NCBI GenBank assembly: GCA_000092065.1
Contig: CP000584.1
Strand: one strand, 5' to 3'
Origin: Ostreococcus lucimarinus
Lineage: Eukaryota
Length of the DNA stretch: 64,000 nucleotides
Shown here: positions 1-64,000 of the stretch, one piece after another
Position numbering within the stretch: the first letter of the stretch is position 1
Layout: each line of letters begins with the position of its first letter
The notes under the pieces: generated by a model
Database searches by the model: none
Told to the model about the DNA's origin: nothing
The model's input: only the letters and a program-made list of their open reading frames with translations
Program-made: the position numbers and the translations under genes

Positions 1-780
1 TACGCAAGACAGCCAAGACGTCGGACATCGGCACGCCTTGCTTGTTCAACATCACCATTGAGTGATAGAGCACGTCCGCCATTTCGTTCGTCGCCGCTTC
101 CTTGCCTTCGTTTTCCTCCCACGTCTGGCACAACTCTCCCGCTTCTTCGCGAATCTTCTTACACAACAGCTCGGGGTTATCCAACAGCCTTCGAGTCCAC
201 GAGGGCTTGACGTCGTCCGCCACAGCCTCCACCCTTCGCGCCTCAATCGTCGCCTCCAACTCATACAACGTCGTCAGCGCCTCCTCCGCCGCGTGTCGAC
301 CCCCATCGACCTTCGCCGCCGCTCCATCCCTTCCATCGACCCGCTTATAGTAACACGTGTGCGCGCCCGTGTGACACGTCGGCCCCGTCGGGACGCCCAA
401 ATAAATCAAACTATCCCGGTCGCAGTCCACGTGCACGGATTCAACGCCGATGAAATTACCGCTCGTCTCTCCCTTGCACCACAGTTCCGAGCGACTGCGG
501 CTCCAGAACGTCGCCTTGCGATTCCGAAGCGTGTACGCCACCGCGTCCCGGCTCGCGAAGCCCTGCATCAAGATAGCGCCCGTGTCCACGTCCTGCGCGA
601 TCGCGCACACCAGCCCTTTATCGTCGTACTTCAGCGAGTCCAGGAACGCGTTCAACTGCGTCTCGTCGACCGCGACGTCCGCGCCGAGCGCGATCGCGCG
701 ACGAGCGTTCGCGCGCGCGACGACGCGCGCGCGCGTCGAGCCGCCGAACGCTGGTTGACGCGCGCGCGCGCCGCGCGGCA
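1..780 (-). CDS. hisIE: Histidine biosynthesis bifunctional protein HisIE (phosphoribosyl-AMP cyclohydrolase / phosphoribosyl-ATP pyrophosphatase); 3' end runs off the window start; R/A-rich N-terminal presequence
   Basis: Minus-strand translation read by eye: ...LKYDDKGLVCAIAQDVDTGAILMQGF...DCDRDSLIYLGVPTGPTCHTGAHTCYYKRV (HisI zinc motif) then LLDNPELLCKKIREEAGELCQTWEENEGKEAATNEMADVLYHSMVMLNKQGV (HisE). ATG is the reverse complement of 778-780. There is no stop in the window, so the ORF track does not list it. Confidence 0.85.
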
Positions 781-809
781 TCGCCCGCGTCGGGGCGAGC
801 GCGCGCGTC

Positions 810-1640
810 ATGATCGTGACCTCGCGCGCGCGCGCGTCCGAGCGACGAAGCGAGACGTCGAGCGCGCGCGACGCGACGCGCGTGCGTGCGTCGGGCTTTG
901 TCGGGACGCGCCGCGACGTGACTTTACGACGCGCGCGCGCGATGCTTCGCGCGGCGCTCCGCGCGCGCGCGGTGCGACTTCGCGCGCTCGATCGCGCGTC
1001 CATCGCCGATCGCGCGCGTCGCGAAGACGGTCGCGCGCGTCGGCAGCGCGCGCCGAGGCGTCGTCCGCGAGTCGTCGCTTTTTCGACCGGCGAGCGCGCG
1101 AGCGAGGAGAGCGTCGACGAGGCGCGCATGCGGCGCGCTTTGGCGCTCGCCCTCGACGCTGGGTCGCAGGGCGAAGTGCCGATCGCGGCCGTGCTCGTGG
1201 ACGCGACGACGGGGGAGGTGGTGGCGGAGGCGGCGAATCGCTGCGAGCGGGACGGCGACCCGACGGCGCACGCGGAGATGCTATTGATACGACTGGGCGC
1301 GGAAAAACTCGGAGGATGGCGACATTTGAAGCGCACGAGAATGTATGTGACGCTAGAGCCGTGCGCGATGTGTGCGGGGGCGATATTGCAGAGTAGAGTG
1401 GGAGGGGTGACGTACGGGGCGCGAAACGCGCTGCTCGGCGCGGATGGAAGCTGGGCGGCGCTGCTGCGAAACGAGGATGTGGGAGGAAGCGAGCGGGCGC
1501 CTGTGCGCGCGCATCCGTTCACGCCGGACTTGGACGTAAAGGGAGGCGTGCTCGCAGAGGAGACGGGGGAGGCGATGCGAGAATTTTTTAGGCGACGGCG
1601 AACGCTCGGCGCGTACGACGGCGAAACCGCGTCGAGCTGA
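810..1640 (+). CDS. TADA: tRNA-specific adenosine deaminase (TadA/CDA-fold zinc deaminase), long R/A-rich N-terminal extension suggesting organellar targeting
   Basis: ORF 810..1640 contains HAEMLLIRLG ... PCAMCAGAI (H-x-E and PC-x2-C zinc ligands) plus the TadA-like VPIAAVLVD core. The first ATG is at 810, but the true start could be an internal Met. Confidence 0.85.
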   Translation: MIVTSRARASERRSETSSARDATRVRASGFVGTRRDVTLRRARAMLRAALRARAVRLRALDRASIADRARREDGRARRQRAPRRRPRVVAFSTGERASEESVDEARMRRALALALDAGSQGEVPIAAVLVDATTGEVVAEAANRCERDGDPTAHAEMLLIRLGAEKLGGWRHLKRTRMYVTLEPCAMCAGAILQSRVGGVTYGARNALLGADGSWAALLRNEDVGGSERAPVRAHPFTPDLDVKGGVLAEETGEAMREFFRRRRTLGAYDGETASS

Positions 1641-1711
1641 CTTTGTTTGTGTATTGTTGTACACAAGTTTGTGTAGTGTATTGTATTGTAGCATTGCTCT
1701 AATCATATCAT

Positions 1712-4078
1712 CTATCGCGCGCCCGCGTACTCGTCGTCATCGTTGTCGTCGTCGTCGATATAATCGTCGTCGTCATCGTCGTCGTCGATGAATTTGTCGC
1801 GAATGCGCATCGAGCCGCCGCGCAAATCTGAAGACACTTCGTCGACGGGCTCTCGCGCGTCGTCGTCGTCGTCGTCGTCATCGTCGTCGTCGTCGTCGCC
1901 GTCCAAGTCTTCGTTCGCGAGAGGTAGGACATCATCAGAGAAGAGCTCATCTTCGTCATCATCGTAATCATCGGTGTCAGCGTCACTCACCAACCGAGCC
2001 TCCAAGCGCTTCGTGTACTCGATATTCGTGCCGGCGTCGTCTACGCCCGCTTCGAGCATGTCAATTTCGTACTGCGTGAGATCTCGCTTTCCCCCCGCGG
2101 TTGCCCTGTTGATCATCTCTTCGATCTCTTTCTTACTGAGTTTTTTATCTTCGTCGTCGTCTTTGAATCGCGGCACAACCTTGCGTCCGGCGTCGAGGCA
2201 CGCCTCCTCCCACGTTTCCCCGGCGTACACGTTGATGGGCGAGCCAAACGGATGCGGGTGGCGACCGAGCATCAGCAATAAGTCTTGCCTCGTGGGCATG
2301 ACTTCCAATGGGTACCTAAACCTCCACCATTTGCTTCGAGTATCGGTGACTTTGACTTCAAGCTCGGTGCCGACAGTGATGTGGTCGCGCATGGTCATCC
2401 AATCCGTCTCGTTGATTGGCAGCAACGCGTCGATTTCGGTGCCGCAGTCCACTAAAGCGCCGTGATATAAATCCATCGCGACGACCTTACCCTTCAACAC
2501 TTGATCAAGTTCAATCGTGTGGTGCATCTGTCGCGATACATCTCCAAAGTGTCTCGTGGGATCTCGGTCAACCGAGTCCACGTCCGTTTCTCGCGCTTCG
2601 GCCAAATGTCTCGTGTTCAGCGCGCGTTCGCGCATCCACGTGTTTTGTCCGCTCTCTATTTCTTCGTTTTGTACGCCGACGTAGGAAAGCGATGCGCCAT
2701 CGAACGCGCTCACGGCTTCATGCTGCGGCAGCGCGTCCCAGCCACCGTCACTCAACCATTCATCGTCGTCAAAGTCGTCCTCTGCGTCGTGACGCGATAC
2801 GAGTCGCCAATTTCCGTCGCCTTGCGCTCGTCTGGGATTGATTAAGAATGGAGCCTCTGGCGAGCCATCTTGATGAATTCGGTTGAGTTGAGATTCATCC
2901 AAGCCTTCATCTTCCTCATCTTTCTTGTCTTGGGCGGTCTCCATGCGTTCTTGCGCCTCTTCCTCTTCGAGCGCTTCGTCGAGGCGCTCCATCGCGAGCG
3001 TCAGCGGCTCCTCGTCCATATCCATCTCGCTCATTAAATCCCCTTCATCGTAGAAGATGTCTTCCTCGATGAAGTGCGTCGCGCTTCTTTCCGCGAAATC
3101 TTCCGCGACGAGCTCATCGATCTTGCTCTGTTTCCTCGCGCAATCGACTTCGTATCGCGCTTGCTCGGCGACGGTCATGTTGTTAAACTCTTCGCAACGC
3201 TCGTCGTACCACGCCACGATGTGTTCCTCGTCGACATCCGTGCGTTCGCTCAACTCGGCGATCTCTTTTCGCGTCGGTGGGTACGTTTGCATGTTTTTCA
3301 CTCGCAGCCACCAGTTAAGTTGACAGACATAAAGCGCCCGCCCCCGCAAAGCGCCCGCCTCGTCGGTGAAGTGTCGCGACGCCGACTTTGGCACCTCGCG
3401 CTTGATGTTTTCGTCACCCAATTCCTTCTTTTCGCGTGCGATGTGATCGATGACCCCGAAATCGTCGTCATCATCATCGTCGTCGTCGTAATCGTCGTAA
3501 TCGAGCAACAAATCGTCGTCGTCGTCGTCGTCAAACAACGACGCGACTTCGTCCGCGTCCCGGACGAACCCCGCCCCCGCGTCGTCGTCGTCGTACATCG
3601 ACCTCGCGAACCCTCCCGCGAGGACGTCCTCCTCCTCGTCCTCCTCCTCATCCTCATCCTCGTCATCGTCGTCCGCATCGCGCGCGTCCTCGTCTTCGTC
3701 GTAAAATCCCTCCGACCCGTCCTCCTCGTCCTCCGCGTCGTCGTCGTCGCCCGCGTCGTCGCCGCGCGTCGCCGCCGTCGTCACCTCCCGCGCCTCTCGC
3801 CCGCGCCTCGTCGTCCTCGCGCCGACGCGCATCGCGCGCGCGCGCATCACCGGCGTCTCCATCGTCGTCGCGCGCTCGCGCGCCATCGCGCCGCCGTCGT
3901 CGCGCGTCGCGCGCGCGTCCGCCGCCGCCGCCGCGAACCCGTCCCGTCGCGAATCCATCGCGTCGCGTCGCGTCGTCGCGCGTCGTCGTCGCGCCGGCGC
4001 GCGCCCAGACGCCGCGCGGGCATCGCGCCGCGCCGTCGCGACGCGCGCGGGCGCGCGCGCCGTCGCGCGCGCGCGCAT
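1712..4078 (-). CDS. S1 RNA-binding-domain protein with Asp/Glu-rich tracts and an R/A-rich presequence (possibly pTAC10/PAP3-like plastid protein)
   Basis: Part of ORF 1712..4129; the first ATG is at 4078. The S1-like segment is KGKVVAMDLYHGALVDCGTEIDALLPINE. Long poly-D/E runs are encoded by GTC/GAC triplet repeats. Codon usage is typical of neighbouring genes. Any pTAC10 identity is a guess. Confidence 0.55.
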   Translation of the reverse strand: MRARATARAPARVATARRDARAASGRAPARRRRATTRRDAMDSRRDGFAAAAADARATRDDGGAMARERATTMETPVMRARAMRVGARTTRRGREAREVTTAATRGDDAGDDDDAEDEEDGSEGFYDEDEDARDADDDDEDEDEEEDEEEDVLAGGFARSMYDDDDAGAGFVRDADEVASLFDDDDDDDLLLDYDDYDDDDDDDDDFGVIDHIAREKKELGDENIKREVPKSASRHFTDEAGALRGRALYVCQLNWWLRVKNMQTYPPTRKEIAELSERTDVDEEHIVAWYDERCEEFNNMTVAEQARYEVDCARKQSKIDELVAEDFAERSATHFIEEDIFYDEGDLMSEMDMDEEPLTLAMERLDEALEEEEAQERMETAQDKKDEEDEGLDESQLNRIHQDGSPEAPFLINPRRAQGDGNWRLVSRHDAEDDFDDDEWLSDGGWDALPQHEAVSAFDGASLSYVGVQNEEIESGQNTWMRERALNTRHLAEARETDVDSVDRDPTRHFGDVSRQMHHTIELDQVLKGKVVAMDLYHGALVDCGTEIDALLPINETDWMTMRDHITVGTELEVKVTDTRSKWWRFRYPLEVMPTRQDLLLMLGRHPHPFGSPINVYAGETWEEACLDAGRKVVPRFKDDDEDKKLSKKEIEEMINRATAGGKRDLTQYEIDMLEAGVDDAGTNIEYTKRLEARLVSDADTDDYDDDEDELFSDDVLPLANEDLDGDDDDDDDDDDDDDAREPVDEVSSDLRGGSMRIRDKFIDDDDDDDDYIDDDDNDDDEYAGAR

Positions 4079-4260
4079 GCCGACGCGTCGCGGTGTGACG
4101 CCGCCGCGGTTAGGGTTCGGCGTCCACACGTTTATCGCGACGGGTCGTTATTTTTACATCGTCCAAACGTGCGCTCGAATGCGGCGCGAGACGCCGACCG
4201 GGGAATGGCGATCGGCGCGGATTCGCGCGCGCCGCACACGCGCGCGCGTCCGAGATCGAC

Positions 4261-5109
4261 ATGCGCGCGACGCCGATCGCGAGAATCATCGCGCCCGCGC
4301 GCTCGCGATCGAGCGCGACGCGCGCGAGCGGTCGAGGACGGCGCGGAACGACGCGAATCGTCGCGAAGGCGTCGAATTCGAGTCGCGGGATCGATCCGGG
4401 CGTCGTCGCGCCCACGCTCGAGCACCGAGGCGACGAGTGCGAGGTCGCGGATGATGTATTGCGCGTCGTCGTGTCGAACGACGACGCGAGCGCGCGCGCG
4501 AGGGGGCGGAGCGCGATCAAGCTGCGGGTGAAGTCGATCCCGGGGCTGCTGCGAAGCGTCGCGTGGGTGCTGCACGGATTGGATCTCGCGGCGCACGAGT
4601 GCGCGATCGCGACGGACGCGAACGGGGTCGTGGAGATGGCGTTTGAGTGCACCGAGCGCGCGGGGTCGAGCGGGACGCGAGAGCAGCAGATCGTGGATTG
4701 CGACTTGACGCGGGACAGGCTGTACGATTACCTGGCGCGGTGCGCGGACGGAGGGGCGGAGACGAACGAGGAGCGATTGGAGGAGGACGGGGTCGTCGTG
4801 GATAACACGAGAAACGAGGATTCGACGTACGTGAGCGTGCGAGTGGACGAGGCGGTGTCGAGCGCGATCTCGCTGTATCCGATCGGGAACACGTTCACGG
4901 GGAGCGGGTTGGTGGTTAAAAACGGGACGCTCAACAAGGGCGTGGACGCGTCCACGGGACGGGCCACGAAGACGTGGGAATTCGACGTCGTCAGGCAAGC
5001 GGATCGTAAGAAGTTAAATACCGATCAGTTGCAGCCGCTCATGTACACGCTCGCGCTCGTGTGCGCGCCGGGAAGCTTTGGACGATCGCACGCGTTTACG
5101 TCGCGGTGA
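4261..5109 (+). CDS. Hypothetical protein (282 aa), unknown family
   Basis: ATG at 4261. The amino-acid composition is diverse and GC3 codon bias is high like the neighbours. The overlapping minus-strand ORF 4132..4998 is an Arg-rich antisense artefact. Confidence 0.5.
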   Translation: MRATPIARIIAPARSRSSATRASGRGRRGTTRIVAKASNSSRGIDPGVVAPTLEHRGDECEVADDVLRVVVSNDDASARARGRSAIKLRVKSIPGLLRSVAWVLHGLDLAAHECAIATDANGVVEMAFECTERAGSSGTREQQIVDCDLTRDRLYDYLARCADGGAETNEERLEEDGVVVDNTRNEDSTYVSVRVDEAVSSAISLYPIGNTFTGSGLVVKNGTLNKGVDASTGRATKTWEFDVVRQADRKKLNTDQLQPLMYTLALVCAPGSFGRSHAFTSR

Positions 5110-5177
5110 AGAAATTTTCGAGCGAGCGCCGTGAATATTAATATGACTGCTATGTATCGTCGCATCCGTCGCGTCCC

Positions 5178-6399
5178 TCACATCGAGTTCAGCGCCGCGC
5201 CTAAAGGCCACGCCGCCTCCACGGGCTTGCCTTGGTATTCGATCTGCTTGACGAGCGTGAAATCCCGCCATCCGTGTCTGCCGAAGCCGACGTTGAGCAA
5301 GGCGTAGGCAAACGTGAGGTCCATGCAAAGAAACGGGGCGTCCTTCGGCTCGACGCCGTGATACTTGGTCGTGACTTCCGCTACGCTGACACCGCACGCC
5401 TTCTCCGCGGCCGCCTTAAAGTCGTTCACGGCGGCGCGTCCATCGATTTCGTCGTCGGTGACGATGCCGACGTTCACCGCGCGATCCCACAAATAACTCG
5501 ACATGTACACGCGCTTGCTTCCCGCCCCCGGTTCGCCGCCCCACGCACCGTCAAAGGAGCACTGCTTCGGTCGTTCGCACTCTTTGTCCACGCCGAGCGC
5601 GGCCACGGCGACGTCGTAACACGACGCGTGATCGCTCCCAGAATCGCGCGCCGACGCTTTGTACGTTTTCCCGGCGTATTCGTACACGCCGTCGTATCCC
5701 GCGTGCACGCACGGTGATCCACCTCGCTCTTCCGCTTGCGCCAAAACCGCCGCGCGCGCGGCCATCAAACCGTGCCCGAGGTGCGAACGCGTGTACACGT
5801 CGAACGAGTGCCCGAGAGCTTTCAGTTTTGTAATGTACCCATCCGGCGCGTTCGCGACGCTCTCCGGAGGCACTTGGTACGCCAATTGCACCGATCCACC
5901 GCCTAAATCCACGGCCGCCACCGTCTGCACGTCGCCGTCGTGATCGGCACCTCCGTTCGCGAGATTGCCGAGCAAGTAATTCATCGTCAACCACTGATAC
6001 GCGCCCTCGTCCGCGCCGTCCATGATGGAGACGCTCTCGTCGTCAAACTTGAACGGATACTCCTTGAGCAACTTTTTACACTCCGCGAGAATATCGCTCG
6101 ACGCGTCCCCCGGAAGCAAACGCAAGCCCGCGGTCGCGCGCAACTCCACGCTCGTCTCCGCGCGATCCGCCGCCGGCACGGCGTTCATCGCCGTCGTCAT
6201 CAACGTTCGCAAGCTCTCCGCCGCCGCCTTCGGATCGCTCGCGCGCGCGCTCAGCCCCGGCTTCACCGCCTCGAAGTGATCGTCCAACAGCTTCAACCCT
6301 CGCCCCGCGCGCTCGAACGCGAACACGTGCGCGCGACTCCCCGTGCTCCCCGCGTCGAGCACCACCGCGTACCGCCGCGTCGCCTCCGCCGCGTCCTCC

Positions 6400-6431
<32 letters not shown>

Positions 6432-6722
6432 CCCCTTCCTCTCGCGCAGCACCCTATCGTAATCCACCGCGCGCGCCCTCGCGCGCCCGAGCCCCTCGTC
6501 CCCGTCTCTCGCCATCGCCAGCGCGCTCGCCGCGCCCGCGTCGCCGCCGAACCGTCTCGCGCCCCGTCCCTCTCGCCCCCCCCTTCCCCGCGTCGACCCA
6601 TTCGCGTTCTCCCCGAACGCGCTCAGCGCCAGCAGCACCGTCACCGGCACCGCCACCAGCGCCAACGACGCTCGACCGCGACTCGCGCGCGCGTCCCGTC
6701 CCGTCCCCCGTCGCGTCGCCAT
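5178..6722 (-). CDS. Apyrase / nucleoside tri- and diphosphatase (GDA1/CD39 family) with N-terminal membrane anchor
   Basis: Apyrase conserved regions are visible: VLDAGSTGSRAHVF (ACR1), ATAGLRLL (ACR2), DGADEGAYQWLTMNY (ACR3) and DLGGGSVQLAY (ACR4). The N-terminal hydrophobic stretch is LALVAVPVTVLLALSAF, followed by a poly-Thr stalk. Confidence 0.85.
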
Positions 6723-7169
6723 CGCGTCGCGATGACTCTATGAGCCCGATCGATCGTCCGTCGCGTCGCGAACGGCGAACGGCCCCGTCGACGCGCGCGC
6801 GCCCGATCGACCGCGACCGCGCGCGCGTCGTCCTCGCGCGTCGCGCGCCGCGTCGCGCGCGCGGCGTCGCGCGGTGCCGATCGATCGTCGATCGCGCGCG
6901 CGCCGCGACGCGCGGACGCGGCGACCGACCGACCGACCGACCGGGCGTCCGAGTATCGCACTGTTTACCCACACGAACGCGAATATCGAAAAAATCGCCA
7001 TCGATCCTTAAATACATGGACTTACACGCACACACAATGCGCGTCGACTCGCGATCGCGCGGCATAAAAACACCGCGCGCGCGCGACCGATCGACCGACC
7101 GACGCGACGACGATTCGATCGGATCGAATGCATCGAATGCGTCGGCGCTGTGCGACGCGCGCGTCGACG

Positions 7170-8757
7170 ATGGAGACGGAGATGGAGCAACCGCTGGCGA
7201 ACCTGGCGCGCGCGCAGGACGAGCTGCGGAACGCGCTGAGCGCGAACCTCGGGGAGCTGCGGAGCGCGCACGACGGCGTCGCGGCGGCGGCGGCGAACGC
7301 GCTCAGGGAGCGCCGGCGCGAGCGCGAGGAGAGTCGAACGGCGCTCGAGCGAGAGGCGAGCGAGCGCGCGCGGTTGGAGACGAAGCTGACGCAGTGCGAG
7401 ACGGCGCTGCGGGAGACGAAGGCGGCGCTGGGAGAGGCGCGGAGCGAGGCGAAGGAGGTGCGCGAGAACGACGGCGAGGCGAGGCGAGACGCGATTCGAA
7501 CGCGGACGAGACGCCGACGAGTCTGGAGAAGCGGCGAGGGACGGGGGGGGGGGTAGGATGTGGGATTTCATGGTTTGGGACGGTTTGGGACGGTTCGGGA
7601 CGGGGCGCGGAGGAAGGCGCGCGCGCGGAGGAAGGCGAGGGGGGGGGCGACGCGATCGCGGCGCGAGGGAGAGAAGGAGCGACTGACGAACGACGCGGCG
7701 CGCGACGAATCGATAGGCGAACCAACAATCCGCGCAAGAAATCCGAGATTTGACGCAAAAGCTTCAGTTGACGCTCGAAGAGAAGAAGAAGAACGAAGAC
7801 GCGCTGAAACAACACGGGCAAGAGCTCAAGCAGCAGCTGATCATCATGCAAACCAAGCTCGAACGGGCGGGGGAGATGGACAAGGTGAAGGAGGAGCAGT
7901 TCGCGCAACAAGAAAACCGGCATAAAGATACGGTTGAGGAGTTCAAGAAGGCTCAAACCGAGCTCAAGCTGCAGCTCCAGGACGCGCTGGCGAAGATTGA
8001 AGCCGAGCACAAGGGGATGAAGGTGCAAGAAGCCGAGGTGCTGAAGCAACGCGACGTCATCAACCGTCTCGAGGCGAAGAATGCGAGCTTGATCGCCGAG
8101 CTCGACAACACGCGCGCGCAGTGCGTGCAATGGCAACGCGAGACCGACATGGCGAAGGCTGAGATGCAACAAGCGCGAAGCGAAGCTGAAGCCGCCAAGG
8201 AGGAGCGCATGAAGGAGGAAAAGCATCGAGGCATCGCCGAGAACGAAACCGCGGACTCGCGCCGAAAGGCGGCCGAGGCCACGGCGCTCGCCGCGGACGA
8301 GAAGCAAACCAGAAAGCTCGCCGACCAAGCGTTGGAAGCTAAGCAGAACGAATTAAAGGATCTCAAGCACAAGGCGCAAATGATGGAGAAGGATTACAAG
8401 GAAATGCTCACCGATGAAAAGCAGGCTCGGGCGCAACTGGAAGAAAACTACGAGACCTTGAAGCAAGATTCGGTGAACTTGTACAACGCGTACACGAGCT
8501 CGAACCAGCAAATCGAAGAGTACCGCATCGCGCTCGAGCGCGAAGCGCAAGAAGCGGCTGCTCTGCACGCCGCGCTCGCCAAGCAAAAGGAGGACGCCGC
8601 TCGAGACGCCGTGCGCTCTCGAAGCACGCGCGTCATCGCCCCTCCCGCTGGCTTCTTGGGCGGTTCATCTCCGTCTCCTAAGCAAGACGGACGCCGCGGT
8701 GGCGCCCGCATCGGCGAAATGGACGATATCCGATCGCCGCCATCCTTCGCAGACTAG
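7170..8757 (+). CDS. Coiled-coil protein (K/E/Q-rich); proposed 2 exons join(7170..7457,7717..8757)
   Basis: Exon 1 is METEMEQPLANLARAQDELRN...ARSEAKE with a GTGCGC donor at 7458. An acceptor ...cgatag at 7716 restores the frame of ORF 7750..8757 (heptad-rich LTLEEKKKNEDALKQ...), which has no ATG until 7843. An alternative model is an independent gene starting at ATG 7843. Confidence 0.5.
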
Positions 8758-9148
8758 CGTTTCGACGCCGTTTCGCTCGCGAGCGTGAATATGAGCAGAC
8801 GCGCGCAGCAGTGTTTTATATCATGAAAGCATCTATTTCAGCGCGCTCGCCCACCATCGTCGTCGTCATCGCTTTCTCGCGCCCTTTTTTCGCTCGATAC
8901 ATCAAAACGCATCGATCGTTCGCCGCGACCGCGTCCGTCGCCTCGCCGCGTTTGAACAGAGGCGCGCTCGCCGCGACAACCGTCCTCAAACCACGCCGCA
9001 CGACGTCCGCGCGCGCGTCGTCGCCGCACCGCGTCATCGCGCGAACGACGCTCAACGCGCTGAACGCGATCGAACGCCGCGCACGGCGTCGCTCGACGTG
9101 CGCACGACGCAAACGTCGTCGAATCAGAGATCAACCAGAACGGACGTC

Positions 9149-12100
9149 ATGACGCCGTCGTCGAACGACGGTCGCGCGAGCGACGAAACGCGCGAAGCGC
9201 CGTCGTCGAACGCGAAAACTATGTGGCGCAAGGTGGCGACGCCGGTGCGGAGCGCGACGAAGATAGCGTCGGCGCTGGTGGGTGGATTCTTTTGGCAGGG
9301 CGAGGACGAGGGCGACGGCTTCGAGGGCGGGGCGAAGGAGAATCGAACGATGGACGTCGGACGAGCGATGGACGAGGAACAGAGCGTGAGAACGCGTGGA
9401 AACGGTGCGGGAGGAGCGAGAGCGGGTACGACGACGACGACGGGGCGGATCGGGGAGGTCGGCGGCGCGACGAGGACGACGCGGTTCGCGAACGAGGCGG
9501 CGGCGGCGGAGACGGCGAGCGATTCGCCGACGCCGTTCACGGAGATCAGGGAGTTCTTGCGCCGAGGACAGATGGATAGAGAGCGAATGGCGCGATCGAG
9601 CGCTGGCGGGGCGTATGGCGAGATTAGTGCGGCGGTGAAGCCGCCGTCGCCGTTTGAGCGCGCGCCGGCGTTTGACGCACACGCGACTCCGGCTCGGGAG
9701 CGTCCGATGGTGGCGCAGATGGCCACGCCCGGAACGACGGGTGTGGGCGCGAGTTCTCCGGGATACGCGTCCGTGCGTCGATCGTACGGCGCGTCGGGGA
9801 CGCCATCGCTTCTCGGTACGCGCGGTCGCACGGCGATAAAACCGACGATTCTGGAACCGCCAATGGAGCAGACGCCAACGCCGCCTCGCGCGAGCTTGAA
9901 GCGTGATCGTGAGCTGACTATCATGGATCTTGAGCGTGAGCGAGCGCGCGTGACGACGCCTCGACGATTGGAGTCCGCCGCGCACAGCCCTGGTCCGGGA
10001 GCGCTGGCGCGAGAGTCTGCGAGTCCGGCGTACCACACTCCCTCCGCCAAGCCAGTGACGAGCGCGGTGACGACGGATACAGCGAAACGTATATTGCAAA
10101 CTTTGGATCGCTTGGCAGGTGCGCGAACGGCGACACCTATGGGTGTCGCAGCGGCGAGACCTTCGTTGTTTGCGACTAGACCCACGCAACCTGTGCAAGC
10201 GCCGTCGCCCGTCGGCGCCGCGTTTGACAAGCAAGTCACGCCGACATCGGCTACCTTTGTTGCGACTCCCAAATCGGGCGTTTCTTTTGCGACTTCGCCG
10301 ATGCCCTTCATCAGTGCATCCTCGTCTGGTCGCGCGCCGACGACGCCGTACCCGACGAGTGCCGAGCCTGAGATTGAGACGCCAAACTTCAAGTTCGGCG
10401 AAGATAGCACCTTGCTCGCCACCGGTAAGAAACCAAAAGCGCCGTCCGGGCCTGTGGCTTCTGTTCCGATAAAGTTCACGTTCGGAGAAGGTCAAACAAC
10501 TCCGTTGTTTACGAAGAAATCCGTCGCCGCGGCGCCAGTGAAAACAACGACGACGGTGCCACCGCCGCCGGCGCAACCGACGGCGGTCACGCAAAAGTCG
10601 GAGGAAGCGCCCGCTGCGAGTAAACCTGTCATGAATCTCTGGAGTGCGGATTTCTTGGCGAAGAATCAAGAGCATCAAAAGAAAGTGCAAGCGGCGATCG
10701 AAGAAGAAGAGAAAGCTGCGAGCAAGCCGCCTGCACCGTCGCCGTTTGCGCCGTCTGCCCCTGCCGGGGACAAGCCGGCGTTCTCGTTCGGTATTCACGC
10801 TGCGAGCAGCGCGCCCGCCCCTAGCACTGATGCGTCCGGGTTTACTTTCGGTTCCACCGCGCCCGCGGCGCCGACCTCGGCGCCGGCCTCGGCGCCAGCG
10901 TTTTCTTTTGGATCCACGGCACCGGTGAAACCAGCGGAAACCACCGAAGTGAAGAAACCGGCGGGAGAGTCTGGTTTACTCGCGTTTTTGGGCGCGTCTT
11001 CGAGCGAAGCTAAAACAGCAAGTGAACCTGCGACTGCGCCCACGTTCACATTTGGCGCGCCACCCAAGTCGCCTGATAATGTGCCCGTGAAAGTACCCGA
11101 TCCTGCGCCCGCGTTTTCCTTCGGCGGCGAAACCAAAGCGCCAGAAAGTTCGAAACCGGCGAGCGCACCGTTTACGTTCGGCACGGCGACACCCGCCGCA
11201 GCCGCGGCGCCGGCGCTGTTTACGTTCGGGGCGAAACCGGTAGAGAAGGCGGCCGAACCAGAGAAGGAAAAATCACAGCTTTCGGCGTCCGCGCCCGCTT
11301 TTTCGTTTGCCGCGGGGTCGAAGAAGGAAGATGAACCGAAAGCGGCGGAGACTGCCAAGCCGTTCACCTTTGGCGCCGCACCGGCGCTGGACGCAACGAA
11401 GCCCGCGGGGGACGCGTTATTTAGCTTTGGGGGTGCTTCGGCGGAGAAGAAAGAAGAACAGCCGAAACCAGCGAGCGGCGGATTTAGCTTTGGGGCCACG
11501 GCGGCGCCCGCGTTCGGAGCTGCATCATCGGCGGTAAAGGAGGACGCCAAGCCCGTGAGCGCGCCGTTTGTGTTTGGCGGTGCGTCAACCACGCCCGCTT
11601 CGAGCGGCGGATTCACCTTTGGTGCCTCTGCGCCGCCAGCCGCACCGGCGAGCGGTGGTGGCTTCACGTTTGGTGCCGCTTCGAGCACTACCGCGGCTTC
11701 GACACCATTCGGCGGCGGTTTAAGCGTGAACACTGGTAAACCCGCGGCGAGCGTCTTCGGTCAACCGCCGAAACCGGACGAGCAACCAAATACCCCTGAA
11801 CCGATGAGTCCGTTCGAATCTAGCAAGTCGCCTCTAGGTGCCGCATCAACTGGTAGTTCCCTGTTCGGTGGTGCGTCCACGAATAGTTTTGCCGCCCCTC
11901 CGGCGAGCAGCGCGCCGTCGACGAATCCGTTTGGCGGCGGCGGCGCGAATCCGTTCGCCGGCGCGTCGGCAGGCGTGACGAACCCATTCGGTGGTGCAAG
12001 CTCAACGCCCGCGTTCGGCGGCGCTGCTGCCCCATTCGGTGGTGCGTCGGCGAGTGCCAACCCTTTCGGCGGCGTTGCCGCGCCCGCACCCGCGGTTCCA

Positions 12101-12226
12101 GCGCCGAATCCGTTCGGCGCCAACCCCGCGCCCGCTGGCGGCTTCTCCCTGGGCGCCGGCGACGAGTCCTCGCAGGGCGGAAGAAAGCCACCGCGCAAGT
12201 TCAAGCGCCCGCCGCCGCGCCGATAA
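9149..12226 (+). CDS. FG-repeat nucleoporin (FxFG/FSFG/FTFG and later PFG/NPFG repeats, basic C-terminus)
   Basis: There are more than 20 repeats of the form PAFSFG, FTFG, FSFGG, FVFGG separated by A/P/S/K-rich spacers, then GG..NPFGG repeats, ending KPPRKFKRPPPRR. The first ATG is at 9149. Confidence 0.8.
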   Translation: MTPSSNDGRASDETREAPSSNAKTMWRKVATPVRSATKIASALVGGFFWQGEDEGDGFEGGAKENRTMDVGRAMDEEQSVRTRGNGAGGARAGTTTTTGRIGEVGGATRTTRFANEAAAAETASDSPTPFTEIREFLRRGQMDRERMARSSAGGAYGEISAAVKPPSPFERAPAFDAHATPARERPMVAQMATPGTTGVGASSPGYASVRRSYGASGTPSLLGTRGRTAIKPTILEPPMEQTPTPPRASLKRDRELTIMDLERERARVTTPRRLESAAHSPGPGALARESASPAYHTPSAKPVTSAVTTDTAKRILQTLDRLAGARTATPMGVAAARPSLFATRPTQPVQAPSPVGAAFDKQVTPTSATFVATPKSGVSFATSPMPFISASSSGRAPTTPYPTSAEPEIETPNFKFGEDSTLLATGKKPKAPSGPVASVPIKFTFGEGQTTPLFTKKSVAAAPVKTTTTVPPPPAQPTAVTQKSEEAPAASKPVMNLWSADFLAKNQEHQKKVQAAIEEEEKAASKPPAPSPFAPSAPAGDKPAFSFGIHAASSAPAPSTDASGFTFGSTAPAAPTSAPASAPAFSFGSTAPVKPAETTEVKKPAGESGLLAFLGASSSEAKTASEPATAPTFTFGAPPKSPDNVPVKVPDPAPAFSFGGETKAPESSKPASAPFTFGTATPAAAAAPALFTFGAKPVEKAAEPEKEKSQLSASAPAFSFAAGSKKEDEPKAAETAKPFTFGAAPALDATKPAGDALFSFGGASAEKKEEQPKPASGGFSFGATAAPAFGAASSAVKEDAKPVSAPFVFGGASTTPASSGGFTFGASAPPAAPASGGGFTFGAASSTTAASTPFGGGLSVNTGKPAASVFGQPPKPDEQPNTPEPMSPFESSKSPLGAASTGSSLFGGASTNSFAAPPASSAPSTNPFGGGGANPFAGASAGVTNPFGGASSTPAFGGAAAPFGGASASANPFGGVAAPAPAVPAPNPFGANPAPAGGFSLGAGDESSQGGRKPPRKFKRPPPRR

Positions 12227-12255
12227 TCCCAACCAGCAAAATCACAGTTACTCGT

Positions 12256-13224
12256 ATGAGTGTTGAAACGAAACGAACGAAAATGATTAGATTCAATCAA
12301 ACGCCGTCGCAACGCGTCGTCCCGCTCGCTTTCGCGCGCGAGAGAGCGAGGGACCGGCACTTCATGACGTCCCGCGCGTGGAGTCCGCGCGTGGGCATCC
12401 GCGCGCCCCCAGAGCGTGAAAACAAACACTTCCACGCGCGTCGTCGTCGCTCGCACGCCTCCGCGTCGTCCTCGCGCGACGACGGCGTCGTCCGCACCGT
12501 GGCCAACGACCGAGAACTCTGGCTGGAGTCCTGGTTCGCGTGCGAAAATCCCGCCGCGTTGCGCGTGTTGGCCGGCATGCCCGTCGCGCAGGTCAACGCG
12601 CGTCGCATCGGTGCGCTGGACCCGGTTTCTAAAGTTTGGATTTGCGGCGGCGCGACGCTCGGGACGTTGTCCGCGGGCGCGCGAGGCGGCGGCGGCGACG
12701 CGTTCGTGCGCGAGCTCTGCAAGGTGGCCGGCGTCGAACATTTTGCCGTCGAAGACGACGATGGACGCTTGCCGTTACATCACGCCGCGGCGTTCGGACG
12801 CGAAGAAATCGTGCGCGCGCTGGTGGAGCTCGGATGCGACATCGACGCCCGAGACGAAAGCGAGGGGAGCACGGCGTTGATATTGGCGGCGTATTTTGAA
12901 CGCGCCGATGCCGTGGACGCATTGCTCGATCTCGGGGCTGATTTCTCGATCCGCGATGATGGGAACGTCACCGTGGGTGGACATCTGGCGCAACGGAAGA
13001 TGCGACCGCAGTTGTTGCGAGTGATGAAAGAGAGCGGTCCCGGCGGTCCTGGACGGTTGAAGCGCGGCGATAAATCTTACTTGGTCAAGCGACGTGCGCT
13101 GCAAAATGAACTCTCGGCGCTCGACGTGGACGATCTCTTAGAGTTGTCTCGTCACTGGGGCGTGCGCGGCGCGCCGGCGGAGAAAAAGAAGCTCATCGAG
13201 GCGTTGCTCGCGCGCACGCCGTGA
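12256..13224 (+). CDS. Ankyrin-repeat protein with C-terminal SAP-like helix
   Basis: ANK repeats: GRLPLHHAAAFGREEIVRALVELGCDIDARDESEGSTALILAAYFERADAVDALLDLGADFS. The C-terminus LSALDVDDLLELSRHWGVRGAPAEKKKLIEALLAR resembles a SAP motif. Confidence 0.65.
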   Translation: MSVETKRTKMIRFNQTPSQRVVPLAFARERARDRHFMTSRAWSPRVGIRAPPERENKHFHARRRRSHASASSSRDDGVVRTVANDRELWLESWFACENPAALRVLAGMPVAQVNARRIGALDPVSKVWICGGATLGTLSAGARGGGGDAFVRELCKVAGVEHFAVEDDDGRLPLHHAAAFGREEIVRALVELGCDIDARDESEGSTALILAAYFERADAVDALLDLGADFSIRDDGNVTVGGHLAQRKMRPQLLRVMKESGPGGPGRLKRGDKSYLVKRRALQNELSALDVDDLLELSRHWGVRGAPAEKKKLIEALLARTP

Positions 13225-13486
13225 GATCGTAGCGACCGCGGCGGTTAGTCATCGCCGCCGCGACTCCGGAACCTACGGCGCGGCGAACGCGCGCTCGCGT
13301 CGGTTAGACTATAGCAGAATTATACAGTGGTGTAGCAGAAACAATAGTCCACAGCCCGAAAGCCAGAGGCGCCGTCGACGCCGTCGTCGTCCGTTCGCGT
13401 TCGCGTCGTCCCGCCGCTCCGCGCGTCTCCTCCGCATTCTCCCGCGCGCGCCGTCCGCGCGCCGCCGCGAGTCGGCGCGCGCGACG

Positions 13487-16276
13487 ATGCACGGCGTCAC
13501 CGCGTCTCCCCGCCTCGTCGTGCTCTACGCCTTTGTCGTGCACTTGATTTTCGTCTACGCCACGTTTGACGTGCACTTCCAGTCCCCGCTCGTCGCCGGC
13601 GTCGAGCGCGCCGACGCGCGACTGCGCGCGCCCGCGAGACGATTGGTGATATTCGTCGCCGACGGCGCGCGCGCGGACGCGGTGTTCGACGAAGCGCGAG
13701 GCGCGGCGCACGTGCGAAGTCGCGCGCGCGGCGGCGCGTGGGGCGTCTCGCACGCGCGAGCGCCGACGGAATCGAGACCGGGACACGTGGCGCTCTTGGG
13801 GGGGTTCTACGAGGACCCGAGCGCGATCACGAAAGGATGGAGCGCGAACCCGGTGGAGTTCGATCACCTGGTGAATCAGAGTAACAACGCGTGGGCGTGG
13901 GGCGCGCCGAGCGTGGTGCCGCTGTTCGCCGACGGCGTCGACGGAGCGAGACGGTTTTGTTACGACGAGACGCTGGAAGATTTTGCGAGCGCGAACGATC
14001 ACGGGGCGTTAGATGAGTGGGTGTTCGACCGCGTGGTGCGGTTTTTAGAGAGTAATGGGGTGGAAGGCTCGAGCGAGAGCGACGCGCTGGACGGCGACGG
14101 GAACGTGTTTCTGTTGCACTTGCTGGGCTTGGATTCGAGTGGACACGCGCACAAACCGCATTCGAGCGAGTATTTCGAAAATATTAGGATAGTAGATGAA
14201 GGTGTTCGCAGAGTGGAGGCGGCGTTCGTGGAGAGGTTTGGGGATGATGGAAAGACTGCTTTTGTTTTCACCGCCGATCACGGAATGTCGAATAAAGGCG
14301 CGCACGGCGACGGCGATCCTGGGTGCACGGAAACACCGTTGGTGGTTTGGGGCGCGGGTGTCGCCAGTGGGTCACAAAAAGTCGCGGGAGCGTGTCGTGG
14401 GACGCCCGAAACGCCGAAGGATTGGGGCATGGATCCCGAGACGAGGTGCGACGTTGATCAAGCCGACGTCGCGCCTTTGGGTGCGACGCTCATTGGATTT
14501 CCACCGCCTCGTCACAACTCGGGCTTGCTCCCCAGCGCGTACTTGAGCGATAAACCCGAAGATCTTAAGTCGTCCGCGATGATTGCGAACGCCAAGCAAT
14601 TGCTGGCGCTTCACGATCTCAAGGCGTCGCGCACTGCAAAGCGCGCGCTCAGCGCTTTGTTTTCTTTCAAGCTCCACCCAGATATGATTAGCGTCTCATC
14701 GCAAGTCGCGGAGTACGAGCGACTCGACCGGCTTGGTCGACACGACGACGCGACACGCGGTGCAAATCAAGTCGCGCGCGCGTGTTTGAGAGGGTTGGAA
14801 TATTTACACACGTACGACCGGGCGCTTTTGCAAGCCGTCGTCGTGTCGTGTTTTGCGACGTGGATGATTTTACTTGCAGTCAATTTGCTTCCGCGAAGAA
14901 AAGGGGAATGCGAAACGCCGACTGGTATACCGTTGACGCTGGCGCTGATTTATGCCGGTGTCGTGAGCGTGATTCTTCTGGCCCGCCGCGCGCCGCCCAC
15001 GTACTTTTTGTACTTCGGTCTCCCGGCGTATTTTTTGTTGGGTATCGTGAACACGCTTTCCGCTGTGAAAATAGAAAGTATCGCCGACATTAGCTTACTG
15101 AACGTCGGTATTTGTCTTGTCGGCGCGTTTGCGGTGGCTGAAACGATATGTAACGGTTTTCACGATCGCTTCGTGTTTTCATACGCGTTTGCATTCGGGT
15201 CGGCGCTTTTAGTCGCACTCGCGATACGCTTGCTGTTTCGTCGAGATTTTGACAACGCTACACGTGCCGCTGTGATGGCTATCAGCACAGCTATGTTGGC
15301 GCCGTTCACCATGCTTTCAATTGAGCTGGAAGCGAACACGGAGATGATCGTCTCAGGATTGCTTGCGAGTGCGCTCCTCGGCACCACGACGCACGTTTTG
15401 ATTCGGCCGCTTGATATTTTTCAGGACGACGCCGTCGACAGGGAAACTAAGCGCCGACCGGGTCAGACTGTTTTCGCGTTGCAAATATTAATGGTTCTTA
15501 CTACTGGCGTATTGGTGACCGCCGTCGACGGTTTACAGCGCGACAAGTTGCCCGTTCCAACGTCTATGCACGCCGCATCGTGGATCGTCGCGTTGATGGC
15601 ACCCATCTTGCCCATGTTTTCACCACCGCGAACGCTGCCGCGAATGATTAGTGTGTTCCTTGGGTTTGCATCGACGTATGGACTGTTCTCCGTGTCGTAC
15701 GAGTCCCTGTTCTACGCTTGTCTCGGGTTTTGTCTTCTTTCGTGGATGATTCTGGAGCGCGGCTTACAAGCGCCCTCACCGGCAAAGTCCAAAATGTTCA
15801 CCCGTACCATCATCCCGAGCGATCTCCGCCACGCCGCTATGTTCTTATTTCTCATCGATGCAGCCTTCTTCGGCACGGGCAATATCGCATCCATCGCATC
15901 CTTCGACCTCAGCAGCGTCTACAGATTCACCACCCGCTTCAACCCGTTCCTCATGGGCGCGCTCCTCGTCCTCAAGGTATTACTCCCCATGATCACCGTC
16001 GCCGCCGCCTTTCTCGTCGTCTTGAAATCCTCCCGCGTTCCTGCGTTCGAGTCGTACTTCATGTTTCTCATCTTGAGCGACATCATGGCTGTCAGATTCT
16101 TCTTTCAAATCACCACCGTCGGCAGTTGGCTCGACATCGGCTCGAGTGTGTCGCGTTACGCGTTGATGGGAACGCAAGTCGTCACCATTTTACCATTCTT
16201 AGCCTTGGCCCAGATCTTCACGCGAGCTTTGCCCGTGAACGGGCGTACCGCAATCATTCGCACCAAGCGCGATTAG
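13487..16276 (+). CDS. PIGN: GPI ethanolamine phosphate transferase 1 (PIG-N/MCD4)
   Basis: The N-terminal TM is followed by a sulfatase/alkaline-phosphatase-like domain (FVADGARAD, LLHLLGLDSSGHAHKPHS, FTADHGMSNKGAHGDG) and then a polytopic C-terminal domain. The protein is 929 aa and the ATG is at 13487. Confidence 0.85.
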   Translation: MHGVTASPRLVVLYAFVVHLIFVYATFDVHFQSPLVAGVERADARLRAPARRLVIFVADGARADAVFDEARGAAHVRSRARGGAWGVSHARAPTESRPGHVALLGGFYEDPSAITKGWSANPVEFDHLVNQSNNAWAWGAPSVVPLFADGVDGARRFCYDETLEDFASANDHGALDEWVFDRVVRFLESNGVEGSSESDALDGDGNVFLLHLLGLDSSGHAHKPHSSEYFENIRIVDEGVRRVEAAFVERFGDDGKTAFVFTADHGMSNKGAHGDGDPGCTETPLVVWGAGVASGSQKVAGACRGTPETPKDWGMDPETRCDVDQADVAPLGATLIGFPPPRHNSGLLPSAYLSDKPEDLKSSAMIANAKQLLALHDLKASRTAKRALSALFSFKLHPDMISVSSQVAEYERLDRLGRHDDATRGANQVARACLRGLEYLHTYDRALLQAVVVSCFATWMILLAVNLLPRRKGECETPTGIPLTLALIYAGVVSVILLARRAPPTYFLYFGLPAYFLLGIVNTLSAVKIESIADISLLNVGICLVGAFAVAETICNGFHDRFVFSYAFAFGSALLVALAIRLLFRRDFDNATRAAVMAISTAMLAPFTMLSIELEANTEMIVSGLLASALLGTTTHVLIRPLDIFQDDAVDRETKRRPGQTVFALQILMVLTTGVLVTAVDGLQRDKLPVPTSMHAASWIVALMAPILPMFSPPRTLPRMISVFLGFASTYGLFSVSYESLFYACLGFCLLSWMILERGLQAPSPAKSKMFTRTIIPSDLRHAAMFLFLIDAAFFGTGNIASIASFDLSSVYRFTTRFNPFLMGALLVLKVLLPMITVAAAFLVVLKSSRVPAFESYFMFLILSDIMAVRFFFQITTVGSWLDIGSSVSRYALMGTQVVTILPFLALAQIFTRALPVNGRTAIIRTKRD

Positions 16277-16357
16277 CTTAACTTGTCTATAAATCGCGAC
16301 TCGCGACGCACGACGCGTTCGCGCCGCGTTCGCCGTCGCCGCCTCACAATCAGCCTC

Positions 16358-17857
16358 ATGAGCCGACCTTACGCCAACCCGGCGCCACCGTCCGGGGACC
16401 CCCCTAAAACGAACGATGACTTTAGGGCGATGCTTTTAAGCGGCAAATCGCGCGAGCAACCGCGCGGCGGTGCGAAAAAGTCGAAAAACTCGTCGAAAAA
16501 GCCACACGAAGTTCGAGGAAAGAATTCGTCGCGCGCGGACGAGGACGCGTACAGAGACCGCGCGCGCGAGCGGCGCGAACGCGGTGACGATGCGAATGAC
16601 GCTCTGGACGGCCCAAGCGCGGAAGCCGCGCTCGGACGCGAACGTGGGGTGTTCGAGCGGGAAGACGCGGCGACGCGCGGGGACGGGACGGCGACGACGA
16701 CGGAGTACGCTCGAATGAAAACGATTGAGGAGAGTAAATACCTCGGAGGAGACGTCGAAAGAACGCATTTAGTGAAAGGATTAGATTTTGCGCTGTTGAA
16801 TAAGGTTCGGAGCGAGATTAAGGACACGAAGGCGATGGAAGATGAAGAGCGGGTGGCCGCGACGGCGGAACGAGAGGGCGGGAAGCCGAGATTTACAACA
16901 GCTTCGGCTCGAGCGATTTATGAGTTTATGAGGAATGGATCGAAAGCAAGCGTGCGTGGGAAAGCGCATAACATAGCAAGTGGTGCGGTAAGTTATAGTT
17001 TTGATTTAGCGGCGAACTCGAGGCGAGATGTGCCGACGACGTTGCACAAGGCGACGGACGATGACGGCATGGCGGGTGTGCGCGCGCTTCGAGCGTACGT
17101 CGATCCCGCGAAGGATGCGTCTCTTCTCGTGCGTTTGGGCAAGTTGATGCACTACTTGGCGCTGGGTTCTACCAACGCAATCAAGAAATTTCGACGGGAA
17201 GAGCGAAGAACGGCGGCGGAAGAGGCGAAGGCGAAGGCTGAAGCGGCGGCGCGCGCCGCGCGCGTCGACGCGCCGGATGCGGCGCCGGGAGACGCGTCGA
17301 GCGACGAAGACATCTTTGCCGATGCGGGAAAAGATTACGAACCGACGTACGAGAAAAAAGAGGATACGGCGGCGAGTGATAAAGATGCGACCGCGTCGCG
17401 GGCAATTTTTGGTAACGAAGCGAGTGCGCCCGCGCCCAAGGCGAAGCAAATCGCCGCCGACGACTACGTCGAAGAGGAAGACGAAGACCGCCCCGTCAAC
17501 GCCTTCGCGTCGTTCGGTGATTACGACGAGTGCTACCCCGGCTACGATGTCGACATGGACGACACCGGTGGTTTTGACAAGCGCGGCGATAAGGGCAACG
17601 CCGACGGCGAAGGCGCGAGCGAAGAAGCGGCGAAGAAGGACGCGCTTCGCAAAAAGCGTCAACTCGGCAACGAGTTTAGCAAAATCCGCGCGCTCGTCAA
17701 GGACAAGTTCGGCGAAAAAGACGACGTTGCGTTCGAGGACGAATCCAAAAAGTCTAAAGCCCCCAAGCAAACCGCCCCCGCGGCTTCGAAGGAGAAACGA
17801 AGCGACGACACCGATGGCCGCGGCGGCGGCGGCGCTAGAAAAAAGCTTCGCTTGTGA
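16358..17857 (+). CDS. RED/IK (SMU2) spliceosome-associated protein
   Basis: The RED N-terminal signature is AYRDRARERRERG...ESKYLGGDVERTHLVKGLDFALLNKVRSEI. The first ATG in ORF 16283..17857 is at 16358. Confidence 0.75.
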   Translation: MSRPYANPAPPSGDPPKTNDDFRAMLLSGKSREQPRGGAKKSKNSSKKPHEVRGKNSSRADEDAYRDRARERRERGDDANDALDGPSAEAALGRERGVFEREDAATRGDGTATTTEYARMKTIEESKYLGGDVERTHLVKGLDFALLNKVRSEIKDTKAMEDEERVAATAEREGGKPRFTTASARAIYEFMRNGSKASVRGKAHNIASGAVSYSFDLAANSRRDVPTTLHKATDDDGMAGVRALRAYVDPAKDASLLVRLGKLMHYLALGSTNAIKKFRREERRTAAEEAKAKAEAAARAARVDAPDAAPGDASSDEDIFADAGKDYEPTYEKKEDTAASDKDATASRAIFGNEASAPAPKAKQIAADDYVEEEDEDRPVNAFASFGDYDECYPGYDVDMDDTGGFDKRGDKGNADGEGASEEAAKKDALRKKRQLGNEFSKIRALVKDKFGEKDDVAFEDESKKSKAPKQTAPAASKEKRSDDTDGRGGGGARKKLRL

Positions 17858-17864
17858 TACCACC

Positions 17865-18659
17865 ATGCCTGCGTCCGCACATCGAGCCCCCATGACCGCG
17901 TCAACGCGCGCTCGATCGCACGTCGACTTTTCGCGACGCTTCGCATCGCTTCGCGCGCGCGCATCGACGAGCGCGCGCGCGTCCGCTCGCGAAAGTCCCG
18001 CGAAAGTGCAACTGGAGATGTCCCAGTGCTTCGCTTTGGTCGAGCGTCACGGGCGCGGTGCGGTGTATCTGGGCAGCGCTCGCGTGCCCGAGACGCACTC
18101 GCACTACGCACGCACGCGTGAACTCGCGAAGGACATCGCGACGTTACTAGACTGCACGACGTGGTCCGGTTTAGGTCCCGGGCTCATGGACGCGGCGACG
18201 CGCGGCGCCCTCGACGCCGAACGCGCCGCCGCGGGATTCATGATCCTCCTCGAAGCGGGCGGCGCGAGACAAGAGACTCGAGAGCATCCATATTTACCGC
18301 GCGAGTGTTACCTGAACACGAGCTTCTTCAGCGCGCGTAAGCACGGATTGGTGGACGCCGGCGTGCGCTCCGCGCTCGAAGAAAAGACGTGCTTCGTCGC
18401 GTTACCGGGCGGCGTCGGTACCCTGGACGAAATCTTCGAAATCTTAGCGCTTCTACAGCTCAAACGCATCGGCACAAGTCATCCCGTGCCGTTCATCGTC
18501 ATGAATTACGATGGATGTTACGACGGGTTGTTGGAATTTTTAAGGCGCGACATGGTCGGATACGGCGCGCTCGCCGAGAACGAGCTCGCCCCGCATTGGA
18601 TCGCGTGCGACACGAACGAGCAAGCCTTAGCCCACCTTCGCGATTTCTACTCAATTTAG
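17865..18659 (+). CDS. LOG-family protein (cytokinin riboside 5'-monophosphate phosphoribohydrolase-like), S/R/A-rich presequence
   Basis: The LOG/TIGR00730 motif is FVALPGGVGTLDEIFEILALLQLKRIG, and GAVYLGSARV is also present. ATG 17865 lies only 7 nt after the RED stop (17855-17857). Confidence 0.7.
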   Translation: MPASAHRAPMTASTRARSHVDFSRRFASLRARASTSARASARESPAKVQLEMSQCFALVERHGRGAVYLGSARVPETHSHYARTRELAKDIATLLDCTTWSGLGPGLMDAATRGALDAERAAAGFMILLEAGGARQETREHPYLPRECYLNTSFFSARKHGLVDAGVRSALEEKTCFVALPGGVGTLDEIFEILALLQLKRIGTSHPVPFIVMNYDGCYDGLLEFLRRDMVGYGALAENELAPHWIACDTNEQALAHLRDFYSI

Positions 18660-18976
18660 AGCGCTTTCTTTCCTCGTCTCTGCGTCTCGAGCGCGTCGTC
18701 GGCGTTCGCGCGAGGTTCGCGACGCCGTCGCCAACCGTCCCCGACCGTCCCGGCCGCGCGTCGTCACTCATCGCCGCGTCCGACGCGTCGTCGACCGCGC
18801 CGATCGCGAGTCACGCGAGTCACGCGCGTTTCGTCGTCTTCCATCGACGCGCGACGCGCGTTCGCGACGCGCGACGCGCGGTAATCGTCGAATTCCAACC
18901 AACCGACCGAATCCGACGCGGACGACGCGACGACGGCGCTCGACGCGCGCGCTCGGACGGCGCGGACGCGCGCGCG

Positions 18977-20011
18977 ATGGCGGAAGACGCGCGCGGTGAC
19001 GATGCGTTCGACGACGCGGACGCGGCGCTGCGGACGCGGGCGATGTACGTCAAGGTGAAATTCGCGGACGCGCGCGGCGACGGCGACGGCGGCGAGGGAC
19101 GGCGACGAGGCGACGGCGACGGAGGCGCGGTGATCGCGCGGTTTCGCGACGCGGGCTCGAGGCATGGGAAGACGGGCGATGGAAAGAGCGCGCGAAGCGC
19201 GTCGTCGATTCGCGTCAACGGTGCGGCGGTGGCGAGTGGAGAGGCGGAGATTACGTTTCGACGCGAACGCGAAGGGGCGTGGATGAGCATGGATGAGGTG
19301 CGCTTCGTCGGGGACTTTGATTTTGAGCTCGCGCTCGATCGAGAGATGTGGGCGATGGGGACGGGTCGAAAGAATGAAGACGGCACGTGGTCGATGGTGA
19401 TGACGCCCGGGGCGTCGCTGACGCGAACGGTGTCGAGAGAGGCGGAGCGGGTGTTTTACGCGGCGGCGGGCGCGCTCCCGAAGTCGCCGAAAACCGCGGA
19501 GTGCCGGGTGGAGTTCGGCATCGTCGGGATGTCTCAAGATGAACGCGTGTGTTTGGTGAATCAGATCGATCTACCGTTGGAGAAAGTTTTAGGGCGCGCG
19601 CAAAAGCGTATCGCACCGGTAATGGTGGGCGAGACTAGCGCGATGTTGCCCGCGATCGACGAGCACACTGGAATATCGACAGCTTCTGTGAGCGTCGACG
19701 CCGTCAACGCCGCCGCGAGGCAGCACCACAAGACGCACTGGTCCTCGTTTCTCGATCGAGGCGATATGGATAATCTTGCCATACTGAGTAAGATGCGACA
19801 GCGATACGAGTCCATGATGGACTATCAGGACGATTATCCCGCCGATCCCGTCAAGCTGAGCTGGTTTGACGCTTCGCTTCGTTTGGGCATCGGCGTCGGT
19901 TTGGGCGTAATCTTAGGCGCTGGATTGGGCGTTGGGGTCGTAGTTAATGGATTCCGCACGATCAGCACCAAAAGGCTTAGATCTAATCCGAAAGCCGACG
20001 CAGAAGTCTGA
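18977..20011 (+). CDS. Hypothetical protein with C-terminal glycine-zipper transmembrane anchor
   Basis: Part of ORF 18389..20011; the first ATG is at 18977. The C-terminus is LRLGIGVGLGVILGAGLGVGVVVNGF (GxxxG repeats). No family was recognised. Confidence 0.45.
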   Translation: MAEDARGDDAFDDADAALRTRAMYVKVKFADARGDGDGGEGRRRGDGDGGAVIARFRDAGSRHGKTGDGKSARSASSIRVNGAAVASGEAEITFRREREGAWMSMDEVRFVGDFDFELALDREMWAMGTGRKNEDGTWSMVMTPGASLTRTVSREAERVFYAAAGALPKSPKTAECRVEFGIVGMSQDERVCLVNQIDLPLEKVLGRAQKRIAPVMVGETSAMLPAIDEHTGISTASVSVDAVNAAARQHHKTHWSSFLDRGDMDNLAILSKMRQRYESMMDYQDDYPADPVKLSWFDASLRLGIGVGLGVILGAGLGVGVVVNGFRTISTKRLRSNPKADAEV

Positions 20012-20132
20012 AAAGACGACACCATGTATGCAGCAGCTGTAATCATCACGCATTTAGACGTCTCGCAAAAAGACAACTCGCGCGCGCACGTCAAGACAAC
20101 GGGATATTTTCGATTTAAAGGCTAATTAAATT

Positions 20133-20183
20133 TCAGGGCGGTTGCGCTAGGGTATCGTTCAGGGCGGTTGCGCTAGGGTATCG
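20133..20183. repeat. Tandem direct duplication of about 24 bp (agggcggttgcgctagggtatcg x2) in the convergent 3' intergenic region
   Basis: The two copies are tcagggcggttgcgctagggtatcg ttc agggcggttgcgctagggtatcg. They lie between the stop of the 18977-20011 gene and the stop of CNOT9 (20204). Confidence 0.85.
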
Positions 20184-20203
20184 GTGCTCGTCTAGTCAAT
20201 CAA

Positions 20204-21022
20204 TCAGGTTGTGTACCCCAACTGGTGCAATAACTGAACCAACCACTTTTGAGTGGCGACGTCGTCCTTCAGGTACGCCGTGAACGCTGGATCCCTCAAC
20301 TGATCCGGAAAGCACTGTCTCAAGCAATCTCTCGCCCGCGGGTTATCGCTTAATCTCAAGTAGCATCGAATGATGTGCTTCAGCAAACGCACGCTCGGCT
20401 GCTCCGCGAGCTGCGTGACCATCCCCCCCAAAACCGTCCCCACCGCGTAGCAGCGCTCCGCCGTGGCGCAAATGTACGACAATCCCACCTCATCGCTCAA
20501 AATCTTTTGCACAATGAACGTCGCCACCGTCTTACTCAACTCACTCCCCAACTCCATCGTTCGCAGGCACAGCGGAATGATTTCTGTGCTCAACAAAAAG
20601 TTGATCACCTCGGTGTCGTCCATCTTCACCAGCGCCCCGATCACCCCCAGCGACGTCAACCGCAGGTACTCGAACGGCCGCGTCTTACTCACCGTGTTCA
20701 AGAACGGGTACAAGAACAACGGAATGTGCGCCGCGAGGAACAATCCTCGCGTATCGGGATGACTCGCCACGCACTGCAGCAGCGCCAGCGCGTTGCACAC
20801 GCGATTGCTCGCGTGATTCGTCAGGCTCGGCGGGTTGAGCAGCGGGTAGATCGCCACGATCTCTTGCAACAGCGCCGGCACGACGCCGAACGAGAACCAA
20901 AGCGTCGGCGCGAGATCCGCAAACATGTCGCGCTTTTTACTCAGGTCCAAGAGCGCGTTCTCGCGCGTTTCCGGGTCTTGCAGCGCGGCGACCAGGGCTT
21001 CCATTTGCGCCGTCGCCGCCAT
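20204..21022 (-). CDS. CNOT9: CCR4-NOT complex subunit 9 / cell differentiation protein RCD1
   Basis: Full-length armadillo-type protein: ...[58 protein letters not shown]...[27 protein letters not shown]..., which is collinear with RCD1/CAF40. Confidence 0.9.
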
Positions 21023-21230
21023 CGTTCGCGCGTGTTCGTCGCGCGCGCGCGCACAGTGCGTCGCTCACGTCGCGGCCGAGCGCACGTCGATGCGCGTTTT
21101 ATCGATGCGTCGACGCGTCGTTCGAGCGCGCGCGTCGTGGCGCGCGGTGCGCGGCGAGATCTGACGCGAATCGCGACTTTGCAGCGCTCGTGGATCGCAG
21201 CGGACGTCACGTGCCGACGCGTCGCGCGTC

Positions 21231-22301
21231 ATGCGGAGGCGCCGCGCGCCGTTCGAGGGCGTCGCGACGTGGATGGTGGTGCTGTGCGCGTCGTGCGTCG
21301 CGTCGCGCGCGAACGGCGCGCTCGGTGCGACGTGGTTGCGCGCGTACGTGGACGATTCTGGGCGAACATCGGGCCCGCGCGTGCGCCGCATCGAAACGGC
21401 CGCGATCGGCGGCGAAGGGTGGTCCGACGCGTGGGATCTCGAGTCAGGGAGCGCGGAGCACGTGCGACACGCGTACACTGGGGCGGAGATGAATCGGATG
21501 TTCGCGAGGGTGCCCGCGGCGGCGCCGGTGGTGTACACGACGCCGCAGCGGTCGTGGATCGACGTGGGCGTATCGAACGAGTTCGATCGTAAAGTGCTCG
21601 TCGAAGCGAGCGATGATGACGGTGAGAGTGATGGGGTGGATGAGAAGGAGAGGCACGACGGAGATGAGGCGTTGCGTGAGAAGAAGAACAAGTATTTTAT
21701 GTCCAGCGTAAGCGCGTCTTCGCTGCAGCACATGTTGAACAAGTACGGAGGGACGGTAGATAGCGCGTTTGAGACGATCAATCGACGGTTGGAGATTGAT
21801 CCGAATAATCCAGTGCTGTGGGCGGACCTGGGGAACACGCACAGGATCATGGCGGAGAATAAAGAGGCGGCGGAGTGCTTTGCCAAGGCGTTGCGAATCA
21901 TGAAACATCCCGAGCTGTATCAGTTGCTTGGCACATGCTTAGTAGTGACCGAGCGCACCGAAGAAGCGATCGGGATTTTCAAGCAAGGTATGGAGACGTT
22001 TCCGGGCGATCCAGCGTCGACGTTTAGTTTGGCTTTGGTGTATCTGCAGCTCGAGCAGTGGCACGACGCCATCGTCGTGCTCGAGGCGTTGACTCGCGTC
22101 AATCCAACCTTCGCCGGCGGATTGGCGAACGAACATTTACTCATCGCCAGAAGGCAACTGCAGCGCGAATCGTCCGGGCGTATAGATGCGGGAGTGTTCG
22201 TCATATTCGTGGTCACCCTTGTCGCCCTCGCGTGGTTGCAGATGTCGCGTCATTTCCAACGAGTGAAAAAGGCGCACTCGCGCAAGCAAAAGCGGCGATG
22301 A
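21231..22301 (+). CDS. TPR-repeat protein with C-terminal transmembrane tail anchor
   Basis: ATG at 21231. TPR-like helices are present (PVLWADLGNTHRIMAENKEAAECFAKALRI..., ALVYLQLEQWHDAIVVLEALTRVNP). The C-terminal hydrophobic segment is GVFVIFVVTLVALAWL, followed by basic KKAHSRKQKRR. Confidence 0.55.
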   Translation: MRRRRAPFEGVATWMVVLCASCVASRANGALGATWLRAYVDDSGRTSGPRVRRIETAAIGGEGWSDAWDLESGSAEHVRHAYTGAEMNRMFARVPAAAPVVYTTPQRSWIDVGVSNEFDRKVLVEASDDDGESDGVDEKERHDGDEALREKKNKYFMSSVSASSLQHMLNKYGGTVDSAFETINRRLEIDPNNPVLWADLGNTHRIMAENKEAAECFAKALRIMKHPELYQLLGTCLVVTERTEEAIGIFKQGMETFPGDPASTFSLALVYLQLEQWHDAIVVLEALTRVNPTFAGGLANEHLLIARRQLQRESSGRIDAGVFVIFVVTLVALAWLQMSRHFQRVKKAHSRKQKRR

Positions 22302-22355
22302 TGCGTTCAATCAGAGCGTTGTTACATTTTAGCTATAGTTCGTAATAGAAACCAT

Positions 22356-23813
22356 CTAGCGACCGAATAACGACATTGACGGATTCAAATATGCGTGGTA
22401 AGCGAAATCGGGGTCGAAGACGAATTGTGGAAACCACATCTCCGACGGATCGAGGAGTTTGTGCCAGAAGAGCACAATCCAAGGTCCGACCGAGCCGAGA
22501 ACGACGTTAAGCCAAATCGCGTACTTCATCGGCATCTGCTTCCTCCATCCGAGGGTGGAGATGAAAATGAGCAAAGCCACGGTGAGAGATCCCGTCGTCC
22601 CTTTCACGAGACGCAGATGAAAATCGCTGTCGTTGAAAGCTTGCGACGTGTGCCAAAATTGCTCGGGCCCGAGCAAAGTGTACAACGCCATGTAGCAGTT
22701 ATCAAACACGGCCGCGGCTGCATTCAAGCCGACGTAAGTTAACGTCGCAGCGTCGGGCGACATACGACCGAGACGCTTGCGCGACCCCGACGTCACCTTG
22801 GCCCACAACCCATCCGCGTCGGCGGGCTTGGGCGTCAAAGCCAACACAAATTCAGTGGACTCCCAAAGCTTGGCCAATGAAAAGTACCAATAGGGCATCA
22901 CGGCCCAAAACATCCACTCCGGCGCATCGGGTTGAGCGCTCCACGCGATCCAAACCACGCCTTGGAAAGACGCGACGAACGAGTACCCGAGCTGCATCGC
23001 GTACTTGCCCTCCTTGCTCGCCTTGAAAATATTCATCAGAGGCCCGTACGAAAGCGCGTTGGCCATGAACATCGCGCTCGACACCCACATCCACGTCCAT
23101 CCCGGACTTTCACGATAGATTCGCTCCAACCCAACGGCGTAGAGCGCCATCGCGAGCCCCCCCGCGCCGGTGACGACGTGAATCCAACTCGCGTTCGTTC
23201 TCGACTTGCGCGCGATGGGATTCCCGATCGGTCGCGGAATCACCGACGAGCGCCACAGCGCGTACACCGTCCCCACCGTGAGTAATCCCAAAAATCCATC
23301 CTCGATGATCCCGCCCACGCCCGGCGCGTGGTTCGCGATCAAGCCGCGCGCCGCGCCCGCGAGCGCGTCCCGCGCCGTCGCCGTCGCCGTCGCCGGTCCG
23401 CCGAGCGCCACCACCTCCGCCCCCACCGCGAGCGCGCTCACCGCCAGCACCACCGCCTCTTTATCGCTCTTCCTCGTCGTTTCGCGCGCGCTCGTCGCCG
23501 TCGTCGCCTCCGTCGTCGCCTCCCTCGTCGCCGCGTCGCCGTCCTCGCGCGTCGCCGTCGCCGCCCCCCCCGTCGCCGTCGCCTCCTCCCCCGTCGTCGC
23601 CGCGCGCGCGCCGCGCGTCGCGCCCGTCTCCCGCGCGCCTCTCGCGCGTCCCTCGGCCGCGACTCGCCCCGATCGCGCGCGCGTCGTCCCGCGCGCGTCC
23701 GTCTTGGATTTTATCCACATCGCGCGTCGTCCTCGCGTCGTCGCCGTCGCGCGCGCCGACGCGCCGTCCGCGCGCGACGACGCGCGCGCGACGACGATCG
23801 CGCGCGTCGCCAT
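22356..23813 (-). CDS. Polytopic membrane protein of unknown family, T/A/R-rich presequence
   Basis: Part of ORF 22356..24002; the first ATG is at 23813 (MATRAIVV...). There are at least 8 hydrophobic helices (LLTVGTVYALW, AGGLAMALYAVGL, WVSSAMFMANALSYG, FVASFQGVVWIAW, TYVGLNAAAAVF, LTVALLIFISTLGW, NVVLGSVGPWIVLFW). Confidence 0.5.
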   Translation of the reverse strand: MATRAIVVARASSRADGASARATATTRGRRAMWIKSKTDARGTTRARSGRVAAEGRARGARETGATRGARAATTGEEATATGGAATATREDGDAATREATTEATTATSARETTRKSDKEAVVLAVSALAVGAEVVALGGPATATATARDALAGAARGLIANHAPGVGGIIEDGFLGLLTVGTVYALWRSSVIPRPIGNPIARKSRTNASWIHVVTGAGGLAMALYAVGLERIYRESPGWTWMWVSSAMFMANALSYGPLMNIFKASKEGKYAMQLGYSFVASFQGVVWIAWSAQPDAPEWMFWAVMPYWYFSLAKLWESTEFVLALTPKPADADGLWAKVTSGSRKRLGRMSPDAATLTYVGLNAAAAVFDNCYMALYTLLGPEQFWHTSQAFNDSDFHLRLVKGTTGSLTVALLIFISTLGWRKQMPMKYAIWLNVVLGSVGPWIVLFWHKLLDPSEMWFPQFVFDPDFAYHAYLNPSMSLFGR

Positions 23814-24028
23814 CGCGTCGTCGTCGTCGGACGTCGCGGTGTCGTCGCGTCGCGCCGCGACGGACGACGCGACGTCGCGCGACGACGGCGATGGACGCGG
23901 ATCGAACCCACGCGCACACGGACCACGAGAAAGACCCGAAAAAGACGCGCGCCCTCGCGAGGCGATTGAAGATTGCAGATTGGCGACGCCGGGACGACGC
24001 ACACGCGGGCGCGGGGACGACGCGCGCG

Positions 24029-27000
24029 ATGTCGCCGCGAAACGCGGTCGCCGTCGCGCTGCTGAACGACCCGAACGAATGCGTCGTCGTCGACCTCGAC
24101 GCGCTGCCGACGGACGTCGAGGACGTCGCGAGCGTCCTCCAGGCGGAGCTCGCGCCGCTCGAGGCGTGGATCGAGGTGACGGAGGCGTACCTCAGGCGAG
24201 GCGACGCGCGAGGGTTCGAGACGCTGATGGAGATGGTGTGCGCGCCGGGTGCGTGGACGCGCGCGCCGCGACCGACGGGACGCGACGCGCGCGCGAACGA
24301 ACGAACGAACGAACGAAAGCGCGCGAACGTTTGCGCGATCGAGCGATGATGGATCGACGGGCTCAACGGCGTCGACCGAACGCGGTGACTGACGAGACCG
24401 CGCGCGCGGACGACGATAGAGATCGAGGAGGTGTATAGGGAACAAGCGTACGGACGCGCGGCGGTGCTGTGCCTGTACGCGTCGTATTGGGCGAATAGGG
24501 CGGCGCGGGAGACGGACGCGGTGAGCCGAGAGGAGGGGTTCATCAAGGCGGGCGCGTACTTGAATCAAGCGGCGGGAATTCACAGGAAACCGGAACAGAT
24601 CGTGGCGATCGGACGCGCGCACCTGGCGTTCGCGCGCGGGGCGACGGGAGAGGGCGAGAAACTCATCGACCAGGCGCTCGGGCTCAAGGACGACGGTAGG
24701 GATAACATCACGCCGATGCTGTGGAAGGCGGTTTTATTGTATAAGAAGGAGCGCTACCAAGACGCGTTGACGTGGTACAAACGCGCACTTCGCGCGTTTC
24801 CTTCCGCGCCCGCACCGGTGCGTTTGGGGATCGGGGCGTGCCAATACAAGCTGGGCGACTTCAAGACGGCGAAGCTTGCGTTTGCGCGCGTGCTCAAGTT
24901 GGATGAGCGCAACGTCGAAGCCATGCTCGGTTTGGCGCTGTGCGAATTGAGCTTGCATGACATTCGTAGTCAGCAACACTTGGATTCCGTAGCTGCGGCC
25001 ATGCGCCTGCTCGAGCGCGCTTTCATGCACGACCCTCACAACCAAGCGGTGAACAACGTCATCTCGGACAATTTGCTCATGGCGGATGATTACGAAAAAG
25101 TAGAGAAACTCACGCGACTGGCGCTTCAGAACAACGCGGAGACGCCGAGGAACCGAGCGAAGGCGGCGTTTAACCAAGCGCGCGCCTTGCACGCCCGAGG
25201 ACAGGTGCCTCAAGCGCAAGCGTTGTACTTGACGGCGACGAACCTCGACGAACACTACGTGCCGCCGTACTTTGGTTTGGGTCAAATCGCCCTTGCAAAG
25301 GGTGATGTGAAGTTAGCGTGGAACTACATGGATAAAGCACACGGGGAATTCGGAGAGTCCATGACCGTGACTAGAATGTTTGCCCATTTATGCGCGTCGA
25401 CTGGTAGAAGCGAGCAGGCGGCGGAGATGTTCCGCGAAGTAGTGAAACAGGGTGGAAACGACGTCGACGCGATGTTAGAACTCGGAGAACTCTTAGAGAC
25501 TCAAGATCCGAAGGCTGCGTTGAAGGCTTACAGTGCCGCCCTGAAAATGCTAGCTGCCAAGGGTGAAGAAGGGCCAATTACCGCCATCAAGAACAACATC
25601 GGCGTGTTGAACGTTCAGTTGGGCAAATTCGACGAGGCGCGCGAGGCGTTCACCGAGGCGCTGCAGGCGCTCGGTGGCGATGCCGATCAACTCGAGGGCA
25701 AACTGAAAGGTGCTAAGGCGAAGAAGGCGTTACAGCCAGGCGTTGCGCCCATCGCGTTCAACTTGGCTTTATTAGAGGAACAGCAAGGAAACAACGCCGC
25801 GGCGGAGGCACGATACGACGCCATCCTCGCCGCGCAACCGGATTACATTGATTCCATCTTGCGTCAAGCGAAAATTCGGGCCGAACGGGGCGATTACGAC
25901 ATGGCGCTCGAACGCACGAATGAAGCCATTGCGGCGAAAAGTGATAGTGCCGATGCCCTCGCCCTCGCTGGTTGGGTTTTGCTCAAGGCAAAGCGATGGA
26001 GTGAGGCGGAGCAACAATTCGCCGCGCTGCGCAACTTGCCCAAACCCGACGCCGCGGCGAATGCGAAGGAAAAAACATTGACGCACGACGAGTATGCGAT
26101 GGTAAGCGCGGCGAACGCGGCGTATTACAGCGCTATCAAAGAGGGTGTGCTCAAGCGAAACGATCCCAAGGTGCTCAAGCGCGAGGAGGAGCACTACGAA
26201 CGGGCTTACTCGTTGTTCCAAAAGACGCTCCAGAAGAATGGTTCCAACGTCTACGCCGCTAATGGTCTCGGGATTATTCTTGCTGAGCGAGGGCGAATCG
26301 ACGAAGCCAAGACGGTGTTTCAGATCGTGCAAGAAGGCATGGCTGCGAAAGGCTCAATCAACCCGGATATTCTCATCAACCAAGGTCACGTGTACTTGGC
26401 CAAGGCGCAATATGTGCAGGCGAGCAAGCTTTACGAGCGCGCTCAAAGCCAGTTCTACTTTAACCAGAACGAAAATGTCATGCTTTATCAAGCGAGGGCG
26501 CATTATGAGAATGGCAACTTGGAAGAAGCGCGCAAGATTCTTCGCAAAGCGTTGTTAATCGCGCCCTGGAACCACAGAATTCGATTCAACTTGGCGTACG
26601 TCATTCAAGAGATGGCGCAGCGCACGTTGAACAGAACGATGAAGAGCACGAGCTCGGACGGACGTTTGGCGCAAGTGGAAAGTGCGATAGAAGACTTGAC
26701 CACTGCGCTCAAGCTCTTCGAGCAATTGCAAACGCTTGGGAACCAGGCGGAGTTTGGTTTCGACGCCAAACGCACGAGCGTTCACGTGTCCTTCTGCAAG
26801 CAAGCGCTCACCAAGTCCAAACCGCACTTGGAAGCGGCGCAGAAGGAAGAGGCTTCGATCTCTGCAGCGAAAAACGCGCAACTCACCGCGCGCCGCGCGA
26901 TCGAAGAAGGCCGCGCCGCCCAAAAAGCTGCCGAAGAACTCGCCAAGGAGACGCACGCCAAGGAACTCGAAGCCATCGCTGCGCAGTCTGAGCGTCGCTT

Positions 27001-27379
27001 CAAAGAAAGCCAAGCGCGATGGATGTCAGAACAAGCTGTCGAGCGACCGACGAAGAAAGGTGCCAAGGGTCTCGGTGCGGCTCCTGTCGGTGAGGCCACG
27101 AGCGATCTTTCCGAAGACGATGACGAGCCCGCACCCGAGACGCGCGCGCCGCCCACTGCCGAGGAACTCGCGCGTCAGAAAGAAGCCCTCGCGGCGGCCG
27201 GTTTAGCCGACAGCGACGACGAAGACGAAGACGAAGACGAAGACGCGCAACCGAGCGCCGACGTCGAAGCACCGGCAGAAAAGAAGCGTTCCGCTGACGA
27301 AACTGACGAAGCCCAAGCTGAAGCCGCCGCTCCCAAGCGTCGCCGACGCGCCGTCGTCGACGACGACGACGACGAGTGA
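24029..27379 (+). CDS. CTR9: RNA polymerase II-associated factor CTR9 (Paf1 complex TPR protein); proposed join(24029..24237,24439..27379)
   Basis: Exon 1 is MSPRNAVAVALLNDPNECVVVDLDALPTDVEDVASVLQAELAPLEAWIEVTEAYLRRGDARGFETLMEM, with a GTGCGCGCC donor at 24238 and a tatag acceptor at 24438. Exon 2 contains PVRLGIGACQYKLGDFKTAKLAFARVLKLDERNVEAMLGLALCEL, matching the CTR9 TPR core, followed by a charged coiled C-terminus ending KRRRRAVVDDDDDE. Confidence 0.75.
24294..24315. repeat. (GAAC)5 microsatellite inside the proposed CTR9 intron
   Basis: gcgaacgaacgaacgaacgaaagc. Confidence 0.8.
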
Positions 27380-27623
27380 TCGCGTCTTCTCCGTTCGACA
27401 CGTTCACACCGCGCGCTCGCGCGCACCGCGCTCGCAACGCGCGCTTAGTATATCATCAATACATCGTATCACACCACCCAACCCGACCACTCGACGTCTG
27501 CGCCCTCTCAAAATTCAAATCCTTGGCGCGGCTGTTTGAATTCCAAATTCAAACCGGCGCCCGCACACGCACGCGCGCGCGGCGCGCGGGCGAGCGTTGA
27601 CGACGACGATCGCAACGACGACG

Positions 27624-29822
27624 ATGACGACCGTGGACGCATCGATGCCCGCCGCGATGCCGAGCGGCGCCGCGACGACCACGGAAACGATCGACGTTCC
27701 GGACGTTGGCGCGGTCGACGACGACGCGCGACGACGCGCGACGACGCGCGACGAGAGCGCGAGCGAGGACGAAGATGAGGAATATCTCGGACGGATCCGT
27801 CGACGCGCGCGCACGCGCGAGGATGAGAGCGAGAGCGAGGAGGACACGCGAGAGGGCGACGGGTCAGAGGACGGCGAAGGCGAGGCGCCGCGAGGGAAAG
27901 GCGAAGGACGACGACGACGATTGAAACGCGCGAATGGTGAACGCGTCGAACGAGACGTTGATGGAAGTGACTCGAGCGATTCGAGCGAGAGCGAATTGGA
28001 TGAGGAGATGATGATGGAACGTAAGTACGCCGAGACGGGGCGGTTGACGGATGAAGACGTCGAGGACGAGGCAGAGGAGACCGTTCGTGGAGCGTATGAC
28101 GAAGTGGGTGTGGGATATTCGTCCGATTCGTCGCTTGGATCACCCGTAGCGGGCGATGATGTGCCGGCGAGCGGTAGTCGGCCGAGGAAAATGACGAAGA
28201 AGCAGATGAAGAAGGAACGAGACGCGTTGGCCAAGGAACAGGAACGCATGATGAAACGAGCGCAAAGACGGGCGAAATTCCCGGGCTGGGACGCCGAAGT
28301 GGTGCGCGTGTCTTATTTACCGTTGATTGACAAGCTTCGCGCTGCGGTGGCGCACATCAAGCACGACGGACTAGTTATGGGAGAAGACTCGCCGGCAAAA
28401 GAGGCCGACAAAGCCACAAAGGCGGACACGCCCACCGTCGCCCCGCTTGCAGACTCCGAAGATGACGAAGCGGACGACGGTGAACCTAAAGCAAAGACAG
28501 CCGAAGTCGTAGAAATCGATCTCGATGACGACGAAGAAGAAGATGACGATGCATTACTCAAGGAAATCTTGGCAAAGAAAGCAGTCGCGGTGGCGCAAAA
28601 GCCATCCGAAACGGTGATGACTGAGGAACCAACGCTTGTCGAACAAGAGGACGGAGAGGACGCGGATGACGAGTCCGAAGAAGACAGCGAAGATGATTTA
28701 TCCGAGGAGGAAGATATGACGGAAGAAGAGCGTCGAATGCAGCGTAAGGCGGCGAAGAGATTCATCAAGGCGGATAGAAGATCGCACAGAGCCGCCGCCA
28801 CCACGGGCGACGTCTTTGAAGATGAAGCGGAGATGTCCGAAGATGGTGGGCACACCGACGACGATGATGATGATGATATTCAGGATGACGTTGACGATGT
28901 CGCCGACGCTATCGATTTCCGCGAAGAACAGCCCGAAGACGAGCGCCGTGCCGCGGCTCGTGCGCGCGCCTTCGCAAAGGAGCAGCAAGCCCAAGACGAC
29001 GACGAGCTCGAAAAGATGAAGCAGATGGTTGGTAACGGTTTCAAACGCAAAAAGAATGGTCTGTTCGACTCTGAAGACGCGTGGCAGCGTAAGAGACGCA
29101 ATGCTAACGGCGAAGAGGAATCTGATTCGGATGACGTCGACTATGGTCCCGTCATCGAGCGTCCCGAAGAGGCCGTCGAATTATCGGACGACGACGACGG
29201 TGAGTGGCGCGAACAAGCCAAGCGTCGTCGTGCCCTGCACGAATCCGGTACACAAGAGTCTCTTGAGCTACCAAATGCGTTCGAAGGTAACGTCAGTCAA
29301 GAAGTCTACGCCGCCATCAAGGCTCCTCGCATGAATTCGTTCCACAGCGAGTCGCAAGACACCACGCAAGCGGAAGGATGGGAAGCCCCGCTCCCTCGAG
29401 CGCAATCTATGCCCGCGGCTTTGGTCCGTACGTCGAGCCATCTCGGCAGCGGAAGTTCTGCAATGCTTGCCCGTCAATCATCGAAAACGTTCTTGGGTAA
29501 GAAACGACAAGTCACCAAGGCGACTGGCGCGCTGCTCGGCAACAGCCAGGCTTCACGCTCATACGTCTTCGGCCGAACGGATAGCCAAAGTCAATGGGGA
29601 GGCGACGATTCGGGTCCCGCGACCACGTTCAAGGAAATCGGTCGCGATGAAGATGCGCGCGCTTTCGGTTCGACGAACATGGGACCAACGAGACCGAACG
29701 CGTCCGAACCGAAGAAGAAGCCATCCTTATTCGCGATGGTGAGCCAGACCGCGGGCGAGAACAACGCCCGCCCTCGAGCGGAGGACGTTCAAAAAGCGAT
29801 GAAGGCAGCGTCGGGGAAATGA
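27624..29822 (+). CDS. Acidic D/E/S-rich protein, probably nuclear, unknown family
   Basis: The first ATG in ORF 27597..29822 is at 27624. There are long acidic tracts and basic patches (KKQMKKERDALAKEQERMMKRAQRR, KRKKNG, KRRR). No catalytic motif was recognised. Confidence 0.5.
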   Translation: MTTVDASMPAAMPSGAATTTETIDVPDVGAVDDDARRRATTRDESASEDEDEEYLGRIRRRARTREDESESEEDTREGDGSEDGEGEAPRGKGEGRRRRLKRANGERVERDVDGSDSSDSSESELDEEMMMERKYAETGRLTDEDVEDEAEETVRGAYDEVGVGYSSDSSLGSPVAGDDVPASGSRPRKMTKKQMKKERDALAKEQERMMKRAQRRAKFPGWDAEVVRVSYLPLIDKLRAAVAHIKHDGLVMGEDSPAKEADKATKADTPTVAPLADSEDDEADDGEPKAKTAEVVEIDLDDDEEEDDDALLKEILAKKAVAVAQKPSETVMTEEPTLVEQEDGEDADDESEEDSEDDLSEEEDMTEEERRMQRKAAKRFIKADRRSHRAAATTGDVFEDEAEMSEDGGHTDDDDDDDIQDDVDDVADAIDFREEQPEDERRAAARARAFAKEQQAQDDDELEKMKQMVGNGFKRKKNGLFDSEDAWQRKRRNANGEEESDSDDVDYGPVIERPEEAVELSDDDDGEWREQAKRRRALHESGTQESLELPNAFEGNVSQEVYAAIKAPRMNSFHSESQDTTQAEGWEAPLPRAQSMPAALVRTSSHLGSGSSAMLARQSSKTFLGKKRQVTKATGALLGNSQASRSYVFGRTDSQSQWGGDDSGPATTFKEIGRDEDARAFGSTNMGPTRPNASEPKKKPSLFAMVSQTAGENNARPRAEDVQKAMKAASGK

Positions 29823-30014
29823 TTTATGTAACGAAGATAAGCGCACGATGATTTGAATAAGGTGATTTTTACTGCAAACATTCACTCTAAACACACCTCA
29901 TCTCACTAATGCAAAGAGCGCGACGCGCTCTTCCGCTCCTATCGCCACGAGTTTCTCGACACACCTAACTGATTGAACACGTAACCGAGTCGTATTGATT
30001 GAATACCTTCCCGT

Positions 30015-31205
30015 TTACATCTCCATTTCCTTACCAACGTACGGCTTGGCCATGTCTTCGTCATCCTTCGGGGTGTGGATGACGACGGTGTCCGGAATCG
30101 GCGTCGACGGACCGTTGCGGCCCTTCGGATCGTGGTCGAGCATAATCTTCACGCGCATACCGATGGTACCCTGGCGAAGCAAGGCGTGGCGAGTGCACGA
30201 AACGATGTATTCGCGCACCGGGTTACCGGAAGAAATCATGTAACCGTCCTTGAACTTCATCGCCTTGGCGCGTTGGCCGCGAAGCTTACCAGAGACGACG
30301 ACCTCCGCACCCTTGGCGCCAGCCTCCATGATGTATCGAAGCACGCCGTAGCACGCACTGCGCACGCAAAAAAAATGTCAATCGTCAGTCACGCGTTCGT
30401 CTACGTCGACCACATCATCTCGCGTTCGCGTCGCGCGCGCCAAAGCCCTCTCGTTTTGCCGCGTCGTCGCGTTTGAAAACCTCTCAAAGCCCTAACACGT
30501 GCGCCCATCGCACGCGCTCGGACGCCTCGTCCGTCGCTTCTGCGTCCGCGTCGCGCGTCGACGCGGACGACTAAAATTAACGCGCGACCACTCTTTGCGA
30601 TCGATCGAAGAACACACGCACCGTCGAACGGCGAGACCGCCGAGAAGCTTGTATCGCAAAGACTCGCACTGCGCGATGGCGCACAACCCGCGGTTGTTCA
30701 CCCGTTCCGCGTACAGCTCCACCGAACCTTCCGCCATCTGGAACCTGCGCTGCACGAGCGTGGTCAACTCACGAATGCGTCGACCCTTTTCGCCGAGCAC
30801 GTTCGCCGTGCGCGTGGCGCGGATGATGATTTCCGTGCGCATTGGGGTCTGTCGGACTTCCACGCCCGAGTACCCATCCTCGGCGAGCTCGCGGACGAGC
30901 ATTTCGTTGAGCTCGGCGAAGAAGACGCCGTCGGCGACGAACTGCGAGTCGATGTCGACGAACGACGTAATGTTAGTCTTCGTTCGCGTGCGTCCGCGCT
31001 CGCGATCGACGGCGTCCGCGCGCGCGCGCGTCGACTCGCGATCGATCGATCGCGACGGTGACCCTAAGCGCGACGCCGGAGCGGCATCGCGCGTTGCGGC
31101 GCCGCGCGACGCGCGACGCGAGTCACGGCGCGCGCTCGGGCGCAACGATAGATCCGCGCGCGTTCGACGCACCTTGCGCTTCTTGCTTATAGCGGTGGCC
31201 ACCAT
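30015..31205 (-). CDS. RPS3: 40S ribosomal protein S3 (uS3), 3 exons: complement(join(31173..31205,30622..30941,30015..30357))
   Basis: Exon 1 is [11 protein letters not shown] with a GTGCGC donor. Exon 2 is [60 protein letters not shown]...[13 protein letters not shown], ending in a split Arg codon (CG|T). Exon 3 is [44 protein letters not shown]...[10 protein letters not shown]. It is collinear with eukaryotic uS3. Confidence 0.85.
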
Positions 31206-31325
31206 GGTGTCGACGTGCGAGGCGCGGAAAGACGGAGCGAGGGCGACGCGCGGGCGCGACGGGGCGGACTCGGATTTCTTGGCCCCACGGGAGTGAGATT
31301 TCTGACATCGGACGCCGCGCGCGCG

Positions 31326-33668
31326 CTACTGATGGCTCGAGGACGTCGACGCGGCGAGCTCGAGCGCAGAGATGCGCTGCGCTTGGGAGTCTAACATCGC
31401 ACGGAGGTGCTGGATGCGGTCGCGGAGCTCGTCGCACTCCTCCTCGCGCTCGCCGATGACTTCGAGCGCGGCGGCGTAACGCTTCTCCAGCGCGGCGGAG
31501 ACGCCGACGGCGGCGCCGCCGTCGGCGAGCTGCTCGCTCTTCACGAGCTCGTTCGCGAGCGAGTCGCGCGTTTGTTCTAACTTTTTGATCTGGTCGTGCG
31601 CGATGTGAAGGTCGGTGTCTCGCGCGGCGAGTTGGCTCTTGAGCGCGGCTAAAGTATCGCGCACGGCAAGACTCAAGCCGGCTTCGCCGCCGGTGAGCAT
31701 GGGTGCAGGCGCGGCTTTCGCCGAGTTTTCGCTCGCGCGATCGCCATCATATTTGCTTTGTAAAGAATCCACCTCATCGCGCGCGAGTTTCAAGTCGCTC
31801 TCCAGCTTGGCCGTAGCTGCGAGCATTTCGGCGCGTTCTCGATCCCACGTCTCGCCGAGCTGCTTATGCTTACCACGCTCTTGTGCGAGCAATTGCTTCA
31901 CCTTAGACTCGCGTTCGCGAGCCTCTTCTTCCACCACGGAGAGTCGACCCTCTTGTTCCGCGAAAGATTCACTAAATTTGGCCGATTTGACTGCCTCCGC
32001 CGAGGCTTTCGCACGCTGCACCTCGAGCTCCGCGTTCAAGGCGTCAATTTCCGCCTTAAGCTTCTCTGCTCGATTCATCGCGATTTGCGTATCCTTCATC
32101 GCCGACATCTTTTCATCTATAGCCGTCGCTTCGCGCTCTGCAGCTGCTTCTGCGCGCGATTCGGCGTCAGCCAGGCGCAAAGCCGACGCCCTCTCTGTCG
32201 CGGTCCATGCGTCGGCGTTCTCCGTCGCCTGCAGCTGCAACGCCTCAATCTGCCGAAGCAACGGACGCGTGCTTTCGGGCATTCTCCTGAGTAACTCATC
32301 GTGACTACTCTCTGCGAGCTGACAACGCTCTTCGACGGCAGCTAGATCGTTCTTGAACCTTTCCTCCTGGCGCTCCAAAGCCGCGCTCGAGCGTTGCAAC
32401 GAATGTTGCAAGTCGGCGAGTTGATCCTTCAGACTCTGCTCGCGTTCGCGCACAATCTTGAGCTCGCTCGCCAAATCCTCGCTTCGCGCCACATTAGCCT
32501 TGATCTCAACATCCGTTAGCTCTTCTTTCGCTTGCGCCAATTTCGATAAATAATACTCCTTTTGCTCGTTCAATTGCGTCGTCAGACGAGTCTTATCCGC
32601 CACGTATTCATCGCGCGCGGCTTTCAACTCCGCCGTGAGCTTGCTGATGGACGCGCCTTTGCTTTCGAGCTCCCTGCTTAGTCCTTGATGGGCCTCTTCA
32701 CGCTCTCTCAAATCTTTTCTAAGCTTTTTAATGATACCTTCCATCTCCGCCTGCTTCTTACTGAGCGCCTCGCCCTCTGCCATGACTTCGTTGATAATTT
32801 CATCCTTCTCCTTGACGAGCATGTCCGCTCCAGCGCCGGCTTCGGCTTGTTTTCTAAGAGTCTTGCACTGCTCTGTGAGCTCGCGCACTCGAGCTTCGGC
32901 ATCGGCGAGCGACTCTTCAGCCTGCGCCGCGCGCTCGGCGTATTCTTCCTGTTCGGCGTCCAACGACGCCCGTTGTTCCGCTCGCCTGGCGATTTCGTCT
33001 TCTCGCGCGGTGAGCTGCTTTCTCACCGCTTTAAGCTCCTTCAACGTCGCCTCTAAACGACTACCATCGATGTCGGGTTCGATTGTATCCTCGTCATCGC
33101 TCTCGTCCGCCTTATCAACCGCTTTTGGCGCCGCTTTCGGCGCCGCTTTCGGCGCCGCTTTCGGCGCCACTTTCGGCGCCGCTTTCGGCGCCACTTTCGG
33201 CGCCGCTTTCGGTGCCACTTTCGGCGTCGCTTTCGGCGTCGCTTTCGGCGCCGCTTTCGGCGTCGCTTTCGGCGCCGCTTTTTCTTTCACCTCGTGCGTT
33301 TTCTCCGTCGCCGGCGCGTTCCCCGCGACGGCGTCTCCCTCGTCCTTTGCGCTCGTCCCGCTCGTCCCGCTCGTCGTCCCCGTCCCCGTTCCCGTCCCCT
33401 CCTTCATCCCGAACGCCTCGTCCGCGCGCTGTTCGAGCTCTTTCGCCGCCTCGCTCGCCCGCTCCGCGATCGTCTCCGCCATCGCCCGCACGTCGACGCT
33501 GTTCAACTCTTGCAGCGCCTCGCTCGCCTTGGCGCTGATCGTCGTCGTGAGCGAATCGAAGCTCCACTCCTGCGTGTTCCACCCCTGGGCGACGTTCCCG
33601 AACGCGCTCGCGTACGACGTCGACGCGGCGTCGTCGACCGCGTCATCGCGCGTCGGTGCGTCGCCCAT
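31326..33668 (-). CDS. TMF/ARA160-like golgin (TATA element modulatory factor family), long coiled-coil
   Basis: KEKDEIINEVMAEGEALSKKQAEMEGIIKKLRKDLRE resembles the conserved TMF coiled-coil segment, and the C-terminal TMF_TATA_bd-like segment is LEKRYAAALEVIGEREEECDELRDRIQHLRAMLDSQ. The first ATG in ORF 31326..33902 is at 33668. It contains a (PKAA)n tandem repeat. Confidence 0.65.
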   Translation of the reverse strand: MGDAPTRDDAVDDAASTSYASAFGNVAQGWNTQEWSFDSLTTTISAKASEALQELNSVDVRAMAETIAERASEAAKELEQRADEAFGMKEGTGTGTGTTSGTSGTSAKDEGDAVAGNAPATEKTHEVKEKAAPKATPKAAPKATPKATPKVAPKAAPKVAPKAAPKVAPKAAPKAAPKAAPKAVDKADESDDEDTIEPDIDGSRLEATLKELKAVRKQLTAREDEIARRAEQRASLDAEQEEYAERAAQAEESLADAEARVRELTEQCKTLRKQAEAGAGADMLVKEKDEIINEVMAEGEALSKKQAEMEGIIKKLRKDLREREEAHQGLSRELESKGASISKLTAELKAARDEYVADKTRLTTQLNEQKEYYLSKLAQAKEELTDVEIKANVARSEDLASELKIVREREQSLKDQLADLQHSLQRSSAALERQEERFKNDLAAVEERCQLAESSHDELLRRMPESTRPLLRQIEALQLQATENADAWTATERASALRLADAESRAEAAAEREATAIDEKMSAMKDTQIAMNRAEKLKAEIDALNAELEVQRAKASAEAVKSAKFSESFAEQEGRLSVVEEEARERESKVKQLLAQERGKHKQLGETWDRERAEMLAATAKLESDLKLARDEVDSLQSKYDGDRASENSAKAAPAPMLTGGEAGLSLAVRDTLAALKSQLAARDTDLHIAHDQIKKLEQTRDSLANELVKSEQLADGGAAVGVSAALEKRYAAALEVIGEREEECDELRDRIQHLRAMLDSQAQRISALELAASTSSSHQ
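33126..33283. repeat. 12-bp tandem repeat (GCGCCGCTTTCG-like) x about 13 inside TMF-like CDS, encoding (PKAA/PKAT/PKVA)n on the minus strand
   Basis: It is directly visible as ggcgccgctttcggcgccgctttcggcgccactttcggc... and corresponds to KAAPKATPKAAPKATPKATPKVAPKAAPKVAPKAAPKVAPKAAPKAAPKAAPKAV in the protein. Confidence 0.9.
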
Positions 33669-33778
33669 TCGAGGCGACGCGCGCGACGAACGCGTCGCGA
33701 TGTGTCCCGAGGCGCGCGTCGTTCGTCCGCACTGACGCGCGCGCGCGAGCGCACGAGGCCGCGTCGACGCGCGCGACG

Positions 33779-34423
33779 ATGGACGCGGTCGACGGTGACG
33801 CCGCGCGCGCCGTCCGCGGCGCGCGATTGCCCGAGCGCGCGCGCGTGACGCGCGCGAACGCCGAACGGTTGGGGACGGAGCAACAGTTTTGGTGCACGAC
33901 AAAGTGTTTCGTGCGCGACGTGCTCGAGGCGCGAGAGATCGCGATCGTGGACGACGCGAGCGATGGGGGCGAAGGCGTGGACGATGGACGGGCGAGCGAG
34001 CTGTACGAGATGCGAGGACGGGCGAGCGAGGGCGAGGGGGACGGGACGAAGGCGAGCGAGACGAAGGCGAGCTTCGTCGCGCGGCGGGTCGAAGTGTGTG
34101 GATTCGTGGTGGAGAAACGACGAAGGAAGGATTCGAAGGTGATATTTACCGTGGATGATGGGTCGGGGTGCGTGGAGTGCGTGGTGTGGACGCAAGATGG
34201 TGACGCGGTGTCGGGCGAGCAGATGGAGTTGTTCGGCATCGCGAGCACGGCGGACGGAGCGGCGGCGGTGGCGCGGGACATACGGGTCGGGAGCCTGGCT
34301 CGAGTGCAAGGGCGGATACGAGACTGGAACGGGCGTCGTCAAATCAACGCGACCGCGGTGCAAGTCGATCTCGATCCGAACGAGGAATTACTCTTCTGGC
34401 TCGACGCGTCACTCGAAATCTAG
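33779..34423 (+). CDS. STN1: CST complex subunit STN1, short plant-type OB-fold protein
   Basis: VEVCGFVVEKRRRKDSKVIFTVDDGSGCVECVVWTQD ... SLARVQGRIRDWNGRRQINATAVQVDLDPNEELLFWLD aligns by eye with plant STN1 (VDDGTGCVTCVMW ... ARVRGRV...ERDPNAEILHWLE). The first ATG in ORF 33656..34423 is at 33779. Confidence 0.75.
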   Translation: MDAVDGDAARAVRGARLPERARVTRANAERLGTEQQFWCTTKCFVRDVLEAREIAIVDDASDGGEGVDDGRASELYEMRGRASEGEGDGTKASETKASFVARRVEVCGFVVEKRRRKDSKVIFTVDDGSGCVECVVWTQDGDAVSGEQMELFGIASTADGAAAVARDIRVGSLARVQGRIRDWNGRRQINATAVQVDLDPNEELLFWLDASLEI

Positions 34424-34540
34424 TTAGTAAGAGTTTGGATTTACCTTATTGCACCAAAACTGCGAGCAAAGTCTAAGTCTCTAGTGATAGGATTCTAGTA
34501 TTTTAGCTAATTGTTGTGGTGATGTAGCCCATATCAGCGA

Positions 34541-37500
34541 TTACTCTGGTTTGAGACTCTCTGGGGAGGAGCCATTGTCTTCGTCGCTGCCAGCTCTAGC
34601 CTCTGCCCTTGACCGTCTTCGGAACACTCCTTGAGCAGACGAAAGCCAGCCAGTTAAAATACTCGCCGACGCCGTGCTGAGTGTTTTTGGACGTCTCGTA
34701 TCGAATGCCAACTCCGGATCGTCCGATGACTCAAGATCGGAAGAGCTACCAGAGTCGGAAGTGAGCGCTTGGCGTTTTGGGCCTCCGGACAGCGGCGTAT
34801 TCGCGAGGCTCATTTCCTTTTCTGCGCGCGAGCGTTGCAACCATTGACTCATCACCGAAGCAGCCACGTAAGAAACTGGTTGGCGTTCTGGTGAGGCGGA
34901 ATCACTGGACAACTGAGAAGACGAATCACCGGAATCATCCGAAAGATTCGCTTTCGGTGCAGACGGAGGCACGCTTGCGCGCATCTCTCTCGCTCTCGTC
35001 AACCAGTCTCGCATGACCATCTTTGAAGTTTGACTCATGTGCTCAGTCGTGGCGTACTTGGGTTCTGTATCAGTGTCACTTTCCGACGAGAAGTCAGTCG
35101 AAGAGAACACAGCAGTATTCGTGAGCGACGATTGTCTGTTTGCACGAAGTTGCTTAACCGCAGCCAACCAACCCGTAAGGGCGGCAGAAGAAGCTTCGGA
35201 AAGATTGACAGGCGGGAACCGTTGGAGACCAGCCTCTGTCTCACTTTCAGACGTATCAGAGAGCATGCGGAGATTTACTCCGCGTCCAGATGCTCTCGAA
35301 GCGGCGTGTGTGAGCCATATTCGCATGGCTGCTTCAGCACCCACTGATAGCTTCACTTCTCCGAAGTCTTCTTCCATATCCGAGTCTGACTCTGACATCT
35401 CACCAGCCTTCATTCTACGACGCACAGCTTTTCCGAGTTTCAGCCGCCTTGCAGTACGAGGAGATAGAATTTCTTGTAACTGATCAATGACCCAGTCCCT
35501 ATTCTTTGACATGAAAAGATGGCGGAACTGATCACTCGTGAGGTCGGCCGTCGTGACATCCATCGTTTGGAGGCTGTCGCCACCGCTATCCTCAATCACG
35601 GCTGCCATTTTAGGTACGAAAATGGAAGAAAAATCCTCATCAAGAGAATCCTCGATGATGATTTCCCCAGACGTGATCGAAGAAGTGATTCGCCAGAGGC
35701 CGAAGTGATTTGCCAAGAGGAGGGCGAGACGCTTTGCCGTGTAAGATGCGCCGAGAACCATGAGAACACAAGCCCAGAAGAGGATATCTTCAAACATGTT
35801 GTAGTTTGCTCGGAGCATCATGGAGAGAGCGAGGACGAACAAGAAAGATCCCGAGCCGCCGAGCGCAAGCACAAAGTAGAACTGACTCGAGAAGCACATT
35901 TGATCAATCGCGCGAAGACCGGGGTCAATTGATTCATCGTAAACGCGTTCGAAACCTTTCCATCGCGACGTACGATTGATGAATCGATATCGAGCGTACT
36001 TCAAATACTCGTACACCTTCCAGCCATGGAACAATTCCTGAATGTTGAAAGTTATGATGTCCATGACAATCCAGAACGGAATAATCACGACAGAGAAGAG
36101 AAGATAAATCAAAAGATCCTTCTTTCTGAAACCGTACAGGTACGACAGTCTCAGCTGGTCGTTGAAATCCCAGAAAAAGAAAATGAAGAAAGGCGTCATG
36201 TAGTTAACAGCCGTGTTTACGCCGTAAGCGGCGAGGAAGCCCATTAAATCTTCGACCAACGTATCTTCTGCATCGATTTTTTCCTCTACTTCGACGTCAT
36301 CGTCGTCACCAAAGTTAAATGGTAACAAATTCATGATGTAGTTCACGACTGCGCTGATTTTGTCTGGGAGTACGAGGGCGCAGTACGCGATGAACGCATC
36401 AAGATATACGTACTCGACCATACCCATGATAGTCTCGAAAAAGAAACCAAGGGTGAAATCTGTAAAGTCATCGGCTCCGATCGTCGCAACGCCAACGGCT
36501 GAAGCAAGTACGACCGATACTGGAGCGAGTAAGAAAGCTTCTCCCAACGCGGTTTCTATCTGCATTTCCATGATTACGTGAGCGACCTTCAAGAGGAAGA
36601 AAATGGTAAAGAACTGGACACCGAACGTATCAGTAAACGAGAACTCAATCAAGAAGACATTTGTCACGTTAACTAAGATATTCATCAAAACGAAATGACT
36701 TCGTTTCCAGACTTCTGGTTTGAACATCACTTCATCGACGTAGCGCTCGTCCTCCAATTCCTTCTCTTCTTCGTCTTTCAGTTCGGCAGGGACTAAGATT
36801 TCGGCGGCGCATCCCATCATATACATACCAGCTGTCAAAAAGCAGACTGCGTATCGACCAGCGGTCGCTTTTTCTACGACAGCTGGATCGATTTCACGGC
36901 CGATATTATCAATACTGATCGGGAACTCTGTAATGATTGGGAACGCGACAAACACGGCCCGGAGTCCGAACTGCGCTGTCGCAAACGGTAACATGCCGAG
37001 CGTGACACCCATCAGAGGTGGACCAATCATTATTCGAAGATATGGTAAGAATCGGAATCTCGGTGGTTCTTTCAATAGTGTGAAGATTCTCACGACCACC
37101 CACACAGAAAAGATCAACAACACGACGAGCATTCCGATCGCAAAGAAAAGCGCCAAGTAGAACAGGAAATCAAAAGCAAAGAAATTGAGCAAATCGAACC
37201 AACCTAGCGCTGATACCGCCACGCTAAGCGTGTAAGTACCATCGTGAGCCGTAGCGGATACGTATTCGTCCATCGTCACCGTGGCCGCGATGATTCGTTT
37301 GTCTGAGTCGGTGAATTGATAGTACAAGATCTCAAATTCAACCTTCGTCGGCATCAAACCAGCCGTCAAAACGAATCCTTCGACGGGCGCAAAAATCACA
37401 GGAATATTTTCTTGCGCCGTGATATCGGCCATGTACTTCTCTTTATTTGCGGCTGGCTCCGTCTGGTCGTTCGCCAGGGCGCTTGCTTCGAAAAGAGCGT

Positions 37501-40500
37501 CTTGACTTTCAGCCTCCGCTGTCAAGTAGAACAAGGTGTCACCCTCAGCTTCGTACCAACGCTTCTTTGCTGAAGCTTCTGTGTAGGCCTCTTCATAGAA
37601 ACAATCGATGGTTAACTCGAGCTCATCTGCAACTGCTGCTTGAACTTGCGGAGAGTATTGATTGATGAAGACTGTTTCTTCTTTTGGCACCAACGTGGTC
37701 TCACCATAACTGACAAACGTGCGATCTTCGCCAAACGTGACGGGCTTGTACGGGTTTTCAGTGAGGTGCGAAAAGAAAATATGACTGTCGAATCCGCGGC
37801 AAGCAGAAAAGAAAGGCAAGTAGTCCATCGCGAACAGCGTCTGGTCAGCCGCCCACAAACCTTCATTGAGCAGATACTTTTCTTGCTCGTACACGTCTGG
37901 AAGTGAAAGAGTGATAGTTTCGTCGGTTTGGCCATCCTCGTTCACTATCACCCAATCCTCTGCTTGCGTCGACGTTAAATCAATGTGCGCTTGGCTGGGA
38001 GAATCTTCGGCTGTTAGCACGTTTTGCTGTCGCAGATATTTGAACTTCTTCCACTCCGCACCATACGTAGAGTTGTAATCGATGGCGGCACGGGCATCAA
38101 GCCTTCTACAACCAGGATCTTGGTTAATATTGGCGCACTCGAAGTAATCGGTCGACACTGATCGATACATTGTCGAGGCCACAGGAGCATTCAAGGGCGC
38201 TTGATACTCTTCGTCAATTTCGAATGGCAAAATGGCGTGCACGGAATACGTCGGCGTTGCACTTGCACGCTCTGGAAATTCGACGTCGATGCAAATACTG
38301 TTCAAGAACGACGCACGATTATCCTCTTGATATCTACCATCCAGCATTCTCAGTTCAATTCTGAAAGGCAAATCATCCAAAGCTTGAATGGATAGTTCGT
38401 GCATACCGCGTTTCCAAACGTAGTTCCCAAAAGTTGGATTCTCAACGTTGTAGCCCGTCGCAGTACCATCGCTATTTCTCGCAAACCAGAACGGCAACTC
38501 TAAAGATTCTTGAGAAGCGGGACACTTCTTTTCCTGCTCCTCACCGGCTATGACCTTCATATTCAGCCATGTTATGCCATCGCCTACATCCCATGGCGGG
38601 CATGGCACGGACTTGTATTCGCTTGCAGGGCACAAGGTGTCATCAATCACTGGATTTGTGAAAATAAGCAGCTCGTAATGTTCGCCGTACTTCAGATTTT
38701 CGTTGATTGTCCGCCAATCAAGCCTCAATTTGGCCGTATGACCTCGAGGTAGAGTGAACTTCATCAAAGGGATATTGTTCTCGTCAACGGCGGCGATGCT
38801 GTTGTCATCTGACAGAATGAATGTCGGGTTCAGGAGTTCCCAATTTTTGTTTGTGCAACTGCCCATGCCCATGTAGTCAAATGGGTCGGTGGGTCCTGTC
38901 GCGTTTGAACTAGAAGTGTTCGTCGTATCGATCTGCAATAGAGTGCGACCTGCAGCGATTTGGCTCTCTACTTCCCGAAGCCATTCAGTGTCACGACCTG
39001 TGGCGTTGATTGTTTTGTAATATGTTTTCTCAATCAAGTCAAAACTGACGGGCATGACTCTCCAGAAAGTGATCAAATCTGCAGAGCACTCGTCCAAACT
39101 TTGTGCCGACGGAGACGACGCCGTCCCTGTGGGACATCGGTTGAGCACTTGTCCAGTTCCCGTCGGACAGAAGAAGCAAGCTTGACACGGGAACTGAGTA
39201 CGCGTAGAGTAAGACGCTCCAGCGGGACAGTAGTAACCAGCGGGACATTTGTTGAAAAATTGTGTTTCCGGAGTAGTACCCGGTCCACAGAAGTATCCGT
39301 CGGGGCACTTTTGTTCGGCAATCGATGTTCGAGCGTCGCACACGTAACCCTCCGGACACAAATCCGCTTCACCTTCTGGATCGAGTTGTAAAAGAACACA
39401 CTTGGAGGCGTCGTAAGCCTCGGTGTTGTCCGCATCGCAATAAGCAGAGTACTCGTTTAACGCAGCTGTACCTTGCCCACGAGGTTTGTTATTGCTCATG
39501 CCATCAATGGCGCACACAAGTCCTGAGTTACACGGCAAACATAACGATTCTTCGGTCAAGCCAATAGATGACGACCAGGTTCCTTTCGGACACTGACGGC
39601 ACGCAATGGAGTCCCGCGCAGAGCGGAAATAACCTGCAGGACATGCGGTTGGTTTGAATGTGCCTTCGTCGACGCACTCGTAGCCTGCAGCGCATGTTAG
39701 ACACTCCTGGAACCCTTCGTAAGGCGTATAGGTGCCCGGAAGACATGTAACGGCTGCGGAGTTACCTTGTCCAGATGTGTATGAACCGCGCGGCGCTGGA
39801 ATCGGAATGTAAGTACGTTTCGGACAGTAATGACCCTCGGTACAAGGTCTCATTGGATTATATACATCCGTCGCCGATTCAGAAACCACAGTGGAATCCC
39901 CTGTAGCCCATTCGCAGAAACTTCCTTCCTTACACGGCTGCGGTTGCTTGAAAGAACCCTCCAACACGATCGAAGTTGTTACACCCTCCGTACAGAACGT
40001 CGTGGGAGGACACGGCTTTGGTCGGAAGTTGTCAACGTTCAACGCAATTGGAGATGCATCGACAATAGCTGCCACATCAATAATTGCGAGAGGATCACGG
40101 GTGACGGTATTTTCAAGGCAGTAATGTCCGGCGGGACAACGGGTACCTGCGACGGCCAGACCTTCAGTGTCGCACACGAAGCCGGGTGTGCACACTTCGG
40201 GCGCCTCACGAGCAAAACCTGGGCAAATCGTGCCTTTTGGACATTTTTGACATGAGTCTTTGCCATAATCGGAGTTGTACTCGCCGGGAAGACATGGTTT
40301 CGGTTCGGCGTTGGCGACACCTGGACAATACATTCGCTTTGGGCATCTCAACTGCTGACCAGGAGGACAGTAATGTCCTGGAGGACACGGACCTACGCCT
40401 TGCGGTGTGATAGAACCAGGTTCACAAACATAACCGGCATAGCACTGCTGTGGAGTGGTGAAATTGTATGCGATACTCGCACTCGACACAACACCGGCGG

Positions 40501-43500
40501 TACAGTACATGCCAAATGGACAAGGTAGTGGCCGCTCGGCAACAGTGAAGTCAGTAAAGTTACTCGTTCGCGTACCCTCCAAACAATAATGGCCGGGTGG
40601 ACATAGTTTATTCGGTACAGTAAGGCCAGTAGAGTCACATACCGCACCCCTCGGACAAATGATCGGGATCATTGAGCCCGCGTCTGGCGAAATGTAGCCC
40701 ACTGGCGTTGGAAGACAGTCAGCTTGGCCGGTTCTGGGTTGGAACGTCCCTGGCGGGCATAAGGTGAAATTTTTTCCACCGCCACAGAATGCGCCTCGTG
40801 GACATAAAATGGCTTCACTTTCAGGGCAGTACGATCCAGACGGACATTGTGCGAAATGGAACAGCAGTCGCTGTTCTGAAAAGTCGACTCCATTTGTGGA
40901 GACTTCGACGAACACTGTACGAGTGCCACTTTGCTCCACGCCCGCAACACAAAGAATAGATCTGGATGACAAGAAAGTTGCTGTCGCAAGCTCTTGTCCA
41001 AATCGACACGTTAAACTGGAAGTATTGACAAAATTTGAACCAGTTATGAAAATGGGGCTTCGACTACCGCTCAGACCAACTTTCGGAATGATACCAGAAA
41101 TTTTTGGTGGAACTTGGTAGACAAACGTTGCCGTGTTGATGGTCGAAAGATCACGATCGTTCCCAGAAATGCTAATATCTGCAATTCCTAATCCTCGTGC
41201 CGGCGTGATGCACGTAAGGACGTCGCTTTGAGTGTTGTATGACGTAATTGGAAAGAAGGTGCCGATGCGGCAACTGTAACGCGCGCCATCGGTCAGGCCA
41301 TTCACAGACACCGAGAGCGTGGTTCCACCGTTCTCCGATCCTGTCTCGGGAGACACAGCGGAAATCATCAAATCGTCAATGTACTCGAACGCGGTACCGT
41401 AACTTGAAATAAAACCCGGATCGTCACGAGGAGCCATTCCAATGCCCACTCGGCGCTCAGTAGACCAAGGTGGAGTGATGCAAAGTCCAAGCGCAGACGA
41501 CACCACGTGCGCGCTTGTTTGCTCGTTGCCAAAGTAACAATAGCCAGACTCGTGCAGATTATCTCCGTCGACATGGAGTACGGTTGTTCCGCTAGCCGTA
41601 CCAATACTAGGGTGAACATTGAGAACGACAGGTGGCATGAAAACTTCAAATCCAATCGGTGTTGCAGCGTCGGGCAAAACCATGATTTCAAGAACAGTAA
41701 AACCGAATCCAGAAGGCGGCGTGTCGCAAGTGATCGTTCGCTGATCTTCAAACGTCGCCTGCGCGACCTGTCCATGTAGTTTGCAGCCTAGGTACGCGCC
41801 GTGTGGCAAGTATATTGCACTGTTGGACATCAACTTCAACGTTGTGTCTCCGGCCGCAACGCTCCTCTTCGGCGAGACAAAAGATGGGACGAGTGGAGTG
41901 AAATATTCAAAGCTACCAACCGATGCGTAATCCTTTGAGTTGTACGTCAAAGAGCCAACAACCACAGTACCATTGAGCCCAGCAGGAGAGATGCAAGTGA
42001 CAGACGTCGACGAACGCTGTTCCGAGGTGCTGATTGGACCTATAGTGCCAAACCGACAGAAGATTTCTTGTTCGGTGGCGTCTTCCGCTAAGTTTCCAAT
42101 ATGAAAAGTGAACAGATTGCCTCCGTTTTCCGACAGATATGGGTTTTCCAGACTCTGACTAAGAAAGTCGAAGTCATCCAAATATTGGAACGCCGCAACT
42201 ATCTCGGAAATATAATTTTCATCATCTCGGGGACTGACGCCAAGCGAAACCATGGGCGAATTCCCACTGAGGACAGGAGAAGTACACACACTGAGAGCGG
42301 ACGAAATGGCGTACGCTGTGGTGTTTTGATCACCGAAATGACAGAAACTTGACTCGTGCAAGTGTTCTCCGGCAACGTGGATCACGGAGGATCCACTGTA
42401 GAACCCGACCGACGGAACCATGCTTGTGACAACAGGCGGCACAAAGATGTCAAAGTCTACCCCGACGCCGTCGAGACCTATGGTAGATAACTCCACAAAT
42501 CCCGCCGAAAGAATCGGAACGGGGCAGCTGAGCGTGTATCTTACACAGTCTCTTTGATTACCGCCGGAACACGTAGATGTCCGAACAGCCTGTGACGATA
42601 GAACGGGAAATAACCCAAACATGCATCCCTTTGGCGTCGAGCTCAAACTGTGCCCGGTGGCTTCAAGGACTACGTCAGCAAGGCCCTCGTTCGAAGCTCT
42701 CCCTGGCACGACATGCATGACCGTCATATCCTCCTCGGAATAAATCAAGACAAAATTGGTAAAGTAAGAAGACGTCAAGTGAGATGACAGCCAGACCCGG
42801 ATGGCATCGGGCGACGTCGGTGAGTGCGCCGGAGTCACGAATTCAAAGCTACTTCCCGAGCTTCGCACATACATCGGGCCGATTGAGCCCACGTGTCCAG
42901 CGGGCGCATCCACCAGTTCTTCAAGTATTCCGACAGAAGTTAGCGAGGAAATTTGTATCGTGTCACCTCCAGAGGTTGCCACCGTTTCCGCGGAGATATC
43001 CAGAAGAGTCGGAGCGGGAATGTAACTGATGGACGTTGTACCCATTTCGTCGTAGTTCAAGCTTCCACCAGTATCGACGTATAACGCAATTCTTCCTTGG
43101 TTATTGGAGAAGTACGGTGACTCGCACGTCACCAAGGTCGACGAATGAACTTTTGCGGGCACATTTACGTCGCCAAAGTAGCACTGCACTGACCCACCAG
43201 CCACATCGAGCAAATCTTCACCACTGATAGTGACTAATTCACCACCAGAATTACTGATCAAAGTTGGGTATGCTGACACTAGAATCGGATCAGGTTGGAA
43301 TAAGAACAACGAATCGGTTTCATCTTTCCCAGGTGAGGCACCTAAACTTATTTGAGCGAACCCTGGGGCGTACGCGGGCATGATACACTCAGATACATAA
43401 GGATTCGTGGAGATGGACGTGGCTGAGACGAAAAATCCAGCGACGTGACACTTAATAGAAGTTTCCATTGGGTTTTCATGGAGAATACGAACAGCAACGC

Positions 43501-46500
43501 CTCCACTCACGGATCCGAATGACGGATACACCGCCGAGGAAGACACTTCGACGGTTTCGTGATAGCTGAAAGGTTGTTTCACCGACGTGAACATCTCACC
43601 GAATAAACGAGCATACATGGGAATGGTACCCGCGATGTGCGCGGGAACTCGACATTCTAGACCATTCCCGGTCAGTTGTCCGATGATGGGACCAAGACTT
43701 CCGAATTTGCAAGCACAATTGTCAAATGATTGCTGATACGGATCAACTTTGTAGTAAATTATCGCAATAGACCCTCCATCTTCGTTACTTTCTTGAGGCG
43801 ACACGTGTAAAGGATTATCTTCCTCCTTGATGTACTCAAAGACAATACCAGAGGACTCAAATTCATCGTCCGTGAGGCTTGTTGAACCACTTGACAGAAA
43901 ACTGAGAACTGCAGAGCCAGCATCATTCGCTGGTTGCTCGATCACAACTAGAGCACTTGACACAAACTGTACCGGAGAGAATTTGGTGCTTCCAAAAACA
44001 AACTTGTTGTGCGTGACTTCGTTGAAGTGAACGCCAGTCAATTTTATTATTTCTCCTCCAGCTTCTGCGCCATCATACGGCTGCAAATTAGTAATCTGCG
44101 CATGAGGTTCATAACTGAGCTGTATTTGCGAAGAATCCCACACGCTCACGTCGTGAATTTGCACCCCAACAGCGACAAAACCGGAGCTGTGCGCTGGAGC
44201 GAGACACAAAACGAGACCGTTTGACTCCACTTTTGCAACTGCCGCGTGAAGATCGAACACGCAAGCGACTGGTAAGGTCGCTAGCGAAGAAGGCAATGTG
44301 CTCGGTGAAATCATAAGCTCCACCAAAGATCCCCCATCTAACGATACCGACGTGCGGTATGGCTCAGTGAGATCTATGTTGGCAATGTATTCGTACAGAA
44401 GTGTCGTCGCCGCATTGTCACGCTCATTCATAGCCACAGTCACTGGAACTGTCGCAGGTGAATGGGCAGGCAGGATACATTCAACTTTTTCGGATGAACC
44501 CTGCGTAAGGGAAATTCCAGAGATCGTACCAACTTTGCATGATATTACGCTCAAATCCGTGGAAAAGTCTCCATAGATGTCAACCACAGCACCGCCGGCT
44601 TCCAATCCTCGCGCAGCTGGGTGATCTATTTCGAGTCCAGGAAGAAGAATGAAAGTTATTTGGAAATCCGCACTTTGTTCCACGTCGTTGTATACAAGTT
44701 GTAAAGCAGTGTCATCCTTGCCTTCGGGCGTCACACACACGACGAGCGCCGAAGAAATTACGTGTATAGATGACTTTGCAGTACCTGCACTTGTCGTGTA
44801 ACCGCACGAAGCACTGTAATTCGTACCGCCCCAGATCATATTGGATCCCGTCACATATACCAAACTTCCCCCAATCGTTGGGAATGTGAGTGGAGTCGCT
44901 CTCATGAGTTTCGGTTTGGCAACATAATGGAACTCGAGAGCTGACGACGTAAAATCTTGCAAGTTCATAGAGACATCGATCACCGTGAATCCAGATTTAG
45001 ACGCCGGAGCATTGCAAACAGTATTTGATCCGAAGATGAATGCATTCGTAGTGGTTGAACCAAACCTACACGAAAGATGACTTCCGTAGAAGTTTTCACC
45101 GAACAAAGTCACCGAGGTGCCGCCGGTAACAAAACTCGATTCTGGTATTGTCATTGATGACAACGTCGCGATCACCTTGTACTCAAATGTAGCCGCCGAT
45201 TGACTCAGCTTAATTTCAAACGCAGTATTGTGATGGAACACGTTGACTGGGACTGAACCTGCGCTGTGCGCAGGAGAGACGCAAGACGCCGCATTCATGG
45301 ACAACCATCGTCCAAGAACATTCGAAATGGTTCCAATCCTGAAAGCCAGTGAAACGTCGTTTCGAAACGCCAGGCCATCAAATGAAAGAATAGTACCACC
45401 TTGAGACGGCCCAGTCTTGGGAACTACCCGATGTATGACCGAGGAAGATGTGTTCATGAACTCAAACGGTAAGCCTGGAACCGACCAATCAAAGGCATTG
45501 TTTGAGACTGCAAGGTCATGGTATCCGACCTCCATGCTCGGAGATTCGCACATCACTTGCGAGGGTGAAATAAACGCTGCACGGAATGGAGCTAATGTAC
45601 CGAATCGACACAAAGAAGAGGGAGAAAAGTGATCACCATACACCACGATGGCTGTCCCACCGATGGACGGGCCAGACAGCGGAAGCAAGTGATCCAGCAA
45701 CACCTTCCTCGTTAAAATATCATTTGCATCGGTACTGGAGACGATGTTATTGCCGGAGCTATCGACAATTCTTATATCGTACTCGTTTACGCCGTTGTTA
45801 TCTTCGGGTAACCCACAGAGAACAGAACCATCGCTGAGGACGATGCCTGGGACCAAGGCGTCACCATTTCCAAGATTGCAATACACATCTTGACCAGGAA
45901 CAAATCCCGTACCAGTCACAGTTGCGGTATTATTATCGTTGTTTATAATTGTGGTCACTGACGCTTCAGTAGTATACAAGAAAGTCACCTGCGGACCATC
46001 AGCAAACATGGCGCCGAACTCGCTGACCATGCCGATGTCAAAATTCACCCAACCCTCTACGTGCGCAGGCGCTAGGCACCTATATTCATCTGCAGCGATC
46101 CATTCGCCCACGACAGGACCAATTGAGCCAAACTTACACGCGAGATCGTGTGAATCACTGAAAGAGTGCCCGGCAGCTGTGACTGTGGTACCGCCCTCGA
46201 CTAAACCCATTGATGGTGATAGAGCCGTGACCACTGGAGGTGGATCAAACAAAAATTGCGGCTTCATCGCTAATTCTACTGCGGTTGCTACTACCGATAC
46301 GTCCAGTGCATATGCACCTTCAAACATGCTAGGCGTTTCGCAAATCATCAACGCCGAGGAAACATGTGTTGCCGCTACGGTAGTCGTACCAAACCTACAG
46401 ACAGGATTGTCTTGCAGCAAATGCTCCCCTTCTATGTGGACTAATGTTCCACCTCCTATGGCACCAACTCTGGGCGCTATTCTAGTAATTTCAATCACGT

Positions 46501-47659
46501 CCTTTAATTCAAGCTGCACACTGTCTGATGCAAAGACGGAATATTGGAAATCTTGACCGTTCGAGGCCACCGCAACGGAGACAAAACCGATTCCAGCTGG
46601 AGCTACGCAGGTCACAGCGTTGGTTCCCGCGAGACCTGGAACTTTATGCGAGCCAAATTTACACGCAAGCTCTGGTGTTTGCACGACACTCTGTACCGTG
46701 ATAGACACATGGGAAGATCCTGCCGAAGAGACCTGGAACGGCGCGATTGCATCGACAACGAGACTCGATAGAAAAGTGAACGAGTTTGAGAATGTCACAT
46801 AGTCTCGATGATTCATCGAGACGCTCAGGGGCTTAGCCGCTAAAGAAGATGCAGGCGTCGCGCACTCCAATGTATTTTCATTCTGGTAAATCGCGGAGAC
46901 CTCAATTGCTCCGAAGCGACACCGCAACAAACTTGTCGGCGCAAAATTTTGTCCCGTCAGCGTCACCAACGTGCCCCCTTCGCCAGTACCGACTGCTGGA
47001 CTGACGCGACTTATCGACGGCGCGCCGATATAAATGTGCTGGACGCTACTGAAAGCCTCGAAAAAGTTTGAGGAAGTCAAAGACACGTCCACAGCGACGG
47101 TTCCCTTGTCGATCGAAGGTGATTCACACTTCATCAAACCAGACGAGACGATGTGCCCAGTAGTCGTGAGGTCGCCAAATCGACAGTACTGCGACACGTG
47201 CATATCAGCACCGAATACGTCTACGATACCTCCTGAAATACCATACACAGAGTTCACGGCGTCCACCTTGGCGCCACTCACAAATTGATATCCTTTTGTT
47301 CTCAAAAAGTCTCCCGTTTCATTGTTGAGCGCGAATTCGACGTTTACGAAACCCTCCGTGTGTGACGGTGCTGTGCATTTGACCGTCTCGGCGTCTACGT
47401 AATACGCCCGAACGAACTCATTATCAAACTTGCACGTGAGCTCTGCCCCTGGTATATTCTGAACCGCTGCCAGCTGCTTACTCGAGAGCGTGACGACTTC
47501 GCCGCCGCCCACGTGTCCCGCGCTCGGATACATCCATTCCACCTCTGGAATCTCAAATCCTCGAGCGCCGCACGCGAAGCACGCCGCCACCGTGATTAGG
47601 AATAAAACCAACCAAATCGCACGCGATGGACGAAACGACCTCATATCGCTCGTCCTCAT
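34541..47659 (-). CDS. Giant 4372-aa receptor-like membrane protein, single 13.1-kb exon: signal peptide; about 20-24 IPT/TIG-like repeats; ephrin-receptor/furin-like Cys-rich repeats; unknown ectodomain; about 11-TM domain; Ser/Asp-rich cytoplasmic tail with WLxxAR repeats
   Basis: Uninterrupted ORF 34541..47659. N-terminus: MRTSDMRSFRPSRAIWLVLFLITVAACFACGARG. There are more than 17 clearly readable repeats with the pattern C[RK]FG-x(15-20)-C-x-[AST]P, for example CRFGDLTTTGHIVSSGLMKCESPS and CKFGSHKVPGLAGTNAVTCVAPA. Cys repeats occupy about nt 39070-40850 (CQKCPKGTICPG, CPAGYFRSARDSIACRQCPKGTWSS, CPAGYYCPAG). Hydrophobic helices occupy about nt 35690-37210. The tail is at 34544-35690. Confidence 0.8.
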   Translation of the reverse strand: MRTSDMRSFRPSRAIWLVLFLITVAACFACGARGFEIPEVEWMYPSAGHVGGGEVVTLSSKQLAAVQNIPGAELTCKFDNEFVRAYYVDAETVKCTAPSHTEGFVNVEFALNNETGDFLRTKGYQFVSGAKVDAVNSVYGISGGIVDVFGADMHVSQYCRFGDLTTTGHIVSSGLMKCESPSIDKGTVAVDVSLTSSNFFEAFSSVQHIYIGAPSISRVSPAVGTGEGGTLVTLTGQNFAPTSLLRCRFGAIEVSAIYQNENTLECATPASSLAAKPLSVSMNHRDYVTFSNSFTFLSSLVVDAIAPFQVSSAGSSHVSITVQSVVQTPELACKFGSHKVPGLAGTNAVTCVAPAGIGFVSVAVASNGQDFQYSVFASDSVQLELKDVIEITRIAPRVGAIGGGTLVHIEGEHLLQDNPVCRFGTTTVAATHVSSALMICETPSMFEGAYALDVSVVATAVELAMKPQFLFDPPPVVTALSPSMGLVEGGTTVTAAGHSFSDSHDLACKFGSIGPVVGEWIAADEYRCLAPAHVEGWVNFDIGMVSEFGAMFADGPQVTFLYTTEASVTTIINNDNNTATVTGTGFVPGQDVYCNLGNGDALVPGIVLSDGSVLCGLPEDNNGVNEYDIRIVDSSGNNIVSSTDANDILTRKVLLDHLLPLSGPSIGGTAIVVYGDHFSPSSLCRFGTLAPFRAAFISPSQVMCESPSMEVGYHDLAVSNNAFDWSVPGLPFEFMNTSSSVIHRVVPKTGPSQGGTILSFDGLAFRNDVSLAFRIGTISNVLGRWLSMNAASCVSPAHSAGSVPVNVFHHNTAFEIKLSQSAATFEYKVIATLSSMTIPESSFVTGGTSVTLFGENFYGSHLSCRFGSTTTNAFIFGSNTVCNAPASKSGFTVIDVSMNLQDFTSSALEFHYVAKPKLMRATPLTFPTIGGSLVYVTGSNMIWGGTNYSASCGYTTSAGTAKSSIHVISSALVVCVTPEGKDDTALQLVYNDVEQSADFQITFILLPGLEIDHPAARGLEAGGAVVDIYGDFSTDLSVISCKVGTISGISLTQGSSEKVECILPAHSPATVPVTVAMNERDNAATTLLYEYIANIDLTEPYRTSVSLDGGSLVELMISPSTLPSSLATLPVACVFDLHAAVAKVESNGLVLCLAPAHSSGFVAVGVQIHDVSVWDSSQIQLSYEPHAQITNLQPYDGAEAGGEIIKLTGVHFNEVTHNKFVFGSTKFSPVQFVSSALVVIEQPANDAGSAVLSFLSSGSTSLTDDEFESSGIVFEYIKEEDNPLHVSPQESNEDGGSIAIIYYKVDPYQQSFDNCACKFGSLGPIIGQLTGNGLECRVPAHIAGTIPMYARLFGEMFTSVKQPFSYHETVEVSSSAVYPSFGSVSGGVAVRILHENPMETSIKCHVAGFFVSATSISTNPYVSECIMPAYAPGFAQISLGASPGKDETDSLFLFQPDPILVSAYPTLISNSGGELVTISGEDLLDVAGGSVQCYFGDVNVPAKVHSSTLVTCESPYFSNNQGRIALYVDTGGSLNYDEMGTTSISYIPAPTLLDISAETVATSGGDTIQISSLTSVGILEELVDAPAGHVGSIGPMYVRSSGSSFEFVTPAHSPTSPDAIRVWLSSHLTSSYFTNFVLIYSEEDMTVMHVVPGRASNEGLADVVLEATGHSLSSTPKGCMFGLFPVLSSQAVRTSTCSGGNQRDCVRYTLSCPVPILSAGFVELSTIGLDGVGVDFDIFVPPVVTSMVPSVGFYSGSSVIHVAGEHLHESSFCHFGDQNTTAYAISSALSVCTSPVLSGNSPMVSLGVSPRDDENYISEIVAAFQYLDDFDFLSQSLENPYLSENGGNLFTFHIGNLAEDATEQEIFCRFGTIGPISTSEQRSSTSVTCISPAGLNGTVVVGSLTYNSKDYASVGSFEYFTPLVPSFVSPKRSVAAGDTTLKLMSNSAIYLPHGAYLGCKLHGQVAQATFEDQRTITCDTPPSGFGFTVLEIMVLPDAATPIGFEVFMPPVVLNVHPSIGTASGTTVLHVDGDNLHESGYCYFGNEQTSAHVVSSALGLCITPPWSTERRVGIGMAPRDDPGFISSYGTAFEYIDDLMISAVSPETGSENGGTTLSVSVNGLTDGARYSCRIGTFFPITSYNTQSDVLTCITPARGLGIADISISGNDRDLSTINTATFVYQVPPKISGIIPKVGLSGSRSPIFITGSNFVNTSSLTCRFGQELATATFLSSRSILCVAGVEQSGTRTVFVEVSTNGVDFSEQRLLFHFAQCPSGSYCPESEAILCPRGAFCGGGKNFTLCPPGTFQPRTGQADCLPTPVGYISPDAGSMIPIICPRGAVCDSTGLTVPNKLCPPGHYCLEGTRTSNFTDFTVAERPLPCPFGMYCTAGVVSSASIAYNFTTPQQCYAGYVCEPGSITPQGVGPCPPGHYCPPGQQLRCPKRMYCPGVANAEPKPCLPGEYNSDYGKDSCQKCPKGTICPGFAREAPEVCTPGFVCDTEGLAVAGTRCPAGHYCLENTVTRDPLAIIDVAAIVDASPIALNVDNFRPKPCPPTTFCTEGVTTSIVLEGSFKQPQPCKEGSFCEWATGDSTVVSESATDVYNPMRPCTEGHYCPKRTYIPIPAPRGSYTSGQGNSAAVTCLPGTYTPYEGFQECLTCAAGYECVDEGTFKPTACPAGYFRSARDSIACRQCPKGTWSSSIGLTEESLCLPCNSGLVCAIDGMSNNKPRGQGTAALNEYSAYCDADNTEAYDASKCVLLQLDPEGEADLCPEGYVCDARTSIAEQKCPDGYFCGPGTTPETQFFNKCPAGYYCPAGASYSTRTQFPCQACFFCPTGTGQVLNRCPTGTASSPSAQSLDECSADLITFWRVMPVSFDLIEKTYYKTINATGRDTEWLREVESQIAAGRTLLQIDTTNTSSSNATGPTDPFDYMGMGSCTNKNWELLNPTFILSDDNSIAAVDENNIPLMKFTLPRGHTAKLRLDWRTINENLKYGEHYELLIFTNPVIDDTLCPASEYKSVPCPPWDVGDGITWLNMKVIAGEEQEKKCPASQESLELPFWFARNSDGTATGYNVENPTFGNYVWKRGMHELSIQALDDLPFRIELRMLDGRYQEDNRASFLNSICIDVEFPERASATPTYSVHAILPFEIDEEYQAPLNAPVASTMYRSVSTDYFECANINQDPGCRRLDARAAIDYNSTYGAEWKKFKYLRQQNVLTAEDSPSQAHIDLTSTQAEDWVIVNEDGQTDETITLSLPDVYEQEKYLLNEGLWAADQTLFAMDYLPFFSACRGFDSHIFFSHLTENPYKPVTFGEDRTFVSYGETTLVPKEETVFINQYSPQVQAAVADELELTIDCFYEEAYTEASAKKRWYEAEGDTLFYLTAEAESQDALFEASALANDQTEPAANKEKYMADITAQENIPVIFAPVEGFVLTAGLMPTKVEFEILYYQFTDSDKRIIAATVTMDEYVSATAHDGTYTLSVAVSALGWFDLLNFFAFDFLFYLALFFAIGMLVVLLIFSVWVVVRIFTLLKEPPRFRFLPYLRIMIGPPLMGVTLGMLPFATAQFGLRAVFVAFPIITEFPISIDNIGREIDPAVVEKATAGRYAVCFLTAGMYMMGCAAEILVPAELKDEEEKELEDERYVDEVMFKPEVWKRSHFVLMNILVNVTNVFLIEFSFTDTFGVQFFTIFFLLKVAHVIMEMQIETALGEAFLLAPVSVVLASAVGVATIGADDFTDFTLGFFFETIMGMVEYVYLDAFIAYCALVLPDKISAVVNYIMNLLPFNFGDDDDVEVEEKIDAEDTLVEDLMGFLAAYGVNTAVNYMTPFFIFFFWDFNDQLRLSYLYGFRKKDLLIYLLFSVVIIPFWIVMDIITFNIQELFHGWKVYEYLKYARYRFINRTSRWKGFERVYDESIDPGLRAIDQMCFSSQFYFVLALGGSGSFLFVLALSMMLRANYNMFEDILFWACVLMVLGASYTAKRLALLLANHFGLWRITSSITSGEIIIEDSLDEDFSSIFVPKMAAVIEDSGGDSLQTMDVTTADLTSDQFRHLFMSKNRDWVIDQLQEILSPRTARRLKLGKAVRRRMKAGEMSESDSDMEEDFGEVKLSVGAEAAMRIWLTHAASRASGRGVNLRMLSDTSESETEAGLQRFPPVNLSEASSAALTGWLAAVKQLRANRQSSLTNTAVFSSTDFSSESDTDTEPKYATTEHMSQTSKMVMRDWLTRAREMRASVPPSAPKANLSDDSGDSSSQLSSDSASPERQPVSYVAASVMSQWLQRSRAEKEMSLANTPLSGGPKRQALTSDSGSSSDLESSDDPELAFDTRRPKTLSTASASILTGWLSSAQGVFRRRSRAEARAGSDEDNGSSPESLKPE

Positions 47660-48588
47660 CCCGCGCGTCGTCGTCGTCCCGCTCGCGTCGCGTTCAAACC
47701 TTCTCCACCCTCGCCATCGACCGCGCGCGCGCCTCTTTCCCCATCGTCTCCGTCCAGTTCGACGTCTACGTCCTATTTCTCGCCGCCCTCAACGCGTCGA
47801 GCCGATCACCGCTGAATTCTTCGCGCACGTCCCGTCCCGTCGCGCGCACGAATTTGAACGATGCCGCCCCGATGTCCACGACGTATTTTCGTCCGCGTCC
47901 GTCCGCGCGTCCGACGCGCGCGATCGACGTCGCCCGCGCGCGTTCGATCGTCGTCGCGTCGATCGACGGATTCGTCGCGTTCGCACGCGCTCTACCGCGC
48001 GCTCTGCCGCGCGCGTCCCCCGCGCGTCCGACGCCGCGTCAATCCGCGGACCGCGGCCAAAACGGCCGAGTCACTGGCGCGCAGTCAGACGCACGATTTC
48101 CCAATCGAACCGTTTGAAGGCGCTTTTCCTCACCGAATACGACGATGGATCTTCCCTTGAGTCGAGATCGATAAGGGAAAAAAGCGCGCGGTGGTTGGTC
48201 CGTGTGCGACGTGCGCGAGGAAGACTCGCCTCGCGCGCCTCGTCGCGCGTCGCCGCGACGCCGTCCGTCTTTCACACGCGCGCGGAGTAGAGGTGCGGCG
48301 CGAACGATGCGAGCGCGCGGAACGAATGCACGACGCGGTGACCATCGATGCATCGGCGCGCGCGCGCGGACGGCGCGTCGATCGCGCGTGCAGCGCGCGC
48401 GAACCGAGCGCGCGCGATTAGGGTCACGGTGCAGCGCGATGTCGTCGACTGCGTGCGGGCGCGCGCGCGGGCGCGAGCGCGGGTGGTGCAGACGACGACG
48501 GCGCTGGGTGAAAAGTATTTCGTTCGCGCGGCGCGATCGGTGACTGACGACGTGTGAACGCGTGAAAACGCGTGTTTCGCGAGCAGCC
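47660..48588. promoter_or_regulatory. CpG-rich 930-bp divergent intergenic region between the giant gene and RPL32 (the largest noncoding stretch in the window)
   Basis: There is no credible coding frame; only Arg-rich ORFs on both strands. It is flanked by ATG 47659 (minus) and ATG 48589 (plus). Confidence 0.4.
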
Positions 48589-49266
48589 ATGGTGACCCCG
48601 CTCATCAAGCACAAGATCGTCAAGAAGCGAACGAAGACGTTCAAGAAGTACCAGTCGGATCGGTACAAGCGCATCGCGAACGTACGTGATAGAAAACGAT
48701 GCGAAATATTCGAATGGCGTCGACGCGCGCGGCGAGAGCGATGATGCGCCGCGCGACGCGCGAGGGTGGTTGAGAACGCGATGACGTCCGGGCGAGGAGG
48801 ACAGACCCTAGCGCGGAAGGCGCCGCGCGCGGGTGGACACGACGGCGTCGAAAACGAACGAGAGACGATGGAATCTCGATCGAAGGCGAGATAAGACCTT
48901 GAATGAGCGCGAGACTGACCGAATGATCGCTTGTCGGCTTTGTACGATGCACAGACGTCATGGAGACGCCCGAAGGGTATTGACTCTCGCGAGCGCCGCA
49001 AGTTCAAGGGCTTGCCGCCGATGCCCAACATCGGTTACGGTTCGGCGAAGAAGACGCGACACTTGTTGCCGAACGGTTTTTTGAAGTTCGTTGTCCACAA
49101 CGTCAAGGATCTCGACCTCCTTCTCATGCACAACCGCAAGTACTGCGCTGAGATTGCGCACAACGTCGCGACCCGCAACCGCGCGGCCATCGTCGAGCGC
49201 GCTCGTCAACTCAACGTGAAGGTGACGAACGCGTCTGCTCGTCTCCGCAGCGAAGAAGACGAATAA
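48589..49266 (+). CDS. RPL32: 60S ribosomal protein L32 (eL32), 2 exons join(48589..48681,48955..49266)
   Basis: Exon 1 is [31 protein letters not shown] with a GTACGT donor at 48682 and a cacag acceptor at 48954. Exon 2 is [71 protein letters not shown]...RLRSEEDE*. The ...TSW... length matches plant-type eL32. Confidence 0.85.
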
Positions 49267-49540
49267 ATGTCTGGGTCTTCTTAGCCAACTTAGGAGCAGT
49301 GTCAGCGAGGAGGGTGTGATATTTGGGATAGAGATTTTGTTAGAAAACGTTCAGCGAAATCAAAACAGTACTTTGAGCGCTCGCCACGCCTCGCGCAGCC
49401 TTCTCAAACGCGCTCGCCGTGCGTCTCACGCCTGATTTAGTTTTTATCTTGCTCGCAGTGTTGGCCCCGTCGCTCTGGCGACTCGGTGCGTGTCGCGCGT
49501 TCGCCTTTTGGCCGCAGAGCGCGCCGCGGCGCCAGCGAGG

Positions 49541-51544
49541 ATGTCAGACGCCCTTGACGGCGCTGACCGCGACGCCAGCTCGACGAGTGATCGTCCCGCG
49601 GCTTCTTCCCTGGATACCGTGCTCGAACTCGAGCGTTTCGTCGATGTCGACGACGACCGCGCGGTGTTGGCAGACGATTATTCCAACGACGTCCCCGGGT
49701 CTTCCGAGCTCGATTTGACGTCTAAATACTGCCGAGACTGCCACGTCGCGAGTCAACGGTTGTATCACGTCGCTGCACTGTCGCGCGTGTGCGAACGGAC
49801 GCTAGAAGACGACGTTGGGGCGTTCCCAATCGATTTAATCGCAGAGCTGGCCGAGGATGATGACGACGATGTGCGCCGAAGCGTGGCCGAGCAACTCGAC
49901 CGATTCGCAGCGTGTGTGGGGAGGTTGAGCGAAAGATTAGATCATGTATGCGCGATTAAACTGCTCGGAGTGACTTTTATGTTGATAGAGGATGATCGCG
50001 AGGAGGTTGTCAGCGCCGCAGAACAAACGTGCGGCGCAGTGGCTTCGTTGCTGTCACCCGAGAAGCAACGCAGTTTGTTGCTTCCAACGTTGAAATCGTT
50101 CTCGGAGAGCGATGAAGAAGAAATTAGAATGAGTGCGGCGAAGGTGCTGGGGAGATTAGCAGCTGTTGTCGGCGTAGAGATGACGAAAAGTGATTTGCTG
50201 CCGAGTCTGTTAAATTTGGCGAGTGACGCAGAATATAGAGTTAGAGAAGCCGTCGCCTCCGCGCTGAGCGACACATTTGAGATTTTAGATGCTAACGACA
50301 CGTTGGAATCGACTTTGCCGACGTTTGCGCGCTTGTCCAGGGACAGTGTATGGGCAGTCCGAGCCACATGCGCGAAGCACGTCGTGCAACTCGTCAGAGC
50401 GGTGCCGACGGACAGAATGCTCGACGTTGCTTCGGAGACTTTCGAGCCTTTGGCCAATGACGTCAGCTTCAAAGTGCGTACAGCAGCGTTGGAGCAGCTC
50501 GGGCAACTTATTTTCGCGTTGAGCTCTGTTGAGGTGCCGACTATCTTTGTGGACTACTTCACGAGCATGGCGGAGAGTTCGACAAGCAGCAGCGCGCTAC
50601 AAGAAACTTGCGCATACAACCTACCAGGCGTGGTGCTCTCGTTGACATCAGCGAGATGGACAGAATTACGCCCGGCGTTTCGATTGTTAGCCGCAAGCTT
50701 GAATTGGAGAGTCCGTCGAACGTTGGGTTGTTCGCTTCACGAGATAGCGACCATCATCGGTCGAGACAACGCAGAGAAAGATTTACTACCAGTGTTGGAG
50801 AGTTTTCTAGAAGACACTGACGAAGTCAAGATCGGTGTGATTGAACATTTGAGTGAAATCTTCGCCGTCATCGGTTCGGCGTCTCGGCTTTCGCTGATCC
50901 GACTTTTGTCGACCTTTGAGTCGGAGGATGCCGAAAAGATCGGGAATTGGAGGATTCGTTTTGCGTTGGCCAAACAGATTCTCCCCGTGGCCGAATTGTT
51001 GTCTGGTGCGGCTACTGCTGAGTTTATCGTGCCAATCTTGCTCGCGTATTTAGATGACACCGCGGCCGTTGTGCGCGAGAAAACCGTCGAGATCGCTGGC
51101 AGAGTTCTCTTCAACGCGGCGAGGGAATTGTCGTGGTACTCGGAAACCATCGTGAACGCGATGTCTTCCATTAAACTACTCGCCACGAGTCACAGATGGT
51201 CCGACCGCAGAGCATACATCAACATTTGCCTCGCGCTCGCGAGAGAAGTCGAGCAACGATTCGTGGTAGATGAATTGTTACCGCTGTTGGTCATGCTCGC
51301 CGAGGATTCCGTCGCGGCGGTTCGAGTGGCTCTGAGTCACTTCTTAACCGAAGTTCTTCGACTCGATCCCACATACATTTCTCTGCCGGATATCAGCGCG
51401 GCGATCATCATACTGAAGGCTGATAGCGACCCCACGGTAGTCGCTGCGGCGCAAAGCATGAAGGCCGAAGCCGAGGCGAAGGTGAAGGACGACGCTGCGT
51501 TCACGTCCGCGCGAGACGTGCGTTTTTCCCCGACAGGCTTGTGA
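49541..51544 (+). CDS. HEAT-repeat protein of the PP2A-A (PR65) type, likely PP4 regulatory subunit 1-like
   Basis: There is a series of about 39-aa HEAT units with conserved V/R positions (EYRVREAVASALS, VWAVRATCAKHVVQL, NWRVRRTLGCSLHEIATIIG, NWRIRFALAKQI, VAAVRVALSHFL). The first ATG in ORF 49490..51544 is at 49541. Confidence 0.6.
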   Translation: MSDALDGADRDASSTSDRPAASSLDTVLELERFVDVDDDRAVLADDYSNDVPGSSELDLTSKYCRDCHVASQRLYHVAALSRVCERTLEDDVGAFPIDLIAELAEDDDDDVRRSVAEQLDRFAACVGRLSERLDHVCAIKLLGVTFMLIEDDREEVVSAAEQTCGAVASLLSPEKQRSLLLPTLKSFSESDEEEIRMSAAKVLGRLAAVVGVEMTKSDLLPSLLNLASDAEYRVREAVASALSDTFEILDANDTLESTLPTFARLSRDSVWAVRATCAKHVVQLVRAVPTDRMLDVASETFEPLANDVSFKVRTAALEQLGQLIFALSSVEVPTIFVDYFTSMAESSTSSSALQETCAYNLPGVVLSLTSARWTELRPAFRLLAASLNWRVRRTLGCSLHEIATIIGRDNAEKDLLPVLESFLEDTDEVKIGVIEHLSEIFAVIGSASRLSLIRLLSTFESEDAEKIGNWRIRFALAKQILPVAELLSGAATAEFIVPILLAYLDDTAAVVREKTVEIAGRVLFNAARELSWYSETIVNAMSSIKLLATSHRWSDRRAYINICLALAREVEQRFVVDELLPLLVMLAEDSVAAVRVALSHFLTEVLRLDPTYISLPDISAAIIILKADSDPTVVAAAQSMKAEAEAKVKDDAAFTSARDVRFSPTGL

Positions 51545-51627
51545 TCCTCCATAAACTTAGTAGTAATTGATTTGTACTTTATTATGTAAGCTATGCTAGC
51601 AGTAAGCGCGTTGTTGTTCTATTTCAT

Positions 51628-52479
51628 TCACTGATACACCCCTACCTCAGCCGCGCGAATCACGCGTTCGTGGAGCGAGTATCCCGTCTTCGTCACCGCC
51701 GCCACCGTGCCCGCTTTAGCGTCGGAACCTTCGGGTATAGGGACATTAAAAAGAGCCATGTGCGAATTGGCGTCGAATTCTTCGCCTTCGGGGTTGAACT
51801 TTGTGACACCATGCTTTTTAAATGCCGACAACAGCGTCTTCTCGGTCATCACCACGCCCTCATGAAAGCTCTTGAGCTTTGTCTTCACCTTCTCCACGTC
51901 GTTTTCATCGTCGTCTACGGTCACCGTGGCGATGGCGCGATCGAGATTATCGGCGACGTCGAGTAAATCTTTGCAGAACCCCTGAATCGCAAACTTTTTC
52001 GCATCCTCGGCTTGACGACGCGTGCGTTCGCGCAAATTTTCCATCTCCGCCATGGTTCTCAGAATCCTATCCGTCAAATCAGCCACCTTGGCGTCCTTCT
52101 CCTCCAGCTCCCCGCGAAGTCGCGAGACTTCATCTTCGCCCTCTCCATCGCCCTCGGCGTCCTCCCCACTCTCGTCCTCCGCCGTCGTCTCGTCCTCCGG
52201 TTTTCCTTCACTCGCGAATCCACGCGCGCGCGCCCCTCCTCCGAACCCCTCCTTCCCGAGCGCCCGCGTCCACGCGCATCGCTCGCGCGCCGGCGTCTCC
52301 CACCCACCGCGCGCGCTCATCTCGCGTCTTCCCATCGCGCGATCGTCCATCGCGCGCGCGATCGTCCGCGTCGCGCCGCGCGTCGTCGTCGTCGTCGTCG
52401 TCCTCGTCGTCGTCGTCCCCATCGCGCCCATCGCGCGCGCGCCCCGCGCGAGCGCGCGTCGCGCGGCGCCGCCCGTCAT
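51628..52479 (-). CDS. GRPE: GrpE nucleotide-exchange factor (organellar co-chaperone), T/R-rich presequence
   Basis: LTDRILRTMAEMENLRERTRRQAEDAKKFAIQGFCKDLLDVADNLDRA ... HEGVVMTEKTLLSAFKKHGVTKFNPEGEEFDANSHMALF ... is collinear with GrpE. The first ATG in ORF 51628..52605 is at 52479. Confidence 0.8.
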   Translation of the reverse strand: MTGGAARRALARGARAMGAMGTTTTRTTTTTTTRGATRTIARAMDDRAMGRREMSARGGWETPARERCAWTRALGKEGFGGGARARGFASEGKPEDETTAEDESGEDAEGDGEGEDEVSRLRGELEEKDAKVADLTDRILRTMAEMENLRERTRRQAEDAKKFAIQGFCKDLLDVADNLDRAIATVTVDDDENDVEKVKTKLKSFHEGVVMTEKTLLSAFKKHGVTKFNPEGEEFDANSHMALFNVPIPEGSDAKAGTVAAVTKTGYSLHERVIRAAEVGVYQ

Positions 52480-52676
52480 CGTCGACGCGGTCGCGCGTTC
52501 CCTCGGCGCCGACGCGCGTCCGTCGCGCGCGTGTGCGGCGCGACGGACGACGGACGACGACGACGGACGATCGAATCGACCCGTCGGCACCGCCCGCCGA
52601 CCCAAACCCTAGCCCTCGTGCGAAATCGCGATTCGGGGAGTCGAAACGACAGAACGAGGCCTCGAGGCTGGCGAGG

Positions 52677-53285
52677 ATGGCGACTTCGGTGGGCGCGGGG
52701 GGAAGGTGCGCGAGCCAGGGACGCGAGGGATGCACGTTTTCGAGTCGGTGCGGACATCGAGCCGCGCGAGGACCGCAGTGCACGGGCGTCGACCGCGGGG
52801 TGGCGTACTACGAGACGGCGTTGGAACGCCTGGGGGCGACGGGGTTCGCGCGCGTCGGCGTGGCTTCGCGGGAGGCGAATTTGGACGCTTCCGTGGGGGC
52901 GGACGCGCACGGGTACGCGTTCATTCAGAGAACAGGGAGCGTGGTGCACGATCGAGCGCCCGCGCCGTACGCGGACGCGCGCGTGAAGGAGGGCGACGTC
53001 GTCGGCGTTTGTCTAAATCTCGAGATTTCAGACGCGCAAAGTTGGTTCGCGAGGATTTCACGCCGACTACGACGGCGTGACTCATCGTACATCGAGTTTT
53101 ATCTCAATGGTTTGTCTCTCGGACGTGCGTTCGTAAACGAAATCACACCAGGTACGTACTATCCGTGCGTCTCGCTTTTCACGATGCCGCATCAGATTGA
53201 GCCGGCGACGGTTCGAATGAATTTCCACCCACCTTGGATCGCGCCGCCAAAGTCGCAGCTCCAGCACCGTGGGTTCGGCGAATGA
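52677..53285 (+). CDS. SPRY domain-containing protein (SPRYD7-like single-SPRY protein)
   Basis: The ATG at 52677 starts MATSV.... SPRY core features are GVAYYE, GFARVGVASREANLD, KEGDVVGVCLNLE, IEFYLNGLSLG and GTYYPCVSLF. It is part of track ORF 51879..53285. Confidence 0.65.
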   Translation: MATSVGAGGRCASQGREGCTFSSRCGHRAARGPQCTGVDRGVAYYETALERLGATGFARVGVASREANLDASVGADAHGYAFIQRTGSVVHDRAPAPYADARVKEGDVVGVCLNLEISDAQSWFARISRRLRRRDSSYIEFYLNGLSLGRAFVNEITPGTYYPCVSLFTMPHQIEPATVRMNFHPPWIAPPKSQLQHRGFGE

Positions 53286-53330
53286 TACACAGCGCTCAAT
53301 GCATCGATAATTACATTTCCTCCAAAGAGT

Positions 53331-54689
53331 CTAAAAAGAATACACCTTCGACGTCTGCTTCTCTTCGGCGAAACGTCGAGCGAATCGCTCGTTTCGTTCG
53401 ACGTCGACATCGACAAATGCAGACGATACGTCTCCGTCGCCTAATCTGGATTTTCGTTCGCTAATTTGAGCCTCTAGTTCTGCCCGATGTCGGAGACTCG
53501 CTTCGGTCGCCATGCGAAGCTTCTCGTCGAGTTGACGCCTCGCGAGCTCCATGTCTTCCTCGTTTGCCCTGCGCCACGCGAGCTCTTCCTCCTTCTCCGC
53601 GCGCTTCTTCGCCTCGGCCTCGGCGATTTGTTGGCGACGACCATCAATCACATCCTTCATCAACTGTTCTCTTTGATGTGCTTCAAGTTCTTCGCGCGCT
53701 CGCAATTTTCTTTCGTGCTCCAGTCGCGCCTCCTCGACAGCCACGTCGTCTATTTCTTTGTTCGCGCGCTTCTCTGAAGTGAGCTCCTCTAGATACTTTC
53801 GGAAGAGGATCTCTTCCTCGCGTCGCCGAGCGACGAGCTCGGCGTGCTCTTTGGCATGTATGCGCTCCTCTTCCATCGCGTTTTCAACCAATCGAGCGTC
53901 GCACGCCCGTTCCTCCTCGAGCGCCGCCAACGACTCCAACTGCCGCTCTGCGTTCGAGCGAAGCAAGTCCGCGTGGACTTGGCGCTGCCTGAGCGCTTCC
54001 TCCCGCTGATTCGCGGCGTCGATCGTATTTTCTTGTTCCCATCGCGCGTTCAGTTGCGCCCGTTCGTAACGTCGCTCCTCTAAGCTTGCGAGTCTGTCAT
54101 GCTCTCGCGACGACATTTGCTCAAAGAGCGCGCGCGAATGCGCTTCTCGCGCCGCTTTCAACGCCGCATCTCGTTCATCGATGCGCGCCGAATCCTCCGC
54201 GCGAAGCGCGGAAATCGTTGCATTTATTTTTTTCTCGCGCTCGGCGTGTTCCACCGCAAGGCGCCTTCGCTCTTCAACCTGCGCTTGTCGACCCATTTGC
54301 ACTTCATTCGCCAAAGCCGCGCGAGCGCCGTCGCGCGCCGTCTTGTTTGACTCTTTCCACTTTTTGTAAGTCATCTCCTCCACGTGCTGTTTCCGCTCCT
54401 CCTCGCGCTTGGCCAACAATTCGCGCGCGCGCGCCTCCAATTCCATCCGTCGCGCCGCCGCGCTGACGCGTTTTCCCGCCATCTCTTCCTCGTATCGCGC
54501 CTCCTCGCTCGCCAGTTTGACTCGAAGCGCGTCTCTTCGCCGCGTCAGCGCCGCCGCCCGCTCCCGCGCTCTTCGTTCGTGTTCTCGCGCCTCGATCGAT
54601 CGCGTCTCCGCCTCCGGCGCTCTCGATCGCCAATTCACGTCTTCCTGTCGCTCTCGCAGCGCCTGGGTCGCACAAACAAAAATCCACAT
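53331..54689 (-). CDS. E/R-rich TPH-domain-type coiled-coil protein (MNS1/CFAP53/trichoplein-like)
   Basis: 452 aa with continuous ERxxE/RRxxL heptads (RREEEILFRKYLEELTSEKRANKEIDDVAVEEARLEHERKLRAREELEAHQREQ). No other domain is present; the start or upstream exons are uncertain. Confidence 0.5.
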   Translation of the reverse strand: MWIFVCATQALRERQEDVNWRSRAPEAETRSIEAREHERRARERAAALTRRRDALRVKLASEEARYEEEMAGKRVSAAARRMELEARARELLAKREEERKQHVEEMTYKKWKESNKTARDGARAALANEVQMGRQAQVEERRRLAVEHAEREKKINATISALRAEDSARIDERDAALKAAREAHSRALFEQMSSREHDRLASLEERRYERAQLNARWEQENTIDAANQREEALRQRQVHADLLRSNAERQLESLAALEEERACDARLVENAMEEERIHAKEHAELVARRREEEILFRKYLEELTSEKRANKEIDDVAVEEARLEHERKLRAREELEAHQREQLMKDVIDGRRQQIAEAEAKKRAEKEEELAWRRANEEDMELARRQLDEKLRMATEASLRHRAELEAQISERKSRLGDGDVSSAFVDVDVERNERFARRFAEEKQTSKVYSF

Positions 54690-54981
54690 TCGTCACTCCG
54701 GTTCGTTCGCCTCGCGCTAAGTTTAAACTGCAGTCAACGCGCGCGTGGCTGCTGATTGATTTGATTCATTCGCGTCGTCGTCCGTCGTCTCGTCGTCTGT
54801 CGATTTGGTCGCACCTCGGCGTATTCGCATCGCGCTTCGTGTTCTCTCTCGCGTCGTCGCATCCGCGCCGCGTCCTCTTCCGCGTGCGTCGGCATCGGGT
54901 CCACGTCTTTCTTCCTCGCACCGCCTCGCGTCGCGCACTGTCGCGCATCGCGACATCGCGACGTCGAATCGCGGAGACGCG

Positions 54982-56490
54982 ATGACGACGCTCGCGGACT
55001 CGTTCCTGGCGGATCTGGACGATCTGAGCGACGACGACGCGCGCGACGGCGACGACGACGCGCGCGCGCGCGCGAACGCGAACGCGAACGATGCGACGGC
55101 GCGCGCGGGGACGACGGCGGCGGCGCGCGCGGAGGATTTGGACGACGTGGCGACGCTGACGACGACGGAGAGGTATCTCAGGGTGACGCGCGCGGTGGAC
55201 GAAGCGATGGAAAGGGATGGGATGGACGGCGCGACGACGACGGCGTCGGGAAAGCGCGCGGGGGCGATCGACGAGGGCGCGGAGGCGCTCGTGGTGGAGT
55301 GCAACGCGCTCACGGTGGAGGTGGACAACGAAGTCGCCGTCGTGCATCAGTACATTAAAGACAGGTATAAGAGTAAATTCCCAGAGTTAGAGTCCTTGGT
55401 GCTGCATCCGATCGATTACGCGCGAGTGGTGAAGGCGATCGGGAACGAGATGGACATGATGGGGGTGGAATTGGACGGCGTGTTGCCGTCGGCGACCATC
55501 ATGGTGGTGAGCGTCACGGGATCGACGACGTCTGGACAACCGCTGAGCGAGAGCGATTTGGAGAAGACTTTACGCGCGTGTGATCGAGCGTTAGAGCTCG
55601 ATGAGGCGAAAAAGAAGATGTTCAACTACGTCGCCACGCGCATGGCGGACACGGCGCCAAATTTGAGCGCAGTATTGGGAAGCGACATCGCGGCGCAGCT
55701 CATCGGCATCGCCGGCGGCTTGCACGCTCTGTCGAAAATGCCGGCTTGTAACGTCCAAGTTTTGGGGTCTAAGAAGAAGGCGACCGCGGGCATGTCGAGT
55801 GCATCGGCTGTGCGAGCGGGAGATTTGCACGCTGGCTTCATTTACGACTGCGACATTATCCAAAAGAAGACGCCGCCCGCGTGGCGAAGCAAGGCGGCTC
55901 GTCTGATTGGCGCAAAGTGTTCGCTTATGGCGCGCGTCGATGCGTACGGGGAGTCCCCGGACGGTGCCACTGGGAAGAAGTTTGCCGAAGAAATCATGAA
56001 AAAAATTGAAAAGTGGCAGGAGCCGCCTCCCGCGCGAACGGCGAAACCTTTACCCGCGCCTGGAGTCGAGCAAAAGAAACGCCGAGGCGGTCGCCGCGCG
56101 AGAGCGCTCAAGGAAAGATACGGTCTCACGGACATGCGCAAGGCGGCGAATCGCGTGAATTTCAACGAAGTCGAAGAAGAGGTGGGATACGATGGCGAAG
56201 GTCTCGGCACGCTGGGTTCCGCCGCGGGCTCCGCCGCCGTCGCCGGCAGAATGCGACTCGCCGCGAAGGCGGCCAAGCTCATCAAGACGGATAACAAGGG
56301 CGGAAAATCCACGTTTGCTAGCACGGCTGGGACGTCCGGGATGGCATCTAGCCTGGCTTTCACGCCGGTCCAAGGAATTGAACTCGTAAATCCGAACAGA
56401 ACGGCATCGGATGGTCCAGTCTCTGGCACCGACAGCGTCTTCTCCGAGCGCCGCGGCTTTTCAAACGTCGCGCGACAGCTCAAGCGATAA
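54982..56490 (+). CDS. PRPF31: U4/U6 snRNP protein PRP31 (Nop domain)
   Basis: AVVHQYIKDRYKSKFPELESLVLHPIDYARVVKAIGN ... LSAVLGSDIAAQLIGIAGGLHALSKMPACNVQVLGSKKK ... is collinear with Prp31 NOSIC/Nop. The first ATG in ORF 54805..56490 is at 54982. Confidence 0.85.
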   Translation: MTTLADSFLADLDDLSDDDARDGDDDARARANANANDATARAGTTAAARAEDLDDVATLTTTERYLRVTRAVDEAMERDGMDGATTTASGKRAGAIDEGAEALVVECNALTVEVDNEVAVVHQYIKDRYKSKFPELESLVLHPIDYARVVKAIGNEMDMMGVELDGVLPSATIMVVSVTGSTTSGQPLSESDLEKTLRACDRALELDEAKKKMFNYVATRMADTAPNLSAVLGSDIAAQLIGIAGGLHALSKMPACNVQVLGSKKKATAGMSSASAVRAGDLHAGFIYDCDIIQKKTPPAWRSKAARLIGAKCSLMARVDAYGESPDGATGKKFAEEIMKKIEKWQEPPPARTAKPLPAPGVEQKKRRGGRRARALKERYGLTDMRKAANRVNFNEVEEEVGYDGEGLGTLGSAAGSAAVAGRMRLAAKAAKLIKTDNKGGKSTFASTAGTSGMASSLAFTPVQGIELVNPNRTASDGPVSGTDSVFSERRGFSNVARQLKR

Positions 56491-56562
56491 CGAACGCACA
56501 GAGGATTACGCCTAGAGAATTGATGAATACAAAAATACAAATTCTAGTCGTCGGATGCGCCT

Positions 56563-56622
56563 GATATGATATCGGCGTCGTCGCAGAGCTCGCGCTCCCG
56601 GCGCGACGACGCGTCACGGCTC
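56563..56622 (-). promoter_or_regulatory. Candidate SECIS element in the SelM 3' UTR (form 2, CC in place of AA)
   Basis: The minus-strand RNA is gccGUGAcgcgucgucgc-gCCgggagcgcgagcucu-gcgacgacgcc-GAuauc. It has a GUGA...GA quartet and a 10-11 bp helix. Unpaired CC lies about 11 nt 3' of the core, followed by an apical mini stem-loop. It sits 40-100 nt downstream of the TAA. Confidence 0.45.
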
Positions 56623-56662
56623 GGCGCGTTCCGCGCGACTCGTTTCCATCCCCGCGTCGCGG

Positions 56663-57084
56663 TTAAAGCTCCACGCGCGCGGTTTCCCTCTCCTGCCCCG
56701 GTCTATAAAAGCCTCGCTCGTTCAAATACGTCTCCACGCGCTCCACCGTCCACTCGCTCGTCAGTTTCGCCGTCTCCACGTTGTTCCCGCGTTCGTCTTG
56801 CATGTGCAGCGACGGCGGGTGTCCCGGCGTCCACGTCACGCCCACGCGTTCGCCGTACCCCCCGACCTCGACGACTTCCTTCAGGAACGTCTTGATCTCC
56901 GGGAGGCGGTTCAATTTTCATCCCGGGCACGATTGGAATTGCGCCCGCGCGAACGCGCCTTCGCCCGCGGTCCCGCGCGCGACGCGCGCGAGCGCGACGC
57001 ACGCGGCGACGACGCGCGCGGCGACGACGCGACGCGCGGGACGACGACGCGTCGTCGTTCGCGTCGTCGTCGCCGTCGACGTCA
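56663..57084 (-). CDS. SELENOM: Selenoprotein M (SelM) with in-frame UGA selenocysteine codon at 56918-56920 (minus strand)
   Basis: ORFs 56918..57343 and 56663..56914 are in one frame, separated only by TGA: ...RVVAARVVAACVALARVARGTAGEGAFARAQFQSCPG-U-KLNRLPEIKTFLKEVVEVGGYGERVGVTWTPGHPPSLHMQDERGNN...ERGFYRPGQE. This matches animal SelM around the redox motif (CGGUQLNRLKEVKAFV). ATG 57084 gives a signal-peptide-like N-terminus. Confidence 0.8.
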
Positions 57085-57201
57085 TCGCCGAACGCGCGAC
57101 GCGCGATGTCGCATCGTCGCGACGTCGACGTCCCGCAGACGCTCGAGCGCGCGTTATCCGCATCGGCGTCGCGGCATCGCGCGACGCGGACGCGAGGTGC
57201 G

Positions 57202-57232
57202 ATGATGCGCGCGACGACGACGACGACGACAG

Positions 57233-57265
<33 letters not shown>

Positions 57266-57573
57266 CGAAGACGCGCGCGACCACGCGCGCGACGCGACGC
57301 GCGCACGTCGCGCGCGCGAACGCATCGCCCGACGGGGACGCAACCAAAGCCGCGTGCGCGGGGTCGTGCGACTCGTGCGGGCTGGCGAAGGAGAAGATGC
57401 AGTGCGATGGGAGCGGGCGAATCCAGGGCGGGATGGGGGCGATCCCGCTGTTCGCGTGGTGGCCGATCAAGGCGTACAGACCGTGCCCGGGATTGATCGA
57501 TAACGGGGGGGTGTACACGCGAAAAGGCCAAGACGTGAACGCGATTTTGTGGGGGGAATCGGGGAAGGATTAA
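57202..57573 (+). CDS. Small Cys-rich protein with DnaJ-type zinc-finger-like motif and poly-Thr/Arg presequence (predicted organellar)
   Basis: ...ACAGSCDSCGLAKEKMQCDGSGRIQGGMGAIPLFAWWPIKAYRPCPGLIDNGGVY (CxxC...CDGSG, resembling CxxCxGxG). The upstream MMRATTTTTTATTTTTTTTTRAKTRATTR is encoded by an (ACG)n repeat. The start may instead be ATG 57106. Confidence 0.4.
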
Positions 57574-57649
57574 TCGTGTTTTGCCTAGGGAACTATCGTG
57601 TTACAACAACAACAACATCGACAAGATATATCGCTAATGTATCGCTAAT

Positions 57650-59341
57650 TTAAAGCTGCGCGTTTTCGTCGTCTCCGATCGCTGCGGAGTCGACGTCGCC
57701 TTGTTCCACGAGACGCGCGAAGCCGACGTCTCGCGCGCCGGCGCGACCGGCGCCGCCCATGTTTTGTCGAGCCGCACCCGCCAATGATTCCTCTATCACG
57801 ATCCCTTGAGTCTCGGGTAATGTAAGCGTTGTTAAGCACGCTGATGCGGCGACGAGACCGAGAACGACGGGAGGAATCGCCGCACTGATAGTTTGCGCGA
57901 GAATAATCCCAGGCGCGATGATACCGCCGACGCGAGCGGCGAGCGAACACGTTCCCAGGCAAGCCGATCGTACGATGGTGGGAAACAACTCAGTGGTGTA
58001 CAAGTAAATCATGTTGAACGATCCAGCGATTCCGAACCGCCCAATCATCGACACGAAAACCTGAGACGAACCGCTAAACATCGAGCTCGAGAAAACACCC
58101 ACGGCGGCGGTCCCCATAAGCACGAGCAGCGTCATTCTTCGTCCGAGTCTGTCGACGTATATTTGCGCAAAAACGTGCGAAGGAAACTCAACGATGCCAC
58201 TGATGAACGTGTTCATGTATACCGACCCACTCAAAGCATCAACGTTGAGTGATAACCCGTAATACACCATACTCGTGACGCAGAAAATGTACGCCATGGC
58301 GACGAGTCGCTGTCGCAACACCGGATACGGGAGCACCGCGGTGACGTTCAAACCTTTCACCACGCGAGTTTGCTTCAGCGGCGGCAGTCGACCAGTAAAT
58401 TTCGGGTTCCCTCTTGCGAGGTGAGTCATCACTTCGTGTGCCTTGTCAGCCTTCCCAGTTGCCAAATACCAACGAGGAGACTCCCACAGAAATTTGGACG
58501 ATAGCGCGACGTACGCCAATCCGCTGAGTCCACAAAATGTGGAAAAATTCCTCCACTTTGGCATCGTATACGCCACCGGGGCCATCAGCGCGATCCCTCC
58601 GGACCAAAAGTATTGCGTTGAGATCCCAAGGACGGCTCGCCACTTTATTCCGAGCACCTCAGTGCACAGGACGTAGCTCGCCACGCCGAGCCCGCCGCAA
58701 CCGAATCCACGCAGCATCGTGCACCAAAAGTACGTCCAGTAACCACCCGCCATCGCCCCGAGCATAGCGCCCGCGCTCGCCAACGCGGTGGAGACGTATA
58801 GGCCGAATATGCGCCCTTTGCTATCGGCGATCTGGCCCAAAATTCCAGCCCCCATCAAGAAACCGACAAAGAAAATAGAATTCGCGAGTTGCACCTTGTA
58901 CTCGTGCGCGCACACCAAGTCCCACTCCGATACGATTGAACTCTTCGCGTCTACCCACGTCCAGAGCTCTCTGTCCATGGCGCATATATTTAATAATTTT
59001 CCACTGTCCCCGTCCAAGCATCCGTTCTCCGTCGCGCACTTCCAATCAACCTCGCGCGCCGTGAACACCGACGTCAGCGTGAGAAACGCCGCCGGGAGCC
59101 ACGCGACGGAGCTCAGCGCGAACTGCGCGAGCTGCGTGTGATTCGCCTGTCCGATGCGTTCGTCGAACAATTCATCAATCGTGCGTTCGTTTCCCTCGTC
59201 ACCGCAACCACCGTCGTCGTCGTTCGCGAGCGTCGTCCCCGCGCCCTCGTCGTCGCGTCCTCGTCGTCGCTCCGCCGCGTCCGCGTCCCACGTCGCCGCG
59301 ACGTCGAGCTCGACGTCGACGTCGTCGACGCTCGCGCGCAT
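57650..59341 (-). CDS. MFS transporter of the SLC22 organic cation transporter type (large loop between TM1 and TM2)
   Basis: There are 12 predicted helices. MFS signatures are GILGQIADSKGR, LRGFGCGGLGVASYVLCTEVLG, ESPRWYLATGKADKA (OCT-like) and GRFGIAGSFNMIYLYTTELFPTIVRSACLG. The first ATG in ORF 57650..59686 is at 59341. Confidence 0.8.
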   Translation of the reverse strand: MRASVDDVDVELDVAATWDADAAERRRGRDDEGAGTTLANDDDGGCGDEGNERTIDELFDERIGQANHTQLAQFALSSVAWLPAAFLTLTSVFTAREVDWKCATENGCLDGDSGKLLNICAMDRELWTWVDAKSSIVSEWDLVCAHEYKVQLANSIFFVGFLMGAGILGQIADSKGRIFGLYVSTALASAGAMLGAMAGGYWTYFWCTMLRGFGCGGLGVASYVLCTEVLGIKWRAVLGISTQYFWSGGIALMAPVAYTMPKWRNFSTFCGLSGLAYVALSSKFLWESPRWYLATGKADKAHEVMTHLARGNPKFTGRLPPLKQTRVVKGLNVTAVLPYPVLRQRLVAMAYIFCVTSMVYYGLSLNVDALSGSVYMNTFISGIVEFPSHVFAQIYVDRLGRRMTLLVLMGTAAVGVFSSSMFSGSSQVFVSMIGRFGIAGSFNMIYLYTTELFPTIVRSACLGTCSLAARVGGIIAPGIILAQTISAAIPPVVLGLVAASACLTTLTLPETQGIVIEESLAGAARQNMGGAGRAGARDVGFARLVEQGDVDSAAIGDDENAQL

Positions 59342-59452
59342 CGTCGTCGTCGTCGTCGTCGTTCGCGTTATCGAGACGACGCGCGAATCGGGTCCCGGCA
59401 CGGCGACGCGACGCGTCGCGCGTTGACGCGCGCCGAGAAGATTTGATTGATG

Positions 59453-59479
59453 GATTTCGATTTCGATTTCGATTTCGAT
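59453..59479. repeat. (GATTTC)n hexamer microsatellite (4-5 units) in the MFS/MnSOD divergent promoter region
   Basis: ggatttcgatttcgatttcgatttcgatg, lying between ATG 59341 (minus) and ATG 59598 (plus). Confidence 0.85.
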
Positions 59480-59597
59480 GTCCGCCGTAACCGTCGCGAC
59501 CGCTGTGGGGGTAAAAGTAAAAAAGCGCGCGACGGCCCGATGACGCGACTTTTTACCGCACTCGACGACGGACGACGGACGACGACGGACGACGACG

Positions 59598-60364
59598 ATG
59601 TTGAGTCGAGCGGTGACGACGAGCGCGCGACGATGCCGCGCGTTGGCGTCGTCGCGCGCACCGACGCGCGCGTTCGTGAGCGCCAAGCTTCCCGATTTGG
59701 ACTACGACTTCAGCGCGCTCGAGCCGGTGATTTGCGCAGAGATCATGGAGATTCATCACCAAAAGCACCACAATACCTACGTCACGAACTTTAACATCGC
59801 GCAAGAGAAGTACGCGGAAGCGGAAGCGAAGGGTGATTACGCGGGGATGATCGCGATGCAGCCGGCGATCAAATTCAACGGCGGCGGACACGTGAACCAC
59901 GCGCTGTTCTGGAAGTGCCTGACGCCGCCGAAGGACTACGCGCTTCCCGAGGGCGAACTGCTGAAGATGATCGAGCGCGACTTTGGATCGTTAAACGCGA
60001 TGCAAGATAAATTTACGGCAGCCACAGTGGCCGTGCAAGGCTCTGGTTGGGGCTGGTTGGGCTACGACAAGGCGAACAAGAAGCTCGCCGTGACGACGAC
60101 GGCAAACCAAGACGTCTGCTTGAGCACGGGACTGACCCCGATCCTCGGTGTCGATACCTGGGAGCACGCTTACTATTTACAGTACAAGAATCTTCGCCCG
60201 GATTACGTCAAAAACCTGTGGAAGATCATCAACTGGAAGGTATGGGACATCGGCGAATCGAGGCGAACACACCAGGGCGCCGCGAAGCCGTAGACTGACG
60301 AAATCGCGACAACTTTTCTCATCCCTCGCAGAATGTCGGTGAAAACCTTAAGAGCGCAATGTAA
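59598..60364 (+). CDS. SOD2: Mn superoxide dismutase with mitochondrial presequence; proposed 2 exons join(59598..60239,60332..60364)
   Basis: KLPDLDYDFSALEPVICAEIMEIHHQKHHNTYV ... GGGHVNHALFW ... DTWEHAYYLQYKNLRPDYVKNLWKIINWK. The unspliced frame continues into a non-conserved tail, but AAG|GTATGG at 60240 and ctcgcag| at 60331 give a terminal exon NVGENLKSAM* typical of MnSOD C-termini. Confidence 0.8.
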
Positions 60365-60497
60365 ACAAACTTAACAAAACATTTCCTCATAAATTACTCT
60401 TCTTTCATTATTATTGGCTTGCTTGTGCATCAATCAGGCTACGAGATACAGAGCGCGCTGATAAAATCTGTGTTGCTATGCTATGCGCGCCTCGACC

Positions 60498-60998
60498 TCA
60501 GTCCATGCGTTGCTCTTCCTCATCCGTGCTGACGTCCTCGGCAGCTTCTTCATCGATTTCTTCCAACTCGATGTCTTGTTCGCCCTCGGCTTCCATGATC
60601 ACCTTCACGCACTCTTCCCGCTCGTTGTGCATCGCTTCGTCCAGCGGCGTTCTGCCGGCTTGATTGCAAACGCTCGCGCTCCCTCCTTTGTCCAGGAGCA
60701 GTTGCACGATATTGGCGTGACCGTTCAGACACGCCCAGTGCATGGCCGTGCTACCCTGATCGTTCGTCTTGTTCACGTCCGCGCCGTACTCGAGAAAGAG
60801 CGATACAATTTCCACATGCCCATTCGCGGCGGCGAACAAAAGTCCGTCGTACGCGTCCGCGAGCGCGCCTTGGTCCAAGTACGCCCGACACTCGTCGAAC
60901 TCACCGTAACGCGCCGCATCGGCCAACGCCTCGCTCAATTCTTCCGCCGTCGACATCGGAAACGCGCGCGCCGGCGAATGCGAAAGCGCAGTTTCCAT
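60498..60998 (-). CDS. Small ankyrin-repeat protein with acidic C-terminal tail
   Basis: DGLLFAAANGHVEIVSLFLEYGADVNKTNDQGSTAMHWACLNGHANIVQLLLDKGGSASVCNQAGRTPLDEAM, then EEIDEEAAEDVSTDEEEQ. The first ATG in ORF 60498..61133 is at 60998. Confidence 0.65.
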   Translation of the reverse strand: METALSHSPARAFPMSTAEELSEALADAARYGEFDECRAYLDQGALADAYDGLLFAAANGHVEIVSLFLEYGADVNKTNDQGSTAMHWACLNGHANIVQLLLDKGGSASVCNQAGRTPLDEAMHNEREECVKVIMEAEGEQDIELEEIDEEAAEDVSTDEEEQRMD

Positions 60999-61111
60999 CG
61001 CCGCCGACGCGAACTCCCGTGTGGCGCCAATCTCGCAGGTCTTCGCAGAGTCGTTATTCACCAGCGTCCACGATGAGCGCCTCGGCGCGCGTCGGGCGAT
61101 CGACGCGCGCG

Positions 61112-63333
61112 ATGGAGACGAAATCAAAGCCAAACTTCATCGTCGGCTTCGCGTATTTACTCGGTGCGTCACGACGACGACGGCTGCGAGAACCGTCGCG
61201 CGCGATGCGCGTCAAACGACACCAACGACATCGTACGCGCTCGACGCGACTCGCGTCGCGACTCGACTGACGACGAGGTTTTCATCGCGAAGCGACGCAA
61301 CTCACGTCGAAACTTTTACCGTTCTTCATCAACACCCTGGTGGCCCGCCGACTCACGCCGGAGGAGTTCGGCGTTCCAACCGTGCACTTTTATCTGCTGT
61401 CCACGGCGATTCTCACCACCCGCGAAGGCTTTCGTCGAGCACTGATGAGAGATTCCGTGAAGGACGCCTCGCTCGGGTACGCCTGGCTCGTACTTCCGAT
61501 CGGTGGCTTTCTTTCCATCGTCATTCCTCTGGGCGTGATTTGGTCGCAAAACATATCCACCCGCGAACCGTACGGCTTGGCGCTACTCTACTACGGCGCC
61601 GCAGCGTTCATCGAACTGTGCGCGGAGCCATATTACATTCGAGCGATGCGAATGTCGGCGTTCAAGCTGAGACTATTCGCAGAAACCACGTCCACGGTCC
61701 TTAGAAGTGTCTTGACGTACGCGCTGGTTTCAGCGAACCAAAACAACGTCGTCATGGCGTTTGCGTACTCGCAGGTGAGAGTTAATTTTATTTCACGCGG
61801 GAATTAAATCACACCGCATCGTACCGCGACTGACGAGAATTTCGTGGTGCAGTTGCTGTACGCCATATCAATGGCGGTGATATACGTATGTGCTACGACG
61901 AAAGCGCCGGAGAAGTCGATGTTGAGAGATGGTGCAACAGTGCAATTAATTGGTATTTTTTCTCTTCAGGTGAGTGATTTCTCGTGCACAAAACGCGTCT
62001 CGACTCACGATCACACATACGCAGGCTGTGTGGAAGCTCGTTTTGGCGGAAGGAGAAAAGGCTGCTCTTATAGCCGTCGCCGCTGCGGATGAAGTCGGCG
62101 TCTACGGCCTCGTGGCTTCCCTCGGGTGAGTTGGAACTATTTCGATAATTAATTAATTGTCGACTAAATATTTTGAAACAGCGCGGCATTCGCACGATTG
62201 GTGCTACAACCTTTTGAAGAGGCGGCGTTTGTTATTTTCACGCGCAGTGTCTCTTCGAAGTCGCAATCATCGAAGGAAAAGGAAGTCTTCAATGCATTAT
62301 TACGCGTAGCAATTATTTTCGGGAGCACGGCGGTGAGTGTGTGATCTTACGCGAGCCTGTCGTCTTTGAACGAGCGGAACTGACTCACTTACGCTAACAG
62401 GCATTCATGGGACCTCATTTCTCGTGGTTAGCGCTGAGGTGAGTCGCTTTGGCGTCAGCTTTTGAGGTGTTGTATTTAATTATTTCGGTTCGTCGACAGA
62501 ATTTTATATGGTGAACGGTGGGCAAACCAGCATTTCGCGTCTGAAACGCTCGGTTTCTACGCCATTTTGATTCTACCACTTGCGGTAAGTATTGCGTCGC
62601 GCGTGCTACGGTGGCAATTGGTTTCTCAACGCGCATGCGTGGGAATTAATTATTTATGCGTTCTCGTGGGCGTGAATTATTTCATTAACTCTGACTTGTC
62701 GCTGCTTCGCAGGTGAACGGTATCACGGAGGCTTTCGCCCACGCGGTGATGGTAAGTGATCATTTATAGCATTTCATTGCGTTTGACTGATTTACGACCG
62801 TTACACAGTCCTCGTCCGAATTAAGCTCGTCTAATATTTGGCTTCTCGTGTGTTCTTTCGTCAATGTGGTACGTGCTCACTCTTTGCTACGGCTAGCCAT
62901 CCGACTAATTTGATGAATTAGGGCGGTACTTTGATGCTTCAGCGTAGACTTGGGCCAGTTGCCTTGCTCGTGGCGAACGCTTTGAGCATGATCGTCCGAA
63001 TCACGTTCACGAGCTCGTATATACGCAAGCGCTTTGCGAGCCAAAAGGCAAATGCACGCTTGAAGTTCCTCTCAAAAACATATCTTTCGGTACGTATGAT
63101 GCGGCGCGAACCACTCAATCTATAACACTGAACCACTTTACGCGCAGGCCTTGGTCATTTTCTCGATCGTTGCCAGGCTCTCGGACCAGGCGTTACGTCG
63201 TGACCCGAGCGCCCTCGGTTTACTAGCGCACACTGGGTGCGGGGCGATAATACTCGCCATTCTCCTCGTCACGCTCTACTTTTACGAGCGCGATGCGTTC
63301 TTGTACTTATCGAGACATGATAAAAGCGATTAG
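61112..63333 (+). CDS. RFT1: RFT1 (oligosaccharide-lipid flippase homolog), 11 exons: join(61112..61163,61278..61774,61853..61969,62025..62125,62182..62332,62401..62438,62500..62584,62713..62751,62809..62868,62922..63089,63148..63333)
   Basis: Exon 2 QLTSKLLPFFINTLVARRLTPEEFGVPTVHFYLLSTAILTTREGFRRALMRD matches the RFT1 N-terminal TM1 region. Later exons give ...AEGEKAALIAV..DEVGVYGLVASLG|AAFARLVLQPFEEAAFVIF.... All introns are GT..AG (donors GTGAGA, GTGAGT, GTAAGT, GTACGT) and 53-128 nt long. The total CDS is 1494 nt (497 aa). Exon 1 and the exon 10 acceptor are the least certain. Confidence 0.7.
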
Positions 63334-63600
63334 CGCCTTCTCATGTCTTCAAACGTAGCGCATTGTGAAATTCATCGTTTTCACACTGCACGAGCCTTGA
63401 ACGATTTCTGACGAAGCCCCAGCCCAGCGCATCTCTGTCTGACCTAGATCACTGCTTCGCCGCAGTCTGTGACGCTACGCCGCCGGCGAAGACGCGCGTG
63501 AGCGCGTATTTGGTTTAATACGTACACGTAGACGCAAAGCGCAACGCTTTCGCGCCTCTTAGTGCAACCCACGCGCGGCGATCGACTTGAGAACGACGCC

Positions 63601-63915
63601 ATGAACTTTGCCCGTCGTGCCGTTTGCACGGCTGTACGAGGTGCGCAGCGCACGTCGGTGCGCTCTTACGGTGCGGGTCCACCGGGAGGATACTTCGCGG
63701 AGGGTACGCAAACGGGCCGGAACGGTTACCTGTTCGGCGAAACTCCGCCGGCACCGGGCAAGCGGAGAGTTTGGGAAGACTGGGAGGCGCCGTGGTACGG
63801 TGCACTCACCCTCGCCACCGCCATTCTCTGCGTTGGTCTCCAAGCCAAGCCTGACACGAGGATGACGTCTTGGGCTAGGGAGGAAGCCGCGCGCCGGTTG
63901 GAAGCGGAAAAGTAG
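63601..63915 (+). CDS. NDUFB11: Complex I subunit NDUFB11/ESSS with mitochondrial presequence
   Basis: MNFARRAVCTAVRGAQRTSVRSYG...GYLFGETPPAPGKRRVWEDWEAPWYGALTLATAILCVGL...KPDTRMTSWAREEAARRLEAEK. The ESSS signature is YLFGE-PP...WE.WE and a single TM, with a C-terminal RM..W.R.EAxR. Confidence 0.7.
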   Translation: MNFARRAVCTAVRGAQRTSVRSYGAGPPGGYFAEGTQTGRNGYLFGETPPAPGKRRVWEDWEAPWYGALTLATAILCVGLQAKPDTRMTSWAREEAARRLEAEK

Positions 63916-64000
63916 AGTCGCTTTCGCGCGCAAAACTTAGTCGAGTAGCCAAGCGTTCGGCATTGACAACCCAACGCGTTGTAAATTGTTTTGTAGAGCT

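Follow-up and report, generated by a model that had tools for sequence, protein, structure and literature searches.

The minus-strand locus at positions 56663..57085 of the DNA analysed here (the window, a stretch of 64 000 nt) is almost certainly the single-exon selenoprotein M gene (SelM/SELENOM) of Ostreococcus lucimarinus, with the UGA at codon 56 decoded as selenocysteine (Sec) through a 3′ UTR SECIS element. Its product would be a small oxidoreductase of the secretory pathway, with a signal peptide, a Sep15/SelM domain carrying Cys53-Pro-Gly-Sec56, and a C-terminal -RVEL tail. The analysis supports the original prediction, which had proposed a SelM gene cut into two ORFs at an in-frame Sec codon; both the gene and its protein were already published in 2007.

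In Lobanov et al. (2007; Genome Biol 8:R198, PMC2375036), Additional data file 2 contains the entry 'Selenoprotein M: O. lucimarinus Chr_4 [249088, 248666]', which is 423 nt long, lies on the minus strand and matches the coding sequence found in the window. The offset between the two sets of coordinates places the window at approximately Chr_4:192004-256003 of that assembly, an interval in which none of the published O. lucimarinus selenoproteins besides SelM is located. The protein is printed in the same file, in a first part that runs from MTSTATTT to SCPGUKLNR and a later part that runs from LPEIKTFL to ETYLNERG.FYRPGQERETARVEL (Lobanov et al., 2007). Allowing for obvious machine-reading errors, the printed protein is the product of the window, with U at codon 56. 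The same gene and the same 140-aa protein have therefore been in print since 2007, and SelM was already known as a selenoprotein gene of this alga. The paper reported 29 selenoprotein genes for O. lucimarinus, SelM among them, as well as a separate Sep15 gene on Chr_10, and it presented 75Se-labelled proteins of O. tauri, a kind of labelling that shows abundant bands only (Lobanov et al., 2007). No tRNA genes were found within the window.

What the present analysis adds is the position of the SECIS element in the window, its covariation across metagenomic sequences, and the observation that the RefSeq model of the gene is still wrong. Its value as a discovery is small, and it serves mainly as a positive control, in which the recoding of a Sec-UGA was recovered from raw sequence. 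Such cases are settled by a protein domain that spans the stop, by an invariant TGA with flanks that evolve as coding sequence, and by a 3′ UTR SECIS that covaries.

Gene structure and reading frame

Two ORFs on the minus strand (56918..57343 and 56663..56914) had been described as lying in one frame on either side of a single TGA, and the ORF list, the sequence and the translation all confirm this. What separates them is the TGA at 56920..56918 and one AAA codon. When the interval 57343..56660 is translated, the frame is open throughout except for this TGA, and the C-terminus reads RVEL*. Around the TGA the read-through product is ...AQFQSCPG-*-KLNRLPEIKTFLKEVVEVGGYGERV..., the segment before the TGA being MTSTATTTRTTTRRRPARRVVAARVVAACVALARVARGTAGEGAFARAQFQSCPG.

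The coding sequence is complete within a single exon (56663..57085, minus strand), as indicated by the sequence, the translation, the Pfam match and the published entry. It comprises 423 nt, i.e. 140 codons followed by a TAA stop at 56665..56663. The predicted size of 140 aa was thus correct, whereas the end coordinate given with it, 57084, was one base short, since the start ATG occupies 57085..57083. This start is supported by a comparison among strains: upstream of approximately 57110 they differ by frame-breaking indels, and the beginning MTSTATTT.../MTTTTT... is preserved. The TGA (56920..56918, minus strand) is codon 56, and sequence, translation and conservation all point to its being read as Sec.

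It should be noted that two ORFs in the same frame prove nothing alone in DNA of this kind, because the GC content around the SelM locus is 60-65% and long ORFs are present in every frame. The locus stands above chance because a Pfam match spans the TGA, because the TGA is invariant and the changes around it are biased to third positions, and because a SECIS-like hairpin follows the gene.

The translation begins with a Thr/Arg-rich N-terminus, followed by a hydrophobic stretch, VVAARVVAACVALA, and this region (56972..57085, minus strand) is presumed to be a signal peptide. The hydrophobic stretch covers residues 20-35, and its core is interrupted by an Arg in the O. lucimarinus strain; orthologues show clearer hydrophobic cores at the same site (VLATLFCVVAVSAPALVAHA, FLLACVACVACVA and VTIALVVMSALTNA). 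The protein ends in R-V-E-L (56666..56677, minus strand), which, judging from the translation and from the tails of the family, is presumably a KDEL-like signal for retrieval to the ER. Tails of the -EL type (TEL, DEL, EEL, KEL, AEL) were present in 10/14 members of the SelM family.

Assignment to the SelM family

For the Pfam search the Sec codon of the SelM product was written as Cys. The product matched Sep15_SelM (PF08806) with an E value of 6.8e-17 and a score of 61.7 bits (the cut-off being 26), over residues 50-126 of the query and positions 3-75 of the 75 of the profile, so that membership of the Sep15/SelM family, as originally proposed, could be verified. The match to this redox domain (56708..56938, minus strand) spans the TGA at residue 56, with its start upstream and its end far downstream of that codon. 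When the product was compared with all PDB sequences, the best match was mouse selenoprotein M (2A2P), with an E value of 2.2e-07 over query residues 45-130, and Sep15 (2A4H) reached an E value of 0.26 only. On the basis of its homology to the solved structure 2A2P, the SelM product is predicted to adopt a thioredoxin-like fold.

The same alignment bears out the likeness to the redox centre of animal SelM on which the original prediction had relied. The C-P-G-U motif (CxxU, residues 53-56; 56918..56929, minus strand), which is present in the translation and conserved in all the orthologues, falls on the CGGU of mouse SelM; with Sec written as Cys, CPGC coincides exactly with the CGGC of 2A2P, a construct in which Cys replaces Sec. 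The motif also helps to decide between the two branches of the family. Sep15 has a CxU motif and a Cys-rich, UGGT-binding N-terminal domain. The 49 residues that precede the Sep15/SelM domain in the algal protein contain one Cys and form no Cys-rich N-terminal domain. The CxxU motif, the absence of a Cys-rich domain and the ranking of the PDB matches therefore identify the protein as SelM and rule out Sep15.

The HMMER scan of 1.8 billion representatives returned 13 relatives of the SelM product, and the 55-aa N-terminal piece taken by itself had no exact match in the protein collection. Distant homologues with a Cys at the Sec column show the motif SC[ASK]GC (P0008, P0012 and P0016). Other homologues begin directly after the Sec column (P0005, P0010, P0013 and P0017), as truncated forms of Sec-containing proteins would. 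Two further distant homologues, P0009 and P0015, carry a W at this column, which is most simply explained as a TGA to which gene callers, applying another code, assigned Trp.

Conservation of the TGA codon

The window derives from O. lucimarinus CCE9901, so that the organism is indeed a member of the Mamiellophyceae, as had been supposed. The 83-aa C-terminal fragment of the protein was present on 452 metagenomic contigs. Orthologous loci were fetched from the metagenomes and, together with the window, represent eight distinct Mamiellophyceae lineages; several of these loci share the PRP31 neighbour. At the protein level, identity with the window amounts to 96% for L022, 87% for L011, 71% for L023-28, 69% for L029-34, 64% for L014, 49% for L035 and 48% for L015. 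One further locus (L012/P0003) was left out, as it came from a contig of 1.8x coverage with G-rich errors.

The TGA occurs at the identical codon in 8/8 lineages, each time flanked as xCPG-TGA-[KR]L. Among the Mamiellophyceae orthologues found, none carries a Cys or leaves the frame open there, which is the outcome that the original prediction expected of orthologues. Within an ungapped block of 32 codons around the TGA, most of the changes with respect to the window are synonymous or fall at third positions, upstream and downstream alike. Thus L011 differs by three synonymous and no non-synonymous changes upstream and by three and one, respectively, downstream, and L023 by four synonymous and one non-synonymous changes upstream and by seven and none downstream. 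Such a bias on both sides of an invariant TGA implies that the two flanks are translated in one frame and that the TGA itself is under selection. The TGA corresponds to the U of published SelM proteins from human, mouse, Chlamydomonas, O. tauri and Thalassiosira (Lobanov et al., 2007; PMC2375036).

The SECIS element

A SECIS, the presence of which had been named as a check on the prediction, was found in the 3′ UTR at 56632..56553 (minus strand), on the basis of the unconstrained MFE fold, a pattern match and covariation. It lies in a gap of 172 nt that is bounded by the stops of two convergent genes, SelM (56663) and PRP31 (56490). Helix I (GGA..GCGCC / GGCGC.UCC) leads into an internal loop containing the core, and then into helix II, which is a perfect helix of 10 bp (GCGUCGUCGC / GCGACGACGC). 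The apex consists of a 4-nt bulge on the 5′ side (GCCG) and a 5-bp mini-stem (GGAGC / GCUCU) closed by a GCGA tetraloop. This fold has the architecture of a type II SECIS. The 5′ half of the core, G-UGA, is located at 56617..56614, and the 3′ half, C-GA-U, at 56574..56571 (GA at 56573..56572), on the minus strand; GUGAC and GA, respectively, were present in 9/9 aligned elements. The GA of a SECIS forms tandem sheared G.A pairs with the UGA. The core as a whole (56617..56571) lies 46 nt past the SelM stop codon and approximately 300 nt past the UGA.

From the quartet to the CC there are 12 nt, and from the CC to the GA 26 nt, spacings which satisfy the published SECISearch rule, NTGA_(10-13 nt)_AA or CC_(15-39 nt)_GA (Lobanov et al., 2007; PMC2375036). 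The whole window was scanned with a simple pattern in which NTGA and GA, each set off by one free base, enclose a 10-bp helix, with AA or CC at 10-13 nt. On both strands (128 kb) the pattern gave a single match with 10/10 pairs, which is the SelM element, and three others with 9/10 pairs. From these counts, the probability that a match falls by chance within a particular interval of 172 nt is of the order of 0.1-0.5%. A SECIS-like pattern with 9/10 pairs at 31972..31926 is located inside an ORF of 858 aa and was dismissed as a chance occurrence.

Within the species the element hardly varies from strain to strain, and orthologous elements were found at the same place in all the other lineages. 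MFE folds of 7/9 orthologous 3′ UTR segments showed the same succession of helix I, loop, helix II, bulge and mini-stem. As L035 and the sequences with bulges were misplaced by MAFFT, nine elements were aligned by hand on their structure. Standard pairs occupy 98.5% of the 135 cells of this alignment, a share that drops to 28-58% once the 3′ partners have been slid by 1-3 columns; the fitting of the alignment to the structure inflates pairing statistics, and the number of related sequences, nine, is small. With the same reservation, changes on both sides were seen in 5/16 pairs of this hand-fitted alignment of nine elements (e.g. UA/CG/GC at columns 10-55, GC/AU at columns 9-56 and UA/GU at columns 13-52), and the observed covariation score was reached by 0/500 shuffles. 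The mini-stem is 100% paired across the lineages, with two of its pairs altered on both sides. Both the G before the quartet and the long mini-stem are hallmarks of Ostreococcus SECIS elements, and a G precedes the core in all the O. lucimarinus elements but one (Lobanov et al., 2007; PMC2375036).

Some features of the element are non-canonical, and some searches were negative. The unpaired AA typical of SECIS elements is absent from the bulge, for which the window has GCCG, L022 has GCCA and L011 has GCGA. A run of A, in the form of GAAA(A) or GAAAAA, makes up the bulge of the five other Mamiellophyceae lineages. According to Latreche et al. (2009; PMC2761289), CC in place of AA is functional in the SECIS elements of human SelM, SelO and Trxr3, and the SelM element of the window is therefore a known variant that need not be excluded as a SECIS. 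We would give an even chance to a recent switch from AA to CC in the clade of O. lucimarinus, with GAAA(A) being kept by the other Mamiellophyceae. If it did take place, such a switch would hint at a relaxed need for the AA motif in Ostreococcus or, alternatively, at a tuning of recoding efficiency specific to SelM.

The energy of the 3′ UTR fold was unexceptional for its composition (z = -1.04 against shuffles), a measure that says little where the GC content is so high. A cmscan search against Rfam 15 at E<=10 gave no SECIS match at the SelM locus or in L011, L013, L014 and L015. Since Rfam also misses orthologues with an AAA bulge, its models are probably insensitive to algal elements with a G-preceded core and a long mini-stem, and the negative result probably reflects this low sensitivity and is not evidence against a SECIS. 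What Rfam returned were sub-threshold miRNA-like matches, e.g. to mir-598 (36.5 bits against a threshold of 69), which sit on the GC-rich repetitive region encoding the presumed signal peptide and were regarded as artefacts of composition.

Database annotation and alternative explanations

The expectation that standard gene callers would mis-annotate the gene proved right. Metagenome callers split it into a C-terminal piece of 83 aa (P0001) and an N-terminal piece of 202 aa that ends in ...SCPG (P0004). The cluster of the 83-aa fragment includes XP_001417455.1 / ABO95748.1 / UniRef A4RVQ8 from O. lucimarinus CCE9901, which agrees with the SelM product over the last 77 residues. This GenBank/RefSeq model (P0038) is 84 aa long and consists of MRHRASR followed by IKTFLKEVVEVGG... 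A different frame supplies the heptapeptide MRHRASR, at 57114..57094, and IKTFLK begins at 56896. These positions imply that the model contains a GT..AG 'intron' at 57093..56897 (minus strand), which takes out the TGA together with the redox motif and the presumed signal peptide. Because a domain extends across the TGA and the skipped stretch evolves as coding sequence, this intron is not a real feature of the gene and must be an artefact. XP_001417455.1 / A4RVQ8 is therefore a mis-spliced fragment of 84 aa that is due for replacement. Moreover, since metagenome callers routinely cut SelM in two, surveys of selenoprotein abundance or diversity in marine picoeukaryotes that rely on called proteins will miss the active site.

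For the public model to be right, the intron at 57093..56897 would have to be removed from the transcript together with the TGA, yielding the 84-aa protein MRHRASR-IKTFLK... without Sec. XP_001417455.1/ABO95748.1 has precisely this structure, and GT and AG dinucleotides are present at the implied borders. However, SCPG-U-KLNRLPE, the part of the family that is conserved best, is encoded by the supposed intron, which is in frame with the downstream exon and shows third-position changes in eight lineages. Both the Pfam domain and the 2A2P alignment begin within it, and the protein that remains has neither a redox centre nor a signal peptide, and a first exon of seven residues in a frame that is not conserved. 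Gene predictors are well known to invent introns around Sec-UGA codons (PMC2958745). We consider a true intron at this place highly improbable. It is likewise very unlikely that the TGA is a genuine stop and that the locus is a pseudogene or a pair of unrelated ORFs, of which at most one piece is made. This reading would agree with the division of the locus by ab initio callers into P0004 (202 aa, ...SCPG) and P0001 (83 aa), and with the lack of a SECIS from Rfam, but a pseudogene would not have preserved the TGA together with the flanking frame and a covarying 3′ hairpin in lineages with protein identities down to 48%. In addition, the sole 'start' of the downstream ORF is a TTG two codons past the TGA, and the C-terminal piece alone would have no active site.

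There remains the idea that the TGA is read through by a near-cognate or suppressor tRNA (Trp, Cys or Arg), the hairpin being a terminator or a stability element. The W found at the Sec column of P0009 and P0015 could be taken in its favour, as could the absence of the AA motif from the hairpin. However, the W forms are most simply TGA codons rendered as Trp under another code, and the CC variant is functional in the human genes named above (PMC2761289). Moreover, the hairpin bears the specific signature of a SECIS, in that NUGA faces GA across an internal loop, helix II has 10 bp, and there is a bulge at 12 nt as well as a mini-stem. Animal, diatom and Chlamydomonas SelM all have Sec at the aligned position. 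Finally, an alga with 29 selenoprotein genes, whose relative O. tauri has been labelled with 75Se (PMC2375036), speaks for decoding by Sec, and we regard insertion of another amino acid as extremely improbable. SECIS-dependent decoding of UGA-56 as Sec is the reading adopted here.

Proposed mechanism and comparison with known selenoproteins

By analogy with the established eukaryotic Sec pathway, the kink-turn core of the SECIS (G-UGA / GA) would recruit a SECIS-binding protein and, in addition, the Sec-specific elongation factor with its Sec-tRNA. A ribosome arriving at UGA-56 would then insert selenocysteine and not terminate. The nascent chain is expected to enter the ER through its N-terminal signal peptide, which would be cleaved, and the mature protein of approximately 100 residues would be held there by the -RVEL tail. 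As proposed for mammalian SelM, it may act as a thiol-disulfide oxidoreductase through a selenenylsulfide between Cys53 and Sec56.

The algal protein shares with Sep15 (SELENOF, 2A4H) the Pfam family PF08806 and, presumably, the thioredoxin-like fold. It differs from Sep15 in having CxxU where Sep15 has CxU, and in having no Cys-rich N-terminal domain. Among its close counterparts are the green-algal SelM proteins of Chlamydomonas reinhardtii (AAN32900.1) and of O. tauri, which carry the corresponding pattern SCPG-U-RLN[HR]LPE[VI]K; the tail is -SEL in O. tauri and -RVEL in O. lucimarinus. The published SelM proteins carry CGGU, CPGU or CSGU at the redox site (Lobanov et al., 2007; PMC2375036).

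Mammalian SelM (mouse, 2A2P) resembles the algal protein in its signal peptide, which in the alga is presumed, in its single Sep15/SelM domain with CxxU at the same position, in its KDEL-like C-terminal tail and in a 3′ UTR SECIS with CC in place of AA. The match between the two is nevertheless distant (phmmer E value of 2.2e-07 over approximately 85 residues). The motif is CGGU in the mammal and CPGU in the alga, the tail is -ADL or -DDL (human and mouse SelM end in -DL) as against -RVEL, and the SECIS quartet is preceded by A in the mammal and by G in the alga. Mammalian SelM also has a long C-terminal extension, unlike the algal protein, which has none. As for the bulge of the SECIS, the CC form is rare, and mammalian SelM, a member of the same gene family, likewise carries it.

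Public protein model

In the databases, selenoprotein M (SelM) of O. lucimarinus is represented by an 84-aa protein (XP_001417455.1 / ABO95748.1 / UniRef A4RVQ8), the part of whose model discussed here lies at 56897..57114 (-) in the window. It is made up of the peptide MRHRASR, read from 57114..57094 in another frame, followed by IKTFLK..., which starts from 56896. The junction is formally a GT..AG intron and omits the presumed signal peptide, the CPGU motif and the Sec-TGA; this intron is invented, and the entry is wrong. The correct protein, unlike XP_001417455.1, is given by Lobanov et al. 2007 (PMC2375036).

A probable miscall of a different kind is met in P0009 and P0015, two proteins of the representative library that are distantly homologous to SelM and carry Trp precisely at the Sec position (SC[SP]G-W-[KR]LN). 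Most likely, TGA was here read as Trp by gene callers under an alternative genetic code; if so, both are hidden selenoproteins.

The SECIS element and the 3' region

For the SelM SECIS, the apical bulge (56583..56600, minus strand) was compared with the 3' UTRs of seven orthologous metagenomic loci (L011, L022, L023, L029, L014, L015 and L035). The window has GCCG at this place, L022 has GCCA and L011 has GCGA; five other Mamiellophyceae lineages carry either GAAA or GAAAAA. Judging from these sequences, the canonical AA motif looks to have been lost in a clade-specific manner, with a shift towards the CC form documented for human SelM, SelO and Trxr3 (PMC2761289).

A second site, at 31926..31972 (-), also fits the simple SECIS pattern, with GTGA..AA..GA and 9 of 10 helix pairs. 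It sits inside an 858-aa ORF (31326..33902) and is probably a chance match.

SelM and PRP31 converge, and the gap between their 3' ends holds an AT-rich motif, TAGAATTTGTATTTTTGTATTCATCAAT (56519..56546), which is kept in L011, a relative at 87% identity, and may be a polyadenylation or termination signal common to the two genes.

The 5' region and other features of the window

Directly upstream of the SelM start, the trinucleotide (CGA)n/(TCG)n forms an array of 16.7 copies (57199..57316, especially 57212..57261), whose copy number varies between metagenomic strains (L018-L021), and whose indels in L016 and L017 disrupt the SelM-frame ORF. On the plus strand, the array reads as a poly-Thr run within a divergent 155-aa ORF (57106..57573, +), a 120-123-aa gene according to metagenome callers, with only ~20-100 bp between its start and that of SelM. 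Its product, for which no Pfam match was found, is Thr/Arg-rich at the N-terminus and Cys-rich at the C-terminus (CAGSCDSCG...QCDGSGRIQGG...).

Rfam returned hits to miRNA-like hairpins (mir-598, mir-592 and mir-B6) at 56974..57100 on both strands. The hits are sub-threshold (36.5 bits for mir-598 vs a gathering score of 69) and overlie imperfect repeats of high GC content, CGCGCGCGA and its relatives, which code for the presumed signal-peptide region of SelM. They were taken as composition artefacts.

The low-GC island of the window (47-51% GC vs 60-65% elsewhere) is occupied by a single 4372-aa ORF (34541..47659, -) composed of IPT/TIG repeats (Pfam TIG, E 2.9e-156, 15 stretches).

Follow-up and report, generated by a model that had tools for sequence, protein, structure and literature searches.

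Ten introns, nine of them short and non-canonical, in RFT1 of Ostreococcus lucimarinus within a normal-GC block of conserved gene order

The window analyzed here is a stretch of 64,000 nucleotides from Ostreococcus lucimarinus (contig CP000584.1). It includes RFT1, which is divided by ten GT-AG introns of 53-129 nt into 11 exons (52, 482, 117, 101, 151, 38, 85, 39, 60, 168, and 186 nt in order; Table 1). Splicing yields a full-length Rft-1 protein (Pfam PF04506; E 8.1e-84, 282.6 bits against a cut-off of 23.8), in which residues 12-482 of 492 match profile positions 5-506 of 512. The protein is 74% identical to O. tauri 'Protein RFT1 homolog' and the flanking genes are the same; the annotated O. 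tauri RFT1 is an ortholog in a syntenic position. From family membership, the product is predicted to be a membrane protein of the ER that acts in the lipid-linked oligosaccharide pathway (Man5GlcNAc2-PP-dolichol handling). No feature of the protein is unusual within the PF04506 family; differences from the family are confined to gene structure and to the public gene models.

The start codon had been placed at 61112 by the sequence-only reading, as in the GenBank model (492 aa). The ATG at 61073 (505 aa) is the likelier start, because the transcript-derived protein P0058 (505 aa) begins there and because the N-terminal peptide M[SA]xARV[GT]R is kept in O. tauri and in lineages D and F. The window agrees with the O. 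lucimarinus GenBank RFT1 model, being identical over the first 301 aa including a Q variant; the model XP_001417191 ends within intron 5, with 304 aa instead of 505. The RFT1 model of O. tauri RCC1115 reads through introns and is divided into two genes. Gene-model corrections follow for both.

The structure of 11 exons and ten introns, first read from the sequence, is supported at all ten junctions by transcript contigs. Contigs L014 (JGI 3300019261), L015 (SRR7814521), and L016 (SRR11178182), which represent three independent samples and match the window at 99.8-100%, omit exactly all ten introns, with base-exact junctions. In L001 and L002, introns 2-10 are spliced and intron 1 is retained; an in-frame TGA inside the retained intron (61268-61270) would stop translation. 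The junction evidence as a whole consists of these five transcript contigs from five samples. All ten introns thus combine GT...AG boundaries with precise removal from the mRNA.

Table 1. Coordinates of the RFT1 coding span, its introns and smallest exons, and the other introns of the window
Feature	Coordinates	Strand	Length (nt)	Phase	Donor	Branch or core motif	GC (%)	Evidence or remark
RFT1 coding span	61073..63333	+						stop codon TAG 63331-63333
RFT1 intron 1	61164..61292	+	129	1	GTGCGT		64	spliced in L014-L016, retained in L001/L002
RFT1 intron 2	61775..61852	+	78	0	GTGAGA		46	transcripts
RFT1 intron 3	61970..62024	+	55	0	GTGAGT		51	transcripts
RFT1 intron 4	62126..62181	+	56	2	GTGAGT	TAATTAATTAATT core	27	transcripts
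RFT1 intron 5	62333..62400	+	68	0	GTGAGT		51	transcripts
RFT1 exon 6 (smallest)	62401..62438	+	38					exact block in 5/5 transcript contigs
RFT1 intron 6	62439..62499	+	61	2	GTGAGT		44	transcripts
RFT1 intron 7	62585..62712	+	128	0	GTAAGT		48	transcripts
RFT1 exon 8	62713..62751	+	39					exact block in 5/5 transcript contigs
RFT1 intron 8	62752..62808	+	57	0	GTAAGT		37	transcripts
RFT1 exon 9	62809..62868	+	60					exact block in 5/5 transcript contigs
RFT1 intron 9	62869..62921	+	53	0	GTACGT		45	transcripts
RFT1 intron 10	63090..63147	+	58	0	GTACGT		50	transcripts
Coiled-coil gene intron	7458..7716	+	259		GTGCGC	GACTGACG, 30 nt from 3' splice site	70	predicted: reading-frame continuity, splice motifs
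CTR9 intron	24249..24419	+	171		GTGCGT	GACTGACG	69	predicted: frame, motifs
RPS3 intron 2	30358..30621	-	264		GTGCGT	GACTGACG	60	predicted: frame, motifs, homologous sequence
RPS3 intron 1	30942..31172	-	231		GTGCGT	GACTAAC		after codon 11; predicted: frame, motifs, homologous sequence
RPL32 5'UTR intron	ends 48586; donor 48293 or 48453	+						inferred
RPL32 coding intron	48682..48954	+	273		GTACGT	GACTGACC	60	predicted: frame, motifs

The rest of the window holds about 29 genes with at least six introns (171-273 nt, 60-70% GC, with GACTGAC/GACTAAC branch sites), and no gene among them carries more than two. These comparator introns were predicted from reading frame, motifs, and homologous sequences. 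In RPS3, the intron 2 junction restores ...AVRR/ACYGV... and the intron 1 junction restores eleven residues (not shown) followed by FVADGVFF, which would correspond to conserved stretches of human RPS3 (slash, junction). The lengths of 200-275 nt initially assigned to introns outside RFT1 apply to the coiled-coil gene, RPS3, and RPL32, but not to CTR9; likewise, GTGCGY donors are present in the coiled-coil gene, CTR9, and RPS3, but not in the coding intron of RPL32. A scan of the window for more canonical introns, using an all-frames-stop filter that was too strict, returned nothing new, and frame-breaking intragenic AT-rich dips are absent from all the other genes of the window. The other coding sequence, about 52.6 kb in total, contains five coding introns; at this rate, 0.14 would be expected in RFT1 (Poisson P for ten or more, about 7e-16). 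This upholds the contrast in intron density noticed at first sight.

Two intron classes were proposed from the window, and they are real but already described for Mamiellales: O. lucimarinus introns outside chromosome 2 have a GTGCGTG donor and a GACTGACG branch site, whereas short introns with GTRNGT donors and weak branch sites characterize the low-GC half of chromosome 2 (PMC2483917; PMC3491373; PMC3879977). The introns of RPS3, CTR9, the coiled-coil gene, and RPL32 belong to the canonical Ostreococcus class (GTGCGTG, GACTGACG, mean length about 187 nt). Intron 1 of RFT1 also belongs to this class, with a GTGCGT donor in six of seven Ostreococcus lineages and with GACTGACG as the branch motif, placed 22 nt before the 3' splice site. 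The short, low-GC class ascribed to RFT1 is therefore confined to introns 2-10. Intron 2 resembles the canonical class in its branch motif only; GACTGACG lies 19 nt from the 3' splice site, and the branch site is at 19-20 nt in all seven lineages. Unlike canonical introns, introns 3-10 have neither a GTGCG donor nor an ACTGAC branch motif in O. lucimarinus, are shorter by a factor of 2-5, have a GC lower by 10-40 points, and have putative branch sites 13-22 nt, rather than 27-39 nt, from the 3' splice site.

The remaining introns (2-10) approach the minimal size, most of them measuring 53-68 nt; their donors are conventional GTRNGT sequences, and their cores are richer in AT. Over the seven lineages, the donors fit GTRNGT with 3.4 bits at +3 to +6, and GTGCG occurs in only 6 of 63; the intron 10 donor is GTGCGT in O. 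tauri. GC of the short introns is 27-51% (pooled, 45%) against 53% for RFT1 exons, and that of intron 4 is 18-30% across all lineages. In a strict CTRAY scan, introns 1, 2, 7, 8, and 9 have the motif at 13-22 nt from their 3' splice site; by eye, near-CTRAY motifs are seen in intron 3 (CTCAC), intron 4 (CTAAA), intron 5 (CTGAC), and intron 10 (CTGAA), and none in intron 6. A CTRAY-like motif at about 13-22 nt is thus read in eight of the nine short introns by eye and in four (2, 7, 8, and 9) by scan.

A likeness of these introns to those of the outlier chromosome, pointed out in the sequence-only reading, stands for length, number per gene, and GTRNGT donors. The length range of introns in BOC1, the low-GC region of the big outlier chromosome (chromosome 2 in Ostreococcus), is 40-65 nt, or <75 nt in the Micromonas definition, and it is matched here, as seven of the nine short introns are 53-68 nt, the exceptions being 78 and 128 nt. 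As in BOC1, there are many introns per gene, their GC is below that of the flanking exons, the donors are GTRNGT and not GTGCGTG, each intron is unique in sequence, and positions are well conserved between species. The likeness does not extend to composition: only introns 4 and 8 fall under 43% GC, a Micromonas definition of AT-richness with a threshold set for a GC-richer genome. Also unlike BOC1 introns, most short RFT1 introns carry, on the by-eye reading, a CTRAY-like motif, which in several introns stays at a constant distance across lineages, the short introns share their gene with a canonical GTGCGT/GACTGACG intron, and RFT1 sits in a normal-GC, colinear, and otherwise intron-poor block. 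What is unusual is the presence of short, GTRNGT-type, multi-copy introns within a normal-GC block of conserved gene order.

Micromonas introner elements resemble the RFT1 introns in that several introns occur in one Mamiellales gene and some positions are absent in other green algae. They differ in that the RFT1 introns have no sequence similarity to one another, occupy fixed positions throughout a deeply diverged genus, and in three cases coincide in position with introns of distant green algae. Comparison of the RFT1 introns with the whole window (blastn-short) gave nothing beyond simple repeats and chance matches of 11-25 nt, and an introner or repeat origin was rejected as the introns resemble neither each other nor the rest of the window. 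A non-coding RNA hosted in the introns, especially in intron 7, was likewise rejected: an Rfam search of the window gave no family at gathering score, the sole relaxed match being a chance 5.8S on the opposite strand, and no C/D box pair was seen by eye in the RFT1 introns. A conserved hairpin shortening intron 7 was not supported, as RNAalifold on six lineages gave no consensus pairs and single-sequence fold z-scores ranged from +0.9 to -3.6 (0.25 in O. lucimarinus).

GC of the RFT1 locus is 0.51, compared with 0.61 for the window when a 13-kb intronless TIG-repeat ORF is left out. The locus lies 5-8 GC points under its flanks in every lineage. The description of RFT1 as an AT-richer island is correct in direction; however, the dip is modest, and the TIG-repeat ORF, with a GC of 0.50, is the larger low-GC feature of the window. 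GC of the RFT1 coding sequence is 0.526 (GC1 0.52, GC2 0.43, GC3 0.63), and the GC3 is at the low end of, but within, the window range of 0.62-0.82 (0.55-0.63 in all lineages). Three causes would explain the dip: AT-richer introns making up a third of the locus, a hydrophobic protein that may depress GC at the first and second codon positions, and a low-normal GC3. With these causes, RFT1 would not be a foreign or recently moved island. The low GC of the locus and the conflict among public RFT1 gene models might otherwise be taken to indicate a horizontally acquired island, or 'introns' that are annotation or assembly artefacts. Such readings are extremely improbable: they are refuted by the transcripts, which remove exactly these intervals, by metagenomic contigs, which reproduce the DNA at 99.9% identity, and by intron positions shared with green algae. 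In addition, the protein is a typical green-lineage RFT1 with its closest relatives in Mamiellales.

In seven Ostreococcus lineages, all ten intron positions yield an intact coding sequence of 1479 nt (1476 in O. tauri), and intron lengths are nearly fixed (122-129 nt for intron 7 in all seven). Identity is 71-78% in exons, which lack indels, and 41-47% in intron cores, which align with many gaps. All seven lineages keep the gene order SOD-Ank-RFT1-ESSS, and colinearity with O. tauri extends over >12 kb. The whole intron arrangement therefore predates the divergence of the seven sampled lineages. The comparison of intron positions first proposed was run on Ostreococcus and Chlamydomonas, with the result that ten of ten are kept across the genus and intron 1 is shared with Chlamydomonas.

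These data bear on the suggestion that RFT1 was relocated. In such a scenario, the gene would have moved from the low-GC, intron-rich BOC1 (mating-type) region before the genus radiated, carrying its introns and low GC along. This might account for the BOC1-like length, number, and donors of the short introns, as well as for the GC deficit of the locus and the GC3 values in every lineage. However, microsynteny is kept in the seven lineages and colinearity with O. tauri is maintained, whereas BOC1 lacks colinearity (PMC3491373). The canonical, non-BOC1 type is represented by intron 1 and by the intron 2 branch site; branch motifs are read by eye in most short introns, few pass the AT-rich threshold, and GC3 is inside the normal range of the window. 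The location also differs from BOC1, with a window GC of 0.61 (TIG gene left out), intron-poor neighbors with canonical introns, and colinearity with O. tauri and five other lineages. With conserved gene order and normal-GC, intron-poor flanks, no positive evidence for relocation was obtained, and transfer from BOC1 is quite improbable. RFT1 is the 1834th protein in proteome order, which, against per-chromosome gene counts of 684/489/589/524, points to chromosome 4 rather than chromosome 2. The idea that the window ends at the edge of a low-GC BOC1 block was rejected, because the 10 kb downstream have a GC of 0.49-0.69 per 1 kb, heterogeneous like the window, and contain long uninterrupted genes. 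Protein searches gave no named Micromonas or Bathycoccus RFT1 among the matches.

Comparison with four intron-rich green-plant references (Elliptochloris, Chlorella, Chlamydomonas, and Closterium) divides the introns further. The position and phase of intron 1 are common to all four; the position of intron 2 is matched exactly in Elliptochloris, and that of intron 3 exactly in Chlorella and Elliptochloris, with C. incerta off by one codon. Another Mamiellales (P0016), a metagenomic read-through ORF ending at the intron 3 position, has insertions at intron positions 1 and 3. As their positions are common to other green algae, introns 1, 2, and 3 are ancestral. Intron 4 is an ambiguous match, sharing its codon but not its phase with a Closterium intron; intron 10 is near an Elliptochloris intron in a poorly aligned stretch; and introns 5-10 have no exact positional counterpart in the four references. 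The view that RFT1 retains an ancestral structure therefore has support in introns 1-3, shared in position and phase, whereas introns 4-10 may be either ancestral introns that were lost elsewhere or old gains on the way to the genus. Speaking against retention, uninterrupted RFT1 ORFs are present in GC-rich relatives (P0004, on a genomic contig with flanking genes; P0115, a 439-aa ORF on a 3.5-kb contig).

Introns 4-10 might instead be gains, inserted in a burst in the 3' half in the lineage leading to Ostreococcus or Bathycoccaceae, with only introns 1-3 being ancestral. The unmatched positions 5-10, the phase 0 of seven of the ten introns, the grouping of tiny exons (38, 39, and 60 nt) in the 3' half, and an RFT1 intron at a different nearby site in another Mamiellales (P0027) are consistent with this. 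However, the introns lack mutual similarity, which argues against an introner-like family, and each reference species also has several private RFT1 positions; as private positions are the norm in RFT1, unmatched ones cannot separate gain from differential loss. Gain of introns 4-10 is considered unlikely. A further point against retention is that the introns are densest in the 3' half, which is the reverse of the pattern expected after 3'-biased, reverse-transcriptase-mediated intron loss.

Most probably, RFT1 is an ordinary single-copy, vertically inherited gene that kept its multi-intron structure while the rest of the genome lost introns. Judged by shared positions, such retention is demonstrated for only three of the ten introns (1-3). 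The RFT1 introns are presumably U2-type and handled by the single spliceosome of the cell. The short introns may be recognized across the intron, with help from their reduced GC and their AATTA-type cores; on the by-eye reading, most of them would have a CTRAY-like branch site located about 13-22 nt before the 3' splice site.

RFT1 is otherwise ordinary, and two intron classes are textbook knowledge for Mamiellales; its layout departs modestly from an established rule and does not constitute a novel type of element. It is conceivable, if rather doubtful, that RFT1 represents a long-lived exception to the confinement of short, weak-signal, multi-copy introns to BOC1, or that it escaped from the mating-type region long ago. 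A proposal by Irimia and Roy (2008) holds that degenerate Ostreococcus introns are tolerated only where the genome is intron-rich. In RFT1, nine non-consensus short introns are correctly spliced in an intron-poor, normal-GC setting and are conserved across the genus, suggesting that local chromosomal context is not required for such introns. Should genes of this kind prove very rare outside BOC1, the class of an intron would depend on the gene, through its own intron density, rather than on the chromosomal domain, and this would count against spliceosomes being concentrated on the intron-rich region.

RFT1, which encodes an ER membrane protein, is read as an open CDS of 1479 nt (61112-63333) interrupted by ten GT-AG introns (see table), based on sequence reading and exon assembly. 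The Pfam Rft-1 match spans the entire spliced product (E 8e-84), whose closest named relative is O. tauri RFT1 (74% identity). All ten intervals are missing, with every junction matched exactly, from transcript contigs of three independent samples, L014 (JGI 3300019261), L015 (SRR7814521) and L016 (SRR11178182), which match the window at 99.8-100%. In contigs of two of the five samples, L001 (SRR7814522) and L002 (DRR699210), introns 2-10 are spliced and intron 1 is retained. The retained frame runs into a TGA (61268-61270) within the branch motif GACTGACG, such that this form should be non-productive. Over 63334-64000, RFT1 and the downstream ESSS gene are joined in single contigs (L001 and L014), and L014 adds antisense cactin, which indicates overlapping UTRs or read-through in a compact genome.

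The public RFT1 gene models of O. lucimarinus and O. tauri RCC1115 are wrong. The former (P0055, 304 aa) ends inside intron 5; in the latter (L003 10001-12248), introns are translated through and the gene is broken up into two, of 420 aa and 107 aa. The first 301 residues of the spliced product are identical to GenBank XP_001417191/ABO95484 (O. lucimarinus CCE9901), and both the product and the GenBank model have Q where environmental transcripts carry K. Metagenomic contigs of ~932 kb are 99.92% identical to the last 10.4 kb of the window and continue 10 kb beyond. The transcript-derived protein (P0058) begins at ATG 61073, in frame and 13 codons (39 nt) 5' of the annotated start, and the N-terminal peptide encoded from there, M-S/A-x-A-R-V-G/T-R, is kept in O. 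tauri and two other lineages. Thus, translation more likely starts at 61073 (505 aa), and the GenBank start at 61112 is probably too far downstream.

Introns of RFT1 and of other genes in the window
Intron	Position	Strand	Length (nt)	Length across lineages (nt)	Reference positions or splice signals
RFT1 1	61164-61292	+	129	114-148	same position and phase in 4/4 references
RFT1 2	61775-61852	+	78	76-79	exact match in Elliptochloris
RFT1 3	61970-62024	+	55	54-55	exact match in Chlorella and Elliptochloris; C. incerta one codon off
RFT1 4	62126-62181	+	56	56-57	codon common to a Closterium intron; phase differs
RFT1 5	62333-62400	+	68	58-78	11 nt from a reference intron
RFT1 6	62439-62499	+	61	49-61	no counterpart in four references
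RFT1 7	62585-62712	+	128	122-129	7 nt from a reference intron
RFT1 8	62752-62808	+	57	52-63	no counterpart in four references
RFT1 9	62869-62921	+	53	53-60	no counterpart in four references
RFT1 10	63090-63147	+	58	50-59	in poorly aligned stretch
Coiled-coil gene	7458-7716		259		GTGCGC
CTR9	24249-24419		171		GTGCGT
RPS3 1	31172-30942	minus	231		GTGCGT; directly after codon 11; GACTAAC branch motif
RPS3 2	30621-30358	minus	264		GTGCGT
RPL32 coding	48682-48954		273		GTACGT
RPL32 5'UTR	donor 48293 or 48453, acceptor end 48586		294 or 134		GTGCGG

About 29 further genes were recognized by Pfam scans and neighbouring gene calls (among them HisIE, apyrase, PIG-N, RED, LOG, Rcd1, CTR9, RPS3, TMF, RPL32, a HEAT protein, GrpE, Prp31, a selenoprotein, an MFS transporter, Fe-SOD, ankyrin proteins and ESSS), and nearly every one is a single long ORF. 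Six introns were found in them, of which that in the RPL32 5'UTR ends 3 nt before the ATG. At this background rate, 0.14 introns are expected in an RFT1-sized CDS (P for at least ten, ~7e-16), bearing out the claim that RFT1 is exceptionally intron-dense in the window. No AT-rich 50-nt dip interrupts another window gene; the dips are intergenic or in the open frame of the TIG gene. This gene is an intronless, uninterrupted ORF of 4371 aa (34541-47659, minus strand) with 15 or more IPT/TIG repeats. A SelM/Sep15-like gene (56663-57100, minus strand) has an in-frame TGA (56918-56920) in a C-P-G-U motif; as the frame runs ~84 codons further to a stop at 56663-56665, it encodes a selenoprotein. An Rfam scan at gathering score found no SECIS element there.

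Five scored introns outside RFT1 have a GC content of 60-70% and carry GACTGAC[GC] at a distance of 27-39 nt from the 3' splice site; RPS3 intron 1 escaped a scan that looked for GACTGAC only. The sequence-only reading had described the introns elsewhere in the window as GC-rich, 200-275 nt long and bearing GTGCGY donors. The GC content holds, but the length range fails for CTR9, and the donor type, found in the coiled-coil gene, CTR9 and RPS3, does not extend to the long GC-rich RPL32 coding intron.

EST-confirmed O. lucimarinus introns not on chromosome 2 carry GTGCGTG donors (4.8 bits), and ACTGAC occurs in 87% of them (PMC2483917); EST data put introns outside that chromosome at ~1.25 per intron-containing gene (PMC2367439). 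For introns in chromosome 2's low-GC half, the preferred donor is GTRNGT (1.9 bits) and branch signals are weak (PMC2483917); introns of BOC1, the low-GC region of the big outlier chromosome, are described as 40-65 nt, AT-rich, many per gene and confined to that region. Two intron classes, as the sequence-only reading supposed, are thus published. Judged by splice signals, RFT1 appears to be a mosaic of both. Intron 1 fits the canonical class in donor, branch site and GC, and its GTGCGT donor is present in 6/7 lineages. Intron 2 shares the branch site GACTGACG, but its donor is GTGAGA, and introns 3-10 have GTGAGT, GTAAGT or GTACGT instead of GTGCGTG. The 63 donors of the short introns in seven Ostreococcus lineages conform to GTRNGT (3.4 bits), with GTGCG in only six. 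A CTRAY scan detected branch-like motifs in introns 1, 2, 7, 8 and 9, at 13-22 nt from the 3' splice site, and near-matches in this range were read by eye in introns 3, 4, 5 and 10. In addition, 15 of the 55 AATTA and four of the six TAATTA sites in the window lie inside the 743 nt of RFT1 intron sequence. AT-rich cores of this type are present in introns 2, 4, 6 and 7 (e.g., 62145-62158, 62473-62485 and 62644-62657). O. tauri and other lineages have such cores at equivalent sites, and they may serve as splicing signals within the introns.

The RFT1 locus is 51% GC and, in each of five newly sampled lineages, lies 5-8 GC points under its upstream flank. Introns 2-10 are AT-richer as claimed (pooled 45% GC), but intron 1 is not (64% GC). 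The CDS is 52.6% GC (GC1 0.52, GC2 0.43, GC3 0.63); GC3 in the neighbouring genes spans 0.62-0.82, so RFT1 falls near the bottom of this range but within it. The dip has mainly two sources: the AT-richer introns, which account for a third of the locus, and the hydrophobic protein, which lowers GC1 and GC2. The window also encodes PIG-N, a further multi-pass ER protein, whose gene has no introns and a GC content of 57.7%. The biggest low-GC feature of the window is the TIG gene (GC 0.50 and GC3 0.51, far under the values of all its neighbours).

The O. tauri locus can be aligned over its full length, and each of the ten orthologous introns there is bounded by GT and AG. Scanning metagenome contigs with exon 2 yielded 39 loci representing O. 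lucimarinus and five further lineages (81-87% protein identity), and one representative per lineage was compared together with O. tauri. All ten introns are kept in the seven lineages; with the projected introns taken out, an intact CDS remains in each, 1479 nt long (1476 in O. tauri), and intron lengths are nearly fixed. Exons are 71-78% identical without indels, and intron cores 41-47% identical with many gaps, a contrast that lends independent comparative support to the gene model. The length of intron 7 is held although its sequence is saturated (62585-62712; L003, L036, L039, L043, L052 and L059); its orthologues have no consensus fold or consistent excess stability, and no conserved structure or known RNA accounting for the fixed length was found. 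The RFT1 introns have no Rfam family match. Nor are they copies of one another or of other sequence in the window.

For deeper comparison, annotated RFT1 proteins of Elliptochloris bilobata, Chlorella sorokiniana, Chlamydomonas incerta and Closterium sp. were threaded through their genomic loci, and introns were mapped onto the protein alignment. The suggested ancestral structure is upheld for introns 1-3, whose positions are common to other green algae, intron 1 being shared with all four references. Two positions common to all four references are missing from Ostreococcus. Each reference has several introns of its own as well, so a position without a match is nothing unusual in RFT1. Gain of the 3' intron cluster in the lineage leading to Ostreococcus is possible, with no positive support. 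All ten introns predate the genus, and for three an ancestral origin in green algae is demonstrated.

Among other Mamiellales, a metagenomic read-through ORF (P0016) carries an insertion precisely where intron 1 lies, shows no break at intron 2 and terminates at the position of intron 3. Introns at two other sites are revealed by isoforms of a related transcript (P0027, P0028 and L018). In the GC-rich relatives P0004 and P0115, the ORF is uninterrupted, P0004 being on a genomic contig with flanking genes. Another GC-rich relative, P0116 (Logan contig, 3570 nt), has two in-frame ~150-nt insertions in its genomic ORF, at positions unseen in any other species and reminiscent of Micromonas introner elements.

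Relocation of RFT1 from BOC1, which the sequence-only reading had entertained, is possible and has no positive support; microsynteny is conserved across the genus, with the order SOD, Ank (minus strand), RFT1, ESSS identical in all lineages. GC is normal in the flanks, the adjoining genes have few introns, of the canonical type, and colinearity with O. tauri extends from 51.6 kb to 63.9 kb of the window. These features argue that RFT1 lies outside BOC1, and has done so since before the genus radiated. The GenBank record is placed on a 930,724-bp chromosome. The protein is 1834th in proteome order, which, given published per-chromosome gene counts of 684, 489, 589 and 524, suggests chromosome 4 rather than 2, the fit to physical position being imperfect.

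The best-supported reading makes RFT1 a normal housekeeping gene, spared the intron loss that its neighbours underwent. Its introns comprise one canonical and nine near-minimal ones of the conventional GTRNGT type. The two intron classes were already known; what is new is the stable presence and correct splicing of the short class in a standard chromosomal setting.
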